In this document: positions 1 to 32,000 of the stretch, piece after piece
Layout of the letters: the number at the start of each line of letters is the position of its first letter
Numbering within the stretch: the stretch's first letter is position 1
NCBI GenBank assembly: GCA_963808965.1
Contig: CAWEHU010000013.1
Location: 30,672 to 62,671 of the forward strand
DNA length: 32,000 bases
Source: an uncultured Alphaproteobacteria bacterium
Lineage (GTDB): Bacteria; Pseudomonadota; Alphaproteobacteria; Acetobacterales; Acetobacteraceae
Direction: 5' to 3'
Program-made: the position numbers and the translations under genes
The notes under the pieces: generated by a model
What the model saw: the letters and a program-made list of their open reading frames with translations, nothing else
Databases searched by the model: none
What the model was told of the DNA's origin: nothing

Positions 1-430
1 AGGCGATCGCTTCCAGTAGGCTCCGTTCGCGGACGAAGTGCACATAGGCTTGCACGGCGAAGCGGGTCGCCGGAAGGATCAGTCGCGCGGACTTCACCAT
101 CGTCCGGTCCAGTCCCAGCCCATCCGTGAGCTTGAGCCAGCGTTCGACGCCGCCGCCGCCCTCCTCGTCGCCATCCTGGTCCTCGAGCCGCCGCCGCCAA
201 ACGCGGCGAACCTCCTGGTCTTCGCACCGGCCGATGAGCGCCGCGTCCTTCTGCGGGATCATCGCCTGATAGTAGTAACGATTCAGCGCCCAGGCCTGCA
301 CCTGGCCCTTGCTGCATTGTCCGCTGTGCAGCAGGCGATGGAACGGATGCAGGTTGTGATAGCGCTCGGCTCCCATCGCCCGCAGCCGCGCCTCGAGTTC
401 CGCCGGGCTGATCGGTTGACTCAGAGACAC
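1..430 (-). CDS. pqqC: PqqC, pyrroloquinoline-quinone synthase (5' part only; gene runs off the left edge)
   Basis: Missing from the ORF track because it is truncated. My translation of the minus strand from GTG 430-428 reads VSLSQPISPAELEARLRAMGAERYHNLHPFHRLLHSGQCSKGQVQAWALNRYYYQAMIPQKDAALIGRCEDQEVRRVWRRRLEDQDGDEEGGGGVERWLKLTDGLGLDR... This matches the conserved PqqC N-terminal region (NRYYYQ, IPxKDAA, RRxWxxRxxDxDG). The start overlaps the pqqB stop (GTGTCTCTGA), and the gene order is pqqA-B-C. Confidence 0.9.
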   Translation of the reverse strand, partial: MSLSQPISPAELEARLRAMGAERYHNLHPFHRLLHSGQCSKGQVQAWALNRYYYQAMIPQKDAALIGRCEDQEVRRVWRRRLEDQDGDEEGGGGVERWLKLTDGLGLDRTMVKSARLILPATRFAVQAYVHFVRERSLLEAIA

Positions 431-1305
431 AGCTCCATCCCGTCATAGGCGATCTCGAACCCGGCCGCCTCGGCTTGGCGCCGTTCGGGAGAGCCTTCGA
501 GCAGCACCGGATTCGTGTTGTTGATGTGCAGAAAGATGCGTCGGGCCGGCAGGTCCGCAAGGCGCGCGAGCGAGCCCTCGGGACCGGACATCGGCACGTG
601 GCCCATGCGCCGCCCGGTTTTGCGGCCAACCCCGGCCTCGATCATCTCCTCATTCGTGAAAACCGTCCCGTCGAACAGTATCGCGTCGGCTTGCCGTAAC
701 ACGGCGAGTACCTCCGCCGTAATCACGGCGCAGGCAGGCGCGACGACGATGCTGCGGTCGTCCGCCGCGAGCTTGGCCGCGAAAGTCGGCCCCGACGCCG
801 CCTCGGCTGCCGACCGGTCTTCGAGATAAAGGGGAATCTTTCCGGGCATCGGGAGCAAGGTCAGGCGCAGGCCGAAGCCGCAATCGACCGGCTCGGCGGA
901 AGCGACCGGGACTCGCTCGACGACCGCAGGATCGAGCACACCGAACAAGGTGTTGGAGGCGAGCGTGTCCAGAAAGGGTCGGGGTGCGAAGATCCGGAAC
1001 GGGTGATTTTCGCGAAGCACAAGGAGCCCCGCCATTCCGTCCACGTCGGCGTTCACCAGCACGACCCCGAAGATAGGCGAGTCGCGGCCGGCTTGCCGCG
1101 GGTGCAACGCCGGATTGTCGAGCAACTGCTGACGCAAATCGGGCGAGGCGCCCACGAGCAGAAAGTTGGATCCGTCCGCCGTGACGGCGACGCTTGCCTG
1201 CGTACGGGGAAGCAGGCGCGGATCGCCGGCGCGCACCAAAGAACAAAGCCGGCAAGCGCAGTTCCACTGAGGGAACCCGCCGCCGGCCGCCGAACCTAAA
1301 ACCAA
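421..1305 (-). CDS. pqqB: PqqB, PQQ biosynthesis protein B (metallo-beta-lactamase fold)
   Basis: Track ORF 421..1305, 294 aa, with the N-terminus VLGSAAGGGFPQWNCACRLC typical of PqqB. It sits between pqqA and pqqC. The track start is TTG, so the exact start codon is uncertain by a few codons. Confidence 0.93.
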   Translation of the reverse strand: MVLGSAAGGGFPQWNCACRLCSLVRAGDPRLLPRTQASVAVTADGSNFLLVGASPDLRQQLLDNPALHPRQAGRDSPIFGVVLVNADVDGMAGLLVLRENHPFRIFAPRPFLDTLASNTLFGVLDPAVVERVPVASAEPVDCGFGLRLTLLPMPGKIPLYLEDRSAAEAASGPTFAAKLAADDRSIVVAPACAVITAEVLAVLRQADAILFDGTVFTNEEMIEAGVGRKTGRRMGHVPMSGPEGSLARLADLPARRIFLHINNTNPVLLEGSPERRQAEAAGFEIAYDGMELCL

Positions 1306-1320
1306 AGCCTTCAGCAGACT

Positions 1321-1348
1321 GCCGCCCTCATGCAGACAGAAGGGCGGC
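1321..1348 (-). terminator. Intercistronic stem-loop between pqqA and pqqB (possible partial terminator or transcript-stabilising hairpin)
   Basis: Perfect 8-bp GC-rich stem GCCGCCCT (1321-1328) / AGGGCGGC (1341-1348) with a 12-nt loop. It begins 7 nt after the pqqA stop on the coding strand. There is no clear U-tract. Confidence 0.5.
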
Positions 1349-1354
1349 GAAGAG

Positions 1355-1432
1355 TCAGAGCTCGCTCGGAAGGTAGCCGTTGATTTCCATGCCGATGCAG
1401 ATTTCGCGGATCTTCGGACGTGTCCAGGCCAT
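1355..1432 (-). CDS. pqqA: PqqA, PQQ precursor peptide (25 aa)
   Basis: Too short for the ORF track. My translation of 1432->1355 gives MAWTRPKIREICIGMEINGYLPSEL*. It carries the hallmark Glu-x3-Tyr (E16..Y20) from which PQQ is made. A GGAGGAG Shine-Dalgarno lies about 7 nt upstream, and the gene sits immediately upstream of pqqB. Confidence 0.92.
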   Translation of the reverse strand: MAWTRPKIREICIGMEINGYLPSEL

Positions 1433-1641
1433 GATCGTGCTCCTCCGTGTTAGGTGGCGGCGTTTCCCTACCCTGCGGTATCGGACGCTCGCCCGACAGT
1501 AACAGAGTGCCGCTAGAAGCGTCCAGTCGCGACCGCCAGGCAGTTTTCCCCAGCCTCGGCCCTCCTATATGGAGAGGCGCCGGCGGAAATCGAGGGCATT
1601 AGCCAAAGCGCGGCATCGGGGCGAGGGGAGGCGACGCAGAC

Positions 1642-2466
1642 ATGCGGGTTGAAGTTGACCGGCAACTCGGCCTCGCCCTGGCGATGGCGGCCGCGCTCTG
1701 GTGCGGTGCCGCAAACGCGCAGGCACCCGAACCAACGGACCCCTGGCCTGCGCTCGCCTCGCAAATCTTTGAGGACCGCCCCATAGAGGACGGGGCCGTG
1801 GTACTTGCGATCGATGCGCCGTACCGGGCCGAAGACGCGGCGATCGTCCCGATCACTATTCGCACGTTGCTGCCCGCGGGTGACGGGCGGCAGGTGCGCC
1901 GGATCACTCTCGTCATTGACGAGAATCCCTCGCCGGTGGCCGCGACCTTCGCACTAGGGCCGGATAGTGGCGTGGACCGCATCTCAACGCGCGTGCGCGT
2001 CGATTCGTACACGAATATCCATGCCGTCGCCGAGCTGAGCGACGGCAAGTTGTACGCGACTCAGCGGTTCGTGAAGGCGGCGGGCGGCTGCTCCGCGCCG
2101 GCGCTGAAGCAGACGGCGGACGCAATTCCGCTGGGTACCATGCGGCTTCGGGAATTCCCCCATCCCGATGACTCTCCCTCCGGGGAGCCCGAAGCCGAGC
2201 TGATGATCCGGCATCCCAATAACTCCGGGATGCAGATGGACCAGCTCACACGCCTTTACGTGCCCGCTCATTTCGTGAAATCGGTGCGGATCTCGCAGGA
2301 TGACAAGCCGCTGTTGTCGATCGAGAGCGGCATCTCGATCTCGGAGAATCCCGATTTTCGCTTCGACTATCGGCCGCGCGGCGCGAAGGTGATTCGGGTG
2401 GAGGCGGTGGATAGCAACGACCAGAGTTTCACCGGACACTGGCCGGCGCAAGCGGCGGGAAGCTAA
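1642..2466 (+). CDS. Quinoprotein-dehydrogenase-associated SoxYZ-like carrier protein (SoxY-like plus SoxZ-like halves)
   Basis: Track ORF, 274 aa. Signal peptide MRVEVDRQLGLALAMAAALWCGAANAQA. A mid-protein KAAGGCSAP resembles the SoxY GGC carrier-Cys motif and is followed by a SoxZ-like half. GGGAGG RBS. It neighbours pqq and ped-type ABC genes. Confidence 0.75.
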   Translation: MRVEVDRQLGLALAMAAALWCGAANAQAPEPTDPWPALASQIFEDRPIEDGAVVLAIDAPYRAEDAAIVPITIRTLLPAGDGRQVRRITLVIDENPSPVAATFALGPDSGVDRISTRVRVDSYTNIHAVAELSDGKLYATQRFVKAAGGCSAPALKQTADAIPLGTMRLREFPHPDDSPSGEPEAELMIRHPNNSGMQMDQLTRLYVPAHFVKSVRISQDDKPLLSIESGISISENPDFRFDYRPRGAKVIRVEAVDSNDQSFTGHWPAQAAGS

Positions 2467-3071
2467 GGCAGACCCGCCTGGATCGCCTGTGCCAGCGCGA
2501 ACAGGCGCTGCTCGACGAGCGTGGGTGCATTGCAGGCAAAGCCGAGCGACTCGCGCCGGTCCTGAAAGACCGTCAGGTCCCAGGTGAGCCGCTGAGTTAG
2601 ATCGTCGAGCTGCTTCGGGTCGGGCTGAGCCGCGGCCCGCAGTGCCTGTAGTTGTTCGTTCTCGCCCCGGATGCTGGCCGCGAGCTGCTTCTGACGCGCG
2701 CCAAACCGGTCGAGACCCGCGAGGATGCTCGTCCGCTCGCGGTTCAAGCTGTCGAAAACCCCGGCGAAGAGGGCGAGCAGCTTCGGTAGCTTGTCCTGAC
2801 CCTGTTGCTGGGCGAATGCGGCGACCTCCGCCTTCGCCTGTTCGATCGGGAGCCGCCTCTGCGTGACGCGACGGACCAGATCCGCGACGGATGGGTCCTC
2901 TGCCCAGGTCGCGAAATAGGGATCGATGGGCGGCCCCGTCCACATGGCAGCCACCGACAGTTCAGGCACCTTGATCTGTTGACACGGCCAGTTCTGATCG
3001 GCGTTGGGCGGTGCGGCTCGCGTCGGGATTGCGAGCAACAGCGGAACGCAGGCGAGCAGGACCCGCCTCAT
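2463..3071 (-). CDS. Secreted hypothetical protein (predicted helical, Gln/Leu-rich)
   Basis: The 3' part of track ORF 2463..3914. An internal ATG at 3071-3069 overlaps the repaired permease stop (GCATGAGG). Signal peptide MRRVLLACVPLLLAIPTRAAP. About 202 aa with two Cys and no recognisable catalytic motif. Confidence 0.7.
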   Translation of the reverse strand: MRRVLLACVPLLLAIPTRAAPPNADQNWPCQQIKVPELSVAAMWTGPPIDPYFATWAEDPSVADLVRRVTQRRLPIEQAKAEVAAFAQQQGQDKLPKLLALFAGVFDSLNRERTSILAGLDRFGARQKQLAASIRGENEQLQALRAAAQPDPKQLDDLTQRLTWDLTVFQDRRESLGFACNAPTLVEQRLFALAQAIQAGLP

Positions 3072-3914
3072 GCACCGCCTCCGCCGCGGCGGACGATCAA
3101 TCCGCGCGCCGGATCGTACGCGACTACGGCGGCCGCCACGAACACGAGCATGGCACCGGTCACAACCGCGAAGGCCAGCCAGTCCATCTTCGCGTACAGC
3201 ATGAAGCGGACGAGCTCTACCCCGTAGGTGAACGGGTTGAGGTCGGCAAATCACGTACAGCGCCGGGCTCGACTGCTGGACGAGCCAAAGCGGATAAAGT
3301 GCCGAGGAGGCGAAGAACATCGGGAAGATCACGAAATTCATCACTCCGGCGAAGTTTTCGAGCTGCTTGATCGCCGATGAGAGCAGCATTCCGAGCCCGC
3401 CAAGCATGAGTCCGTTCAGCACGAGTGCGGGCAGGATCGTGAGCCAGCCCCAGCGCGGTATCTCGACACCGAACAGCCATGCCACAAGCAGGAACGCATA
3501 GACCTGCAAAAGAGAAACGGCGGTGCTGGCCAGCAGCTTGGACACGAGCAGGAACCAGCGCGGGAAGGGGCTCACGAGCAGCATCCGCATGTTGCCCATC
3601 TCCCGGTCGTAAACCATCGACAGCGAGGACTGCATTCCGTTGAATAGCTGAATCATCGCGACCAGGCCCGGGGTGACGTACACCTCGTAGAGGACGTAGG
3701 TTTCGTACGGCGGGATGATCGAGACCCCGAGAATCTGCCGGAAGCCGGCGGCGAAGATCAAGAGCCAGACCAGCGGGCGAACGAGGGCGGAGACGAACCG
3801 CTCGCGTTGATGCACGAAGCGCAATGCTTCCCGCCAGGTGATGCCGCGCAGGCACGTCAGGTACTGAACCAGCGTGAAGCCGCGCCCTGATCGCGGCAGC
3901 ACAGCCGCGCTCAC
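3068..3914 (-). pseudogene. ABC-2 type transporter permease (PQQ-dehydrogenase-system type), interrupted by one apparent +1 frameshift near 3241-3242
   Basis: The N-terminal 223 codons of track ORF 2463..3914 are a typical six-helix ABC-2 permease (..FVIFPMFFASSALYPLWLVQQSSPALYVIC). Skipping one C of the CC at 3241-3242 gives ..VICR|LNPFTYGVELVRFMLYAKMDWLAFAVVTGAMLVFVAAAVVAYDPARGLIVRRGGGGA*, ending at TGA 3070-3068. The span is 847 nt, which is 3n+1. A GTGA overlap joins it to the upstream ATPase stop. Confidence 0.8.
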
Positions 3915-4714
3915 ACTTCCCCTCCGACGCCGGTCAGCTTTGTGAAGGCGCTACGGATGTTTCTCGCACCCGCGGCGGCCGCGACTCCCCCGCTCTCTCC
4001 GGCTGCCAGCACTCGTCCCTTGTGCAGCACTACCACCAAATCGTTCGGCTCGACCTCGTCCAGGAGATGGGTCGCCCATAGCACCGCGACACCGCGCTCG
4101 CGGACCAGCCGGCGGACGTGGGTGACGATCGCGGATTTTGAGGCGACATCGAGCCCGACGGTCGGTTCATCCAGCACCAGCAAGCGCGGGTGGTGCATCA
4201 GCGCGCGCGCGATCTCGACCCGCCGCATTTGCCCGCCGGACAGCTTGCGCGCCGCTTCCTTCCCGCGTTCGAGCAGTTCCACCTCGGCCAACCCCGTTCG
4301 CGCCCGCTCGCGCGCGAGCTTGCCGCTCATCCCGTGCAGAGCGGCATGGTAGAGCAGATTATCCATGACCGAGAGGTCGAGGTCCAAGGTGCGCGCCTGG
4401 AACACCACGCCGAGCAGCCGGAGCGCCTCGCCCGGCTCGCGGTCCACCGCGTGACCGAGCACGCGGATCGTGCCGCTCCTCGTATGAAACAGGCGCGTGA
4501 TCAGCGAGAACAGCGTCGTCTTTCCCGCCCCGTTCAGGCCCAGGAGCGCGGTAAAACGGGCCTGCGGCACCGTCAACGTCACGTTCTCCAACGCACGACG
4601 CTGGCCGTAGGAATGGCTGACGCCCCGGACGTCGAGGGCCGGCGCCGTAGTGGTTTCGTGGGCGGGTCGCGCTTGCACCGTTGGTGGTTCAAGCGTGCCG
4701 GCCGCCTCGCTCAT
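3911..4714 (-). CDS. ABC transporter ATP-binding protein (PQQ-dehydrogenase-system type)
   Basis: Track ORF 3911..5104 trimmed to ATG 4714-4712, which forms an ATGA overlap with the beta-propeller stop. Walker A GLNGAGKTT, signature LSGGQMRR, Walker B LLVLDEPT. 267 aa. Confidence 0.9.
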   Translation of the reverse strand: MSEAAGTLEPPTVQARPAHETTTAPALDVRGVSHSYGQRRALENVTLTVPQARFTALLGLNGAGKTTLFSLITRLFHTRSGTIRVLGHAVDREPGEALRLLGVVFQARTLDLDLSVMDNLLYHAALHGMSGKLARERARTGLAEVELLERGKEAARKLSGGQMRRVEIARALMHHPRLLVLDEPTVGLDVASKSAIVTHVRRLVRERGVAVLWATHLLDEVEPNDLVVVLHKGRVLAAGESGGVAAAAGARNIRSAFTKLTGVGGEV

Positions 4715-5703
4715 TGCGGCGCGACCACCACGCCCCACGGCAGGCGTCCGACCGGAATCGACTTGATCACCTCCAGCGCGGCGACATCGATCACCGAAAT
4801 GTCGTTGGAGAGTCCATTCGTGGTGAGCAGATACTTGCCATCCGGCGTGAAGCTCATCTGCCAGACACGTTGCCCGACCAGCAGATACTTCTTCACCTTG
4901 TAGGTTTTCGCGTCCACGACCGCGACCCGGTTCGCCGGTCCGAGCGCCACGAAGGCGATCGCATCGTCCGCGGTGAAGCGGATGCCGACTGGCTGGATCG
5001 CCTCCGCGCGCAACCCTTGCACATCGAAGCCGATCTTGTGCGTGACCACGTGCTTCACCGGGTCGATCACGCTGACCGTGCCGCCCAGCTCGGACGAAAC
5101 CCACACTTCGGACCCGTCGTGCTTAAAAAGGGCGACGCGCGGGCGCGGATCGACGAGCACGTTGGCGACGACCTTGCGTGTATCGTAATCGATGAAGTGC
5201 GCCATGTTCGTCGTCTCGGACGTGTTCACGATCGTCTTGCCATCCGGGCTGACCGCCATTCCCTCGGGCTCGACTCCCGTCGGGATCTGCGCCAGCACCT
5301 TGCGGGTGGGCACGTCGATCACCGTCACCATGTTGTCGTTCTCGTTCGAGACATAGAGCGGATTGCCCGACTCATGCAGGGCGAACGTCTCCGGATCGGG
5401 GCCGGAAGGCAGGTCGCCAACGATCCGGAGCGTCTTCGTGTCGATCATCTGGATGGTGTCGTCGTCGCTGGCGCAGACCAGAATGTATTTCCCATCCTTG
5501 GTCAGGGTGATCCCGCGCGGCCGTTGGCCGACCGGGACCGTTTTCACGGTCTTCATCGCGTTCAGATCGACGACGCTGATCGTGTTGTCGCGCTCATTTG
5601 TGACGAATGCCGTGTCCGCGAGGGCTGGAAGAGAGAGCAGGAGGGCTAACGTCGTTAAGGTGAGCCCGAGCGGTTGGGGGAGACAGGTCATTTGAATCTG
5701 CAT
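4711..5703 (-). CDS. YVTN-family beta-propeller repeat protein (PQQ-dependent catabolism-associated)
   Basis: Track ORF 4711..5829 trimmed to MQIQMTCLPQPLGLTLTTLALLLSLPALA (ATG 5703, or alternatively ATG 5691 in an ATGA overlap with the binding-protein stop). Repeated motifs V..D......V..I.VG..P.G.a.spDG occur throughout. Confidence 0.85.
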   Translation of the reverse strand: MQIQMTCLPQPLGLTLTTLALLLSLPALADTAFVTNERDNTISVVDLNAMKTVKTVPVGQRPRGITLTKDGKYILVCASDDDTIQMIDTKTLRIVGDLPSGPDPETFALHESGNPLYVSNENDNMVTVIDVPTRKVLAQIPTGVEPEGMAVSPDGKTIVNTSETTNMAHFIDYDTRKVVANVLVDPRPRVALFKHDGSEVWVSSELGGTVSVIDPVKHVVTHKIGFDVQGLRAEAIQPVGIRFTADDAIAFVALGPANRVAVVDAKTYKVKKYLLVGQRVWQMSFTPDGKYLLTTNGLSNDISVIDVAALEVIKSIPVGRLPWGVVVAPQ

Positions 5704-6923
5704 TGGGTTTCCGGTCTGTCCACGCCGAGCGTGTCCAGCTCCGTCACTTGATGCAGAAATCCGGGCTGCGGCGAGATCGAGACGGTGTTGCGGCCGTCCG
5801 ACAGCAGGATGGGCTGACGCAACTGCCAATCCCAGTTGCGCAACGTAAGCTTCTGCCCCTTATAAGCAGCAACCCCGAACTCCGGTCCCTTCATGTACGC
5901 GATGATCGCCTGCGGATCGGCCGAGCCCGCCCGGCTTGCCGCCTCGCCGATCATCCGTCCCGCCGTCCATGCCTGCATGTCGCGGGCGGTCATGCGGCGA
6001 TGGAACAGGCGTATGAACCGGTTTTGCAATTGCGCGCCACCCCAGGATTCACTGCTCGGGTCCCAGGAGACCGGAACGAGGCCGGCCGAGCCGGCGACAG
6101 GGCGTGCATCCCAGGTGCGATATGGAAGATACCCGGCGAACACCTCGTTTTCGTCGGCTGCGACGAGCACGTCGTATTCGGGCGCACCCTGGGTAAACAG
6201 CGGCATCTGCTGTTGTGTCTGAACCAAGCCGGAATCGGTCTGACGCGCGCCGCCGGTGTCCTTGTACTCGCGCTCTTGCACAATGCGGGCGCCGTAGCGT
6301 TTGGCGCTACGCCGATAGGCGTCGGCCAGCTTTGTGTCCTCCGGGTGCGAGCCGTAGGCCAGCAGCCAGCGGGTCCATTTCTTCCAGACAAGATATTGCG
6401 CGAGCGCGTCGGCCAGCATCGCCCGGCTCGGCGCGACATGAATCAAGTTCGGGCGGCAATCCGCTTCGCGCAGCGAGTCATCCGGTGCGGCGATGTTGAA
6501 TACGGTGATCGCTTTTGAACCAGCAGCATCCGCGAGCTTCAGCACGCGATCAGCAGGAATATCCGTCAGCACGAGGGCGATGTCTCGATCGCCGAGAGTG
6601 CCCAAGGCGGCTGCTGGGTCGTCGTCCTCTCGCATCGGGAAATCGGTCAAATCGTATTGCTGCCCGATGAACCGCCCTGTTGTGTTGTTGTCGTCCATAG
6701 CCAGTTTCGCACCGGCAAGGCCGTCGTCGGGCGCTTGCAGATCAAGAAACGAGATGGTCGGCCGCCGCTCCATCCAGCGGATATAGCCAACTCGGATCGC
6801 GGCTGCATCCGCCCGAGCCTCGCCGATGGTCGCAACGACAGCCATCGCGGCCAGCATCGTGCGCCGGCCTAAGCCGTCGTATGCCGTCGCCAGCGCGCTC
6901 TCCAGTGCAAGCTTACGGCTCAT
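5688..6923 (-). CDS. Periplasmic substrate-binding protein of the ABC system (LivK/amide-binding-like, PQQ-dehydrogenase-system type)
   Basis: Track ORF 5688..6980, about 411 aa from M20 (MSRKLALESALATAYDGLGRRTMLAAMAVVATIGEARA signal-like N-terminus). An alternative start is ATG 6857. It lies in an operon with the propeller, ATPase and permease. Confidence 0.8.
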   Translation of the reverse strand: MSRKLALESALATAYDGLGRRTMLAAMAVVATIGEARADAAAIRVGYIRWMERRPTISFLDLQAPDDGLAGAKLAMDDNNTTGRFIGQQYDLTDFPMREDDDPAAALGTLGDRDIALVLTDIPADRVLKLADAAGSKAITVFNIAAPDDSLREADCRPNLIHVAPSRAMLADALAQYLVWKKWTRWLLAYGSHPEDTKLADAYRRSAKRYGARIVQEREYKDTGGARQTDSGLVQTQQQMPLFTQGAPEYDVLVAADENEVFAGYLPYRTWDARPVAGSAGLVPVSWDPSSESWGGAQLQNRFIRLFHRRMTARDMQAWTAGRMIGEAASRAGSADPQAIIAYMKGPEFGVAAYKGQKLTLRNWDWQLRQPILLSDGRNTVSISPQPGFLHQVTELDTLGVDRPETQCRFK

Positions 6924-8358
6924 CCGCTGTCGGATTATCGGGTGCGCCGGTCGCTTTTTGCAGCCCGAGATGGTCCGCAAGCTGGGCCCCGGTGTACGTT
7001 TCCGTGAAGCTCTCCGCGATTTCCGGCAGCATGGAGGCGTTCCAGTCCAACCACTCCGCGACGATGCGGTCGTACAAATCCTTCCGGCGCTCTTTCAGGT
7101 TTGCCCGTTCCAGCGGGTCATCAACGACGTTGAACAGGAACGTGTTGTCGAGGATCTTGAGGAACTTGAAGTCTCCGTCACGTGCGGCTCGTTGCGCGTT
7201 GCCCTTATAGCGCCAGAACAGCTTGCGTGGGACCGGTGCCGCATTCTGTGTCAACGCCGGAAGCAGGTTCATGCCATCGGACGGATAGGCCGGGTCCGGT
7301 GCGGTGCCCGCAGCCGCGAGCAGGGTGGGCACCCAGTCCATGCTGATCGAGACCTGGTCCGTCGTCAGGCCCGGCGGAATATGGCCGGGCCAGGATATCA
7401 CCGCCGGGATGCGCAACCCGCCCTCGAGCAGTTCCGTCTTTATGCCGGTGAAGGGCCAAGTGTCCGCGAAGCGTTCGCCGCCGTTGTCACTCGTGAAGAT
7501 AACAATCGTGTTCTCGGTCAACCCATTGGCGTCGAGCGCCTCCCGGACACGGCCGATCTGCAGATCCATCTCCCGGATCATGCGTCGATACGTTTCCTGG
7601 GTTCCCCCATCGAAGTGTCGCAGATTGGTTCCCTGGATCCGCTTCGCCTCGGCTTCATCGCCCGGCGCTTCCCAGGGCCAGTGCGGCGCATTGAAATGGA
7701 GACTGATCAGGAATGGCTGCGAAGCTTTGGCATAACCGTTGATCATGTCGACCGCGCGGCTGCCAAGCAGATCCGTCAGATAACCCATCTGATGGACCTG
7801 AACGTCCTCGTCCCACAGATCTTCTTTCCAGTTGGTCCCAACGTGGGTGTAGTAGTCGAGAGCGCCGCCCCGGAACCCGTAGAAGTGATCGTAACCGCTC
7901 TTCAGCGGGCCGAAATTCGGCAGGGCACCGAGATGCCATTTGCCGATCAGTGCTGTTCCGTAGCCGATCTTTTTCAGGAGAGACGGCAGGGTCGGATGTT
8001 CCGGCGGCAAGCCCGCATTCCGGCCGCCCGCGATTGGCTCCTCGAGGCCGACCGGCAGCCGATACTGGTAACGGCCAGTGATCAAGGCGGTGCGCGTGGC
8101 GGAGCACACCGCGGAATTGGCGTAGGCTTGCAGGAAACGGATCCCGTTCGCTGCCATGCTATCGATATTGGGCGTGGTCAGATCGGGTCGCCCGTAACAG
8201 GCAACATCGGCGTAACCGAGATCGTCGGCGAGGAAGAACACGATGTTCGGCGGCTTGGGCTGTGCGTGCCCACGTTCCGCGCCGGCGGCGACCGCGAGGG
8301 TCCCGGCGGCCGCGCCGCTCAGCAGGGTGCGACGCGTGAGATCGACCTGCCGTGCCAT
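6913..8358 (-). CDS. Tat-exported type I sulfatase (arylsulfatase family)
   Basis: Track ORF, 481 aa. Twin-arginine signal LTRRTLLSGAAAGTLAVAAGA. Motifs NIVFFLADDLGYADV and the sulfatase signature region SAVCSATRTALITGR (Cys-x-Ala-x-Arg variant), plus GKWHLG. Confidence 0.9.
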   Translation of the reverse strand: MARQVDLTRRTLLSGAAAGTLAVAAGAERGHAQPKPPNIVFFLADDLGYADVACYGRPDLTTPNIDSMAANGIRFLQAYANSAVCSATRTALITGRYQYRLPVGLEEPIAGGRNAGLPPEHPTLPSLLKKIGYGTALIGKWHLGALPNFGPLKSGYDHFYGFRGGALDYYTHVGTNWKEDLWDEDVQVHQMGYLTDLLGSRAVDMINGYAKASQPFLISLHFNAPHWPWEAPGDEAEAKRIQGTNLRHFDGGTQETYRRMIREMDLQIGRVREALDANGLTENTIVIFTSDNGGERFADTWPFTGIKTELLEGGLRIPAVISWPGHIPPGLTTDQVSISMDWVPTLLAAAGTAPDPAYPSDGMNLLPALTQNAAPVPRKLFWRYKGNAQRAARDGDFKFLKILDNTFLFNVVDDPLERANLKERRKDLYDRIVAEWLDWNASMLPEIAESFTETYTGAQLADHLGLQKATGAPDNPTADEP

Positions 8359-8519
8359 TCATTGGGCTCCCTGGCTACCGCCCGTGACCGAGCGTAGCCC
8401 GTTGCGCATCCCCGACTTTGGACGTTTCATGCCGGGAGCATGGACAATCGCTCCTGGCCGATCAAGCCGCACCGCCCCGGCGAAAGCGCCCTCCGAGCGC
8501 GTCGCGTGCCCCGGGCGCC

Positions 8520-9029
8520 ATGAAATTTCGGCAATCCCTAGCCACCCTGCTTATTGTCTCGCTCAGCGGCGTAGTTGCGGCGAAGGCGGAACCGCAGCGA
8601 GCGGCGATCTTCGGCTTCGAGTTGGACGACACCAGCCTGGAAGGCGAGAAGAGCGGCCCGCGCCGGGATGAGCAGGCGCGCTTGCGGCAACTCGATAGCC
8701 AGCTTCGGGACCTGCTGGCCGGTTCCGGGGAATACCTGCCGGTGGACACCGCCTCGATCGCGACCGAGGCGCGGTCGAGGAATTTGTGGGATTGTGGGGG
8801 CTGCGAGGCCGCGCTCGCGACGAAAGTCGGGGCGCAGGTGGCGGTGATCGGCTGGGTCCAGAAAGTGTCCAACCTGATCCTCAACATCAACGTGGTCATC
8901 CGGGATGCGTCGAGCGGTGCGGTGTTGCATGCCGGCAGCGTGGACATTCGCGGCAACACGGACAAGTCTTGGTCACGCGGGCTCTCCTATCTCGTCAGAA
9001 ACCGGCTGCTGAGCAGGACGGGCGAATGA
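8520..9029 (+). CDS. Secreted protein of unknown function (possibly DUF3280/DUF2380-like; CGGC motif)
   Basis: Track ORF 8418..9029 trimmed to ATG 8520 (MKFRQSLATLLIVSLSGVVAAKA signal peptide). 169 aa with a WDCGGCEA motif. The family name is recalled from memory only. Confidence 0.7.
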   Translation: MKFRQSLATLLIVSLSGVVAAKAEPQRAAIFGFELDDTSLEGEKSGPRRDEQARLRQLDSQLRDLLAGSGEYLPVDTASIATEARSRNLWDCGGCEAALATKVGAQVAVIGWVQKVSNLILNINVVIRDASSGAVLHAGSVDIRGNTDKSWSRGLSYLVRNRLLSRTGE

Positions 9030-10168
9030 CGCTCATGTTGGCCAGCGTGAGAGGTCCGGAGGAAGCCGCGGTCGCGCTCGCGGCGGGTGCGGACATCATC
9101 GACCTCAAGGACCCGGCGCGCGGCGCGCTCGGCGCGGTGGACGTGGGCACGGTTCGCGAGACCGTGGCCATCGTCGCAGGGGCGCGGCCGGTGAGCGCGG
9201 TCACCGGCGATACGCGGATGGACCCGGCCGTGGTGCGAGCGGCCGTGGAAGCGATGACGGAGGCCGGCGTCGATTACGTGAAGCAGGGAATCTTTCCAGG
9301 TGGCGATCCGGCCGCCTGCATCCGCGCATTGAGCCCAATCGCGGCACGTGCGCGCCTCGTCGCGGTGCTGTTCGCCGACCGCGGCCCGGATTTCTCGTTG
9401 CTGCCGGTGCTTGCCGCGGCGGGGTTCGCGGGGGCGATGCTGGACACGGCCGAGAAGAGTTCGGGGCGGCTGCTGGATCACATGGAGATGACCGAGCTGC
9501 ATCGCTTCGTGCAGCAATGCGAAACCCACCGTTTGAAGTCGGGGCTGGCCGGTTCGCTGGAAGCGCCCGACGTGCCGCGGCTGCTGCTGCTTCAGCCCGG
9601 CCTGCTCGGCTTCCGGAGCGCCCTCTGTGCAGGCGCGGGTCGCACCGGGCCCATCGACCCTGAGGCCGCGCGTGAAATCCGTGCGCTCATTCCGCCGGAA
9701 GAGGGCACCGGGTCCGGCGCGGGCGTGGATCATCGCCTTCTCAGCGCGCACGGGTTTGTGCCGGATCTCAGCGGCGATCCGGCGTTCACCGATCGCGTGT
9801 TCGTCCACGATCTCGTGCTGCCGGTGCGGGTCGGGGCTTACGCCCACGAGCATGCGGCACCCCAGCGCGTGCGCTTCGATGTCGACGTGCTGATCGCGCG
9901 CGCTATGCGGGCTACGCACGACATGCGGGACGTGTTCTCGTACGACGTCATCAGCGACGGCATCCGGCTGCTGATCGATTCCGGTCACGTCGCCCTGGTG
10001 GAGACGCTGGCGGAACGGATTGCGGCGATGCTGCTCGCCGACGCGCGCGTGGTGAAGGTGAGCGTGAAACTGGAGAAACTCGATACGGGGCCGCGCATCG
10101 TGGGCGTCGCCATCGAGCGGACGCGCGAGCACGCCACGCCGCAGGCCGGCTTCGGGCCGCTCGCGTGA
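9026..10168 (+). CDS. Fusion protein: MfnB-like (5-formylfuran-3-yl)methyl phosphate synthase (DUF556) domain plus dihydroneopterin-aldolase (FolB-like) domain
   Basis: Track ORF 8786..10168 trimmed to ATG 9026, which overlaps the upstream stop (AATGA). The N-terminus MLASVRGPEEAAVALAAGADIIDLKDPARGALGAV is the DUF556/MfnB signature. The C-terminal ~120 aa VFVHDLVLPVRVGAYAHEHAAPQRVRFDVDV..VKVSVKLEKL are FolB-like. The two halves are joined by a Gly/Ser-rich linker. Confidence 0.8.
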   Translation: MTLMLASVRGPEEAAVALAAGADIIDLKDPARGALGAVDVGTVRETVAIVAGARPVSAVTGDTRMDPAVVRAAVEAMTEAGVDYVKQGIFPGGDPAACIRALSPIAARARLVAVLFADRGPDFSLLPVLAAAGFAGAMLDTAEKSSGRLLDHMEMTELHRFVQQCETHRLKSGLAGSLEAPDVPRLLLLQPGLLGFRSALCAGAGRTGPIDPEAAREIRALIPPEEGTGSGAGVDHRLLSAHGFVPDLSGDPAFTDRVFVHDLVLPVRVGAYAHEHAAPQRVRFDVDVLIARAMRATHDMRDVFSYDVISDGIRLLIDSGHVALVETLAERIAAMLLADARVVKVSVKLEKLDTGPRIVGVAIERTREHATPQAGFGPLA

Positions 10169-10779
10169 CCGTGGTCAAGCTGGGCGGCAGCTACGCATTC
10201 TTGCCGGAGTTGCAGCAATGGCTCGATGCCATCGAGGCCCGGGCGGGTCGCGTCGTGATCGTCCCGGGCGGCGGGCCTTTTGCGGACACGGTGCGTTCCG
10301 CGCAACCGCGGATGGGCTTCGGCGAAAGTGCCGCCCATGAGATGGCGCTCCTCGCGATGACACAGTACGGGATCGCACTGACCGCGCGCTCGGCGGCTTT
10401 GGTGCTGGCGGCCTCGATCGCCGCGTTGCACGAGGCTCTCGCGCAAGGGCGCGTGCCCGTCTGGAGTCCGTGGCCCATGCTGCACAATGCGCCCGATATT
10501 TCGCCCTCGTGGGAAGTGACATCGGATAGCTTAGCGCTCTGGTTCGCCGGGCTGGTCGGCGCGCCTTGCGTGCTGCTGGTGAAATCGCGCCCGCCTCCTG
10601 CCGATCCGACCGCGTCCGAGTTGGTCGCTTCCGGTCTCGTGGATGGCGCATTCGCCCACTTTGCCGCAGCATATCGCGGCACGGTCTACGTGGCCGGACC
10701 CGGTGACGCGCCGCGTGCCCTTCAAGCCGACGAGCCGCCCGGTCGGCGTATCATCCGCGCAAGAGCGAGCCGGGCATGA
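10165..10779 (+). CDS. Amino-acid-kinase-fold protein of the H4MPT/methanofuran cofactor cluster
   Basis: Track ORF, 204 aa: VVKLGGSYAF...VVIVPGGGPFAD..., a glycine-rich aspartate/glutamate/uridylate-kinase-like N-terminus. A GTGA overlap joins it to the upstream gene. Confidence 0.75.
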   Translation: MTVVKLGGSYAFLPELQQWLDAIEARAGRVVIVPGGGPFADTVRSAQPRMGFGESAAHEMALLAMTQYGIALTARSAALVLAASIAALHEALAQGRVPVWSPWPMLHNAPDISPSWEVTSDSLALWFAGLVGAPCVLLVKSRPPPADPTASELVASGLVDGAFAHFAAAYRGTVYVAGPGDAPRALQADEPPGRRIIRARASRA

Positions 10780-11327
10780 CCGAAATCGCAGTGCCGCGCT
10801 GGGGTTGGGCACTGACCGGATCGGGGCACTTTCTCACCGAGTGTCTCGCGCTGATTCGCACATTGCGCGATGTCGATCTGTTCGTGAGCCGAGCTGCCGA
10901 TGAGGTTGTGCGGATGTATCACAGCAGGCTCGATCTTCCCGAAGGCGTTCGCCTCTATCGCGATACGGCCGCGAGCAGTCCGCCGGTCGGCTTCTTCTAT
11001 CACGGCGTCTATCACACCTTGGTCGTTGCGCCCGCCACGTCCAACACCGTGGCCAAATGCGTCTGCGGCATTTCCGACAATCTCGCAACCAACGTGTTCG
11101 CGCAGGCGGGGAAATGCCGCGTGCCATCGATCGTGTTCGCGTGCGATACCGCGCCGGAGATGGAGACAGAGGCGCCGGAAGGCATGGTGAAGGTTTATCC
11201 GCGCCGGGTAGATCTCGAGAACACGCGTCGCCTCGCGGACTTCGAGGCGACCACGGTGGTCGAGACGTTGCCGGCGCTGCAAGCCGCGCTGGACGAGCGG
11301 GGGCGCGCGCTCGGCCAAGATGGGTGA
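10776..11327 (+). CDS. Flavoprotein (AfpA/DmrB-like; candidate dihydromethanopterin reductase)
   Basis: Track ORF, 183 aa: WALTGSGHFLTEC...LVVAPATSNTVAKCVCGISDNLATNVFAQAGK, the flavoprotein (PF02441-type) FMN-binding pattern. ATGA overlap upstream. Confidence 0.72.
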   Translation: MTEIAVPRWGWALTGSGHFLTECLALIRTLRDVDLFVSRAADEVVRMYHSRLDLPEGVRLYRDTAASSPPVGFFYHGVYHTLVVAPATSNTVAKCVCGISDNLATNVFAQAGKCRVPSIVFACDTAPEMETEAPEGMVKVYPRRVDLENTRRLADFEATTVVETLPALQAALDERGRALGQDG

Positions 11328-12730
11328 GCGCGTTCTCTTCCTGACCGGGCACCTGGCCGAGGCCCGCCTGCGGCGCTTGCTCGACGGACTCGGACGCGGC
11401 AATTTCGGGTGGGAGGTGGTGAATATCGGCGTGAAGGTCGCGGCGCTGATGACCGAGCCGATCATCCTCCGTCGTCTGCGGCGTCCCTTGGAGGCGAGCC
11501 GCGTCGTGTTCCCCGGCAGAGCCGGGCTCGACCCCGCTCGCCTCTCCGCGGCTTTCGGCGTAACGTTCGAGCGAGGTCCGGACGAATTGGCCGATCTGCC
11601 GGGCTATCTCGGCCGTGGCGGCAGGCCGCCCGATCTGTCGCGTCACGACGTGCGCATTTTTGCCGAGATCGTAGACGCGCCGGCCCTCGATTTCGGGGCG
11701 CTGCTCGCGCGTGCTCAGGCGTGGCGCCACCAGGGAGCCGATGTCATCGATCTCGGCTGCAAGCCGGGCGTCGGTTTTCCGCATCTCGAGGACGCGGTGC
11801 GGATGCTTCGGGAGAACGGCTTTCACGTCAGCGTCGACTCCGGCGATCCAGCGGAGTTGCGGCGTGGCGCCGTCGCGGGCGCGGATTTTCTGCTCAGTCT
11901 CAACGAGCATACGCTGGACGTGGCCGAAGATACGGCGGCGATCCCGGTGCTGATTCCCGCCCGGCACGGCGATCTCGATTCGCTCGAGCGTGCCTTCAGC
12001 AAAGCCCGCGCGCGCGGGCTCGCGTGCCTGCTGGATCCTATCCTTGACCCGATTTATTTCGGCTTCACCGCCTCGCTGCAACGCTATGCCGCATTGCGGG
12101 CGCGCTTGCCGGATGCGGAAATCCTGATGGGCACGGGCAATCTCACAGAACTTACGGATGCTGACAGTTCCGGCGTGACCGCGGTATTAATGGGCGTGTG
12201 TTCCGAACTCGCGATCCGCAACGTGCTGGTCGTGCAAGTGAGCCCGCACACGAGGCGCAGCATCGCGGAGCACGATTTCGCGCGCCGCCTGATGTATGCC
12301 GCGCGCGCCGATACGGAATTGCCGCGCGGCTACGGGAACGGATTGCTGCAAGTTCATGACCGACGCCCGTTTCCGGAATCCCCGCAGGAAATCGAGGAGG
12401 ATGCGCGGTTCGGTGCGCGATGCCAACTTCCGCATCGCCGTGGCGGAGGACGGTATCCACATCTACAGCGGCCGGATGCACGCGCGCGCGCAGGATGCGC
12501 TCTCGCTTTTTCCGAAGCTCGGTGTGGAACAGGACGGCGCGCATGCGTTCTATCTCGGCACCGAGCTGATGAAGGCGGAAATCGCCCGCATTCTCGGCAA
12601 GCGGTATGCGCAGGACGAGCCGCTTGATTGGGGCTGCGCTGCACCCCGGAGCGAGCGCGACCTGAGCCGACTGGCCGAGGCTGGACACACGCTGAGGGCC
12701 AAGCGGGGTGGCGGTACGGATGATCCGTGA
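11320..12730 (+). pseudogene. Dihydropteroate-synthase-like protein of H4MPT biosynthesis, interrupted by one apparent +1 frameshift near 12390-12415
   Basis: Track ORF 11320..12627 is credible up to ..LLQVHDRRPFPESPQEIEE and then turns Arg/Gly-rich. Track ORF 12296..12730 (next frame) carries a credible C-terminus VRDANFRIAVAEDGIHIYSGRMHARAQDALSLFPKLGVEQDGAHAFYLGTELMKAEIARILGKRYAQDEPLDWG. The span is 1411 nt, which is 3n+1. The pterin-binding-like core reads GADVIDLGCKPG...VSVDS. Confidence 0.8.
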
Positions 12731-13277
12731 GTGCGTCGTGACCACGATATCCCCGGCGGGGTATGTGCACATCGCTCCGCTCGGGCTGATCGAGGAGCCG
12801 GGAGGCTGGATCATCGCGCCATTCGCGCCATCGCGCACACTCGACAATCTGGCCGCGGTTCCGCAGGCCGTGGCGAATTACACGGACGACGTGCGCATCA
12901 TCGCCGGCTGCCTTACCGGGCGCCGCGAGTGGCCGCTCGCTGTCTCGCGCCGCGTTGCGCCGCCGCGCCTCGCCGGCGCGCTGACGCACGCGGAAATGGA
13001 GGTGGTCGCGGTCGATGACGACGCGCAGCGTCCCCGTTTCCATTGCCGCGTCATCCATCGCGAGATGCACAGTCCATTCCAGGGATTCAACCGTGCGCAG
13101 GCTGCCGTGCTGGAAGCGGCCATTCTGGTCAGCCGGCTTTTCATGCTGCCCCGCGAGAAGGTCGAGCGGGAGATCGCGTATCTGGAGATCGCGGTGAGCA
13201 AGACGGCGGGTCCGGATGAGCAGCAAGCCTGGGACTGGCTGATGCAGGCGATCGGGGAGCACTACGCGCGTGCTTGA
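12720..13277 (+). CDS. DUF447-family protein (H4MPT-cluster associated)
   Basis: Track ORF 12708..13277. The preferred start is ATG 12720 (MIRECVVTTISPAGYVHIAPLG), with GTG 12708 as an alternative. It is conserved next to the DHPS-like gene in H4MPT gene islands, as I recall. Confidence 0.7.
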   Translation: MIRECVVTTISPAGYVHIAPLGLIEEPGGWIIAPFAPSRTLDNLAAVPQAVANYTDDVRIIAGCLTGRREWPLAVSRRVAPPRLAGALTHAEMEVVAVDDDAQRPRFHCRVIHREMHSPFQGFNRAQAAVLEAAILVSRLFMLPREKVEREIAYLEIAVSKTAGPDEQQAWDWLMQAIGEHYARA

Positions 13278-14290
13278 TGGGCGAGCAGTGCCACCGCGAC
13301 GGCGGGAGCGCAATGGCCGAGCCAATCGCGCGCTGAGGCGGCGGCGATGGGCAAGTCTGCGAAGTCGCGATAAGGCCGGGCCAACCGCGTCGCGAGCCGC
13401 GCGACGACGTGCCGCCCGACACCGGCCCCGATCACCGGCGCATCTCCCGCCAATCCGGCACGCGACAGCACGAGATGCGCGCCGTCCGCGATCAGCCGGA
13501 GCTGCGCTTCGGCGAACCATGCCGCGAGAGCGCGCCACGCCGCCGGATCGGCATCGGACGCGTCGTGCCCGACCATGCGCGCGAGCCGTGCGGCCGATGC
13601 GCCAAGGGTCTTGTCCCGACCGTCTGCACTTGGCAGCAAATCGGCGCCCTCGGGCAACTCGCCCAGAATGCGATAGACGTCGGCGGTGCTCGCGAAGTAC
13701 TCGCAGGCGAGCGGCGTCCATACTCCCCCGACTGGCGCGCGCGCACAGAGCGCCATGACGAAGCTGCGGGTGAGCCCGGTGTAGACCAGCTCGCCGCAAG
13801 CCAGGCGCTCCGCATCGGAGTAGCCCGCCGCGCGTGGCGCGCCATCGGCGACCGGCACGATGTCGGTCGTCGTCGATCCCATGTCCACGAACAGCGCCTG
13901 CCTTGAGAAACGCGCGGTGAGAGCGGCGCTCGCGTGCCAGTTCGCCGAGGCCACGTCTTCGGCGTGCGCTGCGGCGGCGCCCGCTTGGAGGAACCCCGCG
14001 CGGCCTCCATAGACGAGCACCTCGCCGAGCTTCCGGGCGAGCATCGCGGCGATCCCCGCGACGCCTTGCGGGCGGGTTTCAAATACGTCGGCAAGTTCGC
14101 CGGTCATGGTCGCGACATGCACGTTCGCGGGTCCGAGCCGCGCCGCCACCTCGTCGAGCGCGTGCTCCAACCGGTCGAGGCCGAGCCAAAGCGGGCAGGG
14201 GTGCTGAACGACATCGACGATGCGGCCATCCTCCGCGCGCGCGGCCTTCAGATGCGCGCCGCCCACGTCCCAACCGATGATACTGCCCAC
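13262..14290 (-). CDS. Hydantoinase/oxoprolinase-like 'H4MPT-linked C1 transfer pathway protein'
   Basis: Track ORF, 342 aa. IIGWDVGGAHLKAA...FVDMGSTTTDIVPV are the ASKHA/hydantoinase-A-type ATPase motifs. GTG start at 14290. Confidence 0.8.
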   Translation of the reverse strand: MGSIIGWDVGGAHLKAARAEDGRIVDVVQHPCPLWLGLDRLEHALDEVAARLGPANVHVATMTGELADVFETRPQGVAGIAAMLARKLGEVLVYGGRAGFLQAGAAAAHAEDVASANWHASAALTARFSRQALFVDMGSTTTDIVPVADGAPRAAGYSDAERLACGELVYTGLTRSFVMALCARAPVGGVWTPLACEYFASTADVYRILGELPEGADLLPSADGRDKTLGASAARLARMVGHDASDADPAAWRALAAWFAEAQLRLIADGAHLVLSRAGLAGDAPVIGAGVGRHVVARLATRLARPYRDFADLPIAAASARDWLGHCAPAVAVALLAHQARA

Positions 14291-14337
14291 GCCCGCCTCG
14301 CGCTTGACCTGCCCTGATGCCGAGGAAGAATACCGTA

Positions 14338-15039
14338 ATGGACGTGGTCCCTGTCATCGATCTGAAAGGCGGGCTCGTCGTGCATGCGCGCGGCGGGCGA
14401 CGGCGCGAGGACCGCCCGATCGAGACACCGCTTAGTCCGACCAGCGCGCCGAGAGACGTAGTGACAGGGTTGCTCCGGCTATTCCCGTTCCGCCGTGTCT
14501 ACGTCGCGGATCTTGATGCGATCGAAGGAAGCGGCGATCAGGCGGCCGAGATCGCCTCCCTCGCCGCTGCCTACCCAGAGCTGGAGTTGTGGGTGGATAA
14601 CGGCGCGAACGAGGCGGGTTCCGTCGAGAAGTGGCTCGCCACCAACGCGGGATGTCTGGTCATCGGCAGCGAGTCGCAGCGTGGGCCGGGGCTGATGCGA
14701 GCGTTGAGCGATCAGCCAAGGGTTGTTCTGTCGCTGGACTTTCGCGGCGATGCATTCCAAGGCCCGCCCGAACTCAACGACGATCCGCTGCTTTGGCCGA
14801 ACCGCGTCATCGTCATGACGCTGGCGCGCGTGGGCGCGGGTGAGGGGCCGGATCTCCGGCGTATCCGCGCGATCGCGGGCCGGGCAGGCAAACGCCAGGT
14901 CTACGCGGCGGGCGGAATGCGCCACGCAAACGACCTCCGCACGGCCGCCGATGCGGGCGCGGCCGGCGCGTTGCTTGCCACCGCGCTGCACGACGGCGCG
15001 CTGACAGCCGCGGATCTCGCTGTCATCGCCCGGCCCTGA
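14338..15039 (+). CDS. HisA/HisF-family (beta/alpha)8-barrel protein of the H4MPT cluster
   Basis: Track ORF 14317..15039 trimmed to ATG 14338, which has GAGGAAG about 12 nt upstream. MDVVPVIDLKGGLVVHA...VYVADLDAI...YAAGGMR is the HisA/HisF pattern. Confidence 0.8.
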   Translation: MDVVPVIDLKGGLVVHARGGRRREDRPIETPLSPTSAPRDVVTGLLRLFPFRRVYVADLDAIEGSGDQAAEIASLAAAYPELELWVDNGANEAGSVEKWLATNAGCLVIGSESQRGPGLMRALSDQPRVVLSLDFRGDAFQGPPELNDDPLLWPNRVIVMTLARVGAGEGPDLRRIRAIAGRAGKRQVYAAGGMRHANDLRTAADAGAAGALLATALHDGALTAADLAVIARP

Positions 15040-15052
15040 TGAGGACCGGGCG
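15027..15052. terminator. Weak hairpin between the convergent hisA/F-like gene and fae
   Basis: 7-bp stem CGCCCGG (15027-15033) / CCGGGCG (15046-15052) with a 12-nt loop. A-run on the plus side and T-run on the minus side, but not in canonical terminator geometry. It overlaps the stop codon at 15037-15039. Confidence 0.3.
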
Positions 15053-15064
15053 AAAAGTCGAGGC

Positions 15065-15574
15065 TCAGGAGGGAGAGAACGGGTGCTTCACCTGCTCGCG
15101 CTTCTGCACGACCTCGGAGGCGCTCGGCTCGCCGCGCACAGCCCGCGCGATCGACTCCTTGCAGGCTTGATAATTGTAGTCGTGGATTTTCTGATCGTCC
15201 GACGCTTCCCAGTGGATAAAGACGCCGACGCAAATGAAGATGTCGTCCGCCTCGTCCTGCGGGATGATGCCTTCGGCGACGCTGTCCGCGACTGCGCGCG
15301 CCACGGCGTGCTGGGCGGGGCCGAACATCTGCACGGCCTGCTTGGCGCCCTTGATCGTCACCTTGTTGAACAGCACGGTGTTCGGCTTGGTCGGCAAGTT
15401 CGGCGCGACCACGGCGAGCAAGGTGGTGAAGCCGTCCTTGTTGTTGGTGAGCGCGTGACAGAAGGCCGACTCCGCGGCGCTGCCCCGGGGACCCATGATG
15501 AGGTCGATATGCGCGACCTCGTTCCCATCGCCCACGAGCGACTCGCCGACACAGACCTTCGTGATGGTGGCCAT
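15065..15574 (-). CDS. fae: Formaldehyde-activating enzyme (5,6,7,8-tetrahydromethanopterin hydro-lyase)
   Basis: Track ORF 15065..15643 trimmed to [32 protein letters not shown]... (169 aa). It is near-colinear with the Methylobacterium Fae as I recall it ([32 protein letters not shown]). Confidence 0.97.
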
Positions 15575-15675
15575 GAACGTTCCCCTCTGTCCTTCACGCC
15601 TCGGTTCCGCCCGGCCGGCCGGCACAGGCGGATGCGGGGCCAATTAGTGCCTGCCGCGCTGGCGCGATCAATAGC

Positions 15676-16512
15676 TTAATCGCCCTTTCCGCACGCGCCG
15701 AGCCGCCAAGCCAGGATGGTGGCGACGGTTAGGTCCGCACTGGTACCCGGATTGATGTCGCACTCTTTGAGCCGCCGGTCCCAGTCGAGCAGCGCGGGCA
15801 GGCAGTCGGCCGGGTTCGTCGCGCCGTTCACCTGGTCGCGAACGCGCGCCGCCTCGCACTGGACCCGTTCGGCTATCTCCAGCCCATGCTTGCGTCGGAC
15901 ATGGCTGTCCGGGAAGGCGGCGAGGAAACCGAGATAAGCAGCGAGGGCAGCCCAGTCCGCCCGCCGCCAACGCGTCCGCGCGGCCTGGTAGCCATCCAGT
16001 CCGAGGCCAAACACGTCGGCAAAGTCCGTCGTCCATTGCCGGGCGATGCTGTCGCGATGAGCCGCCTCCCCCATCGCGACCGCGAGCGTGACTTGCGCGG
16101 GCGCGCGGATGTCGTGGCGCTCCGCATGGCCGAGCCCGCCCGGATCGGCCAGACGTATCGCGGCGAACACCGCCTCCGCATCCTTCAGGTCGGCGTTCGC
16201 CAGCACGCGGCGGAGCCTCACCCGGAGATCGGCCTCGCGCGCCTCGGCAGCCATGAGCAGCGGCGCCGAGAGGAGCACGATTCCGAGATTGGTGTTCTGC
16301 CCGACCGTGGCCCGGGTCGCCGCCACCGCATCGAAAATGCGCGCACCGAGCGCCGCGCCGGGCCGGCACAACGCCGAGGCCGCGGCTTCCGCGCTGCGCA
16401 CAAAATCCGCGACCGTCATGCCGTGCCCCTCGGCGTGCACATGCACATTGCCCGGTTTGGGTGCGGCAAGTTCCTCGGCGCAGGCACCGACGAACGCTTG
16501 TTCGAGCGTCAT
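15676..16512 (-). CDS. Triphosphoribosyl-dephospho-CoA synthase-like protein (CitG/MdcB family; H4MPT cluster)
   Basis: Track ORF, 278 aa: ELAAPKPGNVH...NTNLGIVLL...INPGTSADL, CitG-family motifs. ATGA overlap with the upstream RimK-like gene. Confidence 0.85.
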   Translation of the reverse strand: MTLEQAFVGACAEELAAPKPGNVHVHAEGHGMTVADFVRSAEAAASALCRPGAALGARIFDAVAATRATVGQNTNLGIVLLSAPLLMAAEAREADLRVRLRRVLANADLKDAEAVFAAIRLADPGGLGHAERHDIRAPAQVTLAVAMGEAAHRDSIARQWTTDFADVFGLGLDGYQAARTRWRRADWAALAAYLGFLAAFPDSHVRRKHGLEIAERVQCEAARVRDQVNGATNPADCLPALLDWDRRLKECDINPGTSADLTVATILAWRLGACGKGD

Positions 16513-17384
16513 TCCAGGCTGTCGAGCAGGGCGGTCGCGAGGCGCTCCGCGATGTCAACCGAGGTCACGCCTTGCAGGCCTCGCCAGCCCGCCATGCTGT
16601 TCACTTCGAGCACCAGTGCGCGACCGTCCGCGAGTCGTAGCAGATCGACGCCCGCGTGCCGTGCGCCAACGCAGGATGCAGCACGTAGGGCCAGATCGAC
16701 GAGATCCGGCGAGGGTTCCAGGGGACGCGGTTCTCCGCCGCGCCGCAGGTTCGTGACCCACTGCCCAGCCCGGCGCGTCATGGCCGCGATCACCGCGCCC
16801 GCGCAGACAAGCAATCGGTGATCCTCGAATGCGCCGTTCGCGGGAGGGACATAGCGTTGCAGGTAGTAAACGCCCGCGACGGTTTCGGGTGCGGGCAAAT
16901 CCTGGGGCCGGTGGATCAGTTGCAACCCGGTCCCCTGCGATCCGAACAACGGCTTCAGGACTAGCGGACCAAGCGGCGTCTCGCGCATCGCGATCTCGCG
17001 CGCCGCATCCAGGCCTTCCACCGTCCAGGTCGGCGGGGTCGGGATGCCCTGGGCGGCAAGGAGAAAGCTGGTCATCGACTTGTCCACGCATCGCTCGATC
17101 GCGCGTGCATCGTTCCACACCGGCACACCGCGTTCGCGCAGCGCGTGCAGGATTCCGAGTCTTCGCGTGACCTCCTCGAAGCTGCCGCCGCCGAGGGCGC
17201 GCACGAACACCGCATCCGGCAATGTATCGAAGCCGGGAATGCGGAGCCCGGCCGGGTGCTGCGTGTCGAAGGCGCAGCACGCGATTCGTGTCGTGATCGC
17301 CTTGGCGCCCAAAGCGGTGAAAGCGCGCAGCAGCACGCGCGCGTGCCAGTCGAAATCGTCGATGAACAGCCCGATGCGGCGCAA
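16509..17384 (-). CDS. RimK-like ATP-grasp ligase (candidate H4MPT:alpha-L-glutamate ligase)
   Basis: Track ORF, 291 aa: LVLKPLFGSQGTGL...YYLQRYV...GVDLL...LVLEVNSMAGWRGLQ. TTG start 3 nt after the mch stop. Confidence 0.85.
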   Translation of the reverse strand: MRRIGLFIDDFDWHARVLLRAFTALGAKAITTRIACCAFDTQHPAGLRIPGFDTLPDAVFVRALGGGSFEEVTRRLGILHALRERGVPVWNDARAIERCVDKSMTSFLLAAQGIPTPPTWTVEGLDAAREIAMRETPLGPLVLKPLFGSQGTGLQLIHRPQDLPAPETVAGVYYLQRYVPPANGAFEDHRLLVCAGAVIAAMTRRAGQWVTNLRRGGEPRPLEPSPDLVDLALRAASCVGARHAGVDLLRLADGRALVLEVNSMAGWRGLQGVTSVDIAERLATALLDSLE

Positions 17385-17387
17385 CTG

Positions 17388-18345
17388 CTATCCGAACGAG
17401 GCGTCGAGCAGCGCTGGATCGAGGCCGCCGGCGCGGAAGGTCTCGCCGCTTTCGAAGCTCGTCACGAGCGCCTCGGCGGGGCTGAACAGCATCGGATCGA
17501 TCGCGTAAAAATCGCCCTTGAAGGCCCGAAAGATCTCCCCGAAGGGCTTGCCGTAGTCGCGTGAGGTCGCGGCCGGAAGCTTCTCGGCCAAGTCTCGCGC
17601 GTCGGCAGCCGGGCCTGTGACGAACAGGTGCACGCGGCCGCCAAAGATGATCGCGTCGTTGGTGCGGCCCATCGCCGTGACAAAATCGGGATGCGGCGGG
17701 GGCAGGGGCGCCGCGCCCAGACCGTCGGCGATGCGCTCCAGCGGGAAATGGAGCTGGTGCGCCTTGTGCAGCGCCACTTCCAGCACACGCGCAACCACCT
17801 GCACGCTGCCCGCGAGGCTTTGGGTCGGCGCGTAGAGGATCGCGAGGTGCGCGGGTGAGACGCCGCAATCCGCGGCGATCTTCTCGATCAGCGGGGAAGG
17901 TGGCGGCTTCCCGCTCTCCAGCGACCAGCACCGCCTCCTGCGCCTGGTCCGCATAGCCAAGCTCCGCAAACAGCGGCTCCTTCCGCGCGAGCGCCCGTGC
18001 CGGTCCGGAGCCCAGGGCGAAAAACGCGCTCGGCTTCTCGCCATGAGCCAAGCTCCATCCGGCATATTGGCTGGCGAGGCAGGCGATAACCGGCTGCGAG
18101 GAGCTGATGGTGATGGTCCAGGGCCAACGCGGCAAGGCCGCATCAGTCGTGAGATGCGCCGATCCCAGCCCGCCCAGGCAGATCTCGGCGATACGCAAGC
18201 CGGCCGCGATACCCCCCGGATGCGCAGCCCCCGCATCGACCAGTGTAGCGCCTCCCGTGTCGGTCGACACGCCGACGCCCAGCTCGTCCGCGCGATCGAG
18301 GAGCGAGTCGAGCAAGCGTCGTGCGTTCGCGTTGACGCTGATCAT
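17388..18345 (-). pseudogene. mch: Methenyl-H4MPT cyclohydrolase, interrupted by one apparent +1 frameshift at about 17922
   Basis: The N-terminal 140 codons come from track ORF 16555..18345 ([16 protein letters not shown]...[14 protein letters not shown]...QYAGWSL...AQEAVLV). The C-terminus comes from ORF 17388..18236 ([21 protein letters not shown]...[26 protein letters not shown]...[13 protein letters not shown]...FSPAE). Skipping G17922 joins ..AVLV|LESGKPPP.., as in the Mch homologues I recall. The span is 958 nt, which is 3n+1. Confidence 0.9.
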
Positions 18346-19446
18346 ATCCCGACTCTCGCCAGAATTTCCGCCGCGCGGCTCCGAAGCTGCGCACGCGCCT
18401 GGTCCGCGTTGTCCGCCTCAGCGATCACCGTGCATAGCGGCGCATCTCTCGCGACCGGTTGGCCGGGCGGCTGCCGGTCCGCAGCCCAATCTGGCCAGAA
18501 GAAACCAGGCCTGAGGCGGAGCGCTGCGGGCGCATACACGACGGCAGCCGCCGCTGCGCGCTCGAACACTGGCGGACATGCGGCCAGCTCGCCGCGGCAG
18601 GCCTCGACATGAAGCCGGAACAGATCGGGATGACGGAAGAGGTCGAGCGTCGCGCCGGGCCGAGGATTGATCTCCAGCAGATCGAAACCCTCCGCGCCGC
18701 ACAAGGAAGTCCGCGCTGTTCAGACCGACGAGCCGCGTCTCTGGAACTATGCGCGCGACCGCGTCCGCCATCTCTCGAGGCCATCCGGGCCGACAACGTG
18801 GCCGGCCGCACCGCGCCGCCATACCGGAACGGATGGGCGGGTGTCGGGTCGGGCCATTGTTCGCTGAAGCCGAGCACGAGGGAGCGGTGTCCGTCGGCGA
18901 GGAACAGTGCGGAGACAGGCCTTCCTTCGGCGCGCTTTTGCAGATACCAGCCGCCCCGCTCGGCGAGAACCGGCTTTCTTGTCTGAACGTGAACGCCGCC
19001 CGATCCGCCACGCCGCTTCCAGAGCCAGCCAGTCTCGCGAGGCTCTTTCCACGCGATCTCGGGATGTGGGATGCCGAGCGTGCGGCAGAGCGCAGCGAAG
19101 TCGGCCGGAGCCTTCACACGCGCGATCGTGTCCGGCGTGTTGCCCAGCAGCGTGCGCCCGCGCGCCATCGCGGCGACCAGATTCGGACGGTCCTCGAAAC
19201 CGCTAGCCGTACACGATGCCCTCCACAGCCCGACCATCGGCCAGCCGGTCCAGCGCTTGCAATAGCGAAGCGCCCCGCGAATCCGCGCGAAAGGCTGCCG
19301 CGAACCTGGATGCTGTTCGCGGCAATTGCGCGCGTGTCCAGATCGCCGAACAAATCCGCGACAAGCGGAGCGTAGCCGGAGCGTCGCGCCGCGGCGGCGA
19401 GGGCGCGACCGGAGAGTGCGGCGATCAGCACCGCCGCGATCTTCAC
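18342..19446 (-). pseudogene. ATP-grasp protein of the H4MPT biosynthesis cluster, interrupted by four apparent +1 frameshifts
   Basis: The pieces lie in successive frames. 19446->~19275: (M)KIAAVLIAALSGRALAAAARRSGYAPLVADLFGDLDTRAIAANSIQVRGSLSRGFAG. ~19275->19205: ASLLQALDRLADGRAVEGIVYG. 19204->~18776: SGFEDRPNLVAAMARGRTLLGN...GGSGGVHV...PFRYGGAVRPATLSARMAS. ~18775->~18700: EMADAVARIVPETRLVGLNSADFLV. ~18700->18342: GAEGFDLLEINPRPGATLDLF...AEILARVGI*. The span is 1105 nt, which is 3x367+4. ATGA overlap with the mch start. Confidence 0.8.
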
Positions 19447-19455
19447 GCCAGCAGC

Positions 19456-20340
19456 TCACGCGCCAAGCGCGAACGCGTCGCGGAAATCGAAGCGCACCGG
19501 CTTCGTTGCTTCGATCATGCGGCGGAACAGGCCGAACTCGGTGCGGTATTTGATCTGGCCGATGGCCAGTGCGCCGATTCCGAGCGCTTTCGTTCCAGGC
19601 AGCGTGGCTTTGTCCGCCATCACGTCCAGCCCCTCCACGCCGGCGGGGGGGACGGCGTTCACGTCGGCGACTACGCGGAGACCGGACGCCTGACGCAGCT
19701 CGTCGGCGCTCAGGACCTGCACGCCTGCCCTCGCTGCGCAGAACGCGGCTTCGGCGTCCCGCAGCAGCGCGGCTTTCATCGCGCCGGTGCTCGCGTCCGC
19801 CGAACGCACGTTCACGCCGAAGCGCTTGCCGATCTCATCGGCGGCACGCGCCACGCGCTCCGGTCCGTCATGCCCGGCCAGCACCACTTGCGCGCCTTCC
19901 AATGCGGCGATCACGCCGGATGCGAAGCCGACCACACCCGTCGCCCCGAACACGACGACCTTCAGCCCGTCGAGGCCCCGCGCACCTTCGTCCCGCAGCA
20001 GCTTCTCGGTCCTGGCGACCATCGCCGCCGCCGTGGTGAAGGAACCGGACGGATCGGCGAAGAGCGAAATGACGAAGGGCGGCACCATCGCCTGCTTCGC
20101 CGCGTCCAGCATGTCGAGTGCCAGGATCGCGTCCTTGCCGCCGATGAACACGCCAGTTTTCACACCGTCCTTCGGGGGGCGCGAAAAGATCGCATCCTGC
20201 ACCAATCCCTGCACGTCCTGCCGCGCGACATCGCAATAGGGCAGCACCGCGTCGAAGCCGGCGTCCAACGCCATGTTCGCATCGAACGGGCTGACGTGCT
20301 TGAGCGGACTAAGCATGTGCAGGATGTGCTTGTCCGCCAT
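19456..20340 (-). CDS. mtdB: NAD(P)-dependent methylene-H4MPT dehydrogenase
   Basis: Track ORF, 294 aa, intact. ILHMLSPLKHVSPFDANMALDAGFD...IFSRPPKDGVKTGVFIGGKD...ADPSGSFTTAAAMVA...DVNAVPPAG...FDFRDAF is colinear with MtdB as I recall it. Confidence 0.92.
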   Translation of the reverse strand: MADKHILHMLSPLKHVSPFDANMALDAGFDAVLPYCDVARQDVQGLVQDAIFSRPPKDGVKTGVFIGGKDAILALDMLDAAKQAMVPPFVISLFADPSGSFTTAAAMVARTEKLLRDEGARGLDGLKVVVFGATGVVGFASGVIAALEGAQVVLAGHDGPERVARAADEIGKRFGVNVRSADASTGAMKAALLRDAEAAFCAARAGVQVLSADELRQASGLRVVADVNAVPPAGVEGLDVMADKATLPGTKALGIGALAIGQIKYRTEFGLFRRMIEATKPVRFDFRDAFALGA

Positions 20341-20362
20341 GGCGCCCGTCTCCTTCTCCCTC

Positions 20363-21313
20363 TTATCGGCCTGGCCGCATCATCACGGACGCTCCGCGAT
20401 TCAGCGCCTTGCAGACGCTGATGTCCAGACCCCCGACCCGCTCGCGTAGCGAGGTCGCTATCCGCTCGGCTTCCGCCTCGCCGCGCAGGAAAGCGAAGCC
20501 GGACGGTCCCCACGAACTTTGGCCGATCCCGGTCGCTCCTGCCGCGCGTGCGTGATCGAGCGCGGCGGCGACGCGCGGGCTGGTGAAGCGCGCACCCTGC
20601 GCGGGCGCGAAATGGTCTCCGGCGATGGCTTGCACCTCCGTCACCGCGGCCCCGAACGTTTCGAGATCGTCCTCGGCGAGCGCCGGTAACGCCTGCATCA
20701 GCACGAGCCTGCAAATGCGGGACGAAAGCCGGTCCGGAAGTGGCGCGAGCGCGGCGAAGGCCGCAATCTCCTCCGGCCCGGACAGCCCCTCATGAGCAGG
20801 GTCTTGCAGCAGCAGGATGCGCCAGTCATCCGGCACGGCCAAGCGGGAGAGCAGCGGTGGCGCACGCTCGCCCCCGCGCCCGCCGTCAACGACGAAGCCG
20901 CCTTGCTGGAACAGAAAGATGCCGATGCCCGAGCGATGGCCCCGCCCCAGCACCCGCGCATCCTCGCCGGGGTTCGCAGGCAATCCGTGCAGGCGGCGCA
21001 GGGCGGCGGCGATCCCGAGCGCGAGTTGCGTGCCCGATCCGAGTCCAGCATGCGCGCGGGATCGAGGACAGGACTGTCAGCGCGTGGCCGCCCCTGATGC
21101 CGAGATGCGCGGCGATAGCGGCGAGATAGGCGGCGGCGCGCGGGCTTCGGCGCCCTGCACGCGGTCTCGTTCGCGCGGCTGAGCCGGAGACGCGTTTCGG
21201 GCCTGTCGAGGGCATAGTCCGATGCTGCCGAACCGACGCCCGAGCGTGAAGCTGAGGTCGAGGAAGCCCAGGTGCAGCCGCGCGGTACACGCGACCTCGA
21301 CGGCTTCATCCAT
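20363..21313 (-). pseudogene. mptG: Beta-ribofuranosylaminobenzene 5'-phosphate (RFAP) synthase, interrupted by at least three frame changes
   Basis: N-terminus from ATG 21313: MDEAVEVACTARLHLGFLDLSFTLGRRFGSIGL (GHMP-like RFAP-synthase start). The next frame gives ALDRPETRLRLSRANETA. The next gives ..AAAYLAAIAAHLGIRGGHALTVLSSIP. The original frame then resumes with AHAGLGSGTQLALGIAAALRRLHGLPANPGEDARVLGRGHRSGIGIFLFQQGGFVVDGG... to the stop at 20363 (track ORF 20363..20983). Breaks lie at about 21214, within 21129-21162, and at about 21053-21057. Confidence 0.8.
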
Positions 21314-21426
21314 CGCGAGAGGATCGCCAGGCCGGCGGGCGGATGCCCGGCGGGTTCCGCGTTGCCTGGAGCATGATTTATGATCCACACTCGGTTGGCC
21401 GAGCGCAACCCCAGGGAGGCAAGCGC

Positions 21427-21810
21427 ATGACCGAGCGGCAGCCGGAGCACGCCTATTCCGAGCCCGAGATCGAAGCCCATCTGAAGCAGCATCTGCCGCA
21501 TTGGCGATTGGAGCGCGGCTGGATCCGGCGCACCTATCGCACGCACGGTTGGAAAGGCACGCTGATGGTCATCAACGCGGTCGGACATCTGGCCGAAGCC
21601 GCGTGGCACCATCCCGATATCACCGCCTCCTACGCCTGGGTGGAGGTTCGCCTCATGACGCACACCGCGAAGGGAATAACCGACAAGGATTATCAGCTCG
21701 CCGCGAAGATCGAGGAGGTAATTCAATGGCAGCCGGGCAAAGAGGGCGGCGCACTGGAAGGCACGCCAGCTAAGGACCCGCGCTTCGCCTACATCAAGTA
21801 CGACGATTGA
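21427..21810 (+). CDS. Pterin-4a-carbinolamine dehydratase (PCD/DCoH)-like protein
   Basis: Track ORF 21343..21810 trimmed to ATG 21427, with a GGGAGG RBS 7 nt upstream. ..HWRLERGWIRRTYRTHGWKGTLMVINAVGHLAEAAWHHPDITASYAWVEVRLMTH.. is the PCD core motif (E..HHPD). 127 aa. Confidence 0.85.
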   Translation: MTERQPEHAYSEPEIEAHLKQHLPHWRLERGWIRRTYRTHGWKGTLMVINAVGHLAEAAWHHPDITASYAWVEVRLMTHTAKGITDKDYQLAAKIEEVIQWQPGKEGGALEGTPAKDPRFAYIKYDD

Positions 21811-22898
21811 GCGACGCGGTTTCCGTCCGGGGTCGGCCTGCCTCGCTGGACGAAGGAGTAAGCGAAGCCGCGGCGATCCTCCGCCGCAGCCGTTGCGCGG
21901 TTATCGCCGGTGCCGGCACTGATGTGGCGGGGGCGGAGGCGGCGGTCTCGCTCGCCCGGGCCGTGGATGGCGTGTTCGATCACCTGCACGCCGACGGGGT
22001 GCTGCGCGATCTTGAAGTGATGGGCCAGGCGGGATGGATCGTCACGACGCCCTCGCAGGCGTGCGCGCGGGCGGATCTTGTTCTGCTGGTCGGATCAGGA
22101 TTGGACTCGGCTTGGCCGGGCTTCGTCGCGCGGCTTCGGCTGAATGGGCCGCCGCCGCTGCACCCGGACCGCTCGCGCCGAGTGATCCGGCTCTGTCCGG
22201 GAGAGGACGGGTTCGCGGGCGAGGCCGCCACCATCGGGGGAGAGCCGCGCGAGCTGCCGATCCTGCTTGGGGTCTTGCGTGCGCTTTGCGCCGGACGACC
22301 GCCGCGGGATGATGCGCCATTGCTGGGACAACTGAGAGACTGCGCACGCGCGCTCCAGGATGCGCGGTATGGAGTCGCGCTGTGGAGCGCCGAGCGACTC
22401 GATCCGCTCGCGATCGAGATGCTGTGCGGGCTCATCGACGATCTCAACGCGAGCACGCGCTTCGCCGGGCTGCCCGTGCCGGGGCCGGGGAACGCAATGG
22501 GTATCGCACAGGCGAGCGCATGGGCGAGCGGATTTCCGTTCCGGACTTCCTTCGCCCGGCAACAGCCCGCGCATGATTCCTGGCGCTTCGATGCGAGGCG
22601 CATGGTGGAGAGCGGGGAGGCGGACGCGGCGGTGTGGATCGCCGCTCTCGATCCCGCTGCGCCACCCTGGCGGCGGGCGCTTCCCACGATCGCGCTGGTT
22701 GCGCGCGATACCAGTTTTGCGTCATCGCCGGAGGTGCTTATCACCGTCGGCCGGCCGGGTCTCGACCATCCGGCCGTCCTGTTCGAGCAGGATCTCGGCG
22801 GGCTTGTGGCCAAGCAAGCGGCGGCAGCCAGCGCCGTACCCACGGTGGCGCACGTCGTGGGGCGGATCATTGAGGCGCTGGGAGCCGATCCGTGCTGA
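21807..22898 (+). CDS. fhcB: Formyltransferase/hydrolase complex subunit B (FwdB/FmdB homologue)
   Basis: Track ORF, 363 aa, TTG start in a TTGA overlap with the PCD stop. It sits at the head of the fhcB-A-D-C order, and length and composition fit FhcB. The call rests mostly on context plus general similarity recalled from memory. Confidence 0.8.
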   Translation: MSDAVSVRGRPASLDEGVSEAAAILRRSRCAVIAGAGTDVAGAEAAVSLARAVDGVFDHLHADGVLRDLEVMGQAGWIVTTPSQACARADLVLLVGSGLDSAWPGFVARLRLNGPPPLHPDRSRRVIRLCPGEDGFAGEAATIGGEPRELPILLGVLRALCAGRPPRDDAPLLGQLRDCARALQDARYGVALWSAERLDPLAIEMLCGLIDDLNASTRFAGLPVPGPGNAMGIAQASAWASGFPFRTSFARQQPAHDSWRFDARRMVESGEADAAVWIAALDPAAPPWRRALPTIALVARDTSFASSPEVLITVGRPGLDHPAVLFEQDLGGLVAKQAAAASAVPTVAHVVGRIIEALGADPC

Positions 22899-24507
22899 CC
22901 GTGCTACGGGGCGGGCGGATCATCGACCCGACCGAAGGCCGCGACGAACAAGGCGACCTCTGGTTCGAGAATGACCGTATCGTCCCGCCGCCAGCGGACG
23001 GTCGGAGGCCTGACACGGAGCACGATGTTTCCGGTGCCGTCGTGCTGGCGGGCGGGATCGACATCCATTCGCATATCGCGGGCACCAACGTGAACACGGC
23101 CCGTCTGCTCCTGCCGGAGCTACGCGCCGGCGGCGCATTGGAGGCCGTGCCGGTGGTAGAGGAGATCGGCCGGCTTTACATTGCCATGGGTTTTACCACG
23201 GTGGTCGAGCCCGCCATCACGCCGCACAATGCGTTGCAGGCTCATCTGGAGCTCGCGCAAATCCCGTTCATCGACACCGCGATCCTGACGGTTCTCGGCA
23301 ACGAGGACTATCTGCTGGAGCTGCTGCGAATCGAAAGAGAGCGCGTCTGCGATCGCCGACTACGCCGGGCGGATGCTCGCGGGCAGCAAGGGGCTTGGAC
23401 TGAAAGTTATCAACGCGGGTGGCTCCGCGGCCTTCAAGGAGAACGCGCGCAGCTTCGGGCTCGATGACGTCGTACCGCAATACGGCGTCAGCTCTCGTGC
23501 CATCGTGCGCGCGGTGCAGGAAGCCCGGGCCATTCTAGGCGTCCCGCATCCGGTGCATCTCCACTGCAACAATCTGGGGATTCCCGGCAACGTCGAGACC
23601 GCGCTCGCCACGATCGACCAGCTCGGCGACTTGCCGCTGCATCTCGCGCATCTGCAATTTTACGCCTACGGCACCGAGGGAGCGCGCGGCTTCTCCTCGG
23701 CCGCCCCTCGTCTTGCGGAGGCCGTCAAGGCGAACCCAAATGTTACCGCCGATGTCGGGCAGGTGATGTTTGGGCAAACGGTCACGATCTCATGCGACTT
23801 GATCCGCCAGTTCAACGGCCGCGCGCAGGCGCATCCCCGGAAATCCGTCATCATGGACGGTGACGGCAACGGCGGCGGCGTGGTGCCGTACCGGTATCGC
23901 CGCACCAGTTTCTTCAATGCGGTGCAATGGGCGGCGGGGCTCGAGCTGTTTCTGCTCATCGACGATCCGTGGCGGCTCTTCTTCACGACGGACCACCCGA
24001 ACGGCGCGCCGTTCACCGCATACCCGGATTTGTTTGCTCTGCTGATGAGCCGCGCGCTGCGTGAGCAGTGGATCGGGACGGTTCCGGCGGATGCGATGCA
24101 GGTTTGCGTCCTGCCTTCCCTTGCGAGGGAATATACGTGGCCCGAGATCGCGACCATGACGCGAGCCGCACCGGCCCGCCTGCTCGGGCTCGCGGATCGC
24201 GGCCATCTCGCACCGGGCGGACGCGCCGACATCGCGGTGTACCGGCCCGCAGCCCGACCTTGCCGCGACGTTCCGCCACGCGGCGTTGGTGTTCAAGGAT
24301 GGACGGCTCGTCGTCCGTGACGGGCGGGCGATCGAGCGGGTCCTGGGCCGTGCGCTCGCGATCGAGCCGGGATTCGACGCGGCGGCCGACCGGCGGCTCG
24401 CGGGGTGGTACGATCGGCTCTACGGAATCCCGCATACCGCCTTCGATGTGCCTGCGGACGCCACCGGCCGCGCCCTGCCGTTCGAGACGGTGCCATGCCG
24501 GGGTTGA
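22892..24507 (+). pseudogene. fhcA: Formyltransferase/hydrolase complex subunit A (FwdA-like amidohydrolase), interrupted by two apparent +1 frameshifts
   Basis: Three track ORFs lie in successive frames. 22892..23467 is credible to ..ILTVLGNEDYLLELL and includes GGIDIHSHI, the amidohydrolase metal motif. 23373..24320 carries upstream in-frame ESKESASAIADYAGR and then MLAGSKGLGLKVINAGG...HLHCNNLG...TTDHPNG... to ..ADIAVYRP. 24286..24507 continues QPDLAATFRHAALVFKDGRLVVRDG...FETVPCRG*. Breaks lie at about 23325-23340 and about 24246-24249 (CCC run). The span is 1616 nt, which is 3n+2. Confidence 0.88.
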
Positions 24508-25403
24508 TCAGGAACGGCGTCGCAGTCGACGACACTTTCGCCGAGGCGTTCGACATGCGGGCGACCGCGCTGGTGCTTACGGCCGGCACGTCGCACTGGG
24601 CGCGGCAGGCGGCCGTGACGATGACGGGGTTTGCCACCTCAATCATCGGCTGCGGCGTTGAAGCGGCGATCGATGGAGAGGTGGCCGAGAACGAGACCCC
24701 GGATGGCCGTCCGGGCGTGCGCGTCCTGCTATTCGCCGCCTCGACGGGCGAGTTGCAGAAACAGTTGCTGGCGCGCGTCGGCCAATGCGTTCTCACCTGC
24801 CACGATACGGCCTGCTACGCGGGACTCGAAGGCTCGGAGCCGCTTCGGCTTGGCGACGGACTGCGCTATTTCGGCGACGGCTGGCAAATCTCGAAGCGGC
24901 TCGCCGGTCGTCGCTATTGGCGCATCCCGGTGATGGATGGCGAGTTCGTTTGCGAAAGCACGACGGGATTGACAAAGAGCGCGGTCGGCGGCGGCAACCT
25001 CATCCTCCTGGGCCGCAGCACTGAGGCCGCCCGGCGCGCGGCCGAAGCGGCGGTGGCGGCGATCGGTGGCGTCCCGCACGCGATCACGCCGTTTCCCGGC
25101 GGTATCGCCCGATCCGGCTCGAAGATCGGTTCGAAATACAAGGCGCTCATGGCATCGACGAACGATGCGTTCTGCCCGACGCTGCGAGGAGTCGTGCAAT
25201 CCGCGCTCGATCCGGACGTGGAGGCGGTGCTGGAAATCGTCATCGACGGCCTAAGCCACGGCGCAGTTGAGGCGGCGATGCGGGAGGGACTCGCAGCCGC
25301 GGTCGCGCTCGGGCCGGAGCAGGGGGCCGCGCGGATTACCGCCGGGAATTATGGCGGCAAGCTGGGCCGGCATCATTTCCACTTGTCGCAACTGCTGCCA
25401 TGA
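24495..25403 (+). CDS. fhcD: Formylmethanofuran:H4MPT formyltransferase (Fhc complex subunit D)
   Basis: Track ORF 24405..25403 trimmed to ATG 24495, which overlaps the fhcA end. MPGLIRNGVAVDDTFAEAF.M.AT...MTGFATS.I.CGVEA...TPDGRPGV...RYWRIPVMDGEF...PFPGG..RSGSK.GSKYKAL.ASTNDAFCPTL...ITAGNYGGKLG is colinear with Ftr/FhcD. Confidence 0.93.
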   Translation: MPGLIRNGVAVDDTFAEAFDMRATALVLTAGTSHWARQAAVTMTGFATSIIGCGVEAAIDGEVAENETPDGRPGVRVLLFAASTGELQKQLLARVGQCVLTCHDTACYAGLEGSEPLRLGDGLRYFGDGWQISKRLAGRRYWRIPVMDGEFVCESTTGLTKSAVGGGNLILLGRSTEAARRAAEAAVAAIGGVPHAITPFPGGIARSGSKIGSKYKALMASTNDAFCPTLRGVVQSALDPDVEAVLEIVIDGLSHGAVEAAMREGLAAAVALGPEQGAARITAGNYGGKLGRHHFHLSQLLP

Positions 25404-26215
25404 CCGCGCTCCGCTTCGTGCTGCGGTTTCCACCTCCGATGCGGCTCGATCTGTCGCCGCTGATTCCGGAGCGCCTGGCCAGAATGGAGGCGAGCGCGAT
25501 CGATCGGATCGAGCTCGGCTCGGCTCGGGCCAGCGTGCGCGTCGGCGACGTGTTCCGTTTGCAAACGGGCGAGGCCTCGCGCGTGACGATCGAAGGCGGA
25601 TCGGAACGGTTCGACTTTCTCGGTGCCGAAATGAGCAGCGGCGAAGTGCTGCTGGATGGAGAGGCGGGCTATGCGGCGGGCAGGAGGATGGCCGGCGGGC
25701 GGCTCGAAATCCGAGGTGACGCCGGCGGTTGGGCCGGATCGGGACTGCGCGGCGGGACGGTGGAGATTTGGGGCGATGCGGGCGCGATGCTGGGGGCACC
25801 GTTCGCCGGGGAACGCGCCGGAATGGCCGGCGGCACGCTGATCGTGCGGGGAGGGGCAGGCGAGCGGGCGGGCGACCGGATGCGACGCGGCCTGATAATC
25901 ATCGAAGGGGCGGCCGGTGTTTGCGTGGGAAGTCGAATGCTGGCCGGCACGCTGGTCGTGTGCGGGGCCGCTGGGGCCATGCCCGGCTACCTGATGCGGC
26001 GCGGCACCCTGTTACTCGGGCTCGCCGCCCCGTTGCCGACTTTCGTGCCGACCGGAAATGTCGCCGCTTCGTTCCGAGGGCTTCTGGCCGGTGCTCTCGC
26101 CCGGTTCAGTTGGCCGGCTGCCCAACTCGCGGCTACCGCCGCGGAGCGGTACCTTGGAGACGTGGCGACGCTTGGGAAAGGCGAGATGGTCCTGGGGACG
26201 ACCGAGGCAGCCTGA
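25400..26215 (+). CDS. fhcC: Formyltransferase/hydrolase complex subunit C (FwdC-like beta-helix)
   Basis: Track ORF, 271 aa. ATGA overlap with the fhcD stop. Repeated G-rich beta-helix rungs (GGRLEIRGDAGGWAG, GGTVEIWGDAGAMLG, GGTLIVRGGAGERAG, RGLIIIEGAAG, GTLVVCGAAG). Confidence 0.9.
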   Translation: MTALRFVLRFPPPMRLDLSPLIPERLARMEASAIDRIELGSARASVRVGDVFRLQTGEASRVTIEGGSERFDFLGAEMSSGEVLLDGEAGYAAGRRMAGGRLEIRGDAGGWAGSGLRGGTVEIWGDAGAMLGAPFAGERAGMAGGTLIVRGGAGERAGDRMRRGLIIIEGAAGVCVGSRMLAGTLVVCGAAGAMPGYLMRRGTLLLGLAAPLPTFVPTGNVAASFRGLLAGALARFSWPAAQLAATAAERYLGDVATLGKGEMVLGTTEAA

Positions 26216-26308
26216 TCACGACACTTTTTGGCGAGAGCCCTGCCGGAAGCATCCGCCGCGCCTATCGTTGAGGAGGCAACGACTTGGCGTTCCGGCCGGG
26301 AGGCGGCG

Positions 26309-26521
26309 ATGAACATGGTCGACCTGATCGTGATGGTCTGTTCGCTTGCCGCCCCGAGCGTCTGCCAGGAACGGCACATGCTGTTTGAATTGCACGGCTC
26401 TCTCTACACCTGCATGTGGGAGGCGCAGCCATTCCTGGCGCAGTGGATCGGCGATCACCCCGATCTGCGCATCGCGAGCTTTCGTTGCGACTGGCCGGAG
26501 CGGGAGGACCGGAACGGCTGA
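26309..26521 (+). CDS. Small hypothetical protein (70 aa, four Cys)
   Basis: Track ORF 26228..26521 trimmed to ATG 26309, with a GGGAGG RBS 6-7 nt upstream. MNMVDLIVMVCSLAAPSVCQERHMLFELHGSLYTCMWEAQPFLAQWIGDHPDLRIASFRCDWPEREDRNG. The composition is non-repetitive and rich in aromatic residues, unlike the GC-shadow ORFs. Confidence 0.5.
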   Translation: MNMVDLIVMVCSLAAPSVCQERHMLFELHGSLYTCMWEAQPFLAQWIGDHPDLRIASFRCDWPEREDRNG

Positions 26522-26545
26522 GGAGGGAGGGAAGGCTGTCGCCAG

Positions 26546-27610
26546 TCAGCGCGAGTGCGTCCTGTGTACCAGTTGGTGGATGAAGCCGAGCTTCTTGATC
26601 ACCGCGGGCGAGATGACGAAGGGGTAGGCGTCCGCTAGCCCCATGCTGCGGTTCAGGCTGTTCATCGCGAAGGTGAGCGGCATCCAGGCATCCATGATCG
26701 TCTCGATATCCGGCGCGGCATGGGGGTCGAAATCGATCCTGGCTTCGAGCGCGCCCGTTTTGTCGGCGCGCGGATCGATCCGAAGGCCATAGGTGCTCGC
26801 CGTCTCCACCGTATCGATGATGTGGAGGTAGTGTGCCCAGGTTTCGGCGAAATCCTCCCAGGGGTGACTGGTCGCGTAGGCGCTGATGAAGTTCTCCGGC
26901 CAGTTCGCCGGGGCGCCTTCCGCGTAGTGCCTTTTCAGCGCCTCCCCGTAATCCTGGCTGTCGTCACCGAAAATAGCTCGGCAAGCCTCGAGCTGCCCGC
27001 CATCCCGGACCAGCACATCCCAGAAATGATGTCCGACCTCATGCCGGAAATGACCGAGAAGGGTGCGGTAAGGCTCGCCCATCTCGGCGCGCATCTTCTC
27101 ACGCTCGGCGTCGTCGGCCTCCTTCAGTGCAACGGTGATGACGCCGTTGTCGTGGCCGGTCAGCACCTTGGGTCCCGTAGCGGCCGGCGGGTCTTCGAGG
27201 AAGTCGAACGCGAGTCCGTGCTCCGGGTCCTCCTGGCGCGTGACGAGCGGGAGGTTGAGGCGGATCAGGGTGTAGAACAGCCGGTGCTTGGCCACTTCAA
27301 GCTTGCGCCACAGCTCCAGATTCTCGGGCTTCGAGAGGTCCGGGATCGTGCGGTTATGGCGACAGGCGGCGCAAAGCGCATCGCCGGAGTCCGCCGGCAC
27401 GAGCCAGTTGCACGCGCCATGCTCGGCGTTGGCGCAGAGCCGGAAACGCCCTGTTTCCGAGGCCAGCGCCCGCCAGGCCTCGCCCTCCGGTTCCAGGGCG
27501 GAGAGCGTGCTCGTCTCCGGCAGATAGCCGAGCGTATGGCCGCACTTCTCGCACCTGTGGTTCTCGAAAAACAGCAGTTGGGCGCAGTGCTGGCAGGTGA
27601 AGAGCTTCAT
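26546..27610 (-). CDS. Zinc-ribbon plus putative zinc metallopeptidase (HExxH) family protein
   Basis: Track ORF, 354 aa. N-terminal ribbon CQHC..(x10)..CEKC. A further Cys cluster CANAEHGACNW...CAACRHN. The catalytic-type motif is FRHEVGHHFWD with downstream HPWEDFAETWAHY. No signal peptide. Confidence 0.85.
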   Translation of the reverse strand: MKLFTCQHCAQLLFFENHRCEKCGHTLGYLPETSTLSALEPEGEAWRALASETGRFRLCANAEHGACNWLVPADSGDALCAACRHNRTIPDLSKPENLELWRKLEVAKHRLFYTLIRLNLPLVTRQEDPEHGLAFDFLEDPPAATGPKVLTGHDNGVITVALKEADDAEREKMRAEMGEPYRTLLGHFRHEVGHHFWDVLVRDGGQLEACRAIFGDDSQDYGEALKRHYAEGAPANWPENFISAYATSHPWEDFAETWAHYLHIIDTVETASTYGLRIDPRADKTGALEARIDFDPHAAPDIETIMDAWMPLTFAMNSLNRSMGLADAYPFVISPAVIKKLGFIHQLVHRTHSR

Positions 27611-27694
27611 CGGCGGCGTGACCTATCGCGGAAAGCAACGTAACGCGCGAGAAGCCGGCAGTTGCGGCTCCTAATCGGGTTCGCGGCCAAGCGA

Positions 27695-28303
27695 TCAGAA
27701 CCGGCGACGTGAGGGGGTGATCAGATTTCCGTCGCGGCCGACAAGATTGCCGTCCCGCCCAACGAGATTTCCATCGCGCCCGACAAGATCGGAGCGGCTG
27801 CTCATACCCCCGGTCATGTTGTTGTCGGCGTTGACCTCGTCGGCCAGCAGAACGTCGCTGAGCCAGCCGATCGTGATGTCGATCCGTACTGCGACATCGA
27901 GCTGATCCGCCGGCCACACGCGGACTTCTTTCGAGAACACCGCGTCCTTGAACTCGACGCCCATCTTGCTGAGCGTGATCGCGTCCTCATACCCGGCCAC
28001 GACCTCCTCTCCCTCGCCGTAGACCAGGAATACGGCGGGGGTCGACATCTTGTAGTAATTGCCCTGGTAGCTGAACCCGTAGATGCGGGCGAGCTTCTTC
28101 TCTTTGTCCAGCTCACTCTCCTTGCCAGCCTGGTTACGGAGAGCGGCAATCAGCGGATTGCTCGAAAACTTGTTCAGACCGAGATCTTTGATCTCAAGGC
28201 CGCCGAAGAGCCTGCCGAATAGTCTCACGGTGGCAGGAGCGAATAGGCCTTCGCCCAAAGGATCGGCATCTTTCTTTCCGCCCGTGGTGTCGTCGGATGC
28301 CAT
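27695..28303 (-). CDS. Hypothetical 202-aa protein with a C-terminal (LVGRDGN)x3 tandem heptapeptide array
   Basis: Track ORF. Strong AGGGAGGAA RBS about 10 nt upstream of ATG 28303. No signal peptide. Protein-like central region (ARIYGFSYQGNYYKMSTPAVFLVYGEGEEVVAGYEDAITLSKMGVEFKDAVFSKEVRVWPADQLDVAVRIDITIGW). The C-terminus reads SSRSD-LVGRDGN-LVGRDGN-LVGRDGN-LITPSRRRF*. Confidence 0.8.
   Translation of the reverse strand: MASDDTTGGKKDADPLGEGLFAPATVRLFGRLFGGLEIKDLGLNKFSSNPLIAALRNQAGKESELDKEKKLARIYGFSYQGNYYKMSTPAVFLVYGEGEEVVAGYEDAITLSKMGVEFKDAVFSKEVRVWPADQLDVAVRIDITIGWLSDVLLADEVNADNNMTGGMSSRSDLVGRDGNLVGRDGNLVGRDGNLITPSRRRF
27725..27787 (-). repeat. Three tandem 21-nt coding repeats (heptapeptide LVGRDGN) differing only at synonymous third positions
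   Basis: Read on the coding strand: CTT GTC GGG CGC GAT GGA AAT / CTC GTT GGG CGG GAC GGC AAT / CTT GTC GGC CGC GAC GGA AAT. Pairwise differences are 5, 2 and 5 nt, and all are synonymous. Confidence 0.9.
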
Positions 28304-28375
28304 GGTCGGCGTTCCTCCCTTTCACAACCACCTTGCTCGACGAAAGTTACAGCGACGGAAAGTCTCACGCCACTA

Positions 28376-29788
28376 TCATCCAACGGGCGCGGTCTCGGGC
28401 GTGGACCGATGATCGTGCGGCATCAACCGGCGCGCGATTAGGAATGCGCGTGGCGAACACGAACAGGCGTTGACCGGCTTGGCGCCGAGCGGCTCGCGGA
28501 AGCGCAGCGCTATCGGGCGCTTGTCGAACCGCCGCGGTGCGGGTGCCGGGACCTCGCCTGTCAGCAACGGCCGCGGGTCGATCCCGCGCCACAGGAAATG
28601 GCCGAGCAGCGCCGGCAGGTTCGGGCCTTGGCCAAGCCGGGCGGCGGCCTCCAGGAACTTCGCCGCGACCGCGTCGAAGCTCAAGCTCTCCGGCGGAATC
28701 GTCAGCATCACATGCGCCATGCACCGCCCCACGAGGTCGCGCGCGGCTGCGAGCGAGGCATGGAAGCCCTGCGTGAACCGGGCGAATGAGCGTGCCAACT
28801 CGTGGCGCACCATGCGCAAAGAGGCTGCCACCTCCTCGCGGGTCCAGCCGCGAGCGTCGGCGTCGGGAGGGATCAGCCCGCGTGCGACCAGCCCGTCCTG
28901 GTAGATTTCGACGAAAATGTCGAAAATCGCGCCGGTCAGCGGCTCGGCCAATGCGTGCGCGTTGCGATCGAGCCCGAGCGGGTCGATCCACTCGCCGTCG
29001 GGACCGAGCCTCAATCCCCCGACGTCGGCCATCGTCACGGTATTGGAGGCGAGCCGCACCTGCTCCTTGTCGGAATATTCCCCCAGCCGGTTGACCAGGT
29101 TCAGCACGTAGAGATTGCCGTCGGTCTGTTGCAGGAGGCGTTGCACCACTGAGGGAAAGTGCAGGGCTGCGATCAGCGAGACGAGGTCGGCAAATAACTC
29201 GTGGAAGGCGAGATAAGGGCCGTGAATCCGGTCCGGCGGCGGTGCGCCGACCTGCGAGAACAGGATGGCGTGTCCGGTTTCATGCGCGATCACATCGAAG
29301 TTTAGGCAGAAGAGCTGGCCGCGCCCGTAGCGATTGGCGATGATCCCCGCCTCCAGGAAGCCGGGACCGCAATGCGCGTTGCGCCAGCGCACCACCGGTA
29401 TCAACTCGAGCTGCGGCAGGAAGCTTGCGTGCCACCAGACGACCTGTCGCCGGAGATACAATTCCCAAACATCTAGCGTGTGTCGCATGGTGCCGTAGAG
29501 ATGTGCGGCAAGGAATTGCTCGGTGTCGACCGGAATGTAGTCGAAGTTTCCGCAACGATCCGGCAGGGCGGGCGCGAACATCGTGCCCCGATACGGCGGC
29601 ATGTAGGCGGGCGGGTCGTATTGGCTCTCCTTGTCCACTGCGTTCGCGACGTACATCGTCGCGTCCGAGGGTCCTGGACCGATCGTGCCGGCCCGGCGTG
29701 ACACGAGCACGAGCTCGGGCTCGGCATAGCCCTCCGCGTATTGCGGAAAAAGCCGGAACCCGGTCCCGTCCGGCCGGTGCCTGATCAT
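28376..29788 (-). CDS. Thermolysin-like (gluzincin) HExxH...E metalloprotease-family protein, no signal peptide
   Basis: Track ORF, 470 aa. FDVIAHETGHAILFSQVG is followed 23 residues later by AFHELFADLVS, which resembles the thermolysin HExxH...NExxSD arrangement. The ATG forms an ATGA overlap with the tfuA stop (29785-29788). Confidence 0.8.
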   Translation of the reverse strand: MIRHRPDGTGFRLFPQYAEGYAEPELVLVSRRAGTIGPGPSDATMYVANAVDKESQYDPPAYMPPYRGTMFAPALPDRCGNFDYIPVDTEQFLAAHLYGTMRHTLDVWELYLRRQVVWWHASFLPQLELIPVVRWRNAHCGPGFLEAGIIANRYGRGQLFCLNFDVIAHETGHAILFSQVGAPPPDRIHGPYLAFHELFADLVSLIAALHFPSVVQRLLQQTDGNLYVLNLVNRLGEYSDKEQVRLASNTVTMADVGGLRLGPDGEWIDPLGLDRNAHALAEPLTGAIFDIFVEIYQDGLVARGLIPPDADARGWTREEVAASLRMVRHELARSFARFTQGFHASLAAARDLVGRCMAHVMLTIPPESLSFDAVAAKFLEAAARLGQGPNLPALLGHFLWRGIDPRPLLTGEVPAPAPRRFDKRPIALRFREPLGAKPVNACSCSPRAFLIARRLMPHDHRSTPETAPVG

Positions 29789-31161
29789 CGTTCCCCTTCT
29801 CCGGCCGCCTCTGCTGCGGTCGGGTCAGTCTGCGTCATGTACAGATATTCGCGCCACACCGCCGTTTCCCAGGCGGCAGCACTGGGCCAGCCTTGCTCGC
29901 CGAGATGCGCGTTCAGCGATCGCGGCCGGGGGCGGCCCAGGCAAGTCTCGAAATACCAATCGAGCGCGGCGTCGAGTAGCGGTCCGTCGGGCGGCCGCCG
30001 AGCAGCCTTGATTGGCGCGAGAGCCGTCCGCTTGGCCTGAGCCCGCCGATGCAGGGCCGCAAAGCCTCCGGTTAGCCGCAAATGATCGAGCAACGCGGCG
30101 CGGAAGCCTGGCGGCTTCTCCCGGGCTGCACGCGCGAGCGCGGCCTCGCGCCGAAGGAGTGCCGCAAGCCCCGCTTCGTCTAGCGCATTCTCCGCGAGCC
30201 AGGCAGTCAGTTGTTCTCGCTGCCAAAGGCCGCGGGCGCGGCGGAAGCAATCGAGCTGCCGTCGAAGCTCCGCGTCGGAGACTGTCTCCGGTGCTGAAGC
30301 GGAAGCATCGAGCCGGCCGGTCACGGCACGCTCGCACATGCGCCAGGCATCCGGCTGGAGACGCAGTTCCTCCAGCACCGCGGACCCCTCCTCCGTATCC
30401 GGGTCCCCATCTTGGACCGAGGCGGTCCATCGCTCCCAGACCAAGGCACGCTCGAAACGGAAATCTGCCCGGAATGGAGCGGGCCGCTCGCGCAAGAAGG
30501 CCGTGAGAGCCCGTAGCATCGCCAGCGCATCGAGCCGCTTGCGCGCCACCCGTCCCGTCCGCAGCCATCCGGCGAAGGCGCGGGTGCCGTCGTTGCCGAG
30601 AATCTCCGGAGCGGCATCCGCCAGGCGCGTGAAACTGCGTTCTGAGAAGTGCAGGCACTTCATCCTCGCCGAAAGCGTGTCGCGCTGGGCGCGGGTCAGC
30701 AAGCCGGCCGCCTCCGCCGTCAGCAGCGTCTCGCGCAGATCGACCATCGCGTCGGAGAACGCCACGCTGCCTGCTGGGGCCGGCGCATGGATCACGGCGA
30801 CTTCGTCGTCATCCTCGAACGGCTCGTCGTAGCCGGGCCACTTTCCGTCGCGATAGGCTTCGTAGATCCGTCCGACGCCGCGCATCCCGAAACGGTCCAG
30901 TTCCGCGGCGCGCAGCGCGCCCATGCTCGCCCCGCCGAATACATGTACGCCCTCCGAAAGCGCCCAGAGGATTTCCCGGTGCCAGACGGAGGGGACGTCG
31001 AGGAACGCCCCGTCGATCAGGCCGATCGCCACCGGCCGATACGTCCTGACAGCGTGGAATAGGTCTCCTTGGCGGGCGGGGGGCAGGAAGAGGGCGTCGC
31101 TCTCACGCTCGGCCTCGTGCCGCGAGAGGCTGGGTCCGAGAAACACGACGGCGCTTACCAT
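29785..31161 (-). CDS. tfuA: TfuA-like protein with a ~230-aa C-terminal extension
   Basis: Track ORF, 458 aa. MVSAVVFLGPSL...PPARQGDLFHAV..RPVAIGLIDGAFLDVPSVWHREILWALSEGVHVFGGASMGALRAAELDRFGMRGVGRIY is the TfuA domain pattern. The start overlaps the ycaO stop (ATGGTAA, 31155-31161). Confidence 0.88.
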   Translation of the reverse strand: MVSAVVFLGPSLSRHEAERESDALFLPPARQGDLFHAVRTYRPVAIGLIDGAFLDVPSVWHREILWALSEGVHVFGGASMGALRAAELDRFGMRGVGRIYEAYRDGKWPGYDEPFEDDDEVAVIHAPAPAGSVAFSDAMVDLRETLLTAEAAGLLTRAQRDTLSARMKCLHFSERSFTRLADAAPEILGNDGTRAFAGWLRTGRVARKRLDALAMLRALTAFLRERPAPFRADFRFERALVWERWTASVQDGDPDTEEGSAVLEELRLQPDAWRMCERAVTGRLDASASAPETVSDAELRRQLDCFRRARGLWQREQLTAWLAENALDEAGLAALLRREAALARAAREKPPGFRAALLDHLRLTGGFAALHRRAQAKRTALAPIKAARRPPDGPLLDAALDWYFETCLGRPRPRSLNAHLGEQGWPSAAAWETAVWREYLYMTQTDPTAAEAAGEGER

Positions 31162-32000
31162 GCGCGGCTCGCCGCCCGGTGCGCGCGGGGGCCGGGCGTG
31201 TACTCGCCGCCGGGTGGCGTCCAGGGGCCTTCCAGCCCCGGCACGATCGCACGTCCGACCGGAACCCCGAACATCGGCCGGGTCAGATCGACCCAGGCGA
31301 CCTGCGGCATTCCGGCCTCGCGCAGCAGCGAAAGCGCCGTTTGCAGGTCTTCTCTGAGGGTCGCCCCGGCCCGACAGGGTGTCCCGTGGAAGTCCCGCGA
31401 GGCCGGGCCGCTCAGGAGATTACGAGCCGCCTCCTGGCGGTCCGCGTGAAGGGAATCGAGATAGCCTTGCTCGGCGAGGTCGTCGCGCGCCCCCGAAATG
31501 ACGGTCAGCCGTGCCTGTGCTGCCTCGGTGAGCGCGCGGGCGAGCGCCACATCCCGGTCGGGATGGCAACCGGAGCCAAGTTCCGGCTGTACCCGATCCC
31601 GTCCGGGAGCGGAGGCGGCAAGGCACAGATAAGCGGGCAATCCGATATCGGATGTAACATCCCAAATTCTGATGCGGACCGCGGCGGCGGCGAACATCGG
31701 CAGCAGCGCCGCGCTGATGCGGCCGTCGATGCTGGCGAGATCCAACACGCGCGCCTGCCGGGCCACTGCGGGGCCGGCGTGCCACAGCGCGACCGCATCG
31801 CGCTCCACCACTTCGCAGATTCCGTGCAGTGCAGCCTCGAGCCAATGATTGCCGGATGCGAGCCCGTTCGTGGTCGCCTGAAAGACCGGCGTGGAGCCGA
31901 TTTGCGACGACGCCGTATAGTCCGCGGTCACGACCTCATGCGGAACCCACAGCGGCTCGCCTGTCGCGAGATCGCGGCCCTCCAGCCACAGCAGCCGGCG
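31155..32000 (-). CDS. ycaO: YcaO-domain protein (3' part; gene continues past the right edge)
   Basis: Track ORF 31155..31931 extends in frame to the window edge. My translation of 32000->31932 gives RRLLWLEGRDLATGEPLWVPHEV. TTNGLASGNHWLEAALHGICEVVERDAVALW is the YcaO core pattern (SNG.A.G....EA...G..E..ERDA). It lies immediately upstream of tfuA. Confidence 0.9.
   Translation of the reverse strand, partial: RRLLWLEGRDLATGEPLWVPHEVVTADYTASSQIGSTPVFQATTNGLASGNHWLEAALHGICEVVERDAVALWHAGPAVARQARVLDLASIDGRISAALLPMFAAAAVRIRIWDVTSDIGLPAYLCLAASAPGRDRVQPELGSGCHPDRDVALARALTEAAQARLTVISGARDDLAEQGYLDSLHADRQEAARNLLSGPASRDFHGTPCRAGATLREDLQTALSLLREAGMPQVAWVDLTRPMFGVPVGRAIVPGLEGPWTPPGGEYTPGPRAHRAASRAW

Follow-up and report, generated by a model that had tools for sequence, protein, structure and literature searches.

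Gene content of the locus

The region analysed is a window of 32,000 nt (GenBank assembly GCA_963808965.1, contig CAWEHU010000013.1, positions 30,672 to 62,671 of the forward strand) from an uncultured member of the Acetobacteraceae (Alphaproteobacteria). As shown in Table 1, its last part carries five consecutive genes on the minus strand: ycaO, which runs off the window, tfuA, a gene for a 470-aa protein with an HExxH motif, a gene for a 202-aa protein ending in (LVGRDGN)x3, and a gene for a Zn-ribbon protein with a Peptidase_Mx domain. The last two genes follow after gaps of 72 and 84 nt. The five genes, both overlaps, both gaps and the heptapeptide tail had all been described in the original prediction, and each of them was confirmed.

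Table 1. Coordinates of the features within the 32,000-nt window.
Feature	Position	Strand	Length	Description
ycaO	31155..32000	-	281 codons	C-terminal part; open frame from 32000 down to a stop at 31155
ycaO/tfuA overlap	31161-31155	-	7 nt	ATGGTAA, read on the minus strand; tfuA start overlaps ycaO stop
tfuA	29785..31161	-	458 aa	TfuA domain at residues 1-223, then a ~235-aa C-terminal extension
tfuA/peptidase-like overlap	29788-29785	-		ATGA, read on the minus strand; peptidase-like start overlaps tfuA stop
Peptidase-like gene	28376..29788	-	470 aa	Zinc peptidase-like protein, predicted thermolysin fold
Repeat-protein gene	27695..28303	-	202 aa	Repeat-tailed protein, candidate substrate or pro-peptide
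Tandem array	27725..27787	-		(LVGRDGN)x3, 21-nt period
Peptidase_Mx gene	26546..27610	-	354 aa	Zn-ribbon + Peptidase_Mx; not part of the conserved cassette

The profile searches that had been proposed for the five proteins gave the following results. The partial YcaO matched Pfam YcaO (PF02624) at 3.8e-64, TfuA matched Pfam TfuA at 1.7e-40, and the 354-aa protein matched Peptidase_Mx (PF15887) at 3.9e-112 and Zn_ribbon_DZR_6 at 4e-35. The 470-aa and 202-aa proteins matched nothing in Pfam or NCBIfam.

The sequence beyond position 32000 was inspected in a contig (L086) that is 97.7% identical over 13.6 kb. There ycaO is complete (427 aa) and is separated by a 578-bp gap from a gene encoding a 1129-aa protein with Guanylate_cyc, AAA_16 and TPR_12 domains, that is, a class III nucleotide cyclase fused to a STAND ATPase and TPR repeats.

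The YcaO and TfuA proteins

The closest characterised relatives of both enzymes are the methanogen thioamidation pair. The full-length L086 YcaO matched TIGR00702 at 1.9e-59, above its cutoff. Its best NCBIfam match was TIGR03266, the McrA-glycine thioamidation YcaO (1.8e-69), but the score of 234.5 bits is below the curated cutoff of 365, and the best solved relative was MJ1094 (PDB 6pe3, 7e-30). TfuA matched NCBIfam ThioGly_TfuA_rel at 1.2e-53 and PDB 6xp8 at 2.3e-30 over residues 4-223, while its equivalog score (NF033432) of 181.7 bits is below the cutoff of 235.2. The C-terminal extension of TfuA matched nothing in Pfam or the PDB; a weak TIGR04500 hit was found at residues 286-344. The extension is absent from rhizobial cassette TfuAs, which are 240-255 aa in length.

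The 470-aa peptidase-like protein

The label thermolysin-like, given to the 470-aa protein in the original prediction, holds. H169, E170, H173, E197 and D201 are invariant in 24 homologues, and HExxH...[HQ]ExxxD is kept in 73 of 74 loci. The AlphaFold2 model (pLDDT 81, pTM 0.87) was compared with solved structures using Foldseek. The top 20 hits were M4/M36 enzymes, the best being thermolysin, vibriolysin and LasB (probability 1.0, best E 2.1e-4, TM-score 0.5-0.6 normalised by the target). UniRef and one GenBank record label homologues 'peptidase M4 family protein'. However, no Pfam Peptidase_M4 or M4_C or NCBIfam hit was obtained at E<=0.1, no PADLOC model matched, a profile search of PDB sequences found no peptidase, and identity to solved M4 enzymes (MEROPS M4) is about 12%. 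Proteolytic activity was not assayed. The protein has about 150 extra residues and no signal peptide, FTP or PepSY propeptide apparent by eye, and it is apparently cytoplasmic and dedicated to one neighbour gene.

The repeat-tailed protein

The 202-aa protein consists of a conserved N-domain of ~150 aa, an N-x-T-G-G junction, the three heptads and a basic end (LITPSRRRF). We found 115 homologues, and 555 clusters at 50% identity with E<=0.001. No family or fold match was obtained, and neither the protein nor its N-domain hit any Pfam or NCBIfam model, including the NHLP and Nif11 long-leader families, even at E<=10. In the AlphaFold2 model, blocks covering residues 21-100 average pLDDT 67-89, while the tail (residues 155-193) is below 50 and is predicted to be disordered.

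Tandem Repeats Finder gave a period of 21 with 3.2 copies for the array. Its three units are identical in protein but differ at 10 codons, all synonymous. Across the family, the tail is hypervariable between lineages in unit sequence and length (4-9 aa, 2-9 copies) but uniform within a protein. Adjacent units differ by 553 synonymous and 24 non-synonymous codons, indicating that each unit is under selection. Of 75 distinct units, 73 have R/K (nearly all units have one Arg or Lys), 70 have a hydrophobic residue and 1 has Cys. The tail behaves like a substrate or core region. Some cassette members have a non-repeating tail (Rlv3841 and loci L055, L062 and L071-73 of the related set).

Conservation of the cassette in related genomes

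Whether the repeat protein and the 470-aa protein co-occur with YcaO/TfuA in other genomes had been set out in advance as a test of the proposed system. YcaO, TfuA and the peptidase-like protein lie beside the repeat gene in 65 of 68 related genome loci with enough flank, which span Acetobacteraceae, Kiloniellaceae, Geminicoccaceae, roseobacters, Skermanella and others. The cassette is widespread, and the HExxH protein and the repeat protein are constant neighbours of YcaO and TfuA across many Alphaproteobacteria. The genome sample was drawn with one peptide pattern (LARIY[GA][FY][SA]Y), which favoured the YcaO-bearing type. The same cassette is on rhizobial plasmids, including R. johnstonii 3841 pRL11.

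A further conserved member, which had been missed because it lies outside the window, is the cyclase-STAND/TPR protein. A cyclase-domain ORF is linked in 71 of 81 loci and lies directly upstream of ycaO in class A loci. Cyclase catalytic residues are conserved in both architectural classes.

The Peptidase_Mx gene does not belong to the cassette. It is absent from all 84 other related loci and from the five rhizobial plasmid loci examined, and its only other occurrence is in L086. It is a lineage-specific neighbour, although no terminator-like site was found in the 84-nt gap and co-transcription in this lineage cannot be excluded.

A canonical short precursor gene just upstream of ycaO would have counted against the repeat protein as substrate, and none is conserved there. 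The cyclase gene and ycaO abut or overlap in two of the related loci, L001 and L002. The L086 gap is not conserved and has no Rfam match, and the corresponding gap in Ruegeria contains no ORF that looks like a precursor peptide.

About half of the rhizobial plasmid versions keep the cyclase, the peptidase-like protein and the repeat protein but lack YcaO/TfuA, as in Rhizobium TA1 and NXC14. In Leisingera the repeat protein and a cyclase-TPR gene remain paired without YcaO, TfuA or peptidase. Repeat tails occur in these Rhizobium and Leisingera proteins too. The repeats therefore do not exist for thioamidation alone, and 'thioamidation system' describes only one layer of the module.

To test for covariation, tail-unit distance was compared with the distances of the partner proteins. 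It tracked TfuA (partial r 0.31, p~0.001) and YcaO (0.25, p~0.0025) beyond shared divergence, but not the C-terminal TPR region (-0.10) or the cyclase/NTPase part (0.08). This test is exploratory, with n=29, approximate ORF starts and no phylogenetic correction.

Comparison with known systems

We found no paper or curated family describing the cassette, which agrees with the original prediction that the combination is undescribed. However, curated NCBIfam models already flag related cyclase proteins as companions of YcaO-type peptide systems.

In the thiovarsolin cluster of Streptomyces varsoviensis (varA-varY-varT; PMC6511847), a YcaO + TfuA pair likewise acts on a precursor, VarA, with a repeating core. 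Family members range from non-repeating to five repeats, and the products are very short thioamidated tripeptides ending in Arg (APR/GPR), comparable to the small-residue/Arg motif in most units here. VarA is a short precursor, whereas the candidate here has the large N-domain. The var cluster encodes no protease and host peptidases were invoked, whereas here a dedicated peptidase-like protein with a predicted thermolysin fold is part of the cassette, together with a cyclase partner. No homologue of VarO (haem-oxygenase-like), ATP-grasp or amidinotransferase is among the conserved neighbours, and the hosts are Alphaproteobacteria, not Actinobacteria.

NHLP-Burk TOMM clusters contain the 'TOMM system kinase/cyclase fusion protein' (TIGR03903; Haft et al. 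2010, PMC2887384), a very large protein with a cyclase-homology domain followed by a STAND/TPR-like region, which accompanies a YcaO-family enzyme cluster as the cyclase does here. The L086 cyclase protein aligns to model positions 283-1260 of 1267 at E 1.3e-139, but its score of 467 bits is below the cutoff of 705.75. The alignment starts after the N-terminal Ser/Thr kinase, which is missing and is replaced by a SAM-like domain in several loci. The partner enzymes in those clusters are a cyclodehydratase/docking fusion acting on NHLP precursors, while here they are TfuA-type. The role of the kinase/cyclase protein is itself unknown.

The methanogen McrA thioglycine system and E. coli YcaO acting on uL16 perform ATP-dependent backbone O-to-S exchange on a full-length protein. 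No mcr genes are present here, the substrate candidate is a dedicated repeat-tailed protein, and a protease-like protein and a cyclase are attached. In multi-core RiPP precursors (cyanobactins; fungal phomopsin and ustiloxin), several copies of one core lie in a single precursor, are released by proteolysis, and vary in sequence and number between producers. Here the units abut without recognition spacers, and the modifying chemistry and protease class are also different.

Discussion

The interpretation in the original prediction, a thioamidation-type system built on all five genes, is partly supported: four of its genes form the conserved cassette, the Peptidase_Mx gene does not belong, and the cyclase has to be added. 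The region is the 3' four-fifths of a five-gene cassette with the order cyclase-STAND-TPR protein, YcaO, TfuA, peptidase-like protein and repeat-tailed protein.

With moderate confidence, we read the tail as the substrate of YcaO/TfuA and of the protease, giving short peptides. In this view, the N-domain of the 202-aa protein would act as a large leader or docking domain. YcaO would activate a backbone amide in each tail unit with ATP and TfuA would supply sulfide, giving one thioamide per unit. The thermolysin-like enzyme would cut the tail, probably before the hydrophobic residue that starts each unit, releasing 5-7-residue peptides (here LVGRDGN or a trimmed form) that carry a small-residue/Arg motif. 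The cyclase protein would link the module to cAMP/cGMP signalling, as regulator or as sensor. Our data establish the gene content, the synteny, the conservation of fold and motif, the architecture of the tail and the selection on its units, whereas every chemical step, the cleavage sites, the fate of the peptides and the direction of coupling to the cyclase are inferred. No chemistry was tested, and there is no mass-spectrometry evidence for a thioamide or for released peptides. A folded 'leader' of 150 aa is unusual for RiPP precursors, and no transporter is conserved, so that no export route is known. Because the cyclase, peptidase and repeat protein trio also occurs without YcaO/TfuA, thioamidation is most likely a tailoring add-on to a protease-processed repeat pro-peptide module.

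A less likely alternative is that the tail is not released. The 202-aa protein would stay intact, as McrA and uL16 do when thioamidated (thioamidation of whole proteins has precedent, PMC13063428), and its identical repeats would act as a multivalent ligand that clusters TPR-cyclase molecules, since class III cyclases need to dimerise to be active. The peptidase would reset the signal by trimming the tail, and thioamides would tune binding or protease resistance. The pairing in Leisingera, the linkage of a cyclase to most loci and its conserved catalytic residues agree with this model, and uniform units fit repeated binding sites as well as they fit repeated cores. On the other hand, tail units show no covariation with the TPR region or the cyclase/NTPase part, non-repeating tails exist within intact cassettes, and a dedicated peptidase encoded directly upstream of the repeat gene, with its catalytic motif intact in all but one of the loci compared, fits processing better than occasional turnover.

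It is also possible, but unlikely, that the released peptides, thioamidated or not, are autoinducing ligands of the TPR sensor of the cyclase, in a peptide-to-cNMP circuit comparable in logic to TPR-receptor peptide signalling in Firmicutes. Peptide-sized units, a processing protease and a TPR-bearing cyclase are the three constant elements, STAND-TPR proteins are ligand-gated switches, and a Crp-family gene lies beside the cassette in L001. However, the units do not covary with the TPR region, the pro-protein has no signal peptide apparent by eye, and no exporter or oligopeptide importer is conserved. The cyclase could equally be a pathway regulator that senses something else, like LAL/MalT-type STAND regulators of biosynthetic clusters.

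An anti-phage or conflict system, with the cyclase-STAND-TPR protein as an Avs/Pycsar-like sensor and the other genes as its effectors, is very unlikely. The cyclase domain matches Pycsar PycC models (1.6e-17), the effector-NTPase-TPR order resembles antiviral STAND proteins, and the cassette sits on plasmids and in variable contexts. But only the generic cyclase domain matches, which is explained by shared class III cyclase homology; no PADLOC model matches YcaO, TfuA, the peptidase-like protein or the repeat protein, and no cNMP-binding effector is conserved nearby. A five-gene thioamidation operon, the gene set of the original prediction, in which both HExxH proteins process the repeat protein, rests on the shared strand, the short gap without a terminator-like site and the same arrangement in L086, and is contradicted as a general feature by the absence of Peptidase_Mx from the other loci.

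A broader reading, which is speculative and which we hold only tentatively, is that the underlying unit is not a thioamidation cluster but a previously unrecognised proteobacterial peptide-signalling module. It would consist of a cytoplasmic protease with the predicted thermolysin fold, a pro-protein whose tail is a cassette of identical 4-9-residue units, and a TPR (or STAND-TPR) nucleotide cyclase that reads the tail or its fragments and writes cAMP/cGMP, with YcaO/TfuA as an optional layer that thioamidates the signal. This would link backbone thioamides to second-messenger signalling for the first time, and would give the many orphan cyclase-TPR proteins of rhizobia and roseobacters a ligand class.

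Gene Content and Overlaps

The five minus-strand ORFs of the original prediction were all recovered at the stated coordinates, and both overlaps between neighbouring genes were read directly from the sequence. The two following gaps are 72 and 84 nt. The original prediction had named profile searches of the five proteins as a test, and these gave Pfam matches for YcaO (3.8e-64), TfuA (1.7e-40), and Zn_ribbon_DZR_6 and Peptidase_Mx in one protein (4e-35 and 3.9e-112). Neither Pfam nor NCBIfam gave any match for the 470-aa and 202-aa proteins. Three LVGRDGN heptads were found in the 202-aa protein, and Tandem Repeats Finder detected a period of 21 nt with 3.2 copies. The observation on which the prediction rested is confirmed.

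Coordinates of the features examined in the window and in related loci
Feature	Sequence	Coordinates	Strand
ABC-2 permease, ABC ATPase and Peripla_BP_6 binding protein	window	2463-6980	minus
Archaeal-type C1-transfer island	window	8786-26215	
Fused 4-HFC-P synthase (MfnB)/FolB gene	window	8786-10168	
DUF6513	window	11320-12627	
Hydantoinase_A	window	13262-14290	
MCH cyclohydrolase	window	16555-18345	
fhcA/D/C-like genes (FTR and GXGXG domains in L086)	window	23373-26215	
Region 97.7% identical to L086	window	18375-32000	
LVGRDGN heptads (three)	window	27725-27787	
Overlap ATGA	window	29788-29785	
Overlap ATGGTAA	window	31161-31155	
Open frame (ycaO, partial)	window	32000-31155	minus
578-bp gap upstream of ycaO, just beyond window position 32000	L086	6774-7350	
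Repeat protein and convergent cyclase-TPR gene	L070 and L075 (Leisingera sp. JC1 and ANG-M7)	9563-12268	
Trio without YcaO/TfuA	L087 (R. leguminosarum TA1 pRltTA1C)	6645-10932	
Apparently degenerate cassette	L057	8533-10387	
Long TfuA and YcaO in a different cluster	L089 (Paracoccus aminophilus pAMI4)	5751-8338	

Sequence beyond the Window

Exact-sequence look-ups of the TfuA protein and of P0001, the database copy of the 202-aa protein, found no record. The flank was therefore taken from L086, a contig reached through P0117, a 96%-identical homologue of the 470-aa protein. L086 has the same gene order as the window, including Peptidase_Mx and the fhc genes. Upstream of the window edge it shows the rest of ycaO (427 aa), a 578-bp gap, and a 1129-aa protein with Guanylate_cyc, AAA_16 and TPR domains.

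A short precursor gene just upstream of ycaO had been named beforehand as a finding that would refute the prediction, and it was sought there. The gap in L086 has 47–59% G+C, against about 66–70% around it, and contains a 120-aa ORF with a hydrophobic N-terminus and a 44-aa ORF, neither of which is conserved in other loci or has a family or Rfam match. In most relatives the cyclase gene abuts ycaO, and other loci leave no room for a precursor. The corresponding gap in Ruegeria has no ORF that looks like a precursor peptide; one short ORF there may be a transposase fragment, which was judged by eye only and not tested. A short precursor upstream of ycaO was thus rejected.

The rest of the window is an archaeal-type C1-transfer island, and the host therefore has tetrahydromethanopterin-linked formaldehyde metabolism. 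A link between YcaO/TfuA and the neighbouring fhc, mch and mfnB genes was considered because methanogen YcaO modifies McrA, but it was rejected because no other locus shares that neighbourhood. The ABC transporter genes at the far end of the window lie about 20 kb from the cassette, and there is no evidence of a link.

Synteny of the Cassette

The 202-aa protein has 115 homologues, and a profile search found 555 clusters at 50% identity with E<=0.001. A scan of species-representative genomes returned 80 loci, almost all from Alphaproteobacteria, including Acetobacteraceae, Pelagibius/Kiloniellaceae, Geminicoccaceae, Ruegeria, Leisingera, Skermanella stibiiresistens, Acidisphaera and Acidisoma. 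Conserved synteny across related genomes was another point on which the prediction had been staked. By tblastn, YcaO, TfuA and the 470-aa homologue lie directly upstream of the repeat gene, in the same order and on the same strand, in 65 of the 68 loci with at least 4.6 kb of flank, while Peptidase_Mx occurs in none of the loci. This genome sample was drawn with one peptide pattern that favours the YcaO type, so that 65 of 68 overstates the overall frequency. All-against-all clustering of ORFs found only one further widely conserved neighbour, a cyclase-domain protein, in 71 of 81 loci.

The cyclase protein comes in two forms. Class A is about 1100 aa, (SAM)-cyclase-AAA_16-TPR, and is encoded immediately upstream of ycaO. 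Class B is about 590–640 aa, cyclase-(TolB_N-like)-TPR, and is encoded just downstream on the opposite strand. Both classes keep the two metal-binding Asp residues and the Asn/Arg pair of class III cyclases. In 13 roseobacter loci a GNAT acetyltransferase gene lies next to the cyclase-TPR gene, about 2.7 kb downstream of the repeat gene. Thiovarsolins are N-acetylated, so this could be relevant, but it could equally be inherited synteny within one family.

The cassette is rearranged in three loci. In L024 and L027 the repeat gene lies between the cyclase gene and ycaO, and in L036 ycaO-tfuA is inverted downstream of the repeat gene, yet the genes stay together despite the reshuffling. Locus L057 appears to carry a degenerate copy, in which the peptidase homologue is only 27% identical and lacks the HExxH...ExxxD motif, and the tail of the repeat protein reads WRQGLWWRQGVWRRQGLWW, which looks like a frameshifted array.

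The Repeat Protein

Homologues of the 202-aa protein share a ~150-aa N-domain and a conserved N-x-T-G-G junction, followed by a tail of tandem units, and many end in a basic stretch. The units include heptads (LVGRDGN, LVGRDSG, LVGRDAN), hexads (LVGRSD, LVGRAD, LSARAD, LTGRGD, AYGGGK) and pentads (VSGAR, VSGAK, GGGKV). The copy number is 2–9, and a minority of tails do not repeat. Within a protein the units are nearly identical, while between lineages both sequence and length change.

At the DNA level the units are old. Over about 55 distinct arrays, adjacent units differ by 553 synonymous and only 24 non-synonymous codons, and the array of the window has 10 synonymous and 0 non-synonymous differences. 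Uniformity is therefore maintained by selection on each unit and not by recent duplication. Among 75 distinct units, 73 contain Arg or Lys and 67 contain exactly one, 70 contain a hydrophobic residue, and 67 contain Gly. Only one contains Cys, which argues against thiazoline chemistry. The residue before the basic one is Gly, Ala or Ser in 62 of 79 cases.

The AlphaFold2 model has moderate to good confidence for most of residues 21–100 (10-residue blocks average pLDDT 67–89) and a tail predicted to be disordered, with pLDDT below 50 from residue 155. The N-domain model has no significant match among solved structures and no Pfam match even at E<=10, and its fold stays unassigned.

The 470-aa Thermolysin-like Protein

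Residues H169, E170, H173, E197 and D201 of the 470-aa protein are invariant, and the motif HExxH...[HQ]ExxxD is kept in 73 of 74 loci. The AlphaFold2 model (pLDDT 81, pTM 0.87) matches thermolysin, vibriolysin and LasB with probability 1.0, although sequence searches found no peptidase family. No signal peptide or propeptide is evident by eye. Thermolysin-type enzymes prefer a hydrophobic residue at P1′, and that preference fits cleavage before the Leu, Val or Met that begins each unit, which is an inference only. Distant relatives of this protein (25–37% identity over part of the length) were found outside Proteobacteria, in plasmid hits from Bacillus mycoides, Hymenobacter (two hits) and Deinococcus and in a Nostoc record; their neighbourhoods were not examined.

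YcaO and TfuA

The closest characterised relatives of both enzymes are the methanogen thioamidation enzymes. For YcaO these are TIGR03266 (1.8e-69) and MJ1094 (7e-30), and for TfuA they are NF033432 (1.2e-53) and 6xp8 (2.3e-30). All these scores are below the equivalog cutoffs. According to Liu et al. 2021, as cited in PMC8939145, TfuA hydrolyses thiocarboxylated ThiS to supply sulfur and also raises the affinity of YcaO for its substrate.

The C-terminal extension of the window's TfuA matches nothing in the PDB or Pfam and has only a weak TIGR04500 hit. It is absent from rhizobial cassettes, and it is present in an unrelated cluster of Paracoccus aminophilus (L089), where a long TfuA (450 aa, aligned over 98% of the window's TfuA) and a YcaO sit with an ABC/FtsX transporter, an RND adaptor and an alpha/beta hydrolase, but with no peptidase or repeat protein. 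The extension is therefore not specific to this cassette, and the idea that it is the substrate-recognition domain of the cassette was dropped.

Variants with and without YcaO/TfuA

Rhizobial plasmids carry two architectures. The first, AAA/cyclase - YcaO - short TfuA - peptidase - small protein, is seen in R. johnstonii 3841 pRL11, R. phaseoli R630 and Mesorhizobium WSM1497. In strain 3841 the small protein has the N-domain of the family but a non-repeating tail. The second, cyclase-TolB_N-TPR - peptidase (42% identical to that of the window) - repeat protein, has no YcaO or TfuA, and is seen on one strand in R. leguminosarum TA1 (L087) and Rhizobium sp. NXC14 (L092). The tail here reads ...SGGLSRSGGALSRSGGVMSRSGG.... 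In L087 a 110-aa hypothetical follows, and in both loci the trio sits between a LacI/sugar-ABC block and, further downstream, acetyl-CoA carboxylase/5-oxoprolinase genes. By identity bands, about 52 and 49 plasmid records carry the two types, respectively.

The two Leisingera genomes (L070 and L075) keep only the repeat protein, with (SGAKV)x6-7, and a convergent cyclase-TPR gene. YcaO, TfuA and the peptidase are absent within 10 kb, and were not sought elsewhere in these genomes. Upstream lie a CN_hydrolase and an Orn/Lys/Arg decarboxylase. The constant core is therefore cyclase + repeat protein, usually with the peptidase, and YcaO/TfuA is a frequent add-on.

Covariation of Tail Units with the Encoded Proteins

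In an exploratory analysis, tail-unit distance was compared with protein distance in 29 class A loci, controlling for the mean divergence of the other proteins. The small n, approximate ORF starts and lack of phylogenetic correction should be borne in mind. The result supports an enzyme-substrate link for YcaO/TfuA and gives no support for recognition of the units by the TPR region.

Partial correlation between tail-unit distance and protein distance in 29 class A loci
Protein	Partial r	p
TfuA	0.31	~0.001
YcaO	0.25	~0.0025
Peptidase	0.17	~0.04
Cyclase/NTPase part	0.08	not significant
C-terminal TPR region	-0.10	not significant

Discussion

The interpretation in the original prediction, an undescribed thioamidation-type system formed by all five genes, is supported only in part. 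The cassette is real, widespread and undescribed, but Peptidase_Mx is not among its conserved genes. Our best reading, which we hold to be about as likely as not, is that the tail of the repeat protein is the shared substrate of YcaO/TfuA and the peptidase. In this view YcaO/TfuA would install one thioamide per unit, the peptidase would excise the units to give short peptides, and the cyclase would act as regulator or sensor. The gene arrangement, the sequence conservation and the selection on the units are results of the analysis, whereas the chemistry is inferred throughout and none of it has been shown.

Among the alternatives, it is possible, though doubtful, that the tail stays attached and acts as a multivalent regulator of the cyclase. 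It is somewhat less likely that the peptides are the ligands of the TPR region, for which no covariation with the units was detected. A defence system is improbable, since PADLOC matches only the generic cyclase domain. The five-gene operon including Peptidase_Mx is the least likely of these readings.

The nearest characterised system is that of thiovarsolin, in which YcaO/TfuA act on a precursor with 0–5 repeats and give thioamidated APR/GPR tripeptides, with no protease in the cluster (PMC6511847). The class A cyclase protein aligns to NCBIfam TIGR03903, the 'TOMM system kinase/cyclase fusion protein', at 1.3e-139, but it is below the cutoff and lacks the kinase. The class B protein weakly matches TIGR04510, the 'putative peptide modification system cyclase'. 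Haft et al. 2010 noted the large kinase protein beside NHLP-Burk TOMM clusters without assigning a role (PMC2887384). Cyclase/STAND companions of YcaO clusters have therefore been flagged by curators but not explained. No paper that we could search describes the present combination, and the two central proteins have no family model. The cassette is best placed within the repeat-precursor thioamidation theme, with a possibly new peptide/cyclic-nucleotide signalling core underneath.

YcaO/TfuA pairs are very common in Proteobacteria. One survey assigned 70% of non-redundant candidate thioamide clusters to that phylum, with over 500 in Rhizobium, and stated in 2021 that every TfuA-YcaO thioamidated peptide characterised up to then came from Actinobacteria (PMC8120280). 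The present analysis gives one large proteobacterial group a concrete substrate candidate that standard precursor-finding would miss, because it is a 200-aa 'hypothetical protein'. The cassette occurs in culturable, genetically tractable hosts, namely R. johnstonii 3841 (pRL11), R. phaseoli, Ruegeria and Leisingera, Skermanella stibiiresistens and Aliidongia dinghuensis, which makes a test by mass spectrometry straightforward. The natural YcaO-less versions in sister Rhizobium plasmids provide a built-in comparison for what the thioamide adds. If the cyclase link is functional, it would connect ribosomal peptide modification to cyclic-nucleotide signalling.

Follow-up and report, generated by a model that had tools for sequence, protein, structure and literature searches.

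A Protein Family with C-Terminal Tandem Repeats Encoded beside YcaO and TfuA: a Putative Multi-Core RiPP Precursor

INTRODUCTION

YcaO-TfuA gene clusters are very numerous in proteobacteria, and the characterised thioamidated RiPPs of this enzyme pair all come from Actinobacteria (PMC8120280). The stretch of DNA analysed here, 32,000 nucleotides from an uncultured member of the Acetobacteraceae (referred to below as the window), contains genes for a YcaO and a TfuA-like protein close to a gene for a protein that ends in a short array of the heptapeptide LVGRDGN. For future reference, this gene and its product were designated REP. An earlier note, prepared from the sequence alone, had suggested that the heptads might be cores of a multi-core RiPP precursor, or equally a repeated recognition or cleavage module for the proteases encoded on either side. 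The question raised by the locus is what the repeats are for and how they are connected with the enzymes encoded beside them.

RESULTS AND DISCUSSION

Anatomy of the repeat gene in the window.

The genes of the locus are arranged on the minus strand in the order YcaO (cut by the end of the window), TfuA-like protein, a 470-amino-acid protein with an HETGH motif, REP, and a Peptidase_Mx protein with a zinc ribbon (Table 1). The REP reading frame is a real gene, as supported by its homologues and by a Shine-Dalgarno-like sequence upstream of its start codon. An open reading frame on the plus strand (27717-27905) that mirrors REP was dismissed as a by-product of the repeat.

Table 1. Features of the REP locus in the window (all on the minus strand)
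Feature	Coordinates	Strand	Product or extent	Evidence or remark
Peptidase_Mx and zinc-ribbon protein	26546..27610	-	354 aa	Pfam PF15887, PF10005
REP gene, putative multi-core precursor	27695..28303	-	202 aa + stop	ORF, translation
REP degenerate fourth unit and basic tail	27698..27724	-	LITPSRRRF	translation
REP LVGRDGN x3, putative cores, 21 nt each	27767-27787, 27746-27766, 27725-27745	-	aa 173-193	
REP linker from domain to array	27788..27832	-	NADNNMTGGMSSRSD	C-terminal listings, alignment
REP N-terminal domain, proposed leader/docking	27824..28261	-	~aa 15-160	alignment, AF2 model
Shine-Dalgarno-like GGGAGG	28314..28319	-	10 nt 5' of REP ATG	sequence reading
Zinc metallopeptidase gene	28376..29788	-	470 aa	HETGH aa 169-173 = window 29270-29284
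TfuA-like gene	29785..31161	-	458 aa	Pfam PF07812, E 1.7e-40
YcaO gene, C-terminal part	31155..32000	-		Pfam PF02624, E 2e-56; tblastn match 31179-32000

Translation of the reading frame confirmed the presence of three identical heptads near the C terminus, which reads MSSRSD-LVGRDGN-LVGRDGN-LVGRDGN-LITPSRRRF. Tandem Repeats Finder detected the array as the top-scoring repeat of the window (period 21 nt, 3.2 copies, positions 27723-27789, score 92). The basic tail that had been described after the array is present in this protein, but this type of tail is not universal across homologues. Other REP proteins terminate in GRSRR, GRGR, or PSRRR, and those of the Rhodobacteraceae type terminate in RGSGD. 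REP has neither an N-terminal signal-like segment nor a transmembrane segment.

The AF2 model of REP consists of a confidently predicted alpha/beta fold (amino acids 20 to 150) followed by a disordered repeat tail (pLDDT <50), with confidence falling within the linker, which includes a semi-conserved NN-x-TGG motif. The alignment of homologues revealed two N-terminal domain motifs (ARIYGFSYxGNYYK and MWxxDxLDxxVRIDITxGW) and nine invariant residues (G30, L36, Y75, G81, G98, W130, D136, R140, and G146). As the earlier note had remarked, such a domain would be an unusual leader, and the folded, conserved region of about 150 to 165 amino acids is indeed far above the size of typical leaders. A match of this domain to a well-known family, which had been named as a finding that would speak against the multi-core idea, was not obtained with Pfam, NCBIfam, PDB sequences, or Foldseek. 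The REP protein gave no family in Pfam, NCBIfam, or PADLOC scans, its N-terminal domain had no PDB match by sequence profile, and a Foldseek comparison of the model with the PDB also yielded no match (best E value, 0.9).

Array units are uniform within a protein and hypervariable between lineages.

A word-index search recovered 115 homologues of REP, and an exhaustive HMM search recovered 583 clusters at 50% identity. The homologues combine the conserved N-terminal domain of ~150 residues with a hypervariable C-terminal array. Tandem arrays of 2 to 9 copies, with units of 4 to 9 residues, were found in essentially all of the full-length proteins, and some family members appear to have a single copy. 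The expectation that the array would be retained while its copy number varied was borne out, with the DGNLVGR-type unit, for example, present in 2 to 6 copies. The idea that the heptad itself is conserved held within each protein, where the units are homogeneous, but not between lineages, where they are hypervariable. Units with a period of seven residues include VGRDGNL, VGRDSGL, VGRDGSL, VGRDGM-, SGAEARI, and SGMMARS; those with a period of six include VGRADL, VGRSDL, VGRAGM, SRADLS, and SRGKMA; and those with a period of five include VSGAK, VSGAR, GMNAR, GANVR, GAHAR, and GGKVG. GANAR is a further example, and periods of 4, 8, or 9 were seen in a few cases.

Despite this variation between lineages, the units share a simple grammar, which was counted in the 208 arrays with at least three copies (94 distinct consensus units, 3 to 9 copies each). 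Exactly one arginine or lysine per unit was present in 200 of the 208 arrays, and this residue was preceded by glycine, alanine, or serine in 79 of 91 distinct units, glycine being the most frequent residue before arginine. A leucine, isoleucine, valine, methionine, or phenylalanine was present in 89 of the 94 units; cysteine was present in none, and serine and threonine were both absent from 33. The shared grammar of one basic residue with a small residue before it fits an enzyme recognition site. Hypervariability between proteins coupled with homogeneity within them is the usual behaviour of RiPP cores. In comparative terms, multi-core RiPP-type precursors are recognised by a conserved leader-like domain joined to a hypervariable, internally uniform, multi-copy core, and the REP family shows this pattern.

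The units are maintained by selection on the peptide.

The earlier note had also claimed that the units are held constant by selection on the peptide rather than by recent duplication or slippage of the DNA. Codon comparison of the three LVGRDGN units of the window confirmed that they differ pairwise at 5, 2, and 5 nucleotides and that all 12 of these differences are synonymous changes at third positions. Six of the seven codons vary among the three copies; with 27.5% of sites synonymous, exclusively silent changes at these six positions would be expected with a probability of ~4e-4. When units of the same array were compared codon by codon over 80 loci, with the degenerate edge units left in, pS was 0.65 and pN was 0.067, which upholds that claim well beyond the window. 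In the six-copy GRSDLV arrays (L012, L014, L020, and L021), 35 to 58 synonymous and 0 non-synonymous pair differences were found. Because synonymous divergence within arrays is nearly saturated and amino acid divergence is nearly zero, the units are old duplicates, rather than products of recent slippage, whose identity at the protein level is held by selection.

These results bear on a further alternative, in which the array would have no function of its own and would be either a low-complexity linker present by chance or a product of recent slippage. The array is short and lies in a disordered C-terminal region, as such a linker might. However, the purely synonymous differences among the units of the window, the near-saturated synonymous divergence with almost no amino acid change across the family, and the presence of arrays in essentially all full-length members of ~580 clusters make this explanation extremely improbable.

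REP is encoded in a conserved module with YcaO, TfuA, and a protease.

The neighbourhood of REP was compared across genomes and metagenomes, in which 82 distinct related loci were collected. Their hosts were Acetobacteraceae (including Acidisphaera, Acidisoma, and Rhodopila), Kiloniellaceae/Pelagibius, Skermanella, Ruegeria, Leisingera, Cribrihabitans, and two Solirubrobacterales. Carriers in culture include Acidisphaera sp. L21, Pelagibius marinus NBU2595, Skermanella stibiiresistens SB22, and Ruegeria atlantica. YcaO, TfuA, the 470-amino-acid protease, and REP co-occurred in 75 of the 82 loci, so that the association of the repeat protein with YcaO and TfuA on which the earlier note had drawn is kept across the family. 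Four of the seven exceptions were truncated at contig edges. In two Leisingera loci (L055 and L056), an intact REP gene and a gene for a nucleotide cyclase with TPRs were present, and YcaO, TfuA, and the protease were not found nearby. The loci lie on chromosomes, and the housekeeping genes around them differ from case to case.

The ycaO and tfuA genes overlap by a few bases in the window and are adjacent in all complete loci. A full-length YcaO gene (427 amino acids) was visible in L085, a contig nearly identical to the window that was reached through a sibling in the REP cluster (P0236), and complete copies were present in 75 other loci. In the TfuA-like protein, the TfuA domain (amino acids 50 to 176) is followed by a C-terminal extension of ~280 amino acids for which no family was found. 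The best NCBIfam matches of the two proteins were to the pair for thioamidation of the McrA glycine (TIGR03266 and NF033432), at scores below the cutoffs (YcaO, 136.5 versus 365 bits, from a partial gene; TfuA, 181.7 versus 235.2 bits). Neither protein reached the curated cutoff of any named equivalog in NCBIfam, and membership in the McrA-glycine equivalogs was rejected, the scores being far under the cutoffs.

The locus combines a YcaO gene, an adjacent TfuA gene, and a candidate precursor with a conserved leader-like region and a variable core, the set of features expected of a YcaO-TfuA RiPP cluster on sequence grounds. Azoline chemistry of the TOMM/LAP type is unlikely. Backbone thioamidation is favoured over azoline formation because the units lack cysteine and often lack serine and threonine, and LVGRDGN lacks all three residues.

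The two flanking proteases to which the earlier note had pointed fared differently. The upstream one belongs to the module, but the downstream Peptidase_Mx protein was missing from all related loci except the window and the nearly identical L085. Peptidase_Mx was rejected as a module member and is an incidental or lineage-specific neighbour. The remainder of the window is occupied by H4MPT/methanofuran C1 genes, and their adjacency was likewise rejected as meaningful, since these neighbours are not conserved at other loci. No conserved exporter or immunity gene and no conserved Opp genes were found in the module across loci. None of the five module proteins (the four above and a nucleotide cyclase described below) has a signal peptide or transmembrane segment, and all are predicted to be cytoplasmic.

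The 470-amino-acid protein has the fold of thermolysin.

The third-ligand glutamate of the 470-amino-acid protein, Glu197, sits in the sequence HELFAD. H169, E170, H173, and E197 were invariant in 30 sequences of the protein, in which the motif around E197 was HE(S/L)F(S/A)D. We take this motif to resemble the third-ligand motif of thermolysin. The protein had 445 homologues with 54 to 66% identity, unannotated except for one UniRef label, 'Peptidase M4 family'. No Pfam family, the M4 and M36 models included, was matched at an E value of ≤0.1, and comparison of the sequence with the PDB gave nothing meaningful. However, when the AF2 model (pLDDT, 83; pTM, 0.88) was compared with the PDB by Foldseek, the top 26 matches were all M4 or M36 proteases (probability, 1.0; E values down to 1.5e-4). 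The protein is thus a thermolysin-fold HExxH metalloprotease with the features of clan MA gluzincins. It shares with thermolysin (M4) and fungalysin (M36) the two-lobe fold (TM score up to 0.64 on the target), the HExxH motif, and a glutamate in an ExF(S/A)D-like context. It differs from them in its low sequence identity (~12%), in having no signal peptide and no propeptide, and in an extra helical C-terminal region.

A nucleotide cyclase with a STAND/TPR sensor is the fifth gene of the module.

A gene for a class III nucleotide cyclase was conserved in 79 of the 82 loci; the remaining three are truncated at a contig edge. Two architectures were found. In 42 loci, a SAM-cyclase-AAA_16 protein of ~1,100 amino acids, whose C-terminal region had only sub-threshold matches to TPR/MalT-TPR models, was encoded upstream of YcaO; L085 shows that in the lineage of the window it immediately precedes YcaO, at a position that falls just outside the window. 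In the other 37 loci, a cyclase-TPR protein of ~640 amino acids (TPR_1; E value, 3.6e-15) was encoded directly after REP, and 32 of these loci had an adjacent gene for a GNAT acetyltransferase. A Crp-type cNMP-binding regulator adjoined the module in 7 loci, which hints at a cNMP read-out. The cyclase may sense a peptide via its TPR/STAND region, or it may regulate the system. In a partial Mantel test of repeat unit against sensor, all five genes co-diversified, and there was a slight excess for TfuA and no signal specific to the sensor.

The conservation of the cyclase raises the possibility that REP serves as a regulatory or sentinel substrate within a signalling or defence system centred on the cyclase. 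The array would be a cleavage or recognition module with multiple sites. Its processing, whether by the thermolysin-like enzyme of the module or by a protease of foreign origin, would activate or silence the STAND/TPR cyclase, and thioamides introduced by YcaO and TfuA would tune the sensitivity to proteases. The near-universal presence of the cyclase in two architectures and the neighbouring Crp-type regulators speak for such a role, as does the tight link of REP with the cyclase in L055 and L056, where the pair is kept although the enzymes are not nearby. The cyclase domain also resembles Pycsar-type cyclases: it alone of the module proteins gave matches in PADLOC, to Pycsar cyclase models, a resemblance read as generic class III homology. 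However, REP, the protease, YcaO, and TfuA matched no PADLOC defence family, no conserved effector such as a nuclease or pore was found, and the loci lie in chromosomal surroundings of diverse housekeeping genes. Together with the absence from the Mantel test of specific co-variation between repeat unit and sensor, these findings make a sentinel function rather improbable.

It is also conceivable, although we rate it as unlikely, that the module is a self-contained circuit in which thioamidated peptides of 5 to 7 residues derived from REP are ligands of the TPR/STAND region and control the formation of cAMP or cGMP, with the Crp-type regulators beside some loci as conceivable readers of the signal. 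If this were true, a RiPP acting as the cognate signal for a cyclase receptor would be a type of bacterial signalling not described so far.

Proposed mechanism.

Retention of the array, selection on its units, the link with YcaO and TfuA, and the analogy with thiovarsolin all lend support to the multi-core RiPP reading of the earlier note. We therefore consider it probable, though by a measure that leaves ample room for doubt, that REP is a ribosomal multi-core precursor with a long leader, whose units would be thioamidated by YcaO and TfuA and released by the protease. What the analysis establishes is the anatomy of REP, purifying selection on its units, the variability of these units from one lineage to the next, the synteny of the five genes, and the protease fold. 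Thioamidation, its site, and the register of cleavage we infer from the known biochemistry of YcaO and TfuA, from thiovarsolin, and from thermolysin-type specificity, as follows.

The folded N-terminal domain of ~150 residues would serve as a leader or docking domain, and the disordered tail would present the three LVGRDGN cores. YcaO, by ATP-dependent activation of a backbone amide, and TfuA, by delivery of sulfur, would place a single thioamide in each unit. It would most likely form at the carbonyl of the glycine, alanine, or serine that precedes the single arginine or lysine of the unit, a placement suggested by thiovarsolin, with its thioamide at Pro-Arg, and by McrA, with its thioglycine. 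The thermolysin-fold protease would then cut between units, so that each precursor would give several thioamidated peptides of 5 to 7 residues. Thermolysin-type enzymes cleave before hydrophobic residues, and it is this specificity, together with the hydrophobic residue in nearly every unit, that suggests cleavage between units. At the locus in the window, the product would be LVGRDGN or a register variant, a register ending in arginine being equally compatible with the edges of the array. The calculated [M+H]+ of LVGRDGN is 730.384, or 746.361 with one thioamide (+15.977 Da per site). The cyclase-STAND/TPR protein would couple the system to cAMP or cGMP, and in doing so it might act as a sensor of the peptide or as a regulator of the other components.

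Several points qualify this scheme. With no exporter and no signal peptide, a secreted natural product is not self-evident, and the N-terminal domain of REP could carry a function of its own. The size of the putative leader, the intact REP genes of the two Leisingera loci that have none of the three enzymes nearby, and the scores of YcaO and TfuA under the NCBIfam cutoffs also count against it.

In a different view of the tail, its repeats would be modified by YcaO and TfuA but not separated, so that all of it forms a single poly-thioamidated, cationic, periodic product of ~30 to 45 residues, or REP is an intact modified protein substrate. The protease would take off the N-terminal domain in a single cut or leave it in place, and the product might, for instance, bind a metal or be the ligand of the STAND/TPR sensor. 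Thioamitides are generally known to hold several thioamides per peptide, McrA is a precedent for a protein substrate of YcaO and TfuA, and the degenerate first and last units with the distinct tail could mark the ends of one product. The lack of a conserved exporter and the predicted cytoplasmic location of all of the module proteins would also suit this view. However, copy numbers of 2 to 9 among close relatives with the same unit would be unexpected for a product of defined length, single-copy members exist, and the identity of units in the face of near-saturated synonymous divergence is better suited to units that are used separately than to a structural periodicity. Thus, a single long product or an intact modified REP seems unlikely, and release of separate units from a multi-core precursor is the reading that we prefer.

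Comparison with known systems.

The REP module, by analogy, appears to work most like thiovarsolin biosynthesis and other multi-core RiPP systems. In the thiovarsolin cluster of Streptomyces varsoviensis, VarA is the precursor, VarY the YcaO protein, and VarT the TfuA protein, and these three alone yield thioamidated peptides from the repeating precursor (PMC6511847). Precursors of the thiovarsolin family range from non-repeating ones to those with up to five repeats, and the thioamide sits on the residue that precedes the arginine of the repeat (PMC6511847). Both systems have YcaO and TfuA genes beside a gene for a precursor with repeating cores, a variable number of repeats, and an arginine in the repeats. 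However, VarA is short, with imperfect repeats around APR or GPR, whereas REP has a folded domain of ~150 amino acids and perfect repeats without Pro-Arg. The Pro-Arg dipeptide is absent from LVGRDGN and from the most common consensus units listed, and proline is not among the tallied residues before arginine or lysine. The thiovarsolin cluster is without a dedicated protease, in contrast to the conserved thermolysin-fold protease of the REP module. It has the heme-oxygenase-like VarO, an ATP-grasp ligase, and an amidinotransferase, all of which the REP module lacks; the REP module has the nucleotide cyclase sensor, which the thiovarsolin cluster lacks; and the hosts are Alphaproteobacteria in one case and Actinobacteria in the other. 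Membership of the thiovarsolin family was rejected, as there is no A/G-P-R core and there are no VarO, ATP-grasp, or amidinotransferase genes.

The McrA thioglycine system is similar in that the modified residue is a glycine, and REP units commonly have glycine before arginine. In that system the glycine lies in a full-length protein, whereas REP is a dedicated repeat protein found in bacteria that do not have McrA.

The multi-core precursors of the cyanobactin PatE type and of the fungal ustiloxins and phomopsins resemble REP in having one leader, several hypervariable cores, and a copy number that varies. A comparison with cyanobactin and fungal multi-core precursors has likewise been made for thiovarsolin (PMC6511847). 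Each core of the PatE-type and fungal precursors stands between explicit signals for recognition or cleavage, and maturation depends on subtilisin-like or Kex2 proteases, whereas REP units abut directly and the associated protease is thermolysin-like.

The size of the N-terminal domain recalls precursors with long leaders. Those of the NHLP/Nif11 type and the proteusins reportedly have an unusually large conserved N-terminal region before a variable core (Haft et al., 2010). However, REP has no sequence or Pfam relationship with them, and its N-terminal domain is longer, with no detectable homologue. There may also be a likeness to RRNPP-type peptide signalling and to STAND/MalT-type sensors, in that a putative TPR or TPR-like sensor is encoded beside a gene for putative peptides of 5 to 7 residues. 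The REP module differs from RRNPP systems, in which the pro-peptide is secreted and the peptide re-imported, in that REP has no signal peptide, no Opp or exporter genes are conserved, and the output is a nucleotide cyclase, not an HTH or phosphatase domain.

Literature on TfuA or YcaO in connection with cyclases, repeats, metalloproteases, TPRs, Ruegeria, or Acetobacteraceae contained no description of the REP module, so that this widespread set of five genes appears to be undescribed in the searchable literature. [quoted passage not shown] The REP family may have been overlooked by precursor mining because proteins of 200 amino acids annotated as "hypothetical protein" fall outside this range.

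If REP is such a precursor, the family would provide a substrate for one widespread group of YcaO-TfuA pairs, found in soil Acetobacteraceae, marine Kiloniellaceae, and Ruegeria/Leisingera. The module would then offer a leader-type domain of a new kind, a thermolysin-fold protease dedicated to a RiPP, and a strictly conserved link between a RiPP-like pathway and a cyclase sensor, which together would open a role of small thioamidated peptides in signalling, if there is one, to direct tests. What distinguishes the module from the known systems is the combination of a large folded domain as the putative leader, perfect units arranged head to tail, a dedicated M4-like protease predicted to be cytoplasmic, and an obligatory cyclase-STAND/TPR partner.

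Retention of the cyclase and repeat genes

A nucleotide cyclase gene, of either the SAM-cyclase-AAA_16 or the cyclase-TPR type, accompanied the module in 79 of the 82 related loci. On L085, a contig nearly identical to the window that extends past its end beside YcaO, the gene directly upstream of YcaO was of the SAM/cyclase/AAA_16 type.

The repeat and cyclase genes were also found together at loci from which enzyme genes were missing. L003 and L004, loci from two metagenome samples, encode an identical 197-aa repeat protein, but a natural deletion in L004 has taken out YcaO and TfuA and truncated the protease gene, with the cyclase-AAA_16 and repeat genes still present. In Leisingera sp. JC1 and ANG-M7 (loci L055 and L056, around 9.5 to 13 kb), the repeat protein, cyclase-TPR and GNAT acetyltransferase genes have been kept, and the repeat protein, with an array of seven VSGAK units, is still under purifying selection. 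No gene for YcaO, TfuA or the protease was present within 10 kb upstream. Either these two genomes carry the enzyme genes at another site, or the repeat protein and cyclase function as a pair without them.

Module hosts were alphaproteobacterial apart from two actinobacterial genomes, the Solirubrobacterales MAGs with loci L041 and L051 (repeat units GMMVGR and GQLVGR). The presence of the complete module in these two genomes amid alphaproteobacterial hosts suggests that it has spread by horizontal transfer.

TfuA extension and neighboring genes

The C-terminal extension of TfuA matched no Pfam family, and its sole NCBIfam match was a weak one to TIGR04500 (putative peptide maturation system protein). 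Because the residual correlation with divergence of the repeat unit was strongest for TfuA distance, substrate docking might be the role of this extension.

Features of the window and related loci
Feature	Location	Strand	Remark
Fused SoxY-SoxZ sulfur-carrier protein, 274 aa	window 1642-2466	+	
4-HFC-P synthase fused to FolB	window 8786-10168		
MCH cyclohydrolase	window 16555-18345		
Mpt_N dehydrogenase	window 19456-20340		
Peptidase_Mx (PF15887) protein	window 26546-27610	-	N-terminal zinc ribbon (PF10005)
TfuA C-terminal extension	window 29785-30620	-	residues ~180-458, about 280 aa
SAM-domain/class III nucleotide cyclase/AAA_16 protein, 1117 aa	L085:1925-5278	+ (locus orientation)	outside window, past its end
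Crp-family regulator (cNMP_binding + HTH_Crp_2)	L001:8573-9304	-	also at six other loci
GNAT acetyltransferase	L048:12381-13025 and equivalents	-	beside cyclase-TPR gene

Window positions 8786 to 26215 are occupied by a block of H4MPT/methanofuran-linked C1 genes, which points to a methylotroph-type alphaproteobacterial host. The ORFs at about 21.8 to 26.2 kb resemble the formyltransferase/hydrolase complex, and the counterpart of the block on L085 contains FTR and amidohydrolase families. The block's position adjoining YcaO/TfuA was not conserved elsewhere. The Peptidase_Mx gene and the repeat gene share a strand, the former lying 84 nt downstream. Peptidase_Mx was confined to the window and L085; every other related locus lacked it. 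A 62-aa ORF (window 27717-27905, + strand; RFPSRPT three times) was rejected as a gene, being an opposite-strand mirror artefact of the repeat.

At seven loci a gene for a Crp-family regulator adjoins the module or lies in its vicinity, and this regulator could be the read-out of the cyclase signal. The GNAT gene adjoined the cyclase-TPR gene in 32 of the 37 loci with a Rhodobacteraceae-type module. As N-acetylation is a feature of thiovarsolins, the acetyltransferase could, by analogy, provide a dedicated N-acetylation step for the module.
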